Part shown: positions 1 through 64,000 of the stretch, piece after piece
Layout: every line of letters starts with the position of its first letter
Numbering within the stretch: the stretch's first letter is position 1
Origin: Sedimentisphaerales bacterium
Lineage (GTDB): Bacteria; Planctomycetota; Phycisphaerae; Sedimentisphaerales; SM23-30
Length of the DNA stretch: 64,000 bases
Assembly: GCA_963666285.1 (NCBI GenBank)
Contig: OY762711.1
Reading direction: 5' to 3' (one strand)
Program-made: the position numbers and the translations under genes
Notes under the pieces: generated by a model
Seen by the model: the letters and a program-made list of their open reading frames with translations, nothing else
Told to the model about the DNA's origin: nothing
Database searches by the model: none

Positions 1-52
1 TGTAACAAAAATTACATTACAATTTGTTATATTATATTTTTAATGGTATGAC

Positions 53-76
53 GCCTGCCCTGAGTTCATCGAAGGG
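53..76. repeat. REP-like element of the CCTGAG-N-TCGAAGG type
   Basis: GCCTGCCCTGAGTTCATCGAAGGG; degenerate second copy CCTATCCTGAGTAAGTCAAAAGA at 19109-19131; both intergenic. Confidence 0.5.
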
Positions 77-191
77 CTGCGGCATTCCTTGCCTATTACC
101 AAATACCAGACAACTAATAACTATCAAACTCGCTACCGGTCAGTTTGAGCAAATTACTTGGTCTTTTGTTTAGGCTTTGAGGCTTGATAAG

Positions 192-866
192 ATGCGCGTT
201 TTAGTAATAGAAGATGAACCACAGCTGGCAGATAATATTGCACAAATACTCAAGGAAGGAGCCGGTTACGCGGTAGACATTTCTAACGACGGGACCGAAG
301 GACTTCATTTTGCCGCTACCAACCCTTATGACCTTATCGTACTCGACCTTATGCTCCCCGGCATGAGCGGCCTGGACATATTGAAACAAATCAGGGACAA
401 AGGCAACGATACCGCCGTTCTTATTCTCACCGCCAGGGACTCCAGTGATGACATTGTTAAAGGCCTGAACTATGGCAGTGATGATTATCTGACAAAACCT
501 TTTGATATAGGCGAACTTGTTGCCAGGTGCAAAGCTCTTATCCGACGCTCCTACAGAAAACCCAATCCGGTAATAACATTAGGCGATATTGCTATCAATA
601 CCCTGGCAAGAACCGTTGAAATAAATAATAAATTGGTTGACCTCACCGCCACAGAGTACAAAACACTGGAATTCCTCGCGCTCCGCAAAGGTGAGGTTGT
701 CACCAAAACTGAATTACTTGAACACTTATATGACTTCAACTGGGAAAGATTTTCAAATGTCATCGAAGTTCATATATCATCATTAAGAAGAAAACTCGAT
801 CCCGACAAAAAAAATAATATCATCAAAACTATTCGCGGTCATGGCTACATTATCAAAGGTGAGTAA
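192..866 (+). CDS. OmpR/PhoB-family response regulator
   Basis: Receiver motifs (LVIEDE, DLIVLDLMLP, LTA, KPF) and winged-helix end (TIRGHGY); ATG at 192 preferred over TTG at 177. Confidence 0.95.
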   Translation: MRVLVIEDEPQLADNIAQILKEGAGYAVDISNDGTEGLHFAATNPYDLIVLDLMLPGMSGLDILKQIRDKGNDTAVLILTARDSSDDIVKGLNYGSDDYLTKPFDIGELVARCKALIRRSYRKPNPVITLGDIAINTLARTVEINNKLVDLTATEYKTLEFLALRKGEVVTKTELLEHLYDFNWERFSNVIEVHISSLRRKLDPDKKNNIIKTIRGHGYIIKGE

Positions 867-2286
867 TTTGCAGACTTCGATCAAAAAGAAAATCAGTATT
901 CATGTCACTGTTATGATTGTTGTTATTGTAACAATTCTGTCAGTGGTAGCTTATACCGAATTTAAGGAAGCTATGATCCGCAGCCTTGACGACCAGCTCC
1001 GTTCTTATGTCGGTTCTGTCAACACACAGCTTGGCAGCGACGCTTCCGAAACCGAAATCCGCGGCAATATCAATTCCATTCTTAACAACATGCTCGATAA
1101 GCATATAGCCGGATATGGCGTTTGGATTGGCGATCAAAATGACTTTATCGCACGCAGCGAATCATTTCAGGAAATGTTTGAGGCGATAAACTCAAAAGCT
1201 GCCTCTGATACAAACTCCGATGTTCGTAACATAAATTTTTACAATATCAATTCTAACGGCAAGCACTACCGGGCAATTCAGGCTAATTTCACTAAAAAAC
1301 TGAAAATGTTTCACGGCGACCGGGATATAAATATTGTGGTTATCATCAACAGTCATAACACCTGGCATGAAATCGGCGAACTAATTAGAGTTTTACTGCT
1401 GACAAGCATTATTGCCGTGTCCATTACTGTCGTCCTTATCTTCTTTATCCTTAAATCTGGGATGAAACCGATCCATTCTATCACCGATCAGATGGCCGAT
1501 ACTTCCGGCTCCAACTTATTCGAACTCAAATTTAACGAATCTGAATCTCCCGTTGAGCTAAAGCCTTTTATCGTCGCCTGGAACCAATTGATTGCAAAAC
1601 TCGCTAATCTGATGAGCCGGCAGAAGCAATTTACCGCTGACGCCTCACATGAGCTGAGAACTCCTCTGGCAGTTATCAAAAGCACTCTGCAAATCTCCAG
1701 GTTCAAAAAGAGATCTCCGGAATTCTACGAGTCAGCAATCGATAAATGCCTGAACGAAATGGCCAGGATGGAAAATCTCATCAACCAGCTGCTCGAACTC
1801 GCAGAATGTGATGAAAACGCACTAAATAAAAACTGGCATATCGTAAACTTAAAGGACCTGATTTCCCTTGCCTCTGACAGATTTATTGAACCGGCCAGGC
1901 AGAAGAACCAGAATATCAAACTCGATTACCTTTTCGACTTATCCGTAAACTGCAGACCAGACTATCTAACCAGGGCATTTTCAAACCTCATCGGAAACGC
2001 CGTTAAATACGGCCCGGCCAACTCTGACATAAATATCAATATGAAAATTAACGGCTCCAATGTCACTATCTCATTTCAGGACGCTGGCGGAAACATTCCT
2101 GCCCAGGAATGCGAATCGATTTTCGACCGTTTCTACAAAGCTGACAAGGCTCGCAACCATAAATCTGGCGGTGCCGGGCTGGGACTCGCTATCACCAGGG
2201 AAATTATCGAAAGACATAACGGCTCCATTAGCGTCATGTCTAACCCCGATTCCGGCACAGTCTTCACCATAACCCTACCGGCATAA
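841..2286 (+). CDS. Sensor histidine kinase (two TM, HAMP, HisKA, HATPase_c)
   Basis: H-box ADASHELRTPL, N-box NLIGNAVKY, G-box GAGLGLAI; overlaps the regulator gene; exact start uncertain. Confidence 0.95.
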   Translation: MATLSKVSNLQTSIKKKISIHVTVMIVVIVTILSVVAYTEFKEAMIRSLDDQLRSYVGSVNTQLGSDASETEIRGNINSILNNMLDKHIAGYGVWIGDQNDFIARSESFQEMFEAINSKAASDTNSDVRNINFYNINSNGKHYRAIQANFTKKLKMFHGDRDINIVVIINSHNTWHEIGELIRVLLLTSIIAVSITVVLIFFILKSGMKPIHSITDQMADTSGSNLFELKFNESESPVELKPFIVAWNQLIAKLANLMSRQKQFTADASHELRTPLAVIKSTLQISRFKKRSPEFYESAIDKCLNEMARMENLINQLLELAECDENALNKNWHIVNLKDLISLASDRFIEPARQKNQNIKLDYLFDLSVNCRPDYLTRAFSNLIGNAVKYGPANSDININMKINGSNVTISFQDAGGNIPAQECESIFDRFYKADKARNHKSGGAGLGLAITREIIERHNGSISVMSNPDSGTVFTITLPA

Positions 2287-2385
2287 AACCTTCAATACTG
2301 ACCACTACCTAACTCGCTTCTGACCACTGTTCGCTGATCGCTCGATACTATTCACTAATAGCACTCCGCTGTTTGCTGATTCCCG

Positions 2386-2409
2386 GTAGCCCCCGGTTTC
2401 AACCGGGGG
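2386..2409. repeat. GTAG-tagged REP-like palindrome
   Basis: GTAG-CCCCCGGTT-TC-AACCGGGGG between convergent genes. Confidence 0.6.
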
Positions 2410-2444
2410 AATAAACAACCCTCCCCATGATTTTAAAAGCATCC

Positions 2445-2549
2445 TCGCCGTCAGGCGATTTATGATAAGGTTGCGTAGCAACACATTCTTTACACTTTTT
2501 ATTTTACCCTTTACACTTTGATGTCGCACAGCGACATCTGGTCCGCCCA
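2445..2549. repeat. ~105-bp dispersed intergenic repeat, copy 1
   Basis: Near-identical to 25973-26076; three short hairpins plus a heptamer-periodic T-rich core. Confidence 0.9.
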
Positions 2550-2576
2550 AGCCAATCTCAAGCATCCCGCCCCCCC

Positions 2577-5500
2577 CTATTTAGAACTAAGTTCGGCAAT
2601 TTCAGAAGCACTTAAATCTATATCATATATCCGCACATCATCAATTGATCCTTTAAAGTTCAACGTAGCCGACTGGATACCCGCTGTTGCATCTGTATCT
2701 AATGCACCTATAATTACATCTTCTGACAAACTTGTATTAATCTCTAAATCCAGTGCAGAAGCATTAGTTGATACTTCCTGACCGTCAACGTAAAGCAGCA
2801 GCTGGTTAATATTGGTTGCTCCATATGGCAGCACAACAGCTGCATGATGCCAGTTACCATCCTCTATATCCGGGCCGCCAATTATTCTTGCTCCCCAGAC
2901 AGCTACTGAAATCTGGCCGGTTTGACCATCAGTTATCATAGCCCATTTCTTACCGTTCTCTCCAGAGCCCCATGAAATCATTGTATATACATTTGTATCC
3001 AGATTCGACAAATCCTCATCGGTCTTGACCCACATGGCAACAGTTCTCGGTTCACTGCCGGATATCCCCTGATAGTTCTCTATCTCAATATAGTCATCCA
3101 GACCGTCAAGTGCGATAGCACTCCCTGTATATCCATCAGCATCTTTTTCCGGACCATTTACTCCCAGGCAAGACCTGCCATAATTCGAACTGTCACTAAT
3201 ACTGCTGTCAGGCTCATCAAATTGTAAATGTAAATGCAGCGACCCATTTAAAAGCCATTCCGCCGCAAGAATACCAAAGTCTGAAATATCTACATCATTG
3301 TCACCGTCCAGGCTGGCTCCATCACAAGCTGGTACATCAGTGCAGTCCTGCATTAACCATTGAGCCGCAAAACCGTACAGATCTGATATCCCTAAAGCTC
3401 CGGAATATACATTGCCCACATTGATCGTCATTTGAGCTGTATCATAATAACCATCCAGGTCTGATACACGAACTGTAAATGTATTTATACCGGCATCATG
3501 ACAACCTGGAATCCCTGATAGCCCACCATCACTCGCCACTACCAGCCAATCCGGACCACTATCTTTACTAAAAATAACCGTTTCAAGCCCTTGCTTATCT
3601 TCTGCAAACTCTGCTAACGAGCTGCCTGTATAATACCTTGACTCAATACCGTCAAGATTACTAATCGGGTCTGTAGTAAAATACGGAACCAAAGGCGTGA
3701 CTGTTATCTCGTCAATATTGGCAAGATCTTCACCGGTTGATTCAAACCGGATGGTATTAACTTTTCCACCGTTCAGCGTAACCGTAATATACTTTGTCGC
3801 CCAGGCATTCCAGGCTGATGTTGAATCAAAAGTGACGCTTTGTATTACTCCATTTACAATCAGGTTTCCTGTTCGCGATCCGGCTGAACCATTTGCATAT
3901 CGAATATCGAGTATTGCAGCTCCGCCGCCGCAGCCGTCAATCCCGCCAAATTCCAGATATCCGCCGCTGCTTGGAAAGTTTACATATCCGGTTTCACTAT
4001 AACCGGAATTTTTATCTTCAAAAATCGCACCATCTCCATAAATAGCGTCTTCGGCCTGACCGCCTTCCGGATCTGGAATACCTTCATATAAGACTTCAAT
4101 TCCACAAATTAATGAGTTATCAACAATCGTAGTAAACTCTACTTCTAACTCGCCGCTTGAATCACCCAGGACAGTAAATTCTTCAACATGCGCTTTATAT
4201 CGTGCGCCTGTAATAGAATAAATATCATAGTCTGACAATACCGTTGTTCCATTAATTGCCACATCAAACACCCGACTGCCGGTTGAGCTATGATATATTT
4301 CTGCAAAATGTAAACGTACCTTATATATTACGCCATCAGCAATGCCCGGAAATATATAACTAAAGTTGCCATGACGCTCTACCTGGTAAACTGCTTCTGG
4401 TGCTGGGTCAGTTACACCGCTAAGGTCGATTGTTTCTTCTTTGGTATATGTGCCGCCGGCAGAATAATAGGCATCGGCTATATATGGACTCACTTCGTCT
4501 CCGCCGCAATTTATGGCTAAACTCAAACCTTCAACTGCTGCATATGCCTCATTGGAAGCATTAGACTCGTTAGAGGAAACATCAACTGCTGTAACTATAT
4601 AATAATAGGTCGATCCACTCGACACACTGTCATCTGTATAACCACTGGCGGTTACTAATGTGGCAATTGTTGTGTATGGTCCATCAGATTCTGTTGACCG
4701 TTTCACATTATAGCCTTCCAGGTCTGCTTCTGTATTATCGTACCAGTCCAGCGTAACCTGACCTGCACCTGACACAACTATCAGATTTGTTGGTATACTC
4801 GGTGCGATATCATCTGACCCGGCTGTTGGCGTAGCTGTCGCCTCACTGGAATAAGAAGATTCGTTACCGTCAATATCAACCGCCGTAACCACATAATAAT
4901 AATCTGTTCCATTGGTCACAGCATTATCTGTATAAGCAGGCATCTCCAAACCTGTTGCAATTACGGTATATGGTCCGCCATCGGTAATGCTTCTTTCAAC
5001 ACTATAACCGACAATATCCGGCTCGATATTATCGTACCAGTTCAGCCATACTACACTATCGCCCTGCACTGCCGACAGTTTTTCTGGTGCTGCCGGCGGT
5101 CCGTCATCAACATGGTCAGTCGTAACAAAAATTGCATATAGTTGCGTCCAACTGCTGCCATCGGCATCACTTACTGTAAAATTAAAACCGGCCCGACCGT
5201 AGAAACCTTCATCTGGTATAAATACGACAACTGGTCCGGTTGACGAAACAGTAGTACCATCTTGTTCATACTGTGTTACTGTACCGTAATAAGAAGCATC
5301 TATCGTAAATTCTGGGCTATCGGCAAAACCACGGGTATACCTGCTCAAATCTATTCTTATCGAAGACGGCTGGGAAACTGTATTCTTGTCTATCATCGCA
5401 TGCGGCATTGCACAAAAATGCAAATACTCTTCCAGGTAGGTATAGCCCGCAGGTGTATTCGCAGGAAAGTACGTTGTCGCGGTAATTACTGAACCATCAT

Positions 5501-6878
5501 TCGCAAAGACCCTATTATGGTCCTGAACTTCCGGATCTGTACCTACGATCATCTCCCAGTTATCCGGCATACCGTCTCCATCGGTATCAACCGGCGATGC
5601 CGTGGTATTCAACGTACCAAAACCGCTGTTGGTTATTCCATAATTAGTGGCCAGCAAATACTCGCCGCTAGACGGCGGAGCATCATCTACAACCGGACTA
5701 TCCTTAGCCACCATAATACATTCCTGATTTTCTACACTTTCAATCAACAGGGTATCTAGTTCATCGCGCAGTGATGTCGCACTGGCATCCAGCCGCAACG
5801 GCCCCACGCTCGAAAGAACTTTCTTATAACCTGTCAGAGCATCATCTATGGTTACTGATACCGGGGCTCCTGTAAACGGTGTCGAAGACTTATAGTAGCT
5901 CTTAGTACCCGCGGTCGTTCCCGCTTCTGGATAGGGTGATCCCTCAACAATATCATAACCTCTGTCAGTTCCATCCAGAATACCATCATTATCATTGTCA
6001 AAAAGACAATCATTGAGATAAAGACTAAAATTTGGCTCTCCATCAGAAGCGACATATGCCTTAACCAGACCCTTACTCTGGACACCAAACCGATAGCTCG
6101 GAATCGACAGGTAATAACAGCCGATAATATTCGCTTTCCAGTCTATATCTGTCTGAGAGTCACCCATGATGAAACCGGTGCCAAAGTCAAAGGTCACATT
6201 ATTAATCCATTCCAGCATACTCGGACGCGCCTTTGGATTACGAGTCGTATGATGAGCCCACAATGAATGATGACAGGTTCCCTGGTTCAGACTCCAAAGT
6301 CCGCCCGCATTATGACGCTCCATACCCCAGGATGTTGAGGTATACTGCATAGTGAAATTATCAGGGTCTGTTTCAAAAAATGAAAAATTCTCGTCAGTAC
6401 TGAACATAAGAGAAACATGGTCAACCATCGTATCACTAACACCTTCGGCAATATTAAGACAGTCACCGCCGGTACCATATTTCCCATGACGAATACGAAA
6501 ATGCCTCAGTACTGTATTATCACCAACAATATACATACGACCGCCCTGTAAACCCACACCATCGCCTGGCGCCGTCTGACCGGCAATAGTAACATTAGCT
6601 GGAACCTGAAAATTTGTGTCAGAATTGACCGGTATATATCCACTAACCGCAAAAACAATGGTACGACCACTTGAAGGAGCTGTTTCCAGGGCGTCTCGAA
6701 GTGTACCTGCTCCGCTGTTATTCAGACTTGTAACAGTGTAAACATCACCGCCTCGACCGCCCGTGGAATAAGCACCAAAACCTTCAGCTCCCGGAAATGC
6801 CGGGATTTCTGCACGGATTGATACTCCCAGGCATATCAATACCGCCGCAAATGTTAATTTCTCGATCAATCTGAGCAT
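2577..6878 (-). CDS. Secreted multidomain pectate lyase (PL1-like) with FN3 x2, malectin, CBM35/CBM6-like, Ig-like, dockerin-like and LamG domains
   Basis: Signal peptide then AFPGAEGFGAYSTGGRGG; YYYVVTAVD FN3 repeats; AINCGG...VRLHFAEIY malectin; LDIRYANG CBM; WHHAAVV...IDDVRIYD LamG; ATG at 6878 has a GGAGGA RBS. Confidence 0.85.
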   Translation of the reverse strand: MLRLIEKLTFAAVLICLGVSIRAEIPAFPGAEGFGAYSTGGRGGDVYTVTSLNNSGAGTLRDALETAPSSGRTIVFAVSGYIPVNSDTNFQVPANVTIAGQTAPGDGVGLQGGRMYIVGDNTVLRHFRIRHGKYGTGGDCLNIAEGVSDTMVDHVSLMFSTDENFSFFETDPDNFTMQYTSTSWGMERHNAGGLWSLNQGTCHHSLWAHHTTRNPKARPSMLEWINNVTFDFGTGFIMGDSQTDIDWKANIIGCYYLSIPSYRFGVQSKGLVKAYVASDGEPNFSLYLNDCLFDNDNDGILDGTDRGYDIVEGSPYPEAGTTAGTKSYYKSSTPFTGAPVSVTIDDALTGYKKVLSSVGPLRLDASATSLRDELDTLLIESVENQECIMVAKDSPVVDDAPPSSGEYLLATNYGITNSGFGTLNTTASPVDTDGDGMPDNWEMIVGTDPEVQDHNRVFANDGSVITATTYFPANTPAGYTYLEEYLHFCAMPHAMIDKNTVSQPSSIRIDLSRYTRGFADSPEFTIDASYYGTVTQYEQDGTTVSSTGPVVVFIPDEGFYGRAGFNFTVSDADGSSWTQLYAIFVTTDHVDDGPPAAPEKLSAVQGDSVVWLNWYDNIEPDIVGYSVERSITDGGPYTVIATGLEMPAYTDNAVTNGTDYYYVVTAVDIDGNESSYSSEATATPTAGSDDIAPSIPTNLIVVSGAGQVTLDWYDNTEADLEGYNVKRSTESDGPYTTIATLVTASGYTDDSVSSGSTYYYIVTAVDVSSNESNASNEAYAAVEGLSLAINCGGDEVSPYIADAYYSAGGTYTKEETIDLSGVTDPAPEAVYQVERHGNFSYIFPGIADGVIYKVRLHFAEIYHSSTGSRVFDVAINGTTVLSDYDIYSITGARYKAHVEEFTVLGDSSGELEVEFTTIVDNSLICGIEVLYEGIPDPEGGQAEDAIYGDGAIFEDKNSGYSETGYVNFPSSGGYLEFGGIDGCGGGAAILDIRYANGSAGSRTGNLIVNGVIQSVTFDSTSAWNAWATKYITVTLNGGKVNTIRFESTGEDLANIDEITVTPLVPYFTTDPISNLDGIESRYYTGSSLAEFAEDKQGLETVIFSKDSGPDWLVVASDGGLSGIPGCHDAGINTFTVRVSDLDGYYDTAQMTINVGNVYSGALGISDLYGFAAQWLMQDCTDVPACDGASLDGDNDVDISDFGILAAEWLLNGSLHLHLQFDEPDSSISDSSNYGRSCLGVNGPEKDADGYTGSAIALDGLDDYIEIENYQGISGSEPRTVAMWVKTDEDLSNLDTNVYTMISWGSGENGKKWAMITDGQTGQISVAVWGARIIGGPDIEDGNWHHAAVVLPYGATNINQLLLYVDGQEVSTNASALDLEINTSLSEDVIIGALDTDATAGIQSATLNFKGSIDDVRIYDIDLSASEIAELSSK

Positions 6879-7502
6879 ATATTCCTCCAAATGCTTATGC
6901 TGTAATATTCTTAATGTCAAATTCTTATGTGCTATTTTCTATTTTTCGGCTTTATACACTGGTAAAGTTATTTTAATTATTTGGCACTGATATTTGATGT
7001 AATCTAAATATATTACATCAATCTGGTACACAGCCTTACGGCTACCCTCCTCTAATACCAAAATAATAATACCTGATACCTCACAAATTGACCTATAGTC
7101 AGTTTGTGAAAGTACATAATAACATTTGAATTACAAAGAATATTTTTCCCAAATTCTACCTTTTCCTGCATTTTTACACAAAATAATCCATCGTTTTGCG
7201 CGAAATAGTCCTTTTACAGGCAAATCAGCTGTCCACTCTTTATAAATCTGGACAATACACTTATGAAACTTTTTTTGATTTATATAATTATTTTCGCTGC
7301 TATATTGACTGCAAATATTTAATGTATTATAATTGATTAACGCAAACAGCTAAGGATTTCCTTTAATTCGTGTTATTGATTTCCTGAACTGAATGCAAAA
7401 GTTTAATTTTTTATTTGTACTGATACATAAGGGTACGCCCGAATGTGAAGGCAATAGAGTTATAGACAATTGCTTTACAGCATGTTGCTGTTTTGAAATA
7501 CT

Positions 7503-7538
7503 AAAACCTTAAGCCTTCCCTGGTTCTAAGGTTTTTTT
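7503..7538 (+). terminator. Intrinsic terminator in the leader of the TM1266-hydG unit (attenuator-like)
   Basis: AAAACCTTA-AGCC-loop-GGTT-C-TAAGGTTTTTTT, ending 6 nt before the ATG at 7545. Confidence 0.6.
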
Positions 7539-7544
7539 ATTATC

Positions 7545-7805
7545 ATGGAAACACGAATTGCTGCTATTAGTATTATTGTTGAAAACCCGGAATCTGCCGA
7601 GAAAATCAATAAAATCCTTCACGACTATGGTGATTTTATTATTGGCAGGATGGGAATTCCATATCACAAAAGAGATCTGTCTATCATCACTGTTGTCCTG
7701 GATGCTCCCAGCGATGCAATTAGCGCACTTTCAGGAAAACTGGGTATGCTGCCCGACATTACAGTCAAAACAGCATATTCCAAATGCTTTTCCCAGGATG
7801 AGTAA
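7545..7805 (+). CDS. TM1266-family putative [FeFe]-hydrogenase system regulator
   Basis: 86 aa, ETRIAAISIIVE...IIGRMGIPY...ISALSGKLG; adjacent to hydG. Confidence 0.85.
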   Translation: METRIAAISIIVENPESAEKINKILHDYGDFIIGRMGIPYHKRDLSIITVVLDAPSDAISALSGKLGMLPDITVKTAYSKCFSQDE

Positions 7806-7992
7806 ACTACCCCTCATTTTATATCAGCACAAATATAAGTGATTAGATACGCTGCAGAATAGGTACAAAACTACTGTTGCACGATGCTACCTGCAATTAA
7901 CCCTGCCCTGCAATACCCGGCCGAAAACAAAATGACGCAATTATTATTTACTGCGTCTGATTACTTATATTTTTTTTGAAAGGTTATGTACC

Positions 7993-9417
7993 ATGTATAA
8001 TGTCAACTCAAACGACTGTAATGAGTTTATCGACAATGATGAAGTCCTTCAATCTGTGGAATACGGTAAAAACACCGTATCTGATATGGCTGAAATTGAT
8101 AGAATTCTCAAAAAGGCCGGCAATAGAGAAGGTCTAACCCATCGTGAAGCAGCCGTATTACTGGCTGTTGAAGATGACAGCACTCTGGAAAAAATGTACC
8201 ATACTGCCAGGCAGGTTAAAGAAACTATATACGGCAAAAGAGTTGTGCTGTTTGCCCCTCTTTATCTATCCAGCTATTGCGTTAATGATTGCAAATATTG
8301 CGGCTACAAATGCTCAAATACTATCGGACGCCACCAGCTCACCCAGGATGAATTGCGTGAAGAAGTCAGGGCTTTAGAGGCTCTCGGACACAAACGACTA
8401 CTGCTTGAGGCCGGCGAAGATGACAAACGATGCCCGATCGAATACATTCTCGAATGTATTAAAACCATATACGATGAAAAGTTTGAAAACGGTAGTATTA
8501 GAAGAGTTAACGTAGATATTGCCGCTACCACGGTTGAAAACTACAAAAAACTCAAAGATGCCGCCATAGGTACTTATATTCTTTTCCAGGAAACTTACCA
8601 TAAGCCAACCTATGAAAGCATACACTCCGGCCCCAAACAAGACTACCAATGGCATACCGAAGCTATGGACCGCGCCATGACCGCCGGTATTGATGATGTC
8701 GGCATAGGACCTTTATATGGACTGTATGACTATCAGTACGAAACCGTTGCACTCCTCATGCACGCTGAACATCTCGAAGCTGCATTCGGCGTCGGCCCCC
8801 ATACTATCTCTTTCCCTAGACTCCTTCCCGCTGAAGGTGTCAACTATGACAATTTCCCGCACCTGGTTAATGACCGAAACTTCAAAAAACTCGTTGCCGT
8901 CATTCGCCTGGCTGTACCTTATACCGGGATGATCGTCTCGACTCGTGAAAGCGTGGAATTTCGCAGGGAACTGCTTGAGATTGGCGTTTCGCAGATGAGT
9001 GCCGGATCTTGTGTCGGTGTCGGCGGGTATGCCGAAAGATTGAAAATGGACCTCGACGGAGTTGAAGAAAAACCGCAATTTAATCTGGCAGACCATAGAA
9101 AACCGATTGAGGTTATCAAGGATCTCGTCAACCATGGCTACATTCCTAGCTACTGCACCGCATGCTACCGCGAAGGCAGAACCGGTGACAGGTTCATGCC
9201 GCTGGCTAAATCCGGTGCTATAGGCAATATATGCCTGCCCAACGCCCTGCTTACTTTCCAGGAATACCTGATGGACTATGCCGACGATGAACTGAAACTC
9301 GCCGGTCGGGAAATGATCGACCGGCAAATGCTGGAAATTCCTAAACCTGCCAGCAGAGATAAAGCTGCACGCTTTCTTAACGATATCAGAAACGGCCAGA
9401 GAGACCTGAGATTCTAG
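7993..9417 (+). CDS. hydG: [FeFe]-hydrogenase H-cluster radical SAM maturase HydG
   Basis: CxxxCxxC (CVNDCKYC), LFQETYH, and the C-terminal Cx2Cx22C (CTAC...C) that separates HydG from ThiH. Confidence 0.93.
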   Translation: MYNVNSNDCNEFIDNDEVLQSVEYGKNTVSDMAEIDRILKKAGNREGLTHREAAVLLAVEDDSTLEKMYHTARQVKETIYGKRVVLFAPLYLSSYCVNDCKYCGYKCSNTIGRHQLTQDELREEVRALEALGHKRLLLEAGEDDKRCPIEYILECIKTIYDEKFENGSIRRVNVDIAATTVENYKKLKDAAIGTYILFQETYHKPTYESIHSGPKQDYQWHTEAMDRAMTAGIDDVGIGPLYGLYDYQYETVALLMHAEHLEAAFGVGPHTISFPRLLPAEGVNYDNFPHLVNDRNFKKLVAVIRLAVPYTGMIVSTRESVEFRRELLEIGVSQMSAGSCVGVGGYAERLKMDLDGVEEKPQFNLADHRKPIEVIKDLVNHGYIPSYCTACYREGRTGDRFMPLAKSGAIGNICLPNALLTFQEYLMDYADDELKLAGREMIDRQMLEIPKPASRDKAARFLNDIRNGQRDLRF

Positions 9418-9591
9418 AGCACTTTAATATTTTCTGTTCCGATTTATGCCTCTGTGAGGATGAGGCTAACAAAGAAGAAAACACAGTAATATTCATATAT
9501 TGCGAGTATTTCTGATGTAGTCAGCCGAAACCGCAACAGGCAAAAAGCGAACACGCCACAAAGTGATGCGAAGCATAAAAATTAAATTGCT

Positions 9592-10623
9592 CTAATCTAA
9601 CTCTGCCACTTTCGGCCAGCCGTCCGGCCAGATCATTGTAGATATCTTTAGTTCTGACCAGCCCGTCTGCCCGTCATATGCATGAAATATCAAAAAGTCT
9701 GTTTCCGGCTCCATATATATCCCATTATGACCCGGCCCCTTCCAGTTATCTCCCGTTGCCTTGATTACCTGGGTGCCGCCCCCTTCCATCATATCCCTGC
9801 CGTCTCTATCTACATACGGACCGGTTATACTCTTAGAACGTCCAACTACTACATTATATGTACTGTTCGCTCCCCGGCAGCAGAAATCAAACGAAACAAA
9901 CAAATACCAGTAATCTCCATGCCTGACAATAAACGGGGCCTCGACCGCTCCCTCAACCGGCGGTGTCTGGTGCTCCTTCTCACGCGGTCTTGATGACAGT
10001 GAATACAAAGTCGTATCTTCACTAGACAGCTTACCCGTTGTCGGATCAATTCGCTTCATCTTGATTCCACTCCAGAAACTGCCCCAGCTCAGCCACAGCT
10101 TTTCCTCATCTTCGATCACCAGGTTAGCATCAATTGCATTCCAGTCATCTTCTCCCTGCGTAGATCGCAATACCATTCCCTGGTCTTCCCATTTATAATC
10201 TGGACTATCCGGGTCGAGCGTCTTATTTGTCACTAGCCCGATAGCTGAATTATTCTTGCCAAAAGTTGACACCGAATAATACAGGTGATACTTTCCGTTA
10301 AAATATGAAATATCAGGCGCCCATGCCCCACGCGTCCCCGGTATCTCCTGCTCGCACCACTCCGGCAGCCGAGCAAACACACTACCGCAACGCTCCCAGT
10401 TATACATATCTTCTGAACGACGGATTGGGATTATACCTGACCGCCTGCCGCCGCCGGTGCAAAATACATAATATGTTTCTCCATCCCTGATCATCACCGG
10501 GTCATGTACCCGCAAATCGCCGCTTAACTCCAGCATCTCTGGCTCTACCTGCTTACATGATACTCCAAAAAATACTATCACAAAACAGATGAAAAATAAA
10601 ACAATACGTCTTAACAATTCCAT
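9592..10623 (-). CDS. GH43 endo-1,5-alpha-L-arabinanase, probable lipoprotein
   Basis: VHDP, WAPD, NAID, VEAP, GPGHN motifs; lipobox GVSC. Confidence 0.9.
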   Translation of the reverse strand: MELLRRIVLFFICFVIVFFGVSCKQVEPEMLELSGDLRVHDPVMIRDGETYYVFCTGGGRRSGIIPIRRSEDMYNWERCGSVFARLPEWCEQEIPGTRGAWAPDISYFNGKYHLYYSVSTFGKNNSAIGLVTNKTLDPDSPDYKWEDQGMVLRSTQGEDDWNAIDANLVIEDEEKLWLSWGSFWSGIKMKRIDPTTGKLSSEDTTLYSLSSRPREKEHQTPPVEGAVEAPFIVRHGDYWYLFVSFDFCCRGANSTYNVVVGRSKSITGPYVDRDGRDMMEGGGTQVIKATGDNWKGPGHNGIYMEPETDFLIFHAYDGQTGWSELKISTMIWPDGWPKVAELD

Positions 10624-10759
10624 ACTACGCTCCTATTCCAATAATATGCAATTTCCATCAAAGCTGACACTTGCGTCAGATTTAAATACGTTGTGAACCG
10701 CGATGTTAAGCTTTGCATAATCCCGATAAACATCGGGACCGGACATTAGCTCTTAACTA

Positions 10760-11707
10760 TTATTTTTCAGAGGTTGCCTTAACTTTTAACTTATCCTGCT
10801 GCTCTCCAATATGCATCAGCGGCACAGGCATCGGACTGTCACCATTTATAAAATATATCTTACTGGCAGGATCGTTTGAAATATCTGCCAGGGTTTTCAA
10901 CGCCTCAAGCTGGATATACGCGGGGTTCTGCTGGATGGCATCATTGATCTTTTCTATCTCATAAGCCTTCGCATCCGCCAGCATTTTCACCTTCTCCGCC
11001 TCTAACGACGCCGCATCTTTCTCAGCCTGGGCTTCAACTACTACCTGCTCCTGCTCGGTCTTAAACCTGTCCAGCTCGGCTTTCTGCTTCTCTACTTCCT
11101 GTTCACGTTCTTTTTTAGCTTCGATGGCTCTCAGGATAAACTCCGGCAGTTTGATATCCCTCAATAGTACTTCTTCAACTATAATACCCTTTGGAGTCAG
11201 AAATTCTTTCAGATCTTCTGTTAATTTTGACTGCAGCTTACCCTGAACCTCATCCATAAAGAAATCTTCTGCCCGCTTTATGCTTTTGCCCTGCTCCCTC
11301 AGAATTGAACGAAGCTTAGGCACCATATGTACTGATATCGCCTGTTCGGCGGTACCCGTATCCTGCCATATCTTTGGTGCCATCTCACCGTTAATTCGAT
11401 ACTGAACCGAAACTTCTACATCTGTACGCAGCTGATCCTGGCTCGGCACCGCTGCTTTCTCTAGCAAAGTCTTCTGACGGGCGTCAAACAGCTCCCACTT
11501 ATACAGAGGATTCACCGGGAAATGCAATCCCTCTTCATATGATGTCTGCTGAACCTTTCCAAACAATGAGGCCACACCTACATACCCTGGCGGTACAGTC
11601 TTGTACATCTGAAACGCCAGTATAACGACAATAATAACGACAACTGCTACTATCGGGTACCCCGGCTTTATCTTAAACTGCGGCACCTGGTTCCTGTTAT
11701 ATTCCAT
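10760..11707 (-). CDS. SPFH/prohibitin (band 7) family membrane protein
   Basis: N-terminal TM, VPPGYVGV...EGLHF, VEEVLLRDIKLP, coiled-coil tail. Confidence 0.9.
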   Translation of the reverse strand: MEYNRNQVPQFKIKPGYPIVAVVVIIVVILAFQMYKTVPPGYVGVASLFGKVQQTSYEEGLHFPVNPLYKWELFDARQKTLLEKAAVPSQDQLRTDVEVSVQYRINGEMAPKIWQDTGTAEQAISVHMVPKLRSILREQGKSIKRAEDFFMDEVQGKLQSKLTEDLKEFLTPKGIIVEEVLLRDIKLPEFILRAIEAKKEREQEVEKQKAELDRFKTEQEQVVVEAQAEKDAASLEAEKVKMLADAKAYEIEKINDAIQQNPAYIQLEALKTLADISNDPASKIYFINGDSPMPVPLMHIGEQQDKLKVKATSEK

Positions 11708-11811
11708 AATAATACTCCTTCATAATTTCCATGTTTAAGTTGCAATAACGAAGCGCCTTTGGTAAAGGTCCTTCCTGCAACACAATATTTTTAACAACGC
11801 GTAAGACTATT

Positions 11812-11841
11812 TACGCGACAGCTTTAAAACAAGCCGTGAGC
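11812..11841. repeat. 30-bp dispersed repeat (second copy at 19229-19258)
   Basis: TACGCGACAGCTTTAAAACAAGCCGTGAGC vs TACGCGTCAGCTTTAAAATAAGCCGTGAGC, 28/30 identical. Confidence 0.8.
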
Positions 11842-11953
11842 GACAGCGAATTATTCCTAATGTCAACGTACATCAGGACACCTTAACTCTTCACTCTACG
11901 TTCTTAGTTCTTCACTTTCCGCTCTGCGGCAAGCAGCCATCAGTCTGTTTGAG

Positions 11954-13189
11954 TTATTTTGCAAGATCATAGCAAAATAAATTATCCTGATCCCGCAGAT
12001 AAAGCTTCTTACCCGCTACTATCGGATGTGCCCAGGTCTGAGGCTTGCCAAATTCCGGCTGAATAAATCGGCCCTTCTCCTTATATCCTTCCGGTGTCGC
12101 TTCCAGCAGACCAACTTGCCCTTTTGTCTCCGCTCGGACATACAGCCGGCCGTCTGCATAAGCTATCGCCCCTTTTCCGATCTGTCCTTTTTCCGACCAC
12201 ATTATCTCGCCGGTATCAAACTTCTGACAGGTCCAGCCCTTCGCATCACAATGGCCGTAAATATAATCGCCAACGACTACAACTCCGCCAATCTGGTCGG
12301 CAATTGTCTTATTGGAATATACTTCCCTGGCACTGAACTGACCGCCAGACTTACTGACTTCAAACATATTGCAGCCTACACCATATCCGCTGGTAACATA
12401 TACCTTATTTCCTTTTACTACAGGAGTTGGGATAACCGCTGTACGGCCCTTACGTTCCGCCCGCCACAATACCTTGCCATCAGTACCAACACCAACCACA
12501 CTGTTCGGCGTCAACTGAACATATTGCTTTACGCCTTCTATCTCACAGATTACAATCGATGAATAATGTGCGTCATCATTGAATCCGTCCGTACGCCAGA
12601 CAACATCGCCGGTTTTCTTATTCAATGCCATTATCGCACCTTTATTTCCGCCCGGCGTACAAATAAATTTATCTCCATCAATCAGCGGCGATTCGCTATA
12701 GCCCCATTCAGGCTGCTTGCCGCCGAAATCTTCTTTCATATTCTTGGCCCATACCAATGAACCATCACTCGCTTTCAAACACGCCAGCTCGCCATACTGA
12801 CCTATAACATATACCATCCCGTCATCAACTGTCGGGGTACTTCGCGGACCCTGGAAATTACCCCACCCGGGTGCTCCCGCCTTACCAATCTTCTTACTCC
12901 ATATATGTTTGCCGTCAGCAAGGCTGTAGCAATGTGCAATACTGTCATTACCGGCATCACCCATTGTGTAGAATCTATCGCCGGATATCGCTATTCCGCA
13001 ATAGCCGATTCCCAGTCCGGTAGCTTTCCATGCCAGTGGCGGCCCGGCATTAGGCCATTCCTGCAGCAATCCCGTATCTGCTGATTTACCATCCCTCTCA
13101 GGCCCGCGCCATTGATTCCAATCAGCTCCAAAGGATACATAACTTACTACCATCAAAACGATTACAGCTATTTCCATACTTTTTTTCAT
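11954..13189 (-). CDS. PQQ-binding-like (BamB-like) beta-propeller protein, Planctomycete type
   Basis: Signal peptide, [31 protein letters not shown]...LYLRDQ. Confidence 0.88.
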
Positions 13190-13314
13190 CTGATTACTCC
13201 GTAAATATATAAATATTGATAGAATTTCAAGAGGTCTGCTCTCCCCCTTTTATAGCCCTTAATATAGTTGGAATTCAAAATTTATGCAAGCCCCACTTAC
13301 CTTTTACCTATCCC

Positions 13315-13800
13315 CTAATTTTTATCTCTAAACGCCGCAAACCGGATCGTATCCAGCCCCGCAGCTCCAACTGCCTCTATCGCCGGACGCATATCCTCAC
13401 AAGACAAACTCCCATCCCCACGCAGCCTCACAACCGGCTCTTTCATTGCTTTTTTCAGCTCCGTTATCTGGCAGGCCAATTCAGTCGTCAAAACTTCTCG
13501 GCTGCTGTATTTACTCACCGGATAATCCTTATTATCGACCGAATATATTATACTCCCGGCATCACCGGCACGTTCTGACCACACCAGGATCTCAATCTCG
13601 TTTTCCTTACTAACCTTATCGATCACCGCTGTCTCACAATCATCCGGCACGCTCACCAGCTCTTCATCCTGGCTGATAAACTGACAGATCAGCATAAAAA
13701 ACACTATCAGCAGAAACACAACGTCAATCATCGGCGTCATATTAAACTGCGCCATCCTGTGCCTTACTTTACTATTACGTATCTTCTTAGCTAACATCAC
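13315..13800 (-). CDS. exbD: ExbD/TolR-family biopolymer transport protein
   Basis: NMTPMIDVVFLLIVFFM, VRLRGD. Confidence 0.85.
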   Translation of the reverse strand: MMLAKKIRNSKVRHRMAQFNMTPMIDVVFLLIVFFMLICQFISQDEELVSVPDDCETAVIDKVSKENEIEILVWSERAGDAGSIIYSVDNKDYPVSKYSSREVLTTELACQITELKKAMKEPVVRLRGDGSLSCEDMRPAIEAVGAAGLDTIRFAAFRDKN

Positions 13801-14005
13801 TATCTCTAATAATTTCCAAAATATTATTTTTCAATTCTTCACCATTCGCCGCCAATGTTTCCTTGGAACTTATTCTATGCTCATCTCCGCTAGAGTCAAA
13901 CACTAAACCGCCGACTACCAAATATCACACCTTCCGCTATTCACAACGCCTTTGTTATTATCTATCTTAATTGCATAATCTAACAAAGCACCATCCAATT
14001 CACCT

Positions 14006-14034
14006 AAAAAAATGTCCGCCAACCGACGGACATT
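14006..14034 (-). terminator. Intrinsic terminator downstream of pyrG
   Basis: AATGTCCG/CGGACATT stem with a T-tract on the minus strand. Confidence 0.6.
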
Positions 14035-14171
14035 CATATTCTTTAATTTACTTGTGCGAAGCTGTTAAAACTAGTCGCGAGCATAAGCGAGTAACCTCAA
14101 CTCTTCACCCGCTTGCGACATGCGAAGCATACTTAACTCTTCGTTCTTCACTTGTATTAGACATATAGTGT

Positions 14172-15950
14172 CTAATACAATGTCTTCTCCTTATGCAGTA
14201 TCTCTATCGATTCCAACGCACTCGGCAGCTTCTCATCGGGATACGCCTTCATCCGACCGGCAGCTACCAGCCCGACAAACATCTCCTGCGGTGCCATCGG
14301 CACACTCGTCATACAAGGATGCGCCTGCGTTCCGATATAGAAAGGATGCTCCGGCAATTCCAGTATCTGCATAATCGGTTCACCTGGTGCCGTCCCCGAA
14401 AATACCAGCCCGCCGGCCTCCAGCTTCTCGATATAATTCGGATCAACTTCCAGCCTGTGCCTGAACCTCATCCGCACCGATTCTTTCTCGCCAAACATCT
14501 TCCACGCGATCGTATCTTTCTTTATCGATACATCTCGACCGCCAAGCCGCATATTACCGCCCAGCCCCTTAATTCCCTTCTGCTCCGGCAATATACTTAT
14601 CACCGGCTCACTGCATTTCGGATCAACCTCGGTACTATTCGCTCCCTCTATACCGCACACATTCCTCGCATATTCAATCACCGCCATCTGGAACCCGAAA
14701 CATATACCCAGGTACGGCAGGTTATTCTCACGCGCATATTTCACACACGCTATTTTTCCCTCCGCTCCACGCGCTCCAAAACCGCCCGGCACAATTATGC
14801 CATGCACATCTTTAAGCTTTTCGGCTACATTCTCATCGGTTATATCTGTCGTATCGATCCAGTCGATCTTAACCTTCGTATACAGGTTCGTTCCGCTATT
14901 CTCCAGGGCATGAATAATACTCGCATAACTGTCACGCAGCGAGGTATACTTCCCTGTTATACCAATTGTTATTTCATATTTATCTTTTTCCAGCTTATCG
15001 ACAAAAGTTGTCCATTTCAGCCACTGCTGACGCTCATGCTGAAGGTTCACCCGCTGCTCCAGCTTCAACAACTTCAGCACCTCAAAGTCATAGCCCAGGT
15101 CTCGCAGCATCTGCGGGATCACATAGATACTCTCACAGTCATGCATACTAAACACCCGCCCCAGCGGCACGTTTGTATATTGGGCAATCTTCTGGCGAAC
15201 CTTCTCGTTTACCGGCCTTGATGCCCGGCATGCGATTATGTGCGGCTGAACCCCCATCTCCATCAAACGCTTAATTCCCAGCTGAGCAGCCTTGGACTTC
15301 TGCTCACCCAGGGTTTTAGGCTCCAGAACATGCGTCAACGCCACAAAACAGACAGAGTTCGGCCCTTCCTCATAGGCCAGCTCACGCATCGCCTCGATAT
15401 AATATGCATTCTCAACGTCACCAACCGTACCGCCGATCTCGACAAACACCACATCAGACTGAGACTGAACCGCCAGCTCGCGCAAACGGAACTTCACCTC
15501 ACCGGTAACATGCGGGATCATCTGCACATCTCGGCCCAGGTAATCGCCATGCCGCTCCCTGTTAAGTACCGTCGTATATATCTGGCCGCTGGTAGTAAAG
15601 TTCTTACCACTCAGGTTCTTATTCAGCATACGTTCATAAGTACCCAGGTCCATATCACATTCCATACCGTCATCCAGCACATATACCTCGCCATGACGGA
15701 ACGGGTTCAACGTACCGGAATCGATATTCAGATACCCTTCCAGCTTAATCGGCGAAATATTCAGCCCCTTATCCTGCAGCAGCTTCGCCAGCGAAGATGA
15801 AAATATCCCCTTGCCAAGCCCGCTGATTACCGTACCCATAATCACAACATACTTACAGCGGCCTCGTATATAGCCGTCAGGCATAAGTGTATAAAATTCT
15901 GTATCATCTGACGCCTGGCTTACACTATTTAGCAATTCTTCCGTGTTCAA
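14172..15950 (-). CDS. pyrG: CTP synthase
   Basis: SGLGKG, NPFRHGEVYV, EIGGTVGD, VPGGFG, LGICFGFQ, RFRHR. Confidence 0.97.
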   Translation of the reverse strand: MNTEELLNSVSQASDDTEFYTLMPDGYIRGRCKYVVIMGTVISGLGKGIFSSSLAKLLQDKGLNISPIKLEGYLNIDSGTLNPFRHGEVYVLDDGMECDMDLGTYERMLNKNLSGKNFTTSGQIYTTVLNRERHGDYLGRDVQMIPHVTGEVKFRLRELAVQSQSDVVFVEIGGTVGDVENAYYIEAMRELAYEEGPNSVCFVALTHVLEPKTLGEQKSKAAQLGIKRLMEMGVQPHIIACRASRPVNEKVRQKIAQYTNVPLGRVFSMHDCESIYVIPQMLRDLGYDFEVLKLLKLEQRVNLQHERQQWLKWTTFVDKLEKDKYEITIGITGKYTSLRDSYASIIHALENSGTNLYTKVKIDWIDTTDITDENVAEKLKDVHGIIVPGGFGARGAEGKIACVKYARENNLPYLGICFGFQMAVIEYARNVCGIEGANSTEVDPKCSEPVISILPEQKGIKGLGGNMRLGGRDVSIKKDTIAWKMFGEKESVRMRFRHRLEVDPNYIEKLEAGGLVFSGTAPGEPIMQILELPEHPFYIGTQAHPCMTSVPMAPQEMFVGLVAAGRMKAYPDEKLPSALESIEILHKEKTLY

Positions 15951-16158
15951 ATTCTAATATCCTTATCTTATTATTTTATCCTAAATATAACTGGTTTCTA
16001 AACTTTACTTCTACCAAATACCAACTTACCATACCTTAAACTTTAATTTACTCTCGGCAAAACCATTTCTCCCCTCATCCCATTTTATGCCTACGTTTTT
16101 TTATTAATTAATTCATGAGCGTTAGCGAATACCTTCTTTACACTTTTTATTTTACACT

Positions 16159-16896
16159 TTACTCTTTATTCTGAATTCGTTTCACGAATTCAGAATATTG
16201 TTCGGGAGTGTCTATCCCCACCGCCGTATGCTTAACCTCGCCCACCGCGATCGTAAAGCCATTCTCCAAAGCTCGCAGCTGCTCCAGCTTCTCGCTCATC
16301 TCCAGTGGAGTCTGCGCCAGCTTACTGAACTTCAGCAAGGCATCTCGTCTATATGCATATATCCCCAAATGTTTCCGATACATTCCCTGCCAATCCGCCC
16401 CATCTCGATTATAGGGGATCGTACTGCGTGAAAAGTACAATGCATGACTTTTTTTATCCAATACTACCTTTACAACATTCGGATCGGTTACTTCTCTTTC
16501 ATTCTCTATCACCGCACACAGCGTCGCTATATCAACCAATTCATCATTCCGGATCAAGTCCACCAGCAGATCGATACTGCCAGGGTCAATCTCTGGCTCA
16601 TCTCCCTGAACGTTCACGATCAGCTCGATCTCTGGCCGCTTCTCGGCAACCTCCGCCAACCGGTCAGTTCCGCACTGATGGTCATCTCGGGTCATCTCAT
16701 ACACTCCACCAAAGCTCTCACACGCCTCGGCAATACGTACATCATCCGTTGCTATCAATACCGAATCCAGGCTTTTAGCTTTACTTACCTGTTCATAGAC
16801 ATGCTCGATCAGATATTTTCCGGTCTCTTTTGCCAGCGGCTTACCCGGAAATCTGGTCGATGCATAGCGGGCGGGTATAATCGCAGTAATACTCAC
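16159..16896 (-). CDS. kdsB: 3-deoxy-manno-octulosonate cytidylyltransferase
   Basis: IIPARYASTRFPGKPL, VNVQGDEP, EKLEQLRALE. Confidence 0.97.
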   Translation of the reverse strand: MSITAIIPARYASTRFPGKPLAKETGKYLIEHVYEQVSKAKSLDSVLIATDDVRIAEACESFGGVYEMTRDDHQCGTDRLAEVAEKRPEIELIVNVQGDEPEIDPGSIDLLVDLIRNDELVDIATLCAVIENEREVTDPNVVKVVLDKKSHALYFSRSTIPYNRDGADWQGMYRKHLGIYAYRRDALLKFSKLAQTPLEMSEKLEQLRALENGFTIAVGEVKHTAVGIDTPEQYSEFVKRIQNKE

Positions 16897-17382
16897 AAAA
16901 ACATTTCCTAACTAAAAAATAATACTTTAAAAGTATCAAATTACATAATTTATGAGTAAAAAAATAAAGCAATCTTGCAAGCTACTTATTCATAAGTACT
17001 TAAATCAGACTCTGTGTCAACAGAAACCTTAAATTATTACTTATATCTTGTATCTTATCACTTTATTTTCCTCTTTTTTACTGCCCGAATATCTTAACCG
17101 AAACCCATCCCAATGTCAAAATCTATACTTATCATAAAAAAATTTACCCATCTAATCCAAAATCGGCATAATAAAACTATTTAATACGTTAAAACATAAA
17201 TAGTTAGATTCTAATCGCCAATCGACCTTTCTCCTGACCTAATCTCTAACACGACCTTTGATAGTTTACTCCCCGTTCTTTCTCCTCGATCGCCGCTGTT
17301 CTTTTTTTCATTTTCTTCCAATATTTTGCGGTTATAATATTATTTACCGTATTTTCCAAGATTCAAATGATTTACGATAATT

Positions 17383-19053
17383 GTGTTTAAGAAGAATGCC
17401 CTTATGTTAAATATACAAAAAAATCCCATAAACTTATTTTCTTACGGCATACTATGTCTGGTTTTATCTGTCTTTATCAATGGCTGTAATACTCCTGCAG
17501 ATACCATCATCGAAACTCATGATTCTGCTGCTGTTGCCCCTTCATTATTCATCGCCGGTGATTCTACCGCCAGCAACGGACAGGACTTCGGATGGGGCAG
17601 CCATCTCCAGAAATTCTTCGATCAAAACCAATTAACTGTCTTCAACCGGGCACGCGGCGGACGCAGCAGTCGTACTTTTATTACCGAAGGCATCTGGGAC
17701 ACTATCAAAAAACAACTTAAACCCGGCGATACCGTTATTATCCAATTTGGACATAACGATGCAGGAAAAATCAATGACAGCAGGCGTGCCAGGGCCTCAA
17801 TCGCAACCCTCGGCGATGAAACTATCGAGATTGATAATCAGACCACCGGCAAACATGAAGTAGTCCATACTTTCGGCTGGTACATGCGAAAAATGATTAA
17901 CGATACCAGGGCAAAAGGGGCAACTCCAATCGTAATGAGCATGACCGCACGCAACGTCTGGCATAAAGACCTGATCGAACGTACAAATACATTTTGCAGC
18001 CTGGCAAAAGAACTGGCAACACAGGAAAATGTAACCTTCATAGACCTGCGGAATATGATTGCCGACCAATACCAGCTGCTCGGCCCCGTACGCGTCCGCC
18101 AACTATTCCCCAAAGACCATACACACACCGGCCCGGACTGTGCATTTATCAATGCGGCAATGGTAGTTTCCGGGCTCAAAGCTATCGATAGCCCGCTAAC
18201 TGACAAGCTCTCAGAGTTGGGCCGGAGTGTTACCCCTTATAATCCGCCTGTTATCGTAGAGCAAGTCAGGCAATGGCTGATCGCACCTTGGATGCCGAAA
18301 GCTCAACCTGTCTCTGACCCGGCCTTACCCGCCCTTTATGCTATCGGCGATTCAACTGTTCGCAACGGCACCCGCGGAGATGGCTCCAACGGCCAATGGG
18401 GCTGGGCTGCTCCTATCGCTGATTTCTTCGATCGAACCAGACTGAACGTCGAAAACCATGCGCTCGGCGGCACCAGCAGCAGAAGTTATCGTTCTTTGGG
18501 ACTATGGCAGCCCGTCCTGGCCAAAGTCAAACCCGGAGATTTCGTCATTATGCAGTTTGGACATAATGATAGCGGACCGCTTAACGATCGGAGACGTGCT
18601 CGGGGAACTATAAAGGGCTATGGCGAAGAATCAGAAGAGATTGACAATATGCTGACAGGTAAGCATGAAACGGTCCATTCCTACGGCTGGTATATCAGGC
18701 AGTATATCAAAGAAACAAAAGCCAAAGGGGCCGTTCCAATTGTCTGTTCACCTATCCCTCGCAACCGCTGGGCCGCTGGCAAAATCAACCGGGATATCAA
18801 CAGCTATACACAATGGGCCGCCCAGGTAGCACAACAGGAAAACGTGCCATTTATCAACCTGAACCAGTTGGTTTGCGACCACTTCGACGAGGTCGGCCAG
18901 GATACCGTTACCGCTCTTTACTTTGACAAAGGCGAAACAACTCATCCCAACGCTGCCGGGGCACAAACAATTGCAACCATTGTCGCAAAAGCTGTTAAGT
19001 CACTACCCGACTGCCAACTGTCCGATTATCTCATCATCGTCAAACCCCAATAA
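17383..19053 (+). CDS. Tandem-domain SGNH rhamnogalacturonan acetylesterase (CE12-like), probable lipoprotein
   Basis: Two GDST...GWG...QFGHND domains; lipobox INGC; start may be the ATG at 17404. Confidence 0.85.
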   Translation: MFKKNALMLNIQKNPINLFSYGILCLVLSVFINGCNTPADTIIETHDSAAVAPSLFIAGDSTASNGQDFGWGSHLQKFFDQNQLTVFNRARGGRSSRTFITEGIWDTIKKQLKPGDTVIIQFGHNDAGKINDSRRARASIATLGDETIEIDNQTTGKHEVVHTFGWYMRKMINDTRAKGATPIVMSMTARNVWHKDLIERTNTFCSLAKELATQENVTFIDLRNMIADQYQLLGPVRVRQLFPKDHTHTGPDCAFINAAMVVSGLKAIDSPLTDKLSELGRSVTPYNPPVIVEQVRQWLIAPWMPKAQPVSDPALPALYAIGDSTVRNGTRGDGSNGQWGWAAPIADFFDRTRLNVENHALGGTSSRSYRSLGLWQPVLAKVKPGDFVIMQFGHNDSGPLNDRRRARGTIKGYGEESEEIDNMLTGKHETVHSYGWYIRQYIKETKAKGAVPIVCSPIPRNRWAAGKINRDINSYTQWAAQVAQQENVPFINLNQLVCDHFDEVGQDTVTALYFDKGETTHPNAAGAQTIATIVAKAVKSLPDCQLSDYLIIVKPQ

Positions 19054-19274
19054 ACTCACCTATTGAAACAACTGAAATATTAAAGACAGCTTAGCCGTCC
19101 CCGTCGTTCCTATCCTGAGTAAGTCAAAAGAAGTCGCTTAAGATATGTCATCTTAAACTCTCTCTTCTCGCTTCTATCTCCTAACTCTTCTCATCCTTCA
19201 GGTGCCGCAATTATGATTGAACTTTACCTACGCGTCAGCTTTAAAATAAGCCGTGAGCCGCCGGGCGATACCTT

Positions 19275-19302
19275 CACATCATTGGACTTGTCCAATGATG
19301 TG
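19275..19302. repeat. Perfect inverted repeat with 13-bp arms
   Basis: CACATCATTGGAC-TT-GTCCAATGATGTG in a repeat-rich intergenic region. Confidence 0.7.
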
Positions 19303-19440
19303 CCCCAGTGCGAAGCACGTATTTCTTCTTCACTGAACGCTGGCCGCTCGTAGCTCGTAGCTGATTGCCTGTTCTACTGCTCATCTGCTCTAAGCTCTAG
19401 CCATAATCATAAAATATACACCTTCATTAAAAAACATACA

Positions 19441-19469
19441 GGCTCCCAATCCATTGCAGATCAGGAGCC
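19441..19469 (-). terminator. GGCTCC/GGAGCC hairpin after PEP-CTERM copy 3
   Basis: Homologous to hairpins at 20116-20147 and 21922-21966. Confidence 0.5.
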
Positions 19470-19496
19470 AAAAGCCTTATGTATAGAAGTTGAGTG

Positions 19497-20099
19497 TCAC
19501 ATCCTTCTAATTAATAATCCACCTAATCCTAGTAGAACTAAGGAGCAAGGTTCAGGGACTATAGTAAACTTAATGTTGTCAATCACTGGGTCATAGCCTG
19601 TTTGATTTTTCAATTCAATAGAAAAAGTATCATAGGAACCATCCCCATCATTATCAACATCCCAAATGCCAGTAATTAAGTTAGCAACAGAATCATCATA
19701 TTCCCTACAAATGATTTCAATATGAGGTTGATAAACTTGATTAGGAGAATATGCATCTTGATAGCTAAATATTTTATTTATTGAACCACCTGATAGTGTA
19801 GCTTTTGAGTATTCTTCTAAATACAATCTATCTATATATCCTCCAAGGACTGAAAGAGTAGTATTGTCATTTAGAGTAATAGCTTCAATGCCACCAATAT
19901 TAGCCTGAAGAGGAGCCGTATCGATAATGTTAATTGTTGCATAATTAAATGCTTCAATATGGTCTGCACCTCCTCCCGTTACTTCTATGGAATCGTTACC
20001 ATATAAACTTACTTCGTACTCGTAACTATCAGAAATAGCATAAGCAGCAGCATTAGTAATACCTGCTAACAATAACAATATACATAACATCTTTTTCAT
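19497..20099 (-). CDS. PEP-CTERM surface protein, paralogue 3
   Basis: Signal peptide; VPEPCSLVLLGLGGLLIRR C-terminus. Confidence 0.9.
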   Translation of the reverse strand: MKKMLCILLLLAGITNAAAYAISDSYEYEVSLYGNDSIEVTGGGADHIEAFNYATINIIDTAPLQANIGGIEAITLNDNTTLSVLGGYIDRLYLEEYSKATLSGGSINKIFSYQDAYSPNQVYQPHIEIICREYDDSVANLITGIWDVDNDGDGSYDTFSIELKNQTGYDPVIDNIKFTIVPEPCSLVLLGLGGLLIRRM

Positions 20100-20115
20100 A
20101 ATTTACTCCTTGAAT

Positions 20116-20147
20116 AAGGCTCCCAGTCCCAAGGGACAAGGAGCCTT
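20116..20147 (-). terminator. GGCTCC/GGAGCC hairpin after PEP-CTERM copy 2
   Basis: AAGGCTCC...GGAGCCTT. Confidence 0.5.
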
Positions 20148-20170
20148 AATCTTAATGGATAGAAGTTGAG

Positions 20171-20767
20171 TTACTTCTTTCTAATCAATAATCCACCTAA
20201 TCCTAGTAGAACTAAAGAACAAGGTTCAGGGACTATAGTAAACTTAATATTCTCAATAACAGGGTCATAGCCTGTTTGATTTTTCAATTCAATAGAAAAA
20301 GTATCATAGGAACCGTCTCCATCATTATCAACATCCCATACTCCAGTAATTAAGTTAGCAATAGAATCATCATATTCCCTGCATTTGATTTCAATATGAG
20401 GTTGATGAACTTGATTAGGAGAATATGCATCTTGATAGCTAAAGATTTTATTGATTGAGCCACCTGATAGTGTAGCTGTTGAATAGCTATAAATATTAAA
20501 ATCATTAATATCTCCACCCAAGACACCAAGCATGCTATTTCCTGAAATTGATATAGATGCTATTCCACCGACTCCAAATTCATATTCGGCTGTGTTTTGA
20601 ATAGTTATTTCACTGTTTCCATTAGCTATTATTGATTCAGCTCCGCCACCAGTTACAAGTAGAGTATCATTATTATCAAGGATTACACTATACTCATAAG
20701 TTTCAGATATGACCATAGCATTTATTGAGCAAGTAAGCAAAAACAATATACATAACATCTTTTTCAT
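20171..20767 (-). CDS. PEP-CTERM surface protein, paralogue 2
   Basis: Signal peptide; VPEP-TM-RKK. Confidence 0.9.
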   Translation of the reverse strand: MKKMLCILFLLTCSINAMVISETYEYSVILDNNDTLLVTGGGAESIIANGNSEITIQNTAEYEFGVGGIASISISGNSMLGVLGGDINDFNIYSYSTATLSGGSINKIFSYQDAYSPNQVHQPHIEIKCREYDDSIANLITGVWDVDNDGDGSYDTFSIELKNQTGYDPVIENIKFTIVPEPCSLVLLGLGGLLIRKK

Positions 20768-20780
20768 AACTTTATTCTCC

Positions 20781-21917
20781 TTATTTAGTTTTATCTTTCT
20801 TAGTTTTTTTATCGTCTATTGAATAATAATCATTATACATTTCAGTTAGAATTTCTTCTAACTTGGCTTTCTCTGCATCTATATTTTCAATGGATATTTC
20901 AGAGTCTGGATTATATTTAGCTTCATCTAACATATCCATAATTTGATATATGCCTATTACAAGCATAGTCATATTTTCTTTTTCTGTAGTTTCATCAATA
21001 CTATACTCTTCATCAATTGAGAGACTTGTTGTTTCTAATGACAAAGACATAGAGACCATCATCAAAGCCTCACCACCCAAAGGAGCAGTAATATTCTCAA
21101 ATCTACTATCATAGCTATCTTTCCAACAGGCAGTCCAAAGCCACTCAGGAGTAAATAATGTAAGGTCTGATATGTCTATTTTGTAATCAAGATATAAATT
21201 ACATGCCTCATTCCAGTTATCACAATAGTTAGATGGGAATGAATTAGGGTCAGCCACGTAAGCAGGGTTGTTTGGACTATTGGTTAACCATGCTTCAGAC
21301 ATCAATGCAAACTCATACAGGCTTACAACCCCATCTCCATTTAAATCTCTTTCATTATAAATATCATCTTCACTTAAATCATCGTCACAGGAATAGGCTT
21401 CATCGGCTCCAATATCAATCCAACTTCCCTCAATCCTATTTTCACTGTCAATGTCTTCATAACCGATTTCCGAATTAGTGAAAGATATATTTCCTCTATC
21501 TATCAATTCTGAATTATATGCGAGATGGATATTATTGGGGTCCCCAAAATAGGCAAACATTGGCTTACCAGAGACATTACCATCCCCATAATCAATGTAA
21601 TCAAGTCCATTTGGGTCATTTACAGGGTCATAGATACAACAGTATTCAGGATACTCAATCCCAGACATTTGCTCTCCACCATCGTTATTGTAATATATAA
21701 TACAATTTTGAACATCAGCAAAAGCATTAGGGTCAGATTTTACATAAGATAAGCCTTCATTATAATTATATGCAATAGTATTGTTGTATAATACTGGAGG
21801 TTCATTAGGGTCATATATTCTAACTCCATAATATAATTGATTTTCAGTTCCATTTTTTGTAATAACACAGTTCTTTAAAGTTAAACTGAATTTTTCATCA
21901 ACATAAAAATACACCAT
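20781..21917 (-). pseudogene. 5'-truncated duplicate (C-terminal cassette) of the 22597-25515 gene
   Basis: 21039-21812 near-identical to 22858-23631; no signal peptide; begins right after a terminator T-tract. Confidence 0.75.
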
Positions 21918-21921
21918 AACT

Positions 21922-21966
21922 AAAAACTCAAGGCTCCCAATCTATTACTGATCAGGAGCCTTGAGT
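21922..21966 (-). terminator. Intrinsic terminator after PEP-CTERM copy 1
   Basis: CTCAAGGCTCC...GGAGCCTTGAG followed by TTTTT on the minus strand. Confidence 0.7.
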
Positions 21967-21983
21967 GCGTTACAAAGTAGCAA

Positions 21984-22583
21984 TTACTTTTTTCTTAATA
22001 TCAATCCACCTAGACTCAATAACATCAATGAGCAAGGTTCAGGGACTATAGTAAATTTAATATTATCAATTACAGGGTCATAGCCTGATTGATTTTTCAA
22101 TTCAATAGAAAAAGTATCATAGGAACCGTCTCCATCATTATCAACATCCCATACTCCAGTAATTAAGTTAGCAACAGAATCATCATATTCCCTACAAATG
22201 ATTTCAATATGAGGTTGGTGAACTTGATTAGGAGAATAAGCATCTTGATAACTAAAGATTTTATTGATTGAGCCACCAGATAGTGTGGCTGTTGAATAAT
22301 CTTCGATATATAGACTATTCATCTCTCCACCATCAAAAAATAATTGACTGTAATCATCAAGGGTAATTGTTTCAATCCCACCAACATCGATTTGGAGATG
22401 AGCAGTATTTTCAACTTCAATGATACTATGATTATGAGCATCTATCTCATCAGCTCCTCCACCTGTTACTAAAAGGGTATCGTTATTGTATAGGCTAACT
22501 CCATACTCATATGTGTCAGAAATAACCATAGCATTTAACGAACAAGTAAACATTAAAAACATAAATAACATCATCTTTTTCAT
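21984..22583 (-). CDS. PEP-CTERM surface protein, paralogue 1
   Basis: Signal peptide; VPEPCSLMLLSLGGLILRKK. Confidence 0.9.
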   Translation of the reverse strand: MKKMMLFMFLMFTCSLNAMVISDTYEYGVSLYNNDTLLVTGGGADEIDAHNHSIIEVENTAHLQIDVGGIETITLDDYSQLFFDGGEMNSLYIEDYSTATLSGGSINKIFSYQDAYSPNQVHQPHIEIICREYDDSVANLITGVWDVDNDGDGSYDTFSIELKNQSGYDPVIDNIKFTIVPEPCSLMLLSLGGLILRKK

Positions 22584-22596
22584 AACTTAATTCTCC

Positions 22597-25515
22597 TTAT
22601 TTAGATTTATCTTTCTTAGTTTTTTTATAATCTATGGAATAATAATCATTATACATTTCCCAAAGAATTTCTTCCAGTTTAGCTTTCTCTGCATCGATAT
22701 CTTCAATAGCAAAATCAGGGCTTGGATTAGATTGTTGCTCATCCAGTATGTCCATTAGTTGATAAATAGCAAGGACAAGCATAGCAAGGTTTTCTTTTTC
22801 TGTTTGTTCATCAATGGTGGTTTCTTCTACACTTGTTATACTTGATGTTGTATCTAGTGACAAAGACATAGAGACCATCATCAAAGCCTCACCACCCAAA
22901 GGAGCAGTAACATTCTCAAATCTACTATCATAGCTATCTTTCCAACAGGCAGTCCAAAGCCACTCAGGAGTAAATAATGTAAGGTCTGATATGTCTATTT
23001 TGTAATCAACATATAAATTACATGCCTCATTCCAGTTATCACAGTAGTTAGATGGGAATGAATTAGGGTCAGCCACGTAAGCAGGGTTGTTTGGACTATT
23101 GGTTAACCATGCTTCAGACATCAATGCAAACTCATACAGGCTTACAACCCCATCTCCATTTAAATCTCTTTCATTATAAATATCATCTTCACTTAAATCA
23201 TCGTCACAGGAATAGGCTTCATCGGCTCCAATATCAATCCAACTTCCCTCAATCCTATTTTCACTGTCAATGTCTTCATAACCGATTTCCGAATTAGTGA
23301 AAGATATATTTCCTCTATCTATCAATTCTGAATTATATGCGAGATGGATATTATTGGGGTCCCCAAAATAGGCAAACATTGGCTTACCAGAGACATTACC
23401 ATCCCCATAATCAATGTAATCAAGTCCATTTGGGTCATTTACAGGGTCATAGATACAACAGTATTCAGGATACTCAATCCCAGACATTTGCTCTCCACCA
23501 TCGTTATTGTAATATATAATACAATTTTGAACATCTGCAAAAATATTAGGGTCTGATTTTACATAAGATAAGCCTTCATTATAATTATATGCAATAGTAT
23601 TGTTGTATAATACTGGAGGTTCATTAGGGTCTATTATTCTTATTCCATATCTAAGCTCTTCATTGTTGCCATTTTTAGTAATAACACTATTTTTTAATAT
23701 CAAGCTAGAATTTTCAACATAGACACCATGCCCACCATTTTGAGAAGAAATACTATTTAAAATTGAAAGGGCATTACTTGCTCCTTCATGCCTTATTCCA
23801 TGTAAAATATTATTTGCAATTTTTGACCATTGCAAACTAATGTTACCATTTATAATACGAATCCCATATTGAGATTCTTTGATATAACAATTATTAATCT
23901 CACAATCAGAGTTATTTCCGTAAACTCCATAATCATTTCCATGCTCAACAACAAAACCATCTATAATACAATCATCTCCCATAGTCACAACAGTATCATT
24001 TATAATATTATCCCCAATTTCCCCAGTTAAAATTGTTTTATATTTATCAGGATTCCTATCTGCAAAATCACATCCGCCTTTCTTAAAACCACCATACATC
24101 TCAGTTTCATAAGGTAATTCAAAACTTAAAGCAGAACCATTACCAGGATTATAGATTCCCTCCGCAACATATATCTTATATCCTGTTGCAGAACAATTGG
24201 CTTCCCTTGCTCTAGTTAATGCATCTTGCAAATCAGTATAAGCATGAGTCCAAGAAATACCCGTATCAAATCCTATTGCATTTTTATCAACATAAATAAT
24301 ATCAGCATCCTCTGTCTGCCAGCAACAAACAGGTGTATCAACTTCTGCAATGCCTATTAGAATATCTCCAGTATAAATATAAGCCTTATTATGTATAAAC
24401 ATTCCTGCTGGAGCAGTTTCATTAACTCTTACTGTCAATGAAACACAACCTGTTAGATTATTTGGGTCTAATGTCCCGATGTTCCACGTATAAGTATTGT
24501 CCATGATATTATAGCTAGTATCAAACGGGTCAAAATCATAGTCAACACTATAAGGTAAGACATCAACAATTGTTACATCTTCAAAAGTTCGACTATCTAT
24601 ATTATCCCAGCAAATAGTATATTCTATTTCATCGTTTGGGTCACAGCAATCAGTTCCTGTATTGTCATGGTCTATTATAGTGAAATCCTTAGTGAATCCT
24701 AATCGTTCAAAAGGATAAACATCAGCTGCTATAGTAATAGTATCAATAATCTCTTCACCATTAGCTTCATATTCATTAAGTTCAAAAGGAACAAAACTTT
24801 CTCCCCAACTATCAAAAGTATTATGATAAGATGCTTTCCATCCATCCATATATTCTGGTTCTAAATCATCAAAAACCCCACTATTCTCACCCTCTACTGT
24901 AAATGATGAAACATCATCACCAGCATTGATTTGAGCAACAATTTCCCACTTATTGGGAATCCATGGGAACCCCCTTACATCTCCTAACGCCAACATACCT
25001 GTCCCTGTCCCTTGTAAGATATACTCTATAGATTGAGCCAAAAATCTATCAGCAGGTTCATAGTCAGAGTAGGCATTACTTACACCACCTACAGTATGAA
25101 AATCTGCGTCATGACCAGTTAATATCACTCTTCCTAATATACCATCTTCTATAATTGATTGTGATAAACTGTGAACAGTGCTTTCCTCATTCCATCCTAC
25201 AATAAATATATCATGATTATTTAAGTCTTCTACTGTGATAGGAGTTGAGTTTATAGTTTTATAGGTATAATCAACATTAGGTCTATAATCAAATAATGAA
25301 TCCATAGCTGCGACTATATCAGTATCATTCCCAAGATTATCTTTAGAGCCATAATCATAAACTATAAACGAATAGTCATCTGGATTAAAATCTATTGGAA
25401 TATCTGCTGCAGAAGAACTCCCAAGCTCATTATCTAAAGTATCTGCCCATACCCCTGATGTAACTAACATTAAAGTAACTATTCCCAGAAAATACCTTGT
25501 GAAAACATTCCTCAT
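22597..25515 (-). CDS. Large secreted acidic protein: DUF11-like Ig domain, right-handed beta-helix, dockerin-like module, acidic tail
   Basis: Signal peptide after ATG 25515 (GAAAGGAAG RBS); IEYTICWDN...VTIVDVLP; IIYVDKNA...WTHAYTDLQDAL; DIGADE; DLNGDGVVSLYEF. Confidence 0.75.
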   Translation of the reverse strand: MRNVFTRYFLGIVTLMLVTSGVWADTLDNELGSSSAADIPIDFNPDDYSFIVYDYGSKDNLGNDTDIVAAMDSLFDYRPNVDYTYKTINSTPITVEDLNNHDIFIVGWNEESTVHSLSQSIIEDGILGRVILTGHDADFHTVGGVSNAYSDYEPADRFLAQSIEYILQGTGTGMLALGDVRGFPWIPNKWEIVAQINAGDDVSSFTVEGENSGVFDDLEPEYMDGWKASYHNTFDSWGESFVPFELNEYEANGEEIIDTITIAADVYPFERLGFTKDFTIIDHDNTGTDCCDPNDEIEYTICWDNIDSRTFEDVTIVDVLPYSVDYDFDPFDTSYNIMDNTYTWNIGTLDPNNLTGCVSLTVRVNETAPAGMFIHNKAYIYTGDILIGIAEVDTPVCCWQTEDADIIYVDKNAIGFDTGISWTHAYTDLQDALTRAREANCSATGYKIYVAEGIYNPGNGSALSFELPYETEMYGGFKKGGCDFADRNPDKYKTILTGEIGDNIINDTVVTMGDDCIIDGFVVEHGNDYGVYGNNSDCEINNCYIKESQYGIRIINGNISLQWSKIANNILHGIRHEGASNALSILNSISSQNGGHGVYVENSSLILKNSVITKNGNNEELRYGIRIIDPNEPPVLYNNTIAYNYNEGLSYVKSDPNIFADVQNCIIYYNNDGGEQMSGIEYPEYCCIYDPVNDPNGLDYIDYGDGNVSGKPMFAYFGDPNNIHLAYNSELIDRGNISFTNSEIGYEDIDSENRIEGSWIDIGADEAYSCDDDLSEDDIYNERDLNGDGVVSLYEFALMSEAWLTNSPNNPAYVADPNSFPSNYCDNWNEACNLYVDYKIDISDLTLFTPEWLWTACWKDSYDSRFENVTAPLGGEALMMVSMSLSLDTTSSITSVEETTIDEQTEKENLAMLVLAIYQLMDILDEQQSNPSPDFAIEDIDAEKAKLEEILWEMYNDYYSIDYKKTKKDKSK

Positions 25516-25943
25516 TATACCATTCTTCCTTTCGTAACACTTAACAACTTCTATCCTCAAAACTGTTCACATTGAACAGCCTTTATGTAATCAAAGGCAG
25601 TCAATAAATGTGGGAGAAATAACAAGGAATAATTTAGACTTTCTCCCTATATATAAGTCCCAAATATTTACCAGTCTTTATTTTATGAAATTTAGGGTGG
25701 TTATGTCAATGGATATGTGTAATTATTAAAATTTCCCAATTATCCCATATCTTCAAAATAGGCTATATTTCCCCTTGTTTTGCATACAAGCATACAAGAA
25801 ATTATGCATTAAATCCTTGTTTTTACACCTTTTATGTGGTATATTCCACTTATAAAAGCTCTTTAAAAGTACAGATTTTAGTACAGACAACGGAAGAAAT
25901 GACCCCTTATAATAGCTCAAAAATGAGTTTTTTTTGAGAGATT

Positions 25944-25968
25944 TGGGAACGCCGAGCTCCAGCTCGGC
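25944..25968. repeat. REP-like palindrome
   Basis: TGGGAAC-GCCGAGCT-CC-AGCTCGGC directly before repeat copy 2. Confidence 0.6.
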
Positions 25969-25972
25969 ACAT

Positions 25973-26076
25973 TCGCCGTAGGCGATTTATAATAAGGTTG
26001 CGTAGCAACACTTTCTTTACACTTTTTATTTTACCCTTTACACTTTGATGCCGCTTCGCGGCATCTGGTCTGCCCA
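25973..26076. repeat. ~105-bp dispersed intergenic repeat, copy 2
   Basis: Near-identical to 2445-2549. Confidence 0.9.
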
Positions 26077-26669
26077 CAAATCAAAAATAACAACTTACAA
26101 AAAAACTCACAATATCCCCTGCCCGCCGCGCCCCCTCCGTTCGCCGCCGTTCTCGTTTATCGCCCGCCGTAAGGGCTCAATTCCCCGCCGTTCGCCGACA
26201 TTTCCCGAAGCTGCCCGACCTTTCGCCGCTGCTCTCCCGCACACCCTCCGTCCATCCTCTATATAGCTCCGCTCCACCGCCGTCGCCAACCTTTATTCCC
26301 GCCGTAACAATCCACAGCATTTCCCACCGCCAACCCTCTCCAAAATGCAAAAGCTAAATTTTCTTTACTTCACCATAAACTCTTATTTACTCCATCTAAC
26401 GCCCAACCCCACACAAACTTAACCATATTTTTATCTCACTTACCGCCAGGCATAAACTCAAAAAATAAGTCCCGATACACTTCCCAACACCTCAATTTTT
26501 CACTTAGCAAATCTTGCCGCAACGCGGCTTTCCTCACTAAATACCTCTAATACCACTCAAACTGCCTATCAATCAGTTTGAATTATCAATTGACTTTACC
26601 ACCAAAAACTATGATAATCAAAACATAACAAAAGACATAAATATCGATTTTAATTAAGGTTACTGATAT

Positions 26670-28202
26670 ATGGCCAAAAAGACCAACACTAAACCAACTC
26701 CGGGCATCGCATACCTCGTTGGCGCCGGTCCCGGCGACCCGGGACTTATCACCGTACGCGGCCGGGAACTCATACAATCCGCCGACACAATCGTTTACGA
26801 CTATCTAGCCGACAAACAACTGCTAAACCTCGCTTCTGACGATGCTGAGCTAATATACGTCGGCAAACAGGCTGGCAAACACACAATGCCGCAGGATGAC
26901 ATCAACGAACTGCTCGTAAAACTCGTTACCCAAGGAAAATGCGTCGTTAGACTCAAAGGCGGCGACCCGTTCATTTTCGGACGCGGCGGCGAAGAGGCAC
27001 TCGCACTCGCCCAGAATAATCTGCCGTTCGAAATCGTTCCTGGCGTTACCGCTGGTGCCGCCGTCCCGGCATACGCAGGCATTCCCGTTACCCACCGAGG
27101 CATGGCAACTAACCTCACTTTCATTACCGGCCATGAAGACCCCACCAAAGACGAATCTCAAATCAACTGGAACGCTCTAGCAAACATCGGAGGCACACTT
27201 GTTTTCTATATGGGCGTCAAAAACCTGCCCAATATCACCAAACAGCTTATAGACAATGGACTTACAATAGATACACCAGCCGCAATCATCGCTAACGGCA
27301 CCAAACCCAACCAGGTCTCCGTTACCGGCACACTCAATGATATCGCCCATATCGCCAAAAAGGCCAATATTGCCCCTCCGGCAATCATTGTTATCGGCCA
27401 GGTAGCTTCTCTCAAACAGCAGCTTAAATGGTACGAAAATAAACCGCTGCTAGGCAAAAAGATTGCTATCACACGTGCCCGCGCCCAGGCCAGCTCACTC
27501 GCCGAAAACCTGATTAGCCTCGGCGCTGAAGTCATCGAATTCCCCACTATCAAAATTGAACCGCCTATAAATACCGAACCGCTTGAAGTCGCAATCGTCG
27601 ACATTCACAATTACGACTGGATTGTTTTCACCAGCATTAACGGTGTAGACGCTTTCTTCGAAACACTTTACGAGCTCGGACTCGATATACGACGCATAAG
27701 CAGTCAACAGTTCTGTGCTATCGGCCCTGCCACCGCCGACAGGCTCAAAGACCATGGCATTATCGCTGACCTCGTTCCTGAGAAATTCATCGCAGAATCT
27801 ATCGCCGACGCGTTCCTCGCCAAAGGCGGACTGAAAGACAAAAACGTCCTGCTGCCCCGTGCCGATATCGCCCGACCGACCCTGGTCGAACTACTGGAGG
27901 CCATGGACGCTTGTGTCACCAATATCCAGGCATACAGAACCGTTCCGGACACCGGCAACAAGGACCTGCTCATTGATCTACTTCAAAGCGATTCGCTCGA
28001 CTGGATCACTTTCAGCAGCTCATCTACCGTCAAAAATTTCTTCGATGTCATCGCCCCAGAACTACTAAAAGGCAAAAAAGTTCAAATCGCTAGCATTGGC
28101 CCTATAACCTCCAAAACGATAAAGGAATACGGCATAAACCAATTCGCAGAAGCAAATGAATACACTCTGGACGGAGTAATCGATATCATTTGCGCAAACT
28201 AG
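26670..28202 (+). CDS. cobA: Uroporphyrinogen-III C-methyltransferase / uroporphyrinogen-III synthase fusion
   Basis: LVGAGPGDPGLIT, RLKGGDPFIFGRGGEE; HemD part WIVFTSINGV, AIGPATA, SIGPITS. Confidence 0.95.
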   Translation: MAKKTNTKPTPGIAYLVGAGPGDPGLITVRGRELIQSADTIVYDYLADKQLLNLASDDAELIYVGKQAGKHTMPQDDINELLVKLVTQGKCVVRLKGGDPFIFGRGGEEALALAQNNLPFEIVPGVTAGAAVPAYAGIPVTHRGMATNLTFITGHEDPTKDESQINWNALANIGGTLVFYMGVKNLPNITKQLIDNGLTIDTPAAIIANGTKPNQVSVTGTLNDIAHIAKKANIAPPAIIVIGQVASLKQQLKWYENKPLLGKKIAITRARAQASSLAENLISLGAEVIEFPTIKIEPPINTEPLEVAIVDIHNYDWIVFTSINGVDAFFETLYELGLDIRRISSQQFCAIGPATADRLKDHGIIADLVPEKFIAESIADAFLAKGGLKDKNVLLPRADIARPTLVELLEAMDACVTNIQAYRTVPDTGNKDLLIDLLQSDSLDWITFSSSSTVKNFFDVIAPELLKGKKVQIASIGPITSKTIKEYGINQFAEANEYTLDGVIDIICAN

Positions 28203-28432
28203 CCCAAAACATCCATAATTCACTGGAATTACGGTAAATCACTATGGAATACTACCCGGATTTGATATAATTAACCTATCAAACAAATAAATATCCATAT
28301 TTAAACCACACCTGCTGAAAATTTAGTACACTTTTTTTAATTTCATACTCTAATTTCATTCGTCAGACGGGTTTATTTATAGTAATTCATTTTTCTGTAT
28401 TATTATTGTAAATATCTGAAATTTCTATACTA

Positions 28433-28987
28433 ATGAAAAATTCGTCAAATAATGAAATCCCTCTGGTAAAATACGAAGAGTTTTTGCAATTATTTGTTAA
28501 TCATCAGAGTAAAATTTTTGGCTATATCATCACCATGGTACCATGCCGAAGCATCGCCGAAGACATCCTACAGGACACTCTACTGGTTATGTGGCGAAAA
28601 TTCTCGGATTTCACGCCCGGCACAAACTTCGCAGCATGGGGTGTCAAAATCGCCAGGCTTAATATTCTCAAATTTTACGAACGGGAACGCAATAGTCACA
28701 TCAAGTTCAACAGCGAAGCGGTCGAAAATATATCTGAGTGCCTCAGTGATTTGAACAAGAAGGATGACTCTAACAATACTGAAATTAAAGCGTTACGAAG
28801 CTGTATGAATAAACTGACTGAAATTGACCAGAAAATGATTACTTTCAGATACATGCGGAAATACTCGATCAAGGAAATCGGTATCCACTTTGGCAGGTCC
28901 GCACATGGAATATACAAAACCATGGCCAGGATACACAACCTGCTTCAAAAATGCGTCGAACGTGAAGTGTCAATTTCGCAGCACTAA
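28433..28987 (+). CDS. ECF RNA polymerase sigma factor, Planctomycete/Verrucomicrobia type
   Basis: AEDILQDT...WRKFSDFTPGTNFAAW, ALRSCMNKL, RIHNLLQKC. Confidence 0.92.
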   Translation: MKNSSNNEIPLVKYEEFLQLFVNHQSKIFGYIITMVPCRSIAEDILQDTLLVMWRKFSDFTPGTNFAAWGVKIARLNILKFYERERNSHIKFNSEAVENISECLSDLNKKDDSNNTEIKALRSCMNKLTEIDQKMITFRYMRKYSIKEIGIHFGRSAHGIYKTMARIHNLLQKCVEREVSISQH

Positions 28988-29019
28988 GCACTTCAAAACT
29001 GAAATTTTGAAAAAATGTA

Positions 29020-30747
29020 TTGTATATTATTATGAACGATAGAATTAAAATCAGAATCAACGAGCTGGCTCTCAAATCGCTGGAAAATAATGTCACTCCG
29101 GAAGAATTTGCCGAGCTTAACAATTACGTGGCCGAAAGCAAAGAATCTGCCGGACATTATATCAACTTTATTAGAACATATAATAATATTTCTGATACAG
29201 GCGACATAATAGAATCGGCACAATCATTCTTAAATGAAGCCATGAACGAAATGCTTTGGCAAAACCTTGTGGAATCTGAAAACAATGCCCAGGCACTAAT
29301 AGAGGAACCTGAAGAACAAGTCGATAATACCATACGAATAGAAAGAAAGGCTCCTGACAGGTCATCAACAATCAAAGTTCTGGTCCGGATCGCCGCTGTG
29401 CTGATTATTGGTTTTGTTATTATCTGGTTTGACAGCATAGCACGCAGGCAGGCTGCAAATGAAAATCTGATTAAGATTGCTAAATTGGATTCTACTTCAA
29501 ATGCAGTATGGCAGCGTGAATCAAATTTCCCGGTTAAAGGCGAATGGCTCTGGACTGGCAACTATTACCTTAAACAGGGTTTTGTTGAACTTACATTTTC
29601 AAATAACGAAACTGTCGTGGTTGAAGCTCCAACTAAATTTTCTTTACGAACTCCTGATAGTATCTTTTTACATCATGGACAGGTATACGCTACTGTACCC
29701 AAAGAAGCGATTGGATTTACGATTGATACCGAAAATGCTAAAATTGTTGATTTAGGGACTGAGTTTGGGGTTTATTCCGATATAAACGGCAACACAGACC
29801 TGCACGTATTAAAGGGCAAAACCCAATTGCTGGCAAGAAAGGCTGAAAGCAGCAACAATACAGAAATCGTTGTTGCTGGCAAAGCCAGAAGAATACGACC
29901 GGAAACTGAAGATATTAAAGAAATTAAGCTTAATGACCAGTTGTTTGTCAGGGAATTTGATGACACTACCGGCAAATTATGGAAAGGTGAAAACCTGAAC
30001 CTTGCCGATATCGTTAGCGGAGGAAATGGCTTTGGCGAGGGCATACCAGATAAAGGCGTCGATATCCAGAGCGGCCACTTAGTACAGGTACTCGATACCA
30101 GTGATATGATCGATGGAACTCCGTTTTACGTCGTTGTAGAAGGCAGCCCTTATATCGACGGAGTATTTGTTCCAGGCGTTATTGCTGATTCAACCCAAAT
30201 CACGTCATCCGGTATTAAAGTTAAGGATATACCAAAGACAGACGGTAAATACTGGGGTTATATATTTAACGGGGCATGGCATGACTCACACAATGTTGCG
30301 AGACATAATCTCGTCTTGGATGGGCGGCCCATACCGAATGATATACCCGCTATTACCATGCACTCTAATCTTGGCATTACCTTTGACCTTTCTGAATTAA
30401 GAAAAAATCTGCCAAACGTTGACATAAAAAGCTTTAAAACGGATTTCGGCATCTCTGAAACTATGTCTATACTCATCGATGACAAAGATTTTGATTTCGG
30501 CGAAGGCCCGGCTGCTATGAATCTTAAGAAAACTAGAAAACCGTCCGTTGACCTTTGGGTATTTCTTGACGGGAAAAATATCTATAAAGAACGTATTAGC
30601 TGTTTCTCTCCACTCTATGATATAGAAGTCGAGATCGACAATGCCGGCCAGTATTTGACTATCGTGGTCTCTGAGTCCGACGATGGATGGGGACTCGACT
30701 GGGCCGTATTTAAGAACCCTCAGCTGGTATTAAGCAAAAAGCATTAA
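29020..30747 (+). CDS. FecR-like anti-sigma/sensor with C-terminal NPCBM-like carbohydrate-binding domain
   Basis: Single TM, GFTIDT...IVDLGTEFGV, HSNLGITFDL, DWAVFKNPQL; follows the sigma gene; start may be the ATG at 29032. Confidence 0.82.
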   Translation: MYIIMNDRIKIRINELALKSLENNVTPEEFAELNNYVAESKESAGHYINFIRTYNNISDTGDIIESAQSFLNEAMNEMLWQNLVESENNAQALIEEPEEQVDNTIRIERKAPDRSSTIKVLVRIAAVLIIGFVIIWFDSIARRQAANENLIKIAKLDSTSNAVWQRESNFPVKGEWLWTGNYYLKQGFVELTFSNNETVVVEAPTKFSLRTPDSIFLHHGQVYATVPKEAIGFTIDTENAKIVDLGTEFGVYSDINGNTDLHVLKGKTQLLARKAESSNNTEIVVAGKARRIRPETEDIKEIKLNDQLFVREFDDTTGKLWKGENLNLADIVSGGNGFGEGIPDKGVDIQSGHLVQVLDTSDMIDGTPFYVVVEGSPYIDGVFVPGVIADSTQITSSGIKVKDIPKTDGKYWGYIFNGAWHDSHNVARHNLVLDGRPIPNDIPAITMHSNLGITFDLSELRKNLPNVDIKSFKTDFGISETMSILIDDKDFDFGEGPAAMNLKKTRKPSVDLWVFLDGKNIYKERISCFSPLYDIEVEIDNAGQYLTIVVSESDDGWGLDWAVFKNPQLVLSKKH

Positions 30748-31129
30748 CCATACAACCTAAGGAAACCAAATTTACAATAACCCACTTGAAATCCAAAGTA
30801 TATTTTTGATAAAATATATTTAATATGTCTTAGATAAAATACTAAACCTAAACCTCACGTAATACAAAACTTATATCTTATATATAATACTAAGCATAAA
30901 TATTATGTAAAATACAAAACCTGAATTTGCTTAATATGCCATGTAAAACTGAATTAATAGTTAATGTTGTTTTAAGATTGTAATTAATGTTATTTAAGCT
31001 TTTAGTTAATACTGTTTTAAAATTACAGTTAAATTATTTTTAGTTAGTAGTTAAGATTTATTTGAGTGCTGACATATTGATTCCACGGCAATATGTCACA
31101 TATAATCCCGTGGTTTGGAGAGGTCAAAG

Positions 31130-33259
31130 ATGAAAAATGTGTTTGTTTCATTGTTTGTGATGTTATTGGCAGTTTCGTCCGCACATGCCGTCATTATCGG
31201 CTCAGAATCATTTGATTATCCTGATGATGCTGTTGCCGGCAAAAATGAAGGGTACGGCTGGTCCTGGGTAAGTGCGACTCAATCTCAGGACGGTAATCCT
31301 TCTGCTTGGCAGAATCTGGCCGGAGGAACGGCAAATATTGTCGATGGTAAACTGGAGTTATACGGCGGTAGCGGCTGGAATGCTGTAAGACGTATATTTT
31401 CCAAAACTGATGAATGGGGAAACTCTTTTCAGAATGCCGGAATTGTTTATTTTGCAGCAGATGTAACAATTGATGAATGGCAAAACTGGCTTGGACTAAG
31501 TGCCCAGGACGGTGAATGGGATGAACGTATTAAATTCGGTATCCCTTATCAACCGAATGTAGCTGTTTCTTATTTTGGTATCAATAACGAAGTTACCGGA
31601 ACCCCTGTTTATTCCGATATCCCGGTTGTTGTCGGCCAGACTTACAGACTAGTCGGCGTAGTTGACTTTGAAAATAACCAGGCAAGAATGTGGGTTGATC
31701 CAGACACAGGAGACTATGATCTATCACCCGAAATTACATCTGCTGATGTTGTATTAGATCCGTTAAATATGACTAACTGGATATCAGGTGTCAGACTCGG
31801 CAATGACGTTAAAGCAACCTGGGACGACGTTGTAACGGCAACAGATTTTATTGATACCTTCATTCCAGAAGATATTATGGGCAAGGCTCACAACCCTAAT
31901 CCGGCAGTTGCTCAAGAGGATGTTGAGGTTGACAATCTTGTATTATCGTGGGACATCGCACGCGACCCATCTGATACCGCAAACGCCGCCCCGGACCTTG
32001 TCAGTCACAAACTATATATTATCGATCCAACAGTATCTCCCGATCCAAATATCGTTATTGCGGATGTTTCAGGCTGGGATGGTAACCTGAGAGCGTCATA
32101 TACATTGACACAAAACCTGAATATGGATAAAACATATTACTGGCGTGTTGATCAGGTTATGACAGGCGGAACGATCGTAGCCGGTGACCAGTGGATGTTC
32201 CTGGCAGAAAAATCAACTCCAGAAATTACCGGCGACCCTGTCTTCCAGATTTTACCGGCTGATGAAACTGCAAGCTTCTCAGTAACAGTATCTTCTTTGA
32301 CACCGGAAACCTATAAATGGTACAAGGACGGCAGTCCGCTTAGTGACGGTGGAAATATTTCCGGATCAGAAACAGCCACTTTAACCATTACAACGGTATC
32401 TGAAAATGATGAAGGTCTTTACTTATGTAAAGTAAACAATGACTCAGGTGTCGAAGTCGAATCTGCTTCTGCACCTCTGGCAATTCAGGCACTAATTGCA
32501 TACTGGTCATTCACAGACGGTGATCCTAATAATGATATTACTGAAGCGCCGGCTACCAAAATATATGGTGACCCTGTAGCTGCTGCCGGTATTGTCGGTG
32601 AAGGATTTGCATTTGACAGCGATGCCGGTGCCGAAGATCTCATCTATACAGACCCGACAGATATTACCTATTTCAATATTTGTAACTATCAGATGACTGT
32701 TAGCTGCTGGATCAAAGCTAATATCTATGCTTCTTGGGGACCTATGGTTGCCAGGCACGGCGAAGGCAGCGAAGGTTGGCAGCTGCGTAACAATGGTGAC
32801 AATGGCAATAAGATATGTTTCACCACTCGCGGCACAGGTAATGATGATGGCTCAGCTTCCAGCAAGACAGTATATGACGGCGAATGGCATTATGTCGTCG
32901 GCACCTTTGACGGAAGCGTCAAGAAAGTTTTTATCGACGGCGTGCTTAATGTATCTAATACTGCTACTGGTCCGGTTAACTCAACCCTGTCGCCGGTATC
33001 ACTGGCCGGTAGAGTAACCGGTTCAGGCAGCGAGCTTTCATTTGAATCTGTAACTGCATGCACTCTTGACGAAGTTAAAATTTATAACTATCCGCGTGAT
33101 GAGTTTGCTATTGCTCAGGAATATGCCAATATATCTGGTGTATCAATTTGCCCGGTTAATCCTGCTTACGACTTCAACAATGACTGTAAAGTCGATCTGC
33201 TCGACTTTAGCAGTTTTGCCGGTCAGTGGCTGCTGGACAACATGGTTCACCCTCAATAA
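31130..33259 (+). CDS. Secreted protein with Ig-like, LamG and C-terminal dockerin-like domains
   Basis: Signal peptide; YYWRVD; YKWYKDG...GLYLC; WHYVVGTFDG; DFNNDCKVDLLDFSSFAGQWL; GGAGAGG RBS. Confidence 0.8.
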   Translation: MKNVFVSLFVMLLAVSSAHAVIIGSESFDYPDDAVAGKNEGYGWSWVSATQSQDGNPSAWQNLAGGTANIVDGKLELYGGSGWNAVRRIFSKTDEWGNSFQNAGIVYFAADVTIDEWQNWLGLSAQDGEWDERIKFGIPYQPNVAVSYFGINNEVTGTPVYSDIPVVVGQTYRLVGVVDFENNQARMWVDPDTGDYDLSPEITSADVVLDPLNMTNWISGVRLGNDVKATWDDVVTATDFIDTFIPEDIMGKAHNPNPAVAQEDVEVDNLVLSWDIARDPSDTANAAPDLVSHKLYIIDPTVSPDPNIVIADVSGWDGNLRASYTLTQNLNMDKTYYWRVDQVMTGGTIVAGDQWMFLAEKSTPEITGDPVFQILPADETASFSVTVSSLTPETYKWYKDGSPLSDGGNISGSETATLTITTVSENDEGLYLCKVNNDSGVEVESASAPLAIQALIAYWSFTDGDPNNDITEAPATKIYGDPVAAAGIVGEGFAFDSDAGAEDLIYTDPTDITYFNICNYQMTVSCWIKANIYASWGPMVARHGEGSEGWQLRNNGDNGNKICFTTRGTGNDDGSASSKTVYDGEWHYVVGTFDGSVKKVFIDGVLNVSNTATGPVNSTLSPVSLAGRVTGSGSELSFESVTACTLDEVKIYNYPRDEFAIAQEYANISGVSICPVNPAYDFNNDCKVDLLDFSSFAGQWLLDNMVHPQ

Positions 33260-33284
33260 TAATTATTATATAACTAACAACTTT

Positions 33285-33320
33285 GAACTCCCTGTTGAGA
33301 TTGTTTAACAGGGAGTTCTT
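33285..33320 (+). terminator. Intergenic hairpin (terminator or mRNA stabiliser)
   Basis: GAACTCCCTGTT/AACAGGGAGTTC 12-bp stem. Confidence 0.7.
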
Positions 33321-33355
33321 ACTTTGTTTGAGTGACTTAAAGAGGTAGAAAGAGA

Positions 33356-35398
33356 ATGAAACACAAAACAGTTAAAAAACTGGTAGTATGCTTAGCTTTA
33401 GTTTTATTTATACAAATCAAACTTATTGCGGTAGAACCGTCAGCCAGGTCGGGTATGGGAGCAATTCCTTATAGCGGAGGCACCACATTTAGAGTCTGGG
33501 CACCAAATGCCGACTCTGTTCATGTGGCTGGTGAATTCAACTGGTGGAACAGCAGCTCCCACCCATTAGCAAACGAAGGTAACGGACACTGGTCAGCTGA
33601 CATACCCGGAGCAATTGTCTCGCAGGAATATAAATATGTGATCAATGGCAATATCTGGAAAACCGATCCAAGAGCCAGGGACGTTGTCAGCTCGGTTGGC
33701 AACGGGATAATTGAAAACAATATATACAACTGGACTGATTATTCTCCGCCCGCCTGGAATGATATGGTAATCTACGAGCTCCATATCGGCACTTTTTACG
33801 ATACAGTCACCAGCGATTCAAAACCGGGAACATTCAATTCAGCCATCAATAAGCTGGACTACCTACAGGCGATGGGTATAAATGCTGTCGAACTTATGCC
33901 TATTGCAGAATTCCCTGGCGATTACTCAATGGGCTACAATCCCGTAAATATTTTCGCCCCTGAAGGTGCATACGGCAGCCCCTACATGACCAAAAAATTC
34001 ATCGATGAATGCCATAAAAGAGGTATTGCCGTATTAATTGATGTGGTCTATAACCACCTGGGCCCGGACGACCTGGGTACTTCTATCTGGCAATTTGACG
34101 GTTATAGCCTCAACAATAACGCCGAGCTTGGCGGCATATATTTTTACGAAAACAATAACAGGTACACGCCCTGGGGAAACACCCGCCCAAATTATACGAC
34201 AGGTGAAGTTAGAAGTTTCATCCGGGACAATGCCCTTTACTGGCTAACAGAGTATAATGCCGACGGCCTGCGCTGGGACGGCACAGCCTACATCCGCGAA
34301 CAGGACATCAACAGCAACGAAATCCCCGAAGGATGGTCGCTTATGCAATGGGTAAATAACGAGATCGATGCCATCTGCCCCGAAAATATCTCGCTTGCAG
34401 AAGATATGCGGGACAATGAATGGCTGACTAAAACTACCGGTGAAGGTGGTGCCGGGTTCGACTCTCAATGGGATGCCGGGTTCCATCATAAAATAGTCTC
34501 TGCTCTTACAACCCCAAATGATGTTGACAGGAATATGTGGGACGTTAAATACGCAATCGAGCATAAATACAACGGCTGGGACACTCAGCGAATAATATAC
34601 ACCGAGAGCCACGACGAAGTTGGCCTGTCTAGCGGAAAAAAAAGATTACCCGAACAGATTTGGGAAGGTAACGCTGACAGCTGGTACTCCAAAAAACGAT
34701 CAACTCTAGGAGCCGGTATTGTCTTAACCAGCCCTGGTATCCCGATGCTATTTATGGGCCAGGAATTCCTGGAAGATGGCTCCTGGCATGATAATACTCC
34801 TCTGGACTGGGTAAGGTTTAGCAATAACATTGGAATCGCGAAACTATACCGCGACCTGATACACCTGAGAAGAAACCTGTCCAATAACACCCGCGGGCTG
34901 CTGGGTACCAATGTAAACGTCTTCCATGTGAATGACTCTGCCAAGGTTGTCGCTTACCACCGATGGTATAATGGCGGCGTCGGCGACGATGTAATTATTC
35001 TTGCCAATTTTGGCGATGTAAATTACACCGAATACGATATCGGCATGCCGCGTAAAGGCCTATGGCGGATACGATTCAATAGCGACTGGAACGGCTACGA
35101 CAGCGATTTTGGCAATTGGGATGTTTACGATACCTACGCTTCTGATGGCTCAATGCACGATCTGCCCTATCATGCCAGTGTAAGACTGGGCGCATACAGC
35201 ATGGTTATCCTTTCGCAGGGAACCGGCCCTGACCTTAACGGCAACGGCACCGTTGACCTCGTTGACTTTGCCTGGCTCGCCGCTCAATGGCTGAACACCT
35301 GTAACGACAATGATTCCTGTTCCGGAACCGACTATAATATGAGCGGATCAGTTGACATCGACGACCTGCAGCAGTTGAGTTCTCACTGGCTAAATTAG
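33356..35398 (+). CDS. Secreted GH13 alpha-glucan-active enzyme (CBM48 plus branching-enzyme/TreZ-like domain) with dockerin-like tail
   Basis: FRVWAPNA, IYELHIG, DVVYNH, DGLRWD, AED, ESHDE; signal peptide; DLNGNGTVDLVDFAWLAAQWL. Confidence 0.88.
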   Translation: MKHKTVKKLVVCLALVLFIQIKLIAVEPSARSGMGAIPYSGGTTFRVWAPNADSVHVAGEFNWWNSSSHPLANEGNGHWSADIPGAIVSQEYKYVINGNIWKTDPRARDVVSSVGNGIIENNIYNWTDYSPPAWNDMVIYELHIGTFYDTVTSDSKPGTFNSAINKLDYLQAMGINAVELMPIAEFPGDYSMGYNPVNIFAPEGAYGSPYMTKKFIDECHKRGIAVLIDVVYNHLGPDDLGTSIWQFDGYSLNNNAELGGIYFYENNNRYTPWGNTRPNYTTGEVRSFIRDNALYWLTEYNADGLRWDGTAYIREQDINSNEIPEGWSLMQWVNNEIDAICPENISLAEDMRDNEWLTKTTGEGGAGFDSQWDAGFHHKIVSALTTPNDVDRNMWDVKYAIEHKYNGWDTQRIIYTESHDEVGLSSGKKRLPEQIWEGNADSWYSKKRSTLGAGIVLTSPGIPMLFMGQEFLEDGSWHDNTPLDWVRFSNNIGIAKLYRDLIHLRRNLSNNTRGLLGTNVNVFHVNDSAKVVAYHRWYNGGVGDDVIILANFGDVNYTEYDIGMPRKGLWRIRFNSDWNGYDSDFGNWDVYDTYASDGSMHDLPYHASVRLGAYSMVILSQGTGPDLNGNGTVDLVDFAWLAAQWLNTCNDNDSCSGTDYNMSGSVDIDDLQQLSSHWLN

Positions 35399-37213
35399 AG
35401 CTTGTCCGCAAATTATGATTTTTGAATAGATAGTATTTTCGGCATGGTTTCCGGTGGTATTTTTGGCTGTAATTACACAGGCAATGTATTTTGCTGGTGT
35501 ACTTGACAGATTTGTCGGTTTCAGCGTGCAGTATTTCTATGGAATTATCAAATAGAATCCAGTTTAAGCCACTTTTCCCCGTTCTTTTTCCTGGGCAAGT
35601 TTTATTCTGGCCAGAACCCAGAGATTATGAGACAAGATACTTAATCCCATGTGGACTTCACGGTTATCAAAACCCTTCTGTTTCATAGGCGAACCACAAA
35701 AACAATTACTCAAAATACTGATTCTTGCTTCTGTCTGACTGCGTCTTATTTGAGCCTGCCTGAAAGCATCTTCCTGAAGCCTTTCTGCCAGCAATGCCGG
35801 ATCACATGGACAAACCGCATTGAATATGTCATTTTTCTTCATGTATTGGCGATTCTTTGCACTATCAAAACCACGGTCACCTGCCAGCAGATTGACTTTA
35901 CAGCCAAGCTTATCCTTAATACGTTTATGACCAGACTCAAGCATTGTTTTATCGGCAGGTGTCTGATCGCGATAATACTTCCAGGCGACGATCAAACCGT
36001 CAGGTTGTTCTGCTAGATACAGCTTATTGCCAAACTCAGTCTCAGCTCCGGATTTGCGGCGAACTATCACATTGACATCAGGTTCGTATATACTCAATAT
36101 CTTATCTTTATTGTCAACCCTGCGGTTTCCGATTATGCGTTCATGAGCTTGTTTTACTGCATCAGCAAGTTTACTTATAACTCCGGTAATCTGTTTGATT
36201 ATCTGCTGAACATTACCAAAGGTAATATCTGCCGTTTTCCAGTTGTTTTCCAGCTTTTCCAAGTGATTATTCGAATGTTTTGATACACGTCTAACCAGAC
36301 GTTTCATCTTCCTTAAAATATTCTTACGCTGCTTTTTAGCCCCTTTTATACGTTGAGCAAATGTCATTTCCATGCAAAGCTTATTCATCTTCGAGATAAA
36401 TCCAGATGGCTCAAAGGGCATGCGACATAATATACCAGCTTTGCGAATACGAGCTACAGCTTTCATCAATGTACGAGTAGAATCTCTTAATAATAACCAA
36501 TCTACCGGATAGTGTATGTTAGTGTCTATGCAGGTGCAGTCGAAATATGCCTGACTAAAATCCAAAGGTTCCAATATAATTGAATCATTCTGTACCTCTG
36601 CAAATAGCATTCTTTCTACCTGGTCGATCAAATAAGGAGATATGGCATTTTCCAGATCATTTATACGAGTTTTACCGGGTATTCGAGGGACTTCAAAGCG
36701 ATTTATGCCGCAAAACCATTGATAGAGGTCACTATGCGATAATGCCAAAGAAAATTTACGTAAAGATAAGTTTAGACGCTTGCGAAGAATGGATATCCTC
36801 AATGCCATAATAGCTTCAATATGGATATTAAGACGATCGTAATGCGTTAACCTGACAGCTTTGCCGGTACCAAAATATTCTATGGTCTTTTCAACATAGG
36901 ATCTATTGAGAAAATACTGGATGAATAAAGTCTCAATACCGCCGGCTTCAACTATCCGATCAATGTCGATCAGGAACTGGCGTTCCTGACGATATTCAAA
37001 ATTGCCAAATTCCAGTGGAATATCTTTGTCAAATAACTGCTGAACTGGTAAAATCTTTAACATAGGTGTGGCTCCTTTTTTAAGGTAAAATGATTTGCAA
37101 GACCATTTTATAACACACCTATTTTACTCCTTTTAACCAAAAACGCACCATATAATTCTAAAATTACAGCGTAACTATCTCAAAAAAATAAACTTACAAC
37201 TACGGACAGACTC
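35398..37213 (-). mobile_element. Insertion sequence (IS5-like/ISNCY DDE), 1816 bp, TA target duplication
   Basis: Imperfect terminal IRs GAGCTTGTCCGCA / TACGGACAGACTC, flanked by TA at 35396-35397 and 37214-37215. Confidence 0.8.
35564..37063 (-). CDS. DDE transposase
   Basis: DCTCIDTNIHYP, EFGNK, GDRGF, RRSQTEARI. Confidence 0.88.
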   Translation of the reverse strand: MLKILPVQQLFDKDIPLEFGNFEYRQERQFLIDIDRIVEAGGIETLFIQYFLNRSYVEKTIEYFGTGKAVRLTHYDRLNIHIEAIMALRISILRKRLNLSLRKFSLALSHSDLYQWFCGINRFEVPRIPGKTRINDLENAISPYLIDQVERMLFAEVQNDSIILEPLDFSQAYFDCTCIDTNIHYPVDWLLLRDSTRTLMKAVARIRKAGILCRMPFEPSGFISKMNKLCMEMTFAQRIKGAKKQRKNILRKMKRLVRRVSKHSNNHLEKLENNWKTADITFGNVQQIIKQITGVISKLADAVKQAHERIIGNRRVDNKDKILSIYEPDVNVIVRRKSGAETEFGNKLYLAEQPDGLIVAWKYYRDQTPADKTMLESGHKRIKDKLGCKVNLLAGDRGFDSAKNRQYMKKNDIFNAVCPCDPALLAERLQEDAFRQAQIRRSQTEARISILSNCFCGSPMKQKGFDNREVHMGLSILSHNLWVLARIKLAQEKERGKVA

Positions 37214-37234
37214 TAGGTATATTTCACATATAAA

Positions 37235-38890
37235 TCATGGCTTTGGATATACCATAGCCCTGTTTGCCCACGCTTCCCATTTTGCAGATAGTTCTACTAC
37301 TTTCTCAGGATATACGCTTTTCAAATCGTGGAGCTCTGTTCTATCCTCAGCAAGATTATAGAGTTCCCATTTGCTGGCGATAGTCGGGTCAGAAGAAACC
37401 CCGGTACCTACAAGCTTCCACTCGCCATCAATTATTGCAGCATTATCTTCATGTTCGAAATACAAAGGATCAGGACGATTAAGAGAACCATTGGCAAATG
37501 CTGGTCGCAGAGATATCCCATTAATCGGTTTAATTTGATTACCTTCGTATTCTTCAGGATATTTCGCCCGGGCTAAATCAATAACGGTCGGCATAATATC
37601 AATTAAAGTTGCTGCCTCGCGGTATAATCCGCCTTTGATCGTTATACCGGCTGGCCAATGAGCTATAAACGGCGTTGACATTCCACCTTCATGAGTATAA
37701 TGCTTAAATTTACGGAAAGGGGTATTTGAGGCATTAGCCCAGACCGTGCCATAAGAAGGTCCAGCACCATAAGTATGCTCCCAAAGATCAACATCATATG
37801 GATTGGTATCACCTCCCAGCTCTCCGCCTTCGGCACAACCGCCATTATCTGAAAGAAACATAATCAAGGTATTGTCATATATTCCTTTATTTTTGAGCAT
37901 ATTTACCAGTTTCCCGATATTCTGGTCCATGCGGTCAACCATTGCCGCATAGTATGCCATACGCAATGCCATTTCTTCTTTCTTTTCTTGAGACAGGGAA
38001 TCCCATGCCCTGGCAGAACGTGTGCTAAGCTGCCAATCAGGGTCAATAATACCCATCTTAATTTGCCTTTGGTATCTCTGTTGGCGAAGCTGGTCCCATC
38101 CCATCATATATTTGCCGCGATACTTATCAACTTCCTCCTTATGAGCATGAAGCGGCCAATGGGGGCAAGTATATGCGAGATACAGGAAGAAAGGACGATC
38201 TTTATCAGATTTCTCCTGTTCGATAAAATTAATTGCATAATCGGTATAGGCATCTGTTGTATAGAAACGTCGATCAGTAGTACTTTCCGGTGTAGTGATT
38301 TTTTCGTTTCCTAAAACAATGCCACGCGGATGGCTCGGATAGAAGAAGTTGGAAGCACCAGGAACAACGCCATAATACTTTTCAAAGCCACGCTGCATAG
38401 GCCAGCAGTTCTGGTCATTATAGCCGAGATGCCATTTGCCAGTCATCATAGTCGCATAGCCAGCCTGTTTAAGGACTTCACCAATCGTTACACAGTTTTT
38501 ATTAATAAATCCGCGATAATTTGGAAATTCGGGACCGCTATCATGCTGAGTGCTATTTGGCGGATTAGTCATGTGACCAATTCCGGTTTCATGCGGATAG
38601 AGACCTGTCATAAGAGAAGCCCTGGTGGGACAGCATCTGGCAGTATTGTAGAATTGGGTAAAGCGTATACCGTCTGCCGCCAAGGCGTCAAGGTTTGGTG
38701 TTTCTATCTCACCACCATAACACCCAATATCAGAAAAACCCATATCATCAGCCATAATTAAGATAATATTGGGCCGCTGGCCTTTTTGAATCTCAATACC
38801 TGAATTGGAAAAAAGTGTATCTGCAAAAACAATATCTGCACATAGAGTAAATATAACTATCAAGAAAAATAATTTAACATTTCTATACAT
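37235..38890 (-). CDS. Arylsulfatase (S1, Cys-type formylglycine)
   Basis: PNIILIMADDMG, CCPTRASLMTG, GKWHLG; signal peptide. Confidence 0.95.
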   Translation of the reverse strand: MYRNVKLFFLIVIFTLCADIVFADTLFSNSGIEIQKGQRPNIILIMADDMGFSDIGCYGGEIETPNLDALAADGIRFTQFYNTARCCPTRASLMTGLYPHETGIGHMTNPPNSTQHDSGPEFPNYRGFINKNCVTIGEVLKQAGYATMMTGKWHLGYNDQNCWPMQRGFEKYYGVVPGASNFFYPSHPRGIVLGNEKITTPESTTDRRFYTTDAYTDYAINFIEQEKSDKDRPFFLYLAYTCPHWPLHAHKEEVDKYRGKYMMGWDQLRQQRYQRQIKMGIIDPDWQLSTRSARAWDSLSQEKKEEMALRMAYYAAMVDRMDQNIGKLVNMLKNKGIYDNTLIMFLSDNGGCAEGGELGGDTNPYDVDLWEHTYGAGPSYGTVWANASNTPFRKFKHYTHEGGMSTPFIAHWPAGITIKGGLYREAATLIDIMPTVIDLARAKYPEEYEGNQIKPINGISLRPAFANGSLNRPDPLYFEHEDNAAIIDGEWKLVGTGVSSDPTIASKWELYNLAEDRTELHDLKSVYPEKVVELSAKWEAWANRAMVYPKP

Positions 38891-39059
38891 TTAAGCTCTC
38901 CAAAAAATAGTGCGTTTCGCACTTTTGACTGTACAACATTATACGCTAAGGCCAGTACAGGGCCTTGTGAATGAAAATGTCAGTATTAATTTACACTTTC
39001 GGGCGATTTCCCGTAAGTACATTTAATTCAAGATGCAATAGGAAGTCCCTATTAGGCGA

Positions 39060-41798
39060 TTATTGCAGTTCTAATGACAACCAATCGTTTGAAAGGCATT
39101 GAATGTCTTTCAGATTGATTACATTATCTGGAATAGGGTCAAAAGAAGATATAACAGGCACTAAAGGCTGCTCAATAGTGGAATTTGGTCCGCTAAATAG
39201 GTAAACTACTTCCTCAGGAAGTATAGCCCGGCCATATATTCGAAACTCATCCAATTTACCTTTAAAGAAACCATACATACCTGATACATCGGAACCAATT
39301 CTGGAAATAGTAATTGCATTTCCATCAATTTCAAAAATTGAATTACGATCCTCAGCAACTAAAATACCATCATGATAAATACGTGAAATACCAGTAGCAG
39401 CATCTTTAGTCATACAAAAATGGTGCCATTGAGATGTTGGCTGGTGTCCAAAATATGTAAGTTTATCCCACTGAGCATCTCTATCAAGACCTGATGAAAA
39501 TATGAGCGGCTCTCTGTTAGAAGCCTTTTCAGCATTAACCCAGAAACATACTGAAAAGCCGGTGCTGACACTGTCAAATACTCCATGAAGTACTACTACA
39601 CTGGAAAACCCATCAAATTTCAGACAGCCATTACTAAATCCAGAAGAATTCCATAACAAACTGCTATCTTTAGTCTCAATAATGCCATGATAAGAATTTC
39701 CTGATTGATCATAAACATTCAAACCTCCAGGCCGGTCAAACGAATAATAAACCAGCGGCTCATCTAAACCGCCAGCATCTGCTATAACAATATAACTGCC
39801 TGACAGCCATTTTTCTGTCAAGAGTTTTAAATCATTAAGATCAGCAACACAATCATGATTGAGATCGGATTCACCGCTCATACCAATAATACATCTGGTA
39901 ATATCCAATTTCAAATTATCAATTTGCAATTTACCACTGCCATATGCTGACGCATCGTTTTCAACACCAATAGCAATACCAGAAACACAACTAAGATCAA
40001 CACCTGCATTTGTGAATTCACATAGTTTAATACGCCAGTGATTCCATTTGGACCATGCCGGTTGTACCAAATTGCATTGGCTACCAGTATAGTATACTTT
40101 CAGTTCATTATTATTCTTATCTGAAACCAGCAAATACAGACTGGCAGAAGAATTATCCGGCCACCCTCTGAAGGACAACTCTAATATTTCTACCCCCCAT
40201 TTCAACCAGTTTTTACCCTTATCATTTTTAAGTTCAACCTCAGAAAGATAAGGATCAGATTGGTTATCATAAGACAAACACATTGACTGACCATCAGCAT
40301 CAAAAAATAGAGATAACTGAGAACCGGTAAGATTCAATTCACCATCCGACCATTTGTTTTTTAATTCACTTTCTTCATTATAGTCATTAAAATCATCGAC
40401 AATAAACGGCACCTCAAAATCTAAAACATGTACCTGGCTTGATCCTTTCAGCTCAGGATTATTAAGATCATAAGCATCAACACGACAAAAATACTGCTTA
40501 TCCAGCTCCATTAGGTTTGTATCAACACTCAGAATAGTGGCAGCATAGTTATCAATATCCAATACCGTATGCATAAATTCCAGATCCTCAGCAATTTTAA
40601 TATTATATAATGGCTGAACAATGTCAGAAGGTGGTTCCCAGTTGAGCTCAAGTGAATTAAGGTTCCCTGAACTACTTAGATTGCCGGGGGTAGTATTAAA
40701 CGGCTTAGTTGTAAAAAACCAAACCGTGCCTTTCCATGGACTCCCGCTATCAGATTCATTTATTTCATCTATTCTCCAAAAGTATGCCGTTTCGCCTGAT
40801 AGATTAATACTCTCATTGTCTAAAGATATTTCATATCGGCCATATTGATCCGGGCCAATTATCTGGGCATTTTCCAGATATACACCTTGAGGGTTATCAG
40901 GAGAAGCCGAACTTACGATATCTGAATTATCACCAAAATAGACATGATGTGACTTGGCCTTACTACCAGGCATCCAGGACAACTCCTGCTCTGAAACAGA
41001 GATAATATCAGTATTTGACGGGAGCGGAGACCAGGCTTTAAGCTGATTCATACTTTCTACTATTTCACTTGCGGTCAAAGCCCTATCATATATGCGCAGA
41101 TCGTCCAGTCTGCCAGTCATCGCTTCTCTCGGAGTTGCAGAACCACTATATGCAGCAGCACCACCCAGCCTGACATAGCAATTATAATCTGTAAATTGAG
41201 TATTTATTATTCTATCAGCAAATGTCGCCAACGGTTGCAATTGGCCGTTCAGATAAAATTTCACTTCAGAAGTCTTGACATTACCATCATTATTAAAGTC
41301 ATCAACAGCCAGGGCAATATGATACCATGTGTTTAATTCAAGGTCGCCACTATTTAAGGCAAGAGAATTGCCAGAGGCAACCTCCAAACGCAGCCTCCTG
41401 TTTTCAATTACCAGGCGAAAATATTGCCCCGCAGCAGCTGCATTTCCCCATTGTACAATTGTATGTCGATAATTATCCTGCGTAAGATATATCCATGCTG
41501 ATACTGTACGTGGATTTGAAGATAAAATACCTTTTGAATCTGTTAAAATCCAGTCATTACCATCAAATTCAAGAACACTGCCTCTCTGAAGATCATTCAC
41601 CCATTCGGGGCCATGACCAGCGCCGCTATCGGCTTCCATAAAAGTGCCTTCATTTCCACCGGAACCGGTATCTGAAACTGTTATCCCTGAACTATCATTA
41701 AAGATCCATTCATTATAGGGAGTTGATGCTATCACACCAGGGACACTAACAAAAAACGAAAAAACAACAATTAACCTGAAATTAAACTTATTTATCAT
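39060..41798 (-). CDS. Secreted protein with two LamG domains and dockerin-like segments
   Basis: Signal peptide; LDDLRIYDRAL and LDEFRIY; YFWRIDE; DLNHDCVADLNDL. Confidence 0.8.
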   Translation of the reverse strand: MINKFNFRLIVVFSFFVSVPGVIASTPYNEWIFNDSSGITVSDTGSGGNEGTFMEADSGAGHGPEWVNDLQRGSVLEFDGNDWILTDSKGILSSNPRTVSAWIYLTQDNYRHTIVQWGNAAAAGQYFRLVIENRRLRLEVASGNSLALNSGDLELNTWYHIALAVDDFNNDGNVKTSEVKFYLNGQLQPLATFADRIINTQFTDYNCYVRLGGAAAYSGSATPREAMTGRLDDLRIYDRALTASEIVESMNQLKAWSPLPSNTDIISVSEQELSWMPGSKAKSHHVYFGDNSDIVSSASPDNPQGVYLENAQIIGPDQYGRYEISLDNESINLSGETAYFWRIDEINESDSGSPWKGTVWFFTTKPFNTTPGNLSSSGNLNSLELNWEPPSDIVQPLYNIKIAEDLEFMHTVLDIDNYAATILSVDTNLMELDKQYFCRVDAYDLNNPELKGSSQVHVLDFEVPFIVDDFNDYNEESELKNKWSDGELNLTGSQLSLFFDADGQSMCLSYDNQSDPYLSEVELKNDKGKNWLKWGVEILELSFRGWPDNSSASLYLLVSDKNNNELKVYYTGSQCNLVQPAWSKWNHWRIKLCEFTNAGVDLSCVSGIAIGVENDASAYGSGKLQIDNLKLDITRCIIGMSGESDLNHDCVADLNDLKLLTEKWLSGSYIVIADAGGLDEPLVYYSFDRPGGLNVYDQSGNSYHGIIETKDSSLLWNSSGFSNGCLKFDGFSSVVVLHGVFDSVSTGFSVCFWVNAEKASNREPLIFSSGLDRDAQWDKLTYFGHQPTSQWHHFCMTKDAATGISRIYHDGILVAEDRNSIFEIDGNAITISRIGSDVSGMYGFFKGKLDEFRIYGRAILPEEVVYLFSGPNSTIEQPLVPVISSFDPIPDNVINLKDIQCLSNDWLSLELQ

Positions 41799-41885
41799 AT
41801 ACTTTATCCATAAACTGGAAAAGTGATATTGCTATAAAGTAAACCTCTACAGCAATATCACAATATTAAAATCATATTAAAAATA

Positions 41886-42695
41886 CTAGGCTTTGAACTT
41901 GCGACGCATAGCAACACCGCCAAGGGAAAGTAAAATAATAGTCGATGGCTCAGGAACAACAATCGCCTGAACTTCAACACAGCTTAACGCATGGTCGTAA
42001 ACACGAACATCATCCATATTACCAATCAATGCTTCTCGCGGCTGCGGCACACCACTAAAGGCGTTTCCACCGCCAAGACGAATATATTCATCATCGATGA
42101 AAGTAGTGTTAACTACCTGATTTCTACCTGCTGACTGAGAAAGCTCATTACCATCTAAGTAAAATTTGATTTCAGAAGTTGTTGTTGAGCCATCAGAATT
42201 TAAATCATCGACAACCATTGCCACATGATACCATTGATTATCTACAAGGTCTTCTTTGGCAAGTGCAAGAGCATTACCACCGGAAACTTCCATCCTTAAC
42301 CTGTTGTCTTCAATGAGCAACCGGAAATACTCCTGGGAAGCATTACCATTACCCCACTCGATCAAAGTATGGCGATATTTATCTTCAGTAAGCTTAAACC
42401 ACATAGCAACAGTTCGGGCGTTACCCCCTAGAACACCTTGAGAATCGGTTAGAATCCAATCATTACCATCAAAAGCAAGTGCAGTATCTCTAACAGAGTC
42501 ATTTATCCAGGTTGGACCTTCTCCGGCACCGGCAGGCAATTCATTTTGCATAAATGCAGCATTACTGTTTCCAGTGCCTGAATCCGACACAGACAAGCCA
42601 CTTGCTTCATTCATTTCCCAATGATGCAGCAAACCTGCATCTGCCGAAAAAGAAACCACTAATAACACTGTCAAAAACAAAATAACTTTCTTCAT
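41886..42695 (-). CDS. LamG-domain PEP-CTERM protein
   Basis: Signal peptide from ATG 42695 (GGAGG RBS); MDDVRVYDHAL; VPEPSTIILLSLGGVAMRRK. Confidence 0.88.
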   Translation of the reverse strand: MKKVILFLTVLLVVSFSADAGLLHHWEMNEASGLSVSDSGTGNSNAAFMQNELPAGAGEGPTWINDSVRDTALAFDGNDWILTDSQGVLGGNARTVAMWFKLTEDKYRHTLIEWGNGNASQEYFRLLIEDNRLRMEVSGGNALALAKEDLVDNQWYHVAMVVDDLNSDGSTTTSEIKFYLDGNELSQSAGRNQVVNTTFIDDEYIRLGGGNAFSGVPQPREALIGNMDDVRVYDHALSCVEVQAIVVPEPSTIILLSLGGVAMRRKFKA

Positions 42696-42827
42696 CTTTT
42701 CCTCCATAGATATTAAATTACATGGCATACAGCCAAAATATAAAACCTATGCTGAGCCGCAAATAAGCAGCCCAGCAAGGTAACATGAAAAAATTGTCAA
42801 AAAAGAATTACTCATAGTAAGCCTGTA

Positions 42828-45002
42828 CTAATTACAAGCTTGCTGCGGATATAGATTACAGCTTAGCCAATCAATTGCAAACTGGGCAAAATCGGCAACA
42901 TTAACCATACAGTTTCCATCAAAATCCATTTCCGGTTGTGTTTTGCATGCAGGCATCCCAACAACTGAATAATAATCCTCGGCAAGAATTTCAAATGGAA
43001 CCGGATAATTCCAGACTTTAACATCATCAATTAAACCACTAAACCGCTCCTGGCCATTTCGATTACAACCAACCTGGAACTGGCCAAAATCTATATCAGA
43101 AACAGAACTTTGAACTTTTACTATTCCATCCAGGTTATAGTAAACTTCAGTAGAAAAACCATCACAAACAACAGTAATATAAACCCAATCTGTCGACGAG
43201 GCAGGTCCAATTAACATGCCCTGGCTTCCCCAGTATCTGTACTGTCTATCAATACTAAAATCAATCTGGAAATCACTGCCGCCATCGTTATTATTGAAGA
43301 TACCAGTATATTGCCCCTGGTTTTCAGTCTCAGCTTTAACCCAAAATGCCAAAGTGTATCCCGCATAGAAAGTTTTAGGTTCAACGGTCTCCGGATCACC
43401 ATCCATATCAATACCTAATGGAGCAGTAAGCCGATCATAGTCACCATTAGATTCTACTACAAATTCAGCCGAATGACTGCCGATGGCACCCGGGATATCG
43501 TCTGATAATGAAGGGAATGTAATATTCGGGTCAGCCGGATCTACCTTAACAGATTCATCTATAGCATCATTGCCATTGTTAGACATATCCATAAATTCTG
43601 ATGTTTCCATGTCCCAATATAAAACCATCCTATTGATAGTAAAATAAGCCGGTTCAGAAGGAACTTCCGTACCGCTGGCATTTGAAACAACACAGTAATA
43701 GTAACATTCATTAGCAACTTCAGGTATTAGAGATAAAACAGGTGTGTCAATACCAACCGGCGAATCATCAGCAGATAACGGATCATTATTGTTATCAATA
43801 GATTTATACCATTGATAATGCGGTGTAGTTAAGCTGCTAACCTCAATAGAAAAAGAGACTTCAGGATCACCTACAAATGCTGAATTATGCTCAGGCTGGC
43901 TAATAATAACAGGAATACTTGGTAAAGAACCAAACGTCCATACCGGGCCTTCGATTGTTGCAGGAGATGTTGGAGCAGAATCATTAACGCTTTCATCTAC
44001 CCTCCAGTAATAATTCTTATCAAATTCAAGAGATAAAGAGTTTGTATTTGAAGACAACTCCTGAGGTACCACATCAATAAAATTAGGTTCATCAACACTA
44101 ATATAGAAATAATGCTTGGTAATGCTTGGGTTAGCCTGAGTTTCGTCAGCAGGATTAACGGCGACATTCCAGCTAAAATCAACACTCACTTTATCACCGT
44201 CAATCACTCCCTGATGAACAGCATTATTGGCCGGACTTGGGGCCCAGGCCTTAACATTCACCAGATTAGCAATTTCCAGATCAGATAAAGCATTGTCATA
44301 AATACGAACATCGTCCATTAAACCAGTCAAAGGCTCACGAGGTAGATCTGATGCCTGGAAGGAATCGCCACCACCAAGACGAACATAATCATTATCTACA
44401 AATGCAGTATTAACCAGCTGATTTGCTCCTCCAGTTTGAGGAACTTCAGCACCATCAAGATAAAATTTAACTTCCGGTGTCCTTACCGCACCGTCATTAT
44501 TAAAATCATCAATAGCTAATGCAACATGATACCACTGGTCTATGACCAATTCCCCGGCAGTAAGAGCTAAAGCATTACCGCCAGCCACTTCAAAACGCAA
44601 CCTGCCATTCTCTATCAAAAAACGGAAATACTGTGAACTGGCAGCATTATTACCCCATTCAACAAGAGTATGACGATTTGATTCCGCTGTCATTTTTACC
44701 CATGCCGAAACCGTTCTTGGGGTACTGTTTAAGACACCCTGAGAATCAGTTAAAATCCAATCATCACCATCAAAGTTTAATGCAGTACCACGAACAGAAT
44801 CACCAGACACCCAGGTCGGACCTTGCCCGGAACTTGAAGCAGGATTTGCCCCCTGCATAAATACCCCGGTATTACCGCCGGTTCCAAAATCAGCAGTGGT
44901 AAACCCGCTGCCCTCGTTCATTTGCCAGTGATTTACCAACTCTGCTTGCAAAGATACTGCCAGGCACAAAAGAGTAGTTGTAAGATATCCCACTAATTTC
45001 AT
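42828..45002 (-). CDS. Secreted LamG-Ig-LamG protein with C-terminal dockerin-like domain
   Basis: Signal peptide; two LamG domains; YQWYK...YYCVVSN; DFDGNCMVNVADFAQFAIDWL. Confidence 0.8.
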   Translation of the reverse strand: MKLVGYLTTTLLCLAVSLQAELVNHWQMNEGSGFTTADFGTGGNTGVFMQGANPASSSGQGPTWVSGDSVRGTALNFDGDDWILTDSQGVLNSTPRTVSAWVKMTAESNRHTLVEWGNNAASSQYFRFLIENGRLRFEVAGGNALALTAGELVIDQWYHVALAIDDFNNDGAVRTPEVKFYLDGAEVPQTGGANQLVNTAFVDNDYVRLGGGDSFQASDLPREPLTGLMDDVRIYDNALSDLEIANLVNVKAWAPSPANNAVHQGVIDGDKVSVDFSWNVAVNPADETQANPSITKHYFYISVDEPNFIDVVPQELSSNTNSLSLEFDKNYYWRVDESVNDSAPTSPATIEGPVWTFGSLPSIPVIISQPEHNSAFVGDPEVSFSIEVSSLTTPHYQWYKSIDNNNDPLSADDSPVGIDTPVLSLIPEVANECYYYCVVSNASGTEVPSEPAYFTINRMVLYWDMETSEFMDMSNNGNDAIDESVKVDPADPNITFPSLSDDIPGAIGSHSAEFVVESNGDYDRLTAPLGIDMDGDPETVEPKTFYAGYTLAFWVKAETENQGQYTGIFNNNDGGSDFQIDFSIDRQYRYWGSQGMLIGPASSTDWVYITVVCDGFSTEVYYNLDGIVKVQSSVSDIDFGQFQVGCNRNGQERFSGLIDDVKVWNYPVPFEILAEDYYSVVGMPACKTQPEMDFDGNCMVNVADFAQFAIDWLSCNLYPQQACN

Positions 45003-45111
45003 TTTTAACCTCCAAAACGTTGAAAAGTATGTTTAACAGTCGAAAATTACATATTTCCGCGCGCACATTCCTTGTATAGGTCGCCGACAAGCCACCAAAA
45101 TCTAAATAGTT

Positions 45112-46749
45112 TTAATTAAAGGCTGAATTATATAATGATTCAATTTGACGGTCGCTTAGCTGACCGGGAAACAAAATAATATCAGAAATCGCTCCATCCA
45201 TACCTTTGATACCATCAAAATCTCCTCCAATTATGAAAGTGCTATAAGGAGCAACAAACTCTGCTTTATCATTTTCAGAAGCACTAACCTTCTGACCATT
45301 TATATACATGTATTTATAGCTAGTATCATTACTTGCACGAACAATGGTAATAAAATACCACTTATTGGTCTCAAGTGTTATGTCACCTCTTGCTGTTTTA
45401 GCTTTATCTGAGTCAATACTATAGGCAAAGTGCTCTAACTTACCTTCCGAATCTATCATATTAACACGCCAATTACCCCCTGAATCCGGACTATCGGCAC
45501 AAATAAACTGAGGTTCAATTGAATTCAGTTTCACCCAATAGCCAATAGTATAGTAGTAATTTTTGTGCTGGGCGAGTGACCGCATATTATTAACCGTAAC
45601 GGCAGGTTGGGAACCAAAAACTCTAAGAGCACTGGACTGTTTATTGCCCGTGAGAACAGGCCCGGAAACAGAATACATCTGCTGGTTGACACTAACATCT
45701 AAAGTTGAGCCAGGAATATTATTTTTAAGTATTGCAGGATGATCACCATCAACTTTGAGATGCATAATAGCACCGAGAGATTTAGCGGTTAAATCAAACC
45801 TGGTTGGCATATCAAAGGCAAAGCTAGTAGTATCAAGCTTGATATTCACAATTTGATCAGATGTTGCCCGGCATGCCTGATTGGCACAAAGTCTTACCGA
45901 ACGTGACGACTCGTTGTCACCTGACGACACTGCCTCCATCTCGATGATGCCGGATTTGACATAAGCCTCAGTAACCTCCATACCATCAGTATATATACCA
46001 AACCTGGTACCAAAATCAGTTATAGATGCAGCAGGCGTATCAACAGTAAACCCTATTGCCTGGTGGGAAACATTAGCAGTAAGCCTGCCCTCGGCGAGAT
46101 ATATTGTATTGCTGGAAAACAGGTTGATCTCTGCCGGAGCTTCAAGAATAAGGTCAACACCTGTATTAAGATGTATCTGGGCAAAACCATTTATAAGTGT
46201 ATACACACCGGGTTTCATATTACGGTTATCATTATCCGGATCGAAAGAATTTTCCCATTGGGCATTTATCTGGTCACTTACATAAGCAACATTTTTATTA
46301 TTGCCGTCAGCGGTAAATCTGAGCCAGAAATCAAGTACAGCAAAAGAGATTAAAATCAGGATAACAGCAGCAGTTGAAAGAGCAAAAGAAATAATATTTG
46401 ACCTGCGACTACGCTGGTCAGACTGGATACTGTCTTTAGTTTTATCTAACTCAACTGCGTTATTTTCTGGAATATCAATAGAAGGAGCCGAAGCCTCATA
46501 CTTAGCCATTTTGTCAAGAATATCAGATTCTTTGACAGCACTTAACTGGAGATATAAGCCAAATTCATGGCTGATAGCCTTATCATTTTTTAAAGCGGCA
46601 CACATAGCAATATATTCATAATAATATTTGCACGCAAGCTCATCTTGAGAAAGAATGTTATCAAGCTCAGATAACTGCTCTTCGGTTATCGTTCCTTCCC
46701 GGACCGCATCGCAAAGATCAAATAAAATTGTATATTTATCATCTTTCAT
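45112..46749 (-). CDS. FecR-like anti-sigma/sensor with C-terminal LamG domain
   Basis: Single TM, GFTVDTP...ITDFGTRFG, WYFITIV...LSDRQIESLY. Confidence 0.82.
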   Translation of the reverse strand: MKDDKYTILFDLCDAVREGTITEEQLSELDNILSQDELACKYYYEYIAMCAALKNDKAISHEFGLYLQLSAVKESDILDKMAKYEASAPSIDIPENNAVELDKTKDSIQSDQRSRRSNIISFALSTAAVILILISFAVLDFWLRFTADGNNKNVAYVSDQINAQWENSFDPDNDNRNMKPGVYTLINGFAQIHLNTGVDLILEAPAEINLFSSNTIYLAEGRLTANVSHQAIGFTVDTPAASITDFGTRFGIYTDGMEVTEAYVKSGIIEMEAVSSGDNESSRSVRLCANQACRATSDQIVNIKLDTTSFAFDMPTRFDLTAKSLGAIMHLKVDGDHPAILKNNIPGSTLDVSVNQQMYSVSGPVLTGNKQSSALRVFGSQPAVTVNNMRSLAQHKNYYYTIGYWVKLNSIEPQFICADSPDSGGNWRVNMIDSEGKLEHFAYSIDSDKAKTARGDITLETNKWYFITIVRASNDTSYKYMYINGQKVSASENDKAEFVAPYSTFIIGGDFDGIKGMDGAISDIILFPGQLSDRQIESLYNSAFN

Positions 46750-46755
46750 ACGTTG

Positions 46756-47289
46756 TCAGTCCCATTCCATCTTTCTACTAACACATTTAAACAATGCTAC
46801 ATGTATTTTTTTATACTCTTTATACAATATGTTTACGCTTTTTTCCGTTCTTCTCGCAATTTTCTGGACAGTCTGCCCATCTTCATACCTGAGAGCGAGC
46901 AGGTTTTTGCTTCTTTGCGAAAGTTTTTCTATACATTTGCGCAGTGCTTCCAATGGTTTTTGAGACTCCTTCGCAGAGACTTCGGCAATATCGCTAAGCT
47001 TTTCCAGAGTTGATGAGGTAAAATACTTTCTCTTTGTCTTATCCTTTTTAATATGAGAAAGAACCTGAAAATGAGCAATTTTAAACGCCCAGGCGAGAAA
47101 ATCGGTGCCTGGAGTGTATTCTTGGAATTTTTCCCAGAGAATAACAGTAGTCTCCTGAAATATATCATCAGCTAAATTCCAATCAGCTACATACGACATA
47201 ATAAAACCGTAAATTCTATGCTGATTCGGTGTTAGCAAGTGAAGAAAGCTTTGTATCAATTCTTGTTTGTAATCTTTGTTATCTACCAT
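46756..47289 (-). CDS. ECF RNA polymerase sigma factor
   Basis: ADDIFQET...WEKFQEYTPGTDFLAW, ALRKCIEKL. Confidence 0.92.
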   Translation of the reverse strand: MVDNKDYKQELIQSFLHLLTPNQHRIYGFIMSYVADWNLADDIFQETTVILWEKFQEYTPGTDFLAWAFKIAHFQVLSHIKKDKTKRKYFTSSTLEKLSDIAEVSAKESQKPLEALRKCIEKLSQRSKNLLALRYEDGQTVQKIARRTEKSVNILYKEYKKIHVALFKCVSRKMEWD

Positions 47290-47476
47290 TTTGGAGCAAT
47301 TAATAATGCATCTTAAAAATTATGATATAAGCATATATCCTCTCATCAAGAATTTCGCCATTTTTTTCAATAAAAATACTAGATTTTCCCTCAAAACTGC
47401 GCACACAGGCATTTTTTAGGGAATATTTTAAATAGAGAAAGCCTCATAAGTTATTTACTTACAAGGCTTTATTAAG

Positions 47477-47521
47477 TACGCCATTTAGGACTCGAACCTA
47501 AAACCCACGGATTAAGAGTCC
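47477..47521 (-). tRNA. 3' fragment of tRNA-Lys(CTT) (att-site duplicate, not an intact tRNA)
   Basis: Minus strand GGA-CTCTTAA-TCCGT-GGGTT-TTAGG-TTCGAGT-CCTAA-ATGGCGT-A; no D-arm or 5' acceptor strand even after removing the IS256. Confidence 0.85.
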
Positions 47522-47529
47522 CAAGCTCG

Positions 47530-48976
47530 GGTAGTGTCAAGAATCTTTCGCACATTTATTAGAGTATCCTTCATCCGGTCTTTTCCCGGTTCTGGATGCC
47601 CCCCTAGGGGGGCGGCGAGTTATCGGTCGCTAGCCAGTTTTTTTATTCATTTTTTGCTCCTTCTCAAGATCGTATAAATGCTCCATATTCAGATATCTTT
47701 TAGTACTCCATTTTGTTCCTGCTATATGTCTTAGCCGGGCAGTGGCTAACATCAAAGCACTATGACCGTCTGGAAAACTACCAACAACTCGGGTACGTCG
47801 CCGAATCTCTTTCATTATACGTTCCAGACCATTATTGGTTCTCAGTCTGCTCCAATGCTCATCAGGGAAGTTATAATAGCTCATAGTCTCCATGTAACCT
47901 TCTTCTACAACTTTGGCAGCTTCTTTCAATTTCATAGAGAGAAGTTTTTCAATTACCTGCCTGGCTTTTTCCTCTGCTGCTTTCTTGTCTTCCTGAGCAT
48001 GGATAGCTTTAAGCATAGCCGCTACCTCACGAACCTTCTGACGTGGAACTTTGCTAAAAACATTACGATACCAATGTACTGTACATCTTTGCCATAGCGA
48101 GTCTGGGTAGTATTGCTCAAGAGACTCTACCAGCCCCATGCACTTATCTGTAACAAACAACCTTACATCTTTAAGCCCTCTGGATTTCAAATGCCTGAGA
48201 AATTGCCCCCATCCTTCCTTGTCTTCTTTGGGACCTTCCCAGCTGCCTAATACCTCTCGGTAACCGTCCTGATCGACTGCTATTGCGACCAGGACTGAAA
48301 CATTGCGAACCTCTCCAGCCCAGCTTCTTTTTAGAACTATCCCATCCAGGTAAACATAAGGGTAATTGCCTTTAAGCTCTCGATTACGCCATTGTTCTAT
48401 CTGACTGTAAACCTTCTTGTTGAGATTGCTGATTGTGCCGGGACTTACCTTTGTTCCCCATAACGTCTGAGTGATATCTTCAACCCTGCGAACAGAAACG
48501 CCTGCAAGATACATTTCTATTAGAGATTCCTCTACGGATGATTCACGACGCTTATAACGCTCAATTATGGCTGTCTCGAATGTGGTCTTACGCAACTTGG
48601 GCATCTTCAAATTGACTTCACCGGCTTGAGTTTGCAACTTACGATCATAGAAACCTGCTCTGGTATCTTTACGAGCTTCGCTACGCTCATATCGTGCAGC
48701 ATTACAAAGCTGGTCAGCCTCGGCATCAAGCATGGTATTCAACGTATCCTCAACGGTGGTACGTACTAGATCTCCAAGCTCATGCTTTACCCGTGCCTCA
48801 TCAATTTTTATGACATTATTCAAGTTCTTGTCATTTCCGGTCGATTGCTCTAACTGTTTCATTTGAAGTCCTTTCTTCTGGTTAATAATAATTTGTTCGT
48901 TACATTACTATCGACCGGATGAAGGACTTCTTTTATCACGTCCAATAAAATTGTGCGAAAAATATTATACGTTATC
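47530..48976 (-). mobile_element. IS256-family element, 1447 bp, 8-bp target duplication
   Basis: IRs GGTAGTGTCAAGAATCTTTCGCACA / TGTGCGAAAAATATTATACGTTATC; CAAGCTCG at 47522-47529 and 48977-48984. Confidence 0.95.
47630..48862 (-). CDS. IS256-family transposase
   Basis: EMYLAGVSVRRV, YVYLDG, WQRCTVH, RTNNGLERIMKEIRRRTRVVGSFP. Confidence 0.96.
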   Translation of the reverse strand: MKQLEQSTGNDKNLNNVIKIDEARVKHELGDLVRTTVEDTLNTMLDAEADQLCNAARYERSEARKDTRAGFYDRKLQTQAGEVNLKMPKLRKTTFETAIIERYKRRESSVEESLIEMYLAGVSVRRVEDITQTLWGTKVSPGTISNLNKKVYSQIEQWRNRELKGNYPYVYLDGIVLKRSWAGEVRNVSVLVAIAVDQDGYREVLGSWEGPKEDKEGWGQFLRHLKSRGLKDVRLFVTDKCMGLVESLEQYYPDSLWQRCTVHWYRNVFSKVPRQKVREVAAMLKAIHAQEDKKAAEEKARQVIEKLLSMKLKEAAKVVEEGYMETMSYYNFPDEHWSRLRTNNGLERIMKEIRRRTRVVGSFPDGHSALMLATARLRHIAGTKWSTKRYLNMEHLYDLEKEQKMNKKTG

Positions 48977-49192
48977 CAAGCTCGCTCTATATCCCCTATA
49001 TTTACAGGCACTTACAAGCCTATTTTGGTGTAAAAATGGCACTTACAGCACAATAACAATACAACACTAACTACAATAACACGGGGTTGACAGTTGCGAT
49101 TGACACCATTTTGACACCGCTTACTATACGTTAAAGTATCAAACGTTTCTCTTTCATTGATAATTAAAGAGAATTGTAATAGATTAAATGCT

Positions 49193-50338
49193 CTATTGAG
49201 ATAGCGTTTCATTTCTTTCTAAATGTCTTAATGTTGAGTTTATTTTTGATTGTAACACTTTTTTTGGGGGAAAACGCTTCTTAAGCATTTCTATAACGCC
49301 AATGTCACCTTTATTTGCTACGCTAGTTTTAACGGCTTTTAATGCCCATTTAATTTCATAATCTTTATTCGATTCTTTAAGTACAGCATGAACTTCCGGC
49401 TTGATATCTTTATATGAATAATAATGAAGACAATAGATACCTTTCTGCCTTAGGGCTAAATTAGACGAATCTTTGATGATGTTTTTTATGATCTTTAAGT
49501 CACCTTTTTGAGGGTAAGTAACCAGATTCAATAATGCACCGATCCGCAAACCATCTTTTTCCTTTGTATCATTAATTACACCATACAAAAACTTTCTGGC
49601 TTTACTATTCTTTTGAGTCCCGAGTATATAAAATGCTTTCTTAGAAATATTCTCATCATCACCCTTCCAGCCTTTATAGCTGCCAATCAATAAAGAACTC
49701 ACATCCGTTCTCTTACCAAGAATACAACCGCTCATAACAGCGTCTTTTAATATTTCATCCGCTTCTTGAGCGTTCATGGTTTCATACATCAGCCCAACAT
49801 ATTTATCACCTTTTTGACTTGCCAGGACATGGTAGCCCAGGGCTTTGACCTTATCAACATCACAGTTCATCGCAATTTTATACCAGAATTGGTCAGAACC
49901 AAATATTTTTTGTTTCATCAACTTATCATACATATCGTCAGGTACATCTGCTGGCAATTCCTCTTGAAACTTCCACAACCTTTCAATCATAAAGACCTGA
50001 ACAATAAATTTCTTTTCCGGGCTGTCCTTTAGAGAAAACGGCGGCTGCCAAATATAATGCCCTGCCCGATCCTGCTGACATTCAGTATTATCCAGCACAG
50101 AAAAAGCCTTAGGGTAATCACTACGCGCTTTTAAGATATACGCTTGCAGCAAAACATCCCAGCTATCTGTCCCAATAGAATTAAGATCATTATTATATTC
50201 AAACTTTCCTTCAGCCAACAAAGCAGAATATAAATCCCCTTTTGTTTTAGCTAACAATTCTATCTGCCCATGATTAGTAGCGAAACAAAAACAACAACAA
50301 ATCAAATTAGCAATAATTATATTTAATATATTCTTCAT
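49193..50338 (-). CDS. Exported hypothetical protein with HEAT-like helical repeats (partner of the PAD gene)
   Basis: Signal-peptide-like N-terminus; repeated LR..A/G-L/I..L helices; starts 26 nt after the PAD gene stop. Confidence 0.65.
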   Translation of the reverse strand: MKNILNIIIANLICCCFCFATNHGQIELLAKTKGDLYSALLAEGKFEYNNDLNSIGTDSWDVLLQAYILKARSDYPKAFSVLDNTECQQDRAGHYIWQPPFSLKDSPEKKFIVQVFMIERLWKFQEELPADVPDDMYDKLMKQKIFGSDQFWYKIAMNCDVDKVKALGYHVLASQKGDKYVGLMYETMNAQEADEILKDAVMSGCILGKRTDVSSLLIGSYKGWKGDDENISKKAFYILGTQKNSKARKFLYGVINDTKEKDGLRIGALLNLVTYPQKGDLKIIKNIIKDSSNLALRQKGIYCLHYYSYKDIKPEVHAVLKESNKDYEIKWALKAVKTSVANKGDIGVIEMLKKRFPPKKVLQSKINSTLRHLERNETLSQ

Positions 50339-50364
50339 TTTTCACCTTTTCAATTATAAAACGT

Positions 50365-53300
50365 TTAGTTTTGTATTTCCGACCACCAGTTTATATTTGT
50401 TGGTATCACTCTTTTGGTATTACCGCCACAATGCACTTCACCGCTTTTTTTATGATAATACCAGTCATCAATAGCTACAACATCAATTGTACCTGGCAAA
50501 TCAGCTTCAAATGTTTCCAGAATTATATCACGTTGCGTTTCAAGAAGCCCGTTACCATTTAAGTCTTCTCCTTGATCAAGAATAAAGTTGCAATTGACAT
50601 CTTCATCAACACTACCAGTAAAATAACAAAAGAATGGATCCGGAGCTATATACGTGTCAATACTTATACCTTTAAAGACCATTCCATTAACTAGACCCGG
50701 AGTAGCCGCAAGTGCTCCTCCTCTATAAAACTCAAAAAGTACCGGTGCAAATATAATATCATTTTCAATGTCAAGGTTGAATATCTCAGCAACTGCGTTA
50801 TATAAGCCATTTTCGCCGGTCAGATATGAAGAACTTATCTGTTCGTTATAAACTTTAAGAGTAACACCATTAGTTGATTTATTAAGAAAACTGCTTACAC
50901 AAGATTCATAATCTTGTATACCATCTCCATCTACATCTTCTACTAGGCTAATTAATTTAGGTACATCTTGCCCATTAATATCATCATGTAAAATATCCAA
51001 TGCCAATTCAGGACTCGCCATCAAAACCTTCCATCCATGGGTTCCGCTTAGGTCAGGGATAATAGTCATAAACTCATCTACATGCCCAACAGAAAGCCAA
51101 TCAGTATCAAACTCAACAGGGCTTTGTATACCTTGCCTGGTCAGAAATGATTTGAGGTTGTCATATATTAAACTACCATAATATATCCTTCCATAAGGAT
51201 AACTGATACCAGAAACGGTACAAGGCGGACTTACTTCAAGATTTCCAAAGGAATTGTATGTACTATGATGGGAATATCCCTCCTCTATTTGTATTTGAAT
51301 ATGACCTTTGTCAACACCTAGAAAACCACTAGGATAATTTGTCACAGGGAAATTTTTCAAATCTCTATCTCGAACAGAATCCAGAATTACGTGCATTGAA
51401 TGATAAGGGGCTTTTTGATAGCATATTTGAAATTGATCTTGAGCCCACCTGTCTGTACTCTCGATAATGTTATCAATTACACTTTCCGGTGTTGCATCAG
51501 GAAATTCAATTAAACAATATTGACCTGATTCAGCACTACTATTCATTGAGACATAACTCTCAGCTACTTCATCCAAATGATGCAATAGTATCAGTGGCGC
51601 AACTTTAATTTTAATTTCATCATAATGAATAACTCTTTCCTCTGAATCAGAAATCGGGTCAACAAGTTCTGCTATCATTGTCAGTTCCCCGGCAAAATGA
51701 GGACCAAGTCCTTCGACTGCCAATTCTTTATCTTGACCATTAATATCATTTAATGAAATACAAGAACTTCCAACGCCACCAATTTCAAATTCAGAATCAT
51801 CAAATCCAGTATTCGTACTTGCATCAAGGCCTAAAATTGCTTCAGCATCAATGCTCCTCTCTGAAAACACTCTAACAATATCACTTGCCTGAGTCCCCTC
51901 TTTAACATTTTCTGGATTAGACAAACGTAATCTTATATGCCAGTCATCTGGTACTGAGTATGACACAAGCGGTATCTTTCTAAGTATTACTTTAGCCATA
52001 TCACTTAAATCGTCTTCCCCATCTATATTTGCATCGAGGCAGTCTTTTCCCAGTGGAATAGTATTAGAGTCAATCACATCTTCTCCTGGTGCTAAGTAAT
52101 CATCATTATCTACATTACATAGAGTGATTATACCCCATTGATTATTTTCTGCCGCTATATTATCATCCTCATCATTATCATTAACATTTCCATCGTGATT
52201 TCCGTCGCCGTCAATATCCACCTTGAGAATGCATAATTCATAATTCAAAAAAGATTCCCAGCCGGTTGCTCCATCGCCGTCAGGATCAATTTCTACTGTT
52301 ATTAGGTCATAATCCGGCACGGTACTTTGCTTAACAGCTTCAACATAAAAAGTCAAACAATTCCCTCCATTGTCAACATTCATATCTGAAACGCTATAAC
52401 CGACATTGGACTTAATATAATCGCCGCCAATATCAGCAGGTGCAATTTTTCGACTTATATCTCCATTTACATTCCACAATCGCATTTTCCCATCTGGCAG
52501 TGTATATATATATTCGTTTCCTGCCAACTTAACCAACTGATCTGGATCTGATTCAGAATAAATAAACTTAATATAAGCAACATCCATATCTATATCATCA
52601 GGTAAATATGCCTGAACTCTTAAAAACTGACCTCCAGCTCCTATTCCATAATTTCTATACTTATCTATACCATCGGCATAATTAGGAATAAGATCTTTAT
52701 CTTCATCAGTATTGTTAACACCAAGGTATTGTACTTGCCATTCATAGGCTCCCATATCAATTGAACCATGTGCTACCCTAGCATTTCCTGCTAAATCTTT
52801 TGGAATACTGGTATAGCTGGAGCCCTGGTTAACACATGGTGAATTACTCATAAGCTCATAATTCGAGTTAACAGAAGAAACAAAAAGTGGATCTTGGTCA
52901 ATATTTCCTCCTCCATCAGTACCATATATAGAATTCCAGCTCCCACCACTCCCGTTACAATTATGAACATTACTGTTTTCAATTAATACATTATTCGAGA
53001 ATGGACGAATTTCAATTGAAGACGAATCTATATAATTCCAAATTATACAATTCCTAATTAGTACGTCTGCTTCATTTCCATAAAAGCAAATATTTGGATA
53101 CCTCTGCGAAATATTATCCACAAATGTGCAGTTATTGATTTCAATATCGTAATTAGAAACTAATGCACTATTGTAATATGCGATATTATTTGTAAATAAG
53201 CAGTTGTTTATAATAACTTTCTCATCTCCTATAGTGCCAGTATTATAAAATTCAACTGCACCAGAATACTTCGCAGCATTATTGTTAAAAATACAGTTTG

Positions 53301-53870
53301 AAATCAAAGGAGATACACCATCCAGACAACTTATTGCCCCCCCACAGTATAAGTTGATATATCCATTATGTTACTTTCAAAGATACAATTCAATATCGAA
53401 GGACTACCTGCTGCACAATAAATTGCGCCTCCAAGCCGTGCCCCATTTGAGTCTGGAGCATATCCTCTGGTAATTGTCAAACCGTTTAATATGGAATTAT
53501 TTTCTTCATTATTTGCAAAAATGAAACCACGAGCAGGACTTTGTGCAGTACCATTACAATCAATTACTGTACTGGAAATAACATATTTATCATTTGGAGC
53601 AATACTGCGAACCGTAATCGCTTTTCCATTATAATTCAAATCCACGTTACCTGCACCCGTATATGTCCCGGGATATATAATTACTTCATCGCCATCAACA
53701 GCGGCGTCTATTGCTGACTGGATAGTAACTTTGGGACCATGAATTCCATTCCACTCCGAAGCCTGACCATCCCACACATCATTACCATTACCTGATACAT
53801 AGTTAACATCTCCATAGGTAATATTAATTACCATAAAAAGTAAACTTGCACAAATCCTTCTCATACTCAT
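50365..53870 (-). pseudogene. Frameshifted secreted beta-helix protein with C-terminal protein-arginine deiminase (PAD_M plus catalytic PAD domain)
   Basis: ORFs 53331-53903 and 50365-53307 join with +1 nt near G7 (53337-53343); motifs DRWAQD, NSFGNLEVSPP, DWLSVGHVDEF, GEVHCG, terminal WW. Confidence 0.85.
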
Positions 53871-54611
53871 AGATTTATTCTCCATACAGTTACAAAATAA
53901 CAAAACATAGAAATCAGTAGAGCTTCAATTAATTTGCTAATATATCGCAACTCATAATTTGCAATCATTAATTCTATGAATTATTTTTTTGAGGTTACCA
54001 TAAATTCAACCACAAATTGTATTTTACAACTTAATGCTAGCAAGGCAAATAGTTTTTTATATAATCTTACTAATAAACCTACATGAAAGGAATGTTCTAA
54101 TAATGAAATACGGATAAATAATCCGTTGCTCCGTTTGATAGTGCCGCCCTACGCTCAATCATCGCTATTTCTCGCCAAATAATCCGTATGCTTTTTGGCA
54201 AAAAAGAGCAAATTTGGAGAGTGTAAAATACAAGTGACACTAAAATGACTCCATTGGTGTCTTTTTGCGATTTTCACATGCCAAGAAATTGATGCAAGTT
54301 ATTTATCCACAATCTGTTATATCATCGCCGAAAAGTACGTTTTTTAGGCCTACCTAGTCTTAAGAGTACGATATAAGGGATTTTAGACAAAATATAAGTC
54401 ACTAGAGAACAAGGACTTATATAGATAATTATTTATTCTCCAAATACTTACATCAGAAAAATAGTAGTTTAGTAGTAGATAAGTAGTAGACTGCAAATGC
54501 ATACTGCGCACGCAAGTGCGCACATAGGGAAGGTTGTCCTAGGGAAGACAAAGCTTAGGACTATATATGGTATCCTCCAATAATTAAACAATACTCTGGC
54601 TATGATTAAGC

Positions 54612-54679
54612 TTGACATCAACTCTTCTGGCTGGATAATAACATAATCATTTATTTTTAACTGTAGTTTTTTTTATCCA
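54612..54679 (+). promoter_or_regulatory. Putative sigma70 promoter with overlapping inverted repeat (AbiEi operator candidate)
   Basis: TTGACA (54612)-N16-GATAAT; TGGATAA...TTATCCA inverted repeat before the abiEi start. Confidence 0.5.
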
Positions 54680-54686
54680 TAACAAC

Positions 54687-55298
54687 ATGAATATAAGCCA
54701 AGAAAAAATTATTCAAGCCAAGAATGTTTTCAAAAGAAATGGTGGCATCCTACGTACCACTGAAGCCCTCAACCAAGGCGTCCACCCAAGAACTCTATAT
54801 TATATGAGAGATAACGGCATACTGGAAGCCTTATGCAGGGGTACATACCGCCTAGCCGAATTGCCCCCACTTGACCAACATGATGTTATAACAGTTGCAT
54901 CAAAAGTAAAATCTGGTGTAATATGCCTCATATCTGCTCTATCATTCCATGAGATAACAACCCAGATTCCACATGAAGTATACACCGCAATAAGTCGCAA
55001 CACAGCATATCCAAAACTTAGCTATCCTCCATCACTATTTTTCAGGTTTTCTGACGACTCTTTTAATGCAGGAATAGAAATTCACAAGATCAGTGGCATC
55101 GAAGTAAAGATTTACTCAGCAGAAAAAACCATTGCGGACTGCTTTAAATATCGAAACAAAATAGGCCTTGATGTCGCTATTGAAGCTATGAAATTCTGGA
55201 GAAAGAAAAAAGATATCAGAATTGACAAGCTGATAGAATACGCCAAAATATGCAGAGTATATAATGTTATCAAGCCGTACGCTGAGGCAATGCTATGA
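54687..55298 (+). CDS. abiEi: Type IV TA antitoxin, AbiEi family
   Basis: N-terminal wHTH with RGTYRL, VICLISALSFHEITTQIP, YSAEKTIADCFKYRNKIG. Confidence 0.9.
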   Translation: MNISQEKIIQAKNVFKRNGGILRTTEALNQGVHPRTLYYMRDNGILEALCRGTYRLAELPPLDQHDVITVASKVKSGVICLISALSFHEITTQIPHEVYTAISRNTAYPKLSYPPSLFFRFSDDSFNAGIEIHKISGIEVKIYSAEKTIADCFKYRNKIGLDVAIEAMKFWRKKKDIRIDKLIEYAKICRVYNVIKPYAEAML

Positions 55299-56185
55299 GC
55301 CAGAAAAATGTTAAAAATATCGCTGCCTCTATCAAGCAAAAATTGCTTAACAAATCAAAAGAGATGGCTCGACCATTCTCTGAAGTTCTTCAATATTATG
55401 GCCTTGAAAGATTCCTATATCGAATTTCAGCGTCTAAATATCAGAACAACTTTACACTCAAAGGAGCATTGCTATTCACCGCTTGGAGACAGTCTGCTAT
55501 TAGATCAACTGTTGACATTGACCTTCTTGGAAAGGTTAGCAACAATCCCGACGATATAGTCAAGATTTTTCAAGACATCTGTAATCAAAAGACAGAAGAT
55601 GATGGACTTAGATTTGATGATTCCAGCATAGTCGCTGAACAGATAACACTTGATGCTGACTATCAAGGCGTTCGAGTACTCCTCTATGGCTATTTAGATA
55701 CCGCCAGAATTAGAATACAAGTTGATATCGGTTTCTCAGATGTTATTACGCCAGACTCAGAAGTTCTGGAATACCCAACAATACTAGATATGCCAGTTCC
55801 AAAGTTAAACTGTTATAACAAGGAAACAGCAATAGCAGAAAAACTCCAGGCTATGGTCAAACTGGATCTTCTCAATAGCAGGATGAAAGATATATACGAT
55901 ATCTGGATCCTATCTCAGCAATTTGAATTAAACAACCTATCTTTAGCCAATGCCATCCAAAATACTTTTGAACAACGTAAAACTAAAATAACTACAGATA
56001 TTACGACCTTTACAGAAGAGTTTTATCTTAATGATGAGAAAATTGCTCAATGGAAGGGTTTTCTTAAAAGGTCAAAAGTAACTGGCACTCCCATAGAACT
56101 TGAAAAGGCTGTTCTTGATATCAAATCATTTCTGCTTCCTATTTTGACTAAAATCACACAAAAAGATGACATTAGAAAAAACTAG
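55295..56185 (+). CDS. abiEii: Type IV TA toxin, AbiEii/AbiGii nucleotidyltransferase
   Basis: ERFLYRIS, LKGALL, RSTVDIDLL, AEKLQA, SRMKDIYD; ATGA overlap with the antitoxin. Confidence 0.92.
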   Translation: MSQKNVKNIAASIKQKLLNKSKEMARPFSEVLQYYGLERFLYRISASKYQNNFTLKGALLFTAWRQSAIRSTVDIDLLGKVSNNPDDIVKIFQDICNQKTEDDGLRFDDSSIVAEQITLDADYQGVRVLLYGYLDTARIRIQVDIGFSDVITPDSEVLEYPTILDMPVPKLNCYNKETAIAEKLQAMVKLDLLNSRMKDIYDIWILSQQFELNNLSLANAIQNTFEQRKTKITTDITTFTEEFYLNDEKIAQWKGFLKRSKVTGTPIELEKAVLDIKSFLLPILTKITQKDDIRKN

Positions 56186-56232
56186 ACCCCAAAGTCATCA
56201 ATCTGACAATTCACAACTATTCAAATAATAAG

Positions 56233-56892
56233 CTAGATACCTAATTCGCTAAAATCAAGTTTCCTAAGTTTGAATTTAGAATCTACCATTTTCGATCTTT
56301 TCGGACCAACAGGTTCACTTTTTAGCTGTTCCTCAATCTCTATATATTTTTCTCTGACCAGTGTTACTTTCTTACTATAATATTTATTTCTAACCCATTC
56401 TAATTCTTCTGGTGTACATAAGTCCAAAGCGACCTGCGGCAACTCATCCAGATACAAATATTCAATGTAATCAGAACCATTTTCAACATCAGGTCGTTCC
56501 TGTTCGACGCCCAGAATATGAGGAATAAAGAATAGATTTGCTAACATAGCCTCAACAAGTTTGTCAGATGCTCTTTGCTCATTACCTACCCGATATAAAA
56601 CAAGCATCCATACTAAATAATGAGCAGCATCTCCAATATCATCAGGAAACTTTTCTCCATACCACTGATAGTATTCCAATGCTCCATCCAAATCATCAAT
56701 AAGCAGGTAAAGCAGACCTAGCAAATAACGTTTACCTGCCCCATCGCTTATCCAGCCATGTTCTTCTTGTTCTTTTTTGAAAGATCTTTTATATCTGCTA
56801 ATTCTCTGTTTTAACTTTTTAGGATCAGTGGGTATATCATACATAATGGTATTCCTTCGCTTGCTTTTTCGCCTTATTTCAATATAATTCAC
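56233..56892 (-). CDS. Hypothetical alpha-helical (TPR-like) protein
   Basis: 219-aa ORF, DGAGKRYLLGLLY...YYQWY..FPDD; true start may be the ATG at 56844. Confidence 0.65.
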   Translation of the reverse strand: MNYIEIRRKSKRRNTIMYDIPTDPKKLKQRISRYKRSFKKEQEEHGWISDGAGKRYLLGLLYLLIDDLDGALEYYQWYGEKFPDDIGDAAHYLVWMLVLYRVGNEQRASDKLVEAMLANLFFIPHILGVEQERPDVENGSDYIEYLYLDELPQVALDLCTPEELEWVRNKYYSKKVTLVREKYIEIEEQLKSEPVGPKRSKMVDSKFKLRKLDFSELGI

Positions 56893-56927
56893 CGATTAAT
56901 TTATACATTAATCCTGGAGAAAGCAAC

Positions 56928-57947
56928 TTGAAAATATTATATAGAGTAATCACTACTATACTGGTTCTTATCTTAAAAAATAAGCAGGCTCTAATCCTTG
57001 AAAATATAGCTCTTCGTCAGCAAATAATAATATTACAACGAAGTGTCAAACGTCCTAAAATAAATAACACTGACCGATTATTCTGGATATGGCTATCTCG
57101 TATCTGGGATAACTGGAAATCAGTATTACTTATCGCTAAACCTGAAACAGTAGTTGGCTGGCATATAAAAGGTTTTAAGGCATATTGGAAATGGAAATCC
57201 CGTAGAGTAGGCAGACCTAATATTGATTGGGATCTTATCAAACTAATAAGGAAGCTACAAAAGGAGAACCATCTCTGGTCTGCTCAACGTATTCAGGGTG
57301 AGCTTGCAAAACTAGGATACTCAGTTTGCGAAAACACTGTCGCCAAGTATATGCAAAAACCAAAACCTACTCCAAACCAAAGACAACGTTGGCGAACATT
57401 CATTAAAAATCACGCAAAACATATTGTCGCTATAGATTTCCTTGTTGTCAGAACAATATGTTTTAAGGCTATCTATGTTTACGTTGCACTTTCACATGAT
57501 CGGAGGAAAATCCTGCATGTTGGCGTAAGTTCCAGACCGCATTCACAGTGGGCAATACAACAATTACGTAAAACATTCGCATTTGATGAAACAACCAAAT
57601 ATGTTATTCGCGATAATGACAAAATATATAGCGATGACTTTAAGCATGTAATTGGAAGTTTTGGTCTGGAAGACAAACCTACCGCCATACACTCACCATG
57701 GCAAAATGCTTATTGCGAAAGAGTAATTGGCACACTTCGCAGAGAATGTCTAGATCATATGATCATCCTCAATGAGAAGCATCTTCGCTCCATTCTAAAT
57801 GAATTTGTTGTTTACTATAATAACAGCAGAACTCACATGTCACTTGCCAAGGATTCTCCTGTTGGCAGAGATGTAAAGACTGAAGGTAAAATCTTCAAAA
57901 AGCCAATACTTGGCGGCCTGCATCACGTTTACAACAGAGCTGCTTGA
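56928..57947 (+). CDS. Integrase-core (rve) DDE transposase
   Basis: LENIALRQQ, AIDF, IRDND, SPWQNAYCERVIGTLRRECLDH, LGGLHHVY; element ends not identified. Confidence 0.88.
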   Translation: MKILYRVITTILVLILKNKQALILENIALRQQIIILQRSVKRPKINNTDRLFWIWLSRIWDNWKSVLLIAKPETVVGWHIKGFKAYWKWKSRRVGRPNIDWDLIKLIRKLQKENHLWSAQRIQGELAKLGYSVCENTVAKYMQKPKPTPNQRQRWRTFIKNHAKHIVAIDFLVVRTICFKAIYVYVALSHDRRKILHVGVSSRPHSQWAIQQLRKTFAFDETTKYVIRDNDKIYSDDFKHVIGSFGLEDKPTAIHSPWQNAYCERVIGTLRRECLDHMIILNEKHLRSILNEFVVYYNNSRTHMSLAKDSPVGRDVKTEGKIFKKPILGGLHHVYNRAA

Positions 57948-57961
57948 TTATTGATATATAC

Positions 57962-59041
57962 TCAATGGTAATTCAACCATACGGAGAATGTACGCTCTAT
58001 TTTTACGAAAGCATCATGAACTTTCTCGATTTCAGCAATTTTCTCACCAACATCAAAATAAATATTAAATTCAGATTGTTCTACTTCAGAAGTAAATCTA
58101 AAAAGTGAACAATAAGTTGTACCGGTACCCTCCCAGCTGGTATTCTGTAGGTTAAGATCAACGTTCCAGTAACCAGGATCAAGTATTTCTGTTTTTTTGT
58201 CAACATGACCGCCATAATGGACAGGATCGACTTGGCCAGGCCTTGCACTCAATCTAAAAGCTCCTAAACAGTAATCATAAAGGCAGCGTATCCCTGCCAA
58301 TGAATCACTGCCGTACCAATACGATCCTCCACCGGTGTCTGGAGATGAATGAATCATCGCATATGGAGCTCCAGCACCTGGCTTTGATTCAAATACCCTA
58401 TTGTAAAAACCAGTGTGGTAAGTCGGATCCACTAACTGAACCGGCATTTCGGGATAATCTTCCCATCCAATATCAGCAGTCTCTTTTTGCCTTGAAACCA
58501 ATCTTAAACAATCCCACTCAATATACGTCGAAGAAAGTGGTGTTAAAATTATTTTGCTACCTTGTTTAAGGTAATTAGAGCGAAAACGAACAGATTTCGT
58601 ATCTGAATCCATCCAGTAACGATTTCTATAACCATTAATATCGATAAGCATCAACATGGCAGAGCCATTGTTTCTAGCTACAACATCTAAAACAAGCTCA
58701 CATTGCATATCTGCCTGATTAACATCTACATTAAAAAATAATGTTAAGGGATGAACATAACCAATTTTTTCATTCGCCATATGCCTGGCCCAGACATCTT
58801 CAGGGCCAGGAAGATAAGCAGGAAACGAAACCTCAACATTGTCTTGACCAATTTTAAATGTAATATTTTCAGGATAATAATTAGTAAATCTCTCTTTTTC
58901 CCCAGAAATATGAAACTCACTAGAATTGTCATTATCAAGACCTATTTGCCAAAGCAGATCCCCCTGTTCTGCTAGAGTAATCGTGCCTGAGAAAAGAACG
59001 GCAACTATCAATACATACTTATTAAAATCTGTAAGAATCAT
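57962..59041 (-). pseudogene. Probably 3'-truncated secreted glycoside hydrolase (GH92-like N-terminal region after a lectin-like module)
   Basis: Signal peptide; LWQIG..D....EF module; LVDP...PGAGAPYAMIHSSPDT resembles the GH92 N-terminus; ends 14 nt from the transposase stop with no catalytic domain. Confidence 0.5.
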
Positions 59042-59607
59042 CTTAATCCTTTCACTGATAATATCTTTCATGTAAATCATTATCATAGATATGCTAAAGT
59101 TAGAACTTACTTTTGTTTTTCTAAAGTATTTAAGCAATCGATCATTAAGAGTAATTGTATTAAAAGTGCATCCTAATATAAATCGTATTTCACGACAAAA
59201 CCATCTTAAATTGCGACACATCCCTTTAAATATTGAAGTGTTAAATATATATGATAGACACTTTTCTAGAGGTCTCTATTTGCATATAATTCTTTCACTT
59301 TGATAAGCACCTAAACATAAGAACAAGTTTAATTTCTGCCCATACATACCAATCGACATCTGAAAGGCAATTGGTAAGAAATTACCTCTGACAATTAACA
59401 GCCCACCATTGAAAAATTGGCATAAGACACATATCTGCAATACATTACAACATTTCCACAACAAACAACATTGATAATTACATAATATTAATGTTGTTCA
59501 ACACCCAAATAATCTATGTATATTTGCTTGATAATTACCTATACAGTTTTGTTGCAACGGTGTGAGAAACTAATGCAAATACCCCTAAAAAGAATGTAAA
59601 TGACTGT

Positions 59608-61785
59608 CTAATATTGAAATTGTATTGGATTTGCCAAGTGATATTCTTTTTCATCTCCCGGATTAACAAGATATGGCAGCAGTCCATCCCATTCTATTTT
59701 CATTTTGGATAAATAATACGATGTTCCACCATCATTTGTCCCCTGGAAAAATAAGTACATATCTCCATTATCATCAGTAAACACTCCCGGATGACCTGAT
59801 TCATCACTGTTCCACTGACCTGCCTCTCCGGCAGGTAAAATCGGGCTTTCAGAAAGTCTATGCCAGGAGATTCCGTCTACGCTGATTGCAACTCCAATCT
59901 GCTGAGGCTGGGCATTATAGGCACCTGCATAGAACATATAGAACAAGCCTGATTTATACAGTACTGCCGGAGCTTCGATACAATTCTTTTCCCAAGCTAT
60001 TTCCGGCTTCAAAACGCTGTGTGCTGCTGCCTCTGTCCAGCTTGACTTGTCAAAATTAGAATTCAAAGGTGCTGTAGCCAGACCAATTTTCTGGATTGAA
60101 TAAGACGTATCCCGTGTGGCATAGTACAGGTAAACCGTCTCATCGTTTTCAATGACATCAGCATCTATTGCTCGCCCGCAAGTCCAATCGGAAACGGCAG
60201 GATGGAAAATCGGATTATCAGCATTTTTGGTAAAGTTTATGCCATCATCAGACCATGCATGGCAAATCGCGTCCCCCGCACCATTACCATAAGTCTGGTA
60301 AAACAAATGAACCTGACCTTTCATGATAACCGCACAAGGAGCACCGTGTCCTTTTGCTTCATAGGAAGTGTCAGCAGGAAGCAAGGCAACCTGTCGCCAA
60401 TATATTAAATCGGTGCTCTCTACGATAGCAATACCTAAGTTACCATTCAATGCCGAGCAGTACATATAATATTTGCCATTCCATGATATTACATCCGGGT
60501 CTTTAGCCCATATCCGATCACCATAATCATATGCATAATACATTTGCGGCAGCGGCATAACATCCTGGGTTGTCTGCCAGGTCAGGGATAAATGGCTGAA
60601 ATCGAGCAGATTAACACTGCTATCATCATTTATATCTGTTCCGGGGCCATAACGATCAGCCTGCCAAATACGCTGATTATCCGGTGAAAGCCAATCGTCA
60701 AGGAATAAACCTAAATCTGAAATATCGACAACCGCATCACGATTAAAGTCTGCAACTGACCTGTCACCATAACCATACTCTGAACGAGTTTTAAAAGACC
60801 AAACCGGCCCTTGAAATAAAATCGGCTCAGAATCATCTTCAGTATCAACATAGGCATCCACACGCCAGAAATATTCAGTATTTAACGCTAGTTTAATTGC
60901 GGGGGTAAACATTTTACCGGTATGCTGTAAGCTGCAATAACTGTCTTTATTGTTGTTAACAGGTATGAAGTCAGCTTCATTAGCTCTAATATATATATCA
61001 TACTTAACGACTCTGTCATCAAGACTTGACCAGCTAAATCCAGCATATGGCTCAATACCAGTACTAATATTTCCAGGACCAGGATTACTTACCACCGATG
61101 TAAAGGTACTAACATCTATATTGAAAAATTCGACCAGGTCAGGAACAGCAGAGCCTGTCTGCACAAGACCAACACGATTATATACAATAGGGGTATTTTC
61201 CGATTGTGGAGTAGTATCAACAACGGAAGTTGAATAACTATAACCGTTATTTCCACTTATTTGAGAACATATACTTAACCCACTATCGACTCTAATGATA
61301 GTTATATTAAAATTGTACATACTGTCCTGACCGCCAGTTCCGGAAATAACAGTATTTGCTCCTAAAACATAACTGCCACGTGATGAACTTGTAGAACCAA
61401 AATCGCCATCGCCTGTGCCGCTTTGTTCGAAAATTCCAACATTACTGACTTTATACCCCAGCCAGTTTCCTTGCGTACTGCTATCGCTTACATCAAACAA
61501 GCCATATCGGAAAAAATCTGAGCAAGCATTAGATCCTGTCAATTTCCAGCTAAAAGACAAATTGACCGAATCACCAACATTCTCCAACTCAATATCATCA
61601 AAAGAAGCCCAAAGAATACACTGCGCTCCATCACCACTTCCAGCCTGCCCTACCGAAGGACTATCTGTATCAGCTCCCACTAAATTTATGCCATATTGCT
61701 GCTGCCAACCCGTAACAGGCAAAGCTGAAACGATTTCGACAGCATAAAATAAACACAAAAATATCAAAATAATATTTTTAATCAC
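59608..61785 (-). CDS. Secreted GH43-like five-bladed propeller glycosidase with N-terminal accessory and dockerin-like modules
   Basis: AKDPDV, GRAIDAD, CIEAP, ESGHP; DFNRDAVVDISDL and DINDDSSVNLLDF. Confidence 0.8.
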   Translation of the reverse strand: MIKNIILIFLCLFYAVEIVSALPVTGWQQQYGINLVGADTDSPSVGQAGSGDGAQCILWASFDDIELENVGDSVNLSFSWKLTGSNACSDFFRYGLFDVSDSSTQGNWLGYKVSNVGIFEQSGTGDGDFGSTSSSRGSYVLGANTVISGTGGQDSMYNFNITIIRVDSGLSICSQISGNNGYSYSTSVVDTTPQSENTPIVYNRVGLVQTGSAVPDLVEFFNIDVSTFTSVVSNPGPGNISTGIEPYAGFSWSSLDDRVVKYDIYIRANEADFIPVNNNKDSYCSLQHTGKMFTPAIKLALNTEYFWRVDAYVDTEDDSEPILFQGPVWSFKTRSEYGYGDRSVADFNRDAVVDISDLGLFLDDWLSPDNQRIWQADRYGPGTDINDDSSVNLLDFSHLSLTWQTTQDVMPLPQMYYAYDYGDRIWAKDPDVISWNGKYYMYCSALNGNLGIAIVESTDLIYWRQVALLPADTSYEAKGHGAPCAVIMKGQVHLFYQTYGNGAGDAICHAWSDDGINFTKNADNPIFHPAVSDWTCGRAIDADVIENDETVYLYYATRDTSYSIQKIGLATAPLNSNFDKSSWTEAAAHSVLKPEIAWEKNCIEAPAVLYKSGLFYMFYAGAYNAQPQQIGVAISVDGISWHRLSESPILPAGEAGQWNSDESGHPGVFTDDNGDMYLFFQGTNDGGTSYYLSKMKIEWDGLLPYLVNPGDEKEYHLANPIQFQY

Positions 61786-61849
61786 TTTCTAATCTCCATA
61801 CTATTTTAATAGCAAATAACTATTTCAAACCACATAAACAAAGTGTCCA

Positions 61850-64000
61850 CTATTTTATTACTATTTCATTTATTGAACTCCAGTCACTATCACCATGGCC
61901 GTGACAAATAATACGTACGTGTGATGATTCATCTGTATTTGAAAATGGATAATACTCGTATCCCCCTTCGCTACGGCTATTACCTGAATACACATCTCTC
62001 CAGGTATTACTGTCAGTAGAAGTTTGCACTTCAAAAGAATAGCTTCTGGTACTGCCGTTATACCAGCATATTTCAATGCCGGTAACCTCTCTTGAAGATG
62101 GCAATTCGCAAGCGATCCATACATTTTCCTGGTCGCTGGCCCAGCGAGTTTCGAGATCATTATCAAATGCATTTGCCGGACCATTACCCGCCTGAGCATT
62201 TGAGGCACTATACACGCCCTCTACCACAAGGCCCCCGCGAGCAATGAGCAGCTTTTCTAATGCTTCCTCCGATGTATCATATGTCCATACAGCTTTATCG
62301 GTAAATACTTTGCCCTTATAAGAACCGCTAACTACAATCTCATTATCACCTTCGTTCAATTCAATATTATTCCATATTGCAATTTTGTGGTCATCAGGCT
62401 GCACCGAGCCGCAATCTGTACCATTAACCAGCAAACTGACTTCAGACAGATTTGTATAAACCTTAACTATTGTATCAGCGTCAACTCTTACCAAATTTCG
62501 TTTACTGGTCAAATGTAAAACCGGCCCAGTAGACCAGTTTGCCTTATAAAAGTAAAAAGCGTCCTTTCTGTTTTTTCTATCATGAGTAACCAATCCTTTA
62601 TCGTTCACACCGGGTGCGGCACCTTCATCACGAGAATCACTGGAAAAATCAAACATATTCCATACAAAACTACCCCAACACCCCGGAGTATTATATATAT
62701 CTTCATAATGACATTCATGCAAATATGCCTGCCATTGCTCCGGATGCCAGTGGCCGCCGGGAGATATTCTTTGCAGCAACTGATCCTGATGCAAAATAGA
62801 ACCACCGGCTCCATACTCGCTTACTGCAATACCCCTATTATTACCAGATTCATTATACTGATCCATCGCCTGGTCCATTTCATCCGGTTCCATGTTATAC
62901 CATCCAGGATATTTATTATAAGCTAACAAATCAGTAATATTATTTAACTCTTCTATTCTATGGTTAGTAGCCAGGACTGTTAATCGATATGGATCTTCAT
63001 TTTTTGCCACATCGTTAAGTTCATTCAACAAAGGAATAGGGTCATCTGTCTGCTGATGATACATTTCATTACTTAAGCTCCAGGCAAAAATGGAAAAATG
63101 ATTATAATTTTGCATTATCATTTCCATTAACTGCTGTCGAGCATTAGAAGCAAAACCGGAGTCATGCGTAATTTGATTCACCAGCGGAATTTCAGCCCAT
63201 GCCATAATGCCAAGCTGATCGCATATTTCATATGAAAGCCAGGCATGAGGATAATGCGCCATTCGAAGAGTATTAGCCCCGATTTCATTTATCAACTTAT
63301 AATCTTCAAAAATATCATCATCAGAAAGTGCTGCACCTTTGCCTTCACGATCATAATGACAGTTAACGCCTCGTAATTGATAAGACTGACCGTTCAGAAA
63401 AAAACCATTGTCTGGGTCAACACTATAATACCTCAAGCCAACACGCTTATTATATTCATCAACTTTATCACCATCATGCTGCAGCTCAACTTTAACTGTA
63501 TATAAATATGGATCCTCAACACCATGCCAAAGATGGGGCTGATTTATTGTTACTTCAGTTTCAATCGGAACTACTGTTCCCGCACCGGCTATAGCACTTT
63601 TGTATCCTTCGGCAACAACTTTATCATTCACATCAGCGATTGCTACCCTAATTCTGACATTAGCATGTGCTGTACTGCCATTATCAGCCAGAACACGAAT
63701 ACCCAATTTTGCATTTGCACTATTAACATTCTTTTGAGATATATAGACTCCCGGTGAAGCGTAATCCATAGGAGAAATACATAATATGTTTTTCGAAATA
63801 ATCTCAACCGGCCTGTGAATGCCGCCAAAGATAGTAAAATCACCTGATAAAGGCGCAACATCAGGACGATATGAATTATCGGCACGCACATATAACTCAT
63901 GATCTTGATTTTCATGGAGAAAATCTGTCAACTCAAAACAAAATGCGGTATATCCTCCTAAATGACTGCCAACTTCATCACCGTTTAGATAGACATCAGC
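61850..64000 (-). CDS. GH2 glycoside hydrolase (beta-galactosidase-like) with C-terminal F5/8-type C (CBM32) domain; 5' end outside the window
   Basis: GGYTAF, FGGIHRPV, RMAHYPH, WSLSNE, SEYGAG, NDKGLVT; NAFDND.ETRWAS; frame open to the window edge. Confidence 0.93.
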   Translation of the reverse strand, partial: ADVYLNGDEVGSHLGGYTAFCFELTDFLHENQDHELYVRADNSYRPDVAPLSGDFTIFGGIHRPVEIISKNILCISPMDYASPGVYISQKNVNSANAKLGIRVLADNGSTAHANVRIRVAIADVNDKVVAEGYKSAIAGAGTVVPIETEVTINQPHLWHGVEDPYLYTVKVELQHDGDKVDEYNKRVGLRYYSVDPDNGFFLNGQSYQLRGVNCHYDREGKGAALSDDDIFEDYKLINEIGANTLRMAHYPHAWLSYEICDQLGIMAWAEIPLVNQITHDSGFASNARQQLMEMIMQNYNHFSIFAWSLSNEMYHQQTDDPIPLLNELNDVAKNEDPYRLTVLATNHRIEELNNITDLLAYNKYPGWYNMEPDEMDQAMDQYNESGNNRGIAVSEYGAGGSILHQDQLLQRISPGGHWHPEQWQAYLHECHYEDIYNTPGCWGSFVWNMFDFSSDSRDEGAAPGVNDKGLVTHDRKNRKDAFYFYKANWSTGPVLHLTSKRNLVRVDADTIVKVYTNLSEVSLLVNGTDCGSVQPDDHKIAIWNNIELNEGDNEIVVSGSYKGKVFTDKAVWTYDTSEEALEKLLIARGGLVVEGVYSASNAQAGNGPANAFDNDLETRWASDQENVWIACELPSSREVTGIEICWYNGSTRSYSFEVQTSTDSNTWRDVYSGNSRSEGGYEYYPFSNTDESSHVRIICHGHGDSDWSSINEIVIK

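Follow-up and report, generated by a model that had tools for sequence, protein, structure and literature searches.

A frame-broken protein-arginine deiminase gene and its conserved HEAT-repeat partner gene in a locus that looks horizontally acquired

What might a planctomycete do with a protein-arginine deiminase (PAD) that is carried on a beta-helix and encoded next to a HEAT-repeat protein? To our knowledge, studies of citrullination have dealt almost solely with animals, a single oral pathogen and the producers of lasso peptides. The locus that raises this question lies in a 64,000-nt stretch of DNA, which is called the window hereafter. We consider it fairly probable that it represents a two-gene citrullination module, horizontally acquired and acting outside the cytoplasm, in which an exported HEAT partner would sit on the cleft of a beta-helix deiminase whose gene is now broken.

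The enzyme belongs to the PADI family, as originally predicted, and not to the PPAD/agmatine deiminase family. The PAD-bearing open reading frame (ORF2, encoding P0001; 50365-53352, minus strand) has a PAD part in its last 596 codons: the PAD model (PF03068) matches residues 575-908 with an E-value of 2.1e-56 (192 bits, for a cut-off of 25). All 27 distinct sequences matched by phmmer in the PDB are PAD1, 2, 3, 4 or 6, with PAD1 at the top (5hp5, E 5.4e-38), and P0001 has no Pfam match to PF04371, the PPAD/agmatine deiminase family, at E<=5. The comparison of a predicted structure with PAD4, proposed at the outset, gave a clear superposition. In the AlphaFold2 (AF2) model of the PAD part (pLDDT 82.6, pTM 0.86), residues 1-595 align by VIA with residues 122-663 of human PAD4 (Z 45.4, rmsd 2.5 A, 495 residues aligned), and Foldseek matches the model to PAD4 with an E-value of 1.2e-39 and a TM score of 0.75. 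The PAD_C catalytic domain, a pentein-type propeller delineated by Pfam, phmmer, Foldseek and VIA, occupies 50365..51630 on the minus strand, stop codon included.

The motifs listed in the original prediction are found in the translation, and so are all four catalytic residues. The equivalents of PAD4 D350, H471, D473 and C645 are D639 (codon 51436-51438), H757 (51082-51084), D759 (51076-51078) and C975 (50428-50430) of P0001, according to a HMMER alignment whose reference, the PAD4 chain 3apm_A, is numbered 3 above PAD4; the codons were checked. P0001 also keeps the equivalents of PAD4 W347, R372/R374 and D388, as well as an Asp (D681) at the 'calcium switch' position D389 of PADI2. In the phmmer alignment, Gln residues replace E351 and E353 of PAD4, which we take to be Ca1/Ca2 ligand positions, so calcium control may differ in P0001.

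Upstream of the catalytic domain, residues 400-574 (51631..52155, minus strand) form a PAD_M-like, immunoglobulin-type middle domain with acidic NVDNDD ... DGEDDLSDM motifs. This domain had been aligned by eye with its vertebrate counterparts. The structural comparison agrees, since VIA aligns the model with PAD4 from residue 122 on, but sequence methods see nothing: the Pfam PAD_M model has no match in P0001, and phmmer with the PAD_M part alone finds no match in the PDB at E<=10. The D16 column of the acidic motif (N.D.D) is invariant in the 56 rows of alignment A3; going by the PAD4 literature, the acidic residues of this motif are presumably calcium-site ligands. As for PAD_N (PF08526), which marks the three-domain PADs of animals and late cyanobacteria, there is no Pfam match, and the structural alignment begins only at PAD4 residue 122. 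The gene product would be a two-domain (PAD_M + PAD_C) protein-arginine deiminase of the calcium type, with a putative dependence on calcium. The 194 residues that precede PAD_M (P0001 206-399; 52156..52737, minus strand) are modelled with low confidence by AF2 (pLDDT <50) and have neither a Pfam match nor a usable Atlas match. By eye, this linker looks like the module that precedes PAD_M in P0030.

The N-terminal part of the system is a beta-helix stalk, as had been proposed, although it is spread over two reading frames. ORF1 (179 aa; 53331..53870, minus strand) starts at an ATG at 53870, with GGAG located 9 nt ahead of it. It encodes the N-terminal cap and the first coils, preceded by the segment MSMRRICASLLFMVINITYG, which is signal-peptide-like in the translation, as read by eye, in agreement with the original description; it would direct export by the Sec machinery. 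The rest of the coils, with GGAI.C ... NC.F..N repeats, and the C-terminal cap correspond to P0001 1-205 (52738..53352, minus strand), as identified by AF2, Foldseek and BLASTP. In the AF2 model m946c0b73f1a4, P0001 1-210 is a strand ladder (pLDDT 73-96), for which Foldseek ranks right-handed beta-helix proteins highest, just one match reaching E<=0.001. The stalk remains below all Pfam thresholds, PF02415 included. ORF1 aligns with the N-cap and repeats of the beta-helix protein P0126, BLASTP matches the beta-helix part of ORF2 to the same protein (E 3e-29), and the two jointly match a single beta-helix unit of P0126. The beta-helix is probably a holder that binds a surface or a polymer.

The gene directly downstream, P0242 (381 aa; 49193..50338, minus strand), starts 26 nt past the PAD stop codon. 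Its product has an N-terminus that resembles a signal peptide, followed by an N-terminal part specific to the family and by divergent HEAT repeats, with a weak match to Pfam HEAT_2 (E 0.04). Members of the partner family are ~380-440 aa long and share Y37, W60, R72, E119, W122 and W152 (alignment A4, 14 rows); all 13 homologues inspected start with a hydrophobic, signal-like segment. The family profile, which P0242 itself matches with an E-value of 1.5e-106, collects 69 cluster representatives at E<=1e-30. No fusion with PAD was found among the seven longest matches to this profile. One long match, P0406, matches the profile in two stretches.

A homologue of the partner lies directly downstream of the PAD gene, on the same strand, in 13 nearest loci (seed-HMM E-values of 1e-22 to 1e-69), and the partner follows PAD in all 11 scorable members of the window's clade, 5 others being not scorable. 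One near locus, L009, is without a downstream partner. Over all loci, a partner or HEAT match is found downstream in 67 of 140 scorable cases. The tree splits these occurrences sharply (56 with and 24 without a downstream partner on the window's side, 3 with and 57 without on the other), counts of pairing that are confounded by clade. In distant clades, the partner profile matches by its HEAT half only, the iterated HMM having been built on the matched regions only. PAD-partner units also occur in tandem or multi-copy arrays at related loci. Clustering of the ORFs of the 13 clade loci and the window recovered PAD and the partner together with antisense shadow ORFs, and no other conserved neighbour.

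Models of the PAD-partner complex place the partner over the catalytic cleft. The three runs gave ipSAE values of 0.74, 0.62 and, for one of them, 0.02 (median 0.62), and the best of three controls reached 0.00. The mark of 0.62 is attained by 116 of 157 solved complexes and by 2 of 215 mismatched pairs, counts that hold roughly because our own alignments were used for the complex runs. The runs have at least 15% of their contacts in common, partner pLDDT is at least 78, and the two confident runs show 119-133 contacts. On the PAD side, the predicted interface includes residues 237, 240, 264, 358 and 576, the equivalents of W347, D350, R374, H471 and C645, and the partner contributes loop 88-94 (QQDRAGH). 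The downstream gene had been called 'immunity-like', which fits a gene conserved next to related PADs whose product is predicted to cover the active site.

We propose that the first gene would give rise to a Sec-exported protein made of a right-handed beta-helix, a linker and the PAD_M + PAD_C deiminase, and that the second, translated from the same transcript, would yield an exported HEAT-repeat protein binding the deiminase across its catalytic cleft. The partner would most likely serve as a cognate inhibitor or regulator and keep the enzyme silent until the two separate. It is tempting to speculate further that the partner is a natural proteinaceous active-site inhibitor, i.e. an immunity protein, and that, in planctomycetes, myxobacteria and marine metagenome-assembled genomes (MAGs), the exported pairs of PAD and HEAT protein represent a class of extracellular citrullinating effectors not described so far. 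Their targets, which they would neutralise, would be arginines on the surface or in the secreted proteins of competing or prey organisms, with variable N-terminal modules, here a beta-helix, to aim the enzyme. We put this forward tentatively, as a possibility that may well turn out otherwise.

The complex model does not distinguish between an inhibitor, a substrate and an adaptor. The partner might be a dedicated substrate of the deiminase; alternatively, as an adaptor or chaperone, it might present substrates to the enzyme or anchor it. The modelled loop carries an Arg (R91) placed at the catalytic residues, and most homologues have an Arg in this loop; however, it does not occupy a fixed alignment column. 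HEAT repeats are typical scaffolds, and the pair is kept in lineages without sign of antagonism genes, both of which would suit such a role. The large interface that buries the cleft is a better fit for a stable cap than for a turnover substrate, and we regard the substrate or adaptor role as somewhat unlikely.

Whether the locus currently makes this enzyme is another matter. The region 50365-53870 had been read as encoding a single protein, but this overlooked a frameshift: it comprises two frames, split by a run of seven G residues at 53337..53343 on the minus strand (C7 on the plus strand). ORF1 ends at a TAA codon at 53331-53333, and ORF2 lies in the -1 frame relative to it. One added G fuses the two frames, which then read ...TVGGAISCLDG...; the deiminase gene is interrupted here by the loss of one G inside its beta-helix part. 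Contigs of runs X1 and X2, which represent one sample and possibly the source of the assembly, are identical over the G7 run, with 0 differences; the second sample, run X3, yielded no contig over 53288-53424. The assembly shows no general tendency to break frames at homopolymers: a frame-break pattern is found at only 6 of ~1180 homopolymer runs of the genome, and 53337-53343 is the sole case among its 58 G/C runs of at least seven.

The run might be a reversible switch, by which phase variation would turn a surface-exposed enzyme ON (G8) or OFF (G7). The break coincides with a homopolymer, this lies in the 5' third of a gene whose product would be exported, no further damage is seen in either half or in the partner, and G/C runs of up to 13 occur in the genome. 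Nevertheless, seven G residues make a short run for slippage, and the contigs show no length variant, bearing in mind that contigs drop rare variants. Furthermore, G/C runs of at least eight are not distributed as in contingency loci: among seven ORFs scanned, five contain one (two GLUG-motif proteins, a GH76/LamG protein, AcrB and a histidine kinase), and the other two are positioned just downstream of one. Phase variation thus appears quite improbable to us.

How the module came to be in this genome is suggested by its distribution and surroundings. The original description as an 'animal-type' PAD holds at the level of the family but not of the clade: in our tree, the window PAD groups with planctomycete, myxobacterial and marine MAG PADs, on the side opposite to animals and cyanobacteria. 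A sample of 400 genomes from the phylum contained 38 with PAD; it was found in none of 40 relatives, 21 of which are at least 90% complete. The PAD gene has a GC content of 0.36, for 0.41 in the genome. An IS256-family insertion sequence (47530..48976, minus strand; Transposase_mut, Pfam E 2e-111) sits 217 nt past the partner stop codon. This active element is present in the genome in three 1447-nt copies that are 100% identical. On the other side, Pfam identifies an AbiEi/AbiEii toxin-antitoxin pair divergent from the PAD gene (54687..56185, plus strand) and a transposase with an rve integrase core (56928..57947, plus strand). Absence from the 40 relatives, low GC content and the nearby IS256-type element, AbiE pair and rve transposase make the PAD locus look horizontally acquired. 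This agrees in part with the 'mobile cassette' first suggested, but no cassette ends were found: a repeat search of 46500-60000 gave only short, imperfect two-copy repeats, and comparison of 43000-62900 with three genomes of the same genus returned only fragments of 32-350 nt at 65-94% identity, without island borders.

The original prediction went further and took the protein for a candidate polymorphic toxin, in which a constant secreted stalk would carry interchangeable C-terminal toxins, here a citrullinating one, followed by the cognate immunity gene. The specific partner directly after the enzyme gene, predicted over the active site, the PAD-partner arrays at related loci and the abundance of insertion sequences and toxin-antitoxin genes would all be compatible with this idea. 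The test set beforehand was to look for the same stalk with alternative C-termini, and there are no close relatives so equipped; by this test the idea fails. Among the 120 stalk relatives listed, PAD is confined to the window's own protein; the remainder are 24-49% identical, mostly over 44-50% of the query, and contain generic Beta_helix/Chlam_PMP modules. The stalk paralogues of the same genome are just 24-36% identical. Conversely, none of 15 other PAD proteins scanned has a beta-helix. In the PAD clade, it is the N-terminal module that varies and PAD and the partner that stay constant, whereas a polymorphic toxin would show the opposite. The scanned ORFs gave no Rhs, CDI, T6SS or T7SS markers, and dedicated toxin-export genes were not detected with Pfam among 14 + 22 window ORFs, which for positions 1-43000 comprised only those of at least 200 aa. 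We therefore abandon the polymorphic-toxin idea as very unlikely.

Finally, two further explanations of the frame break are scarcely credible: a bypass in expression, through programmed -1 ribosomal frameshifting or slippage of the transcription machinery on G GGG GGG, and an error of the assembly. A -1 slip within these residues would yield exactly the joined protein, and the stop codon lies one codon past the run. However, no stimulatory RNA structure was found 3' of it (z +0.40, with 128 of 200 shuffled sequences folding at least as well), the independent contig assembly of two runs also has G7, and the assembly is not prone to such breaks. With one G lost in the beta-helix part, the cell probably does not produce the full-length exported enzyme at present. 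The broken gene is either a young pseudogene or in an OFF state, and as a consequence the PAD-partner module may be defunct here.

For this genome alone, the significance of a lone, recently acquired and currently broken PAD copy is modest. The locus is nevertheless a member of a large, little-noticed branch of the PADI family, in which the enzyme appears to work outside the cytoplasm, tied to a dedicated HEAT-repeat protein, export being suggested by the N-terminal segments. Should the HEAT partner turn out to inhibit the enzyme, PADI-type enzymes would have their first natural protein inhibitor, and there would be a way to approach the purpose that extracellular citrullination serves in bacteria, a matter not addressed in the accessible parts of Cummings et al. 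(PMC8826395) and Harris et al. (bioRxiv 10.1101/2020.07.16.207027).

The protein can be compared with several known systems. The stalk is reminiscent of the beta-helix repeats of chlamydial-type polymorphic membrane proteins (Pmp) or 'predicted outer membrane repeat protein' (PF02415, PF13229): it has GGAI ... F..N-type coils, and its relatives carry PF02415 or PF13229. Unlike chlamydial Pmp autotransporters, which combine GGA(I/L/V)/FxxN repeats with a C-terminal autotransporter barrel, the window protein has no PF02415 match and no barrel, and its C-terminus is a PAD. The PPAD of Porphyromonas gingivalis is described as secreted and as citrullinating proteins in the accessible parts of PMC8826395 and bioRxiv 10.1101/2020.07.16.207027, and as calcium-independent in those of the latter (Harris et al.); PPAD belongs to another family, PF04371, which the window protein does not match.

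Actinobacterial PADs of the same Pfam family as the window PAD, PF03068, citrullinate citrulassin lasso peptides, according to the portions of Harris et al. (2020, bioRxiv 10.1101/2020.07.16.207027) available to us, which call their genomic contexts 'highly diverse' and do not mention a HEAT partner. Like them, the window PAD is bacterial and has no obvious substrate gene beside it. It belongs to another clade, and the Nocardia, Streptomyces and Micromonospora loci that we examined are without a downstream HEAT gene. A further comparison is with the two-domain PADI homologues of bacteria and fungi, insofar as the available text of Cummings et al. (2021, PMC8826395) describes them: like these, the window PAD is a PF03068 protein with only PAD_C annotated, a divergent PAD_M and no detectable PAD_N, and falls outside the animal and cyanobacterial clade. 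According to the same text, the PADI2 D389 position is a Gly in actinobacterial and fungal PADs; in contrast, the window PAD keeps the Asp (D681), and it is putatively exported, carries a beta-helix and has a HEAT gene as its neighbour. With human PAD4, PAD1, PAD3 and PAD2 (3b1u, 5hp5, 7dan and 4n2c), it shares the fold over PAD_M and PAD_C (Z 41-45, 27-30% identity), the catalytic D/H/D/C residues, W347, R372/R374 and the motifs GNLEVSPP, GHVDEF and EVHCG. It differs from the human enzymes in its lack of PAD_N, in the Gln residues at E351/E353 and in an extra acidic loop, EDLNGNG, near the C-terminus, and it possesses a signal-peptide-like N-terminus, a beta-helix and a bacterial operon partner.

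The PAD gene (50365-53870, minus strand) most likely specifies an exported protein-arginine deiminase that would be aimed by its beta-helix and controlled or blocked by a co-exported HEAT-repeat cap; the PAD-HEAT pair was most likely acquired from another planctomycete-like lineage, and its PAD is now interrupted. Assignment to the PADI rather than the PPAD/agmatine deiminase family, as in the original prediction, is borne out. Pfam PF03068 matches P0001, the 995-residue frame that holds the 3' part of the gene, at 575-908 (E 2.1e-56), with a second matching stretch at the C-terminus; the PPAD-type family is absent at E<=5, and all 27 PDB sequences matched by phmmer are PAD1, 2, 3, 4 or 6. In a sequence alignment to chain 3apm_A (numbering 3 above that of PAD4; codons checked), the expected catalytic residues D350, H471, D473 and C645 have their equivalents in D639, H757, D759 and C975, and W636, R661, R663 and D681 correspond to W347, R372, R374 and D388. 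Unlike PAD4, P0001 has Gln at the positions of E351 and E353, which we take to be calcium ligands. Near the C-terminus (P0001 ~930-960; window 50440-50560; columns 1470-1500 of alignment A1), an acidic insert (..EED.N.NF.LD.GEDLNGNG.LD..) that looks like a calcium-binding loop is common to the clade of this PAD, and animal PADs and the comparison protein P0021 are without it.

Fold prediction agrees with the proposed pairing of a PAD_M-type middle domain and a catalytic domain. The model of the last 596 residues of P0001 (56-row alignment A3; pLDDT 82.6, pTM 0.86) has human PAD4 as its top Foldseek match (8r8u_A; E 1.2e-39, TM 0.75), and its residues 1-595 superpose on PAD4 122-663 with Z 45.4 and an rmsd of 2.5 A over 495 aligned residues (VIA-align); this region therefore corresponds to PAD_M plus PAD_C. 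Pfam itself recovered PAD but not PAD_M, and the PAD_M part alone drew no PDB match in phmmer. Going by the model, PAD_M of P0001 is probably too divergent for either search. No PAD_N was found in P0001.

The expectation of a single protein across 50365-53870 fails, as the minus strand has no one continuous open frame there. ORF1 (53870-53331, minus strand; 179 aa) starts MSMRRICASLLFMVINITYG, with GGAG 9 nt ahead of its ATG, goes on as a beta-helix N-cap and first coils, and ends at a TAA immediately 3' of a seven-G run (53337-53343, minus strand; C7 on the plus strand), the site of the frame break. P0001 occupies the -1 frame of this strand, which stays open from 53352 up to a stop codon at 50365-50367. 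One added G would join the two frames as ...TYTVGGAISCLDG..., extending the GGAI.C / NC.F..N repeat read from the translations. In alignments, ORF1 matches P0126, a beta-helix protein, over its N-cap and repeats, and P0001 1-205 matches the final coils and C-cap in this kind of unit (E 3e-29); the two ORFs are therefore halves of one gene.

Routine homopolymer error does not account for the break, the pattern being too rare. The genome (6.35 Mb, 4 contigs, GC 0.412) has ~1180 homopolymer runs (G/C >=6, A/T >=8), only 6 of which coincide with the end of one long open frame and the beginning of another; at one of these, window 807-814, a response-regulator gene simply overlaps a kinase gene, and the G7 run is the sole frame-break case among 58 G/C runs of at least 7. 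Independently assembled contigs from two public runs, both from one sample that is possibly the source of the window's DNA, each cover 50000-54100 in a single 8829-nt piece, free of differences and gaps. No RNA structure was found downstream of the G7 run (z +0.40). Apart from the break, ORF1, P0001 and the downstream gene are all intact, so the interruption is either young or reversible. Elsewhere in the genome are G/C runs 10-13 long, along with several 8-9 long (C1:1262023, 1797361, 4905980, 5489601 and others); giant GLUG-motif proteins contain two of them, and AcrB and a histidine kinase contain others.

As for the stalk, the beta-helix was rightly recognized: P0001 1-210 is predicted as a ladder of short strands (pLDDT 73-96), followed by a region with pLDDT <50 (210-430), and its leading Foldseek matches, only one of them at E<=0.001, are right-handed beta-helix proteins (lacto-N-biosidase LnbX, E 5e-4; PL6 alginate lyase; Rhombotarget A; Pel9A). 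The segment between beta-helix and PAD_M (window 52156-52737, 194 residues) may be an extra Ig-like domain; by eye it resembles the pre-PAD_M stretch of P0030, a 1500-aa Phycisphaerae protein (AY.[KR]F.YS..DP ... [FW].[VL]E[AG]V ... I.VE.DPDG). The suggestion of a citrullinating polymorphic toxin is rejected on the behaviour of this stalk. P0001 1-430 has 211 database relatives at E<=0.001, and the best 120 of them, 24-49% identical at mostly 44-50% query coverage, carry Beta_helix or Chlam_PMP and diverse C-terminal domains (S8 peptidase, T9SS sorting, LamG, PKD and dockerin, among others), with PAD only in the window's own protein. The best paralogs within the genome are 24-36% identical. 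A beta-helix is absent from the 15 further PAD proteins scanned, which carry Cys-rich repeats, LysM or unannotated sequence at the N-terminus. The stalk is a common, generic module, and its fusion to PAD is seen only in the window, among the proteins examined.

Directly downstream lies P0242 (49193-50338, minus strand; 381 aa), which starts 26 nt past the PAD stop, is preceded by AAAGGTGA and has a hydrophobic, signal-like N-terminal segment, as do 13 of the 13 partner homologs inspected. On its own it matches HEAT poorly (HEAT_2 E 0.04); a region-only iterated profile identifies its C-terminal half as HEAT repeats, and relatives reach HEAT_2 E 4e-13 to 2e-53. In L010, L011, L012 and ten metagenome loci, the gene immediately after PAD, in the same orientation, is a homolog (seed-HMM E 1e-22 to 1e-69), L009 being the exception among near loci. 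Among 156 loci with a PAD match, 140 are scorable (PAD end complete, followed by 900 nt or more), and 67 of these have a partner-profile match starting directly downstream, L010 being additional by eye; few such matches lie elsewhere in the scorable loci. The partner is downstream in 11 loci of the window's clade (0 without, 5 not scorable), in 56 on its side of the tree (24 without, 32 not scorable) and in 3 on the other (57 without, 41 not scorable), counts that are confounded by descent. Distant clades match the generic HEAT half only. Full-length family members are few: 1.84 billion proteins yielded 69 cluster representatives at E<=1e-30. We found no PAD-partner fusion in seven long partner-profile matches checked, and no recurrent neighbours of the clade's loci besides PAD and partner. 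PAD genes or PAD-partner units are frequently tandem or multi-copy in related genomes and contigs (L010 10864-11652; L012 10885-11385; L086 2-772 and 7145-8149; L090 8692-11667; also L014, L015, L016, L019, L028, L032 and L106), and in Phycisphaerales bin11 a stretch of ~245 kb contains three PAD genes or more.

Folded together, the PAD core (596 aa, A3) and the mature partner (residues 23-381, alignment A4) gave ipSAE values of 0.74, 0.62 and 0.02 in three runs. The best of three controls gave 0.00, and the median of 0.62 is a mark attained in 116 of 157 solved complexes and in 2 of 215 mismatched pairs, an approximate benchmark given the custom alignments used. The runs share at least 15% of contacts, with partner pLDDT >=78. 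The confident interface involves residues 237, 240, 264, 355-358 and 576 of the PAD piece, which include the equivalents of W347, D350, R374, H471 and C645, and on the partner side loop 88-94 (QQDRAGH) and helices around 230-237, 267-274 and 302. The partner is thus predicted to form a cap over the catalytic cleft, a model that would fit an inhibitor, a substrate or an adaptor alike and does not separate them. Of the readings compatible with the data, the boldest is still an effector-immunity logic for the pair.

Horizontal acquisition of the locus is well supported. A search of 40 relatives (3 congeneric, 21 from the same family and 16 from the same order) recovered no PAD (0 of the 21 with at least 90% completeness); across the phylum, 38 of 400 genomes sampled have one. 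With 88% identity, the window's CTP synthase matches proteins named Sedimentisphaerales; others are named Phycisphaerae or Planctomycetota. GC is 0.36 for PAD and 0.35 for the partner, versus 0.41 for the genome. An IS256-type element of 1447 nt (47530-48976) lies 217 nt past the partner; its three genome copies (others at C1:223285-224731 and C1:229463-230909) are 100% identical, so it was recently active. Its flanks (47398-47521 and 48995-49118) sit ~18 nt apart at C1:3372128-3372393, and the element is therefore inside a repeated sequence with an uninterrupted copy elsewhere. On the other side of PAD are an rve transposase and, divergent from the PAD gene, an AbiEi antitoxin/AbiEii nucleotidyltransferase toxin pair (54687-56185), adjoined by an unannotated 219-aa ORF (56233-56892). 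Acquisition aside, the proposed mobile cassette is not demonstrated; no cassette ends were found around the locus, and same-genus genomes are too diverged for mapping its borders. The window also encodes a second large beta-helix protein (22597-25560, minus strand; 987 aa; Beta_helix, DUF11) in a low-GC stretch (20000-26000, GC 0.33), and repeated sets of ECF sigma factor, FecR-type anti-sigma and large LamG/Ig proteins (45112-47289, 29020-33259, 39060-45002), accompanied by sulfatase and glycoside hydrolase genes; this gene content would suit a polysaccharide-degrading planctomycete.

The closest database proteins to this PAD, unnamed and metagenomic, are merely 37-39% identical. A FastTree of 213 PAD regions and a quick IQ-TREE of 74, both unrooted and midpoint-drawn, agree in placing it on a long branch (0.67-0.85) in a clade of 16 members (14 in the smaller tree; support 100) with Phycisphaerales bin11 paralogs, 'bacterium Gpa_12' and metagenome contigs. 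This clade unites with PADs of myxobacteria and of MAGs labelled Rickettsiales (support 99). Animals and cyanobacteria, as sisters, are on the opposite side with proteobacterial and actinobacterial PADs, so that 'animal-type' is true of the family, not of the clade. Full-text literature searches returned no description of the PAD-HEAT pairing among the matches listed, supplements aside. Bacterial PF03068 PADs are already in print (Cummings et al., PMC8826395). In the survey of Harris et al. 2020, most of the 837 bacterial PADs are from Actinobacteria, Cyanobacteria and Proteobacteria, and their genomic contexts are called 'highly diverse'. The sister relationship of animal and cyanobacterial PADs in our trees is also the result of Cummings et al.
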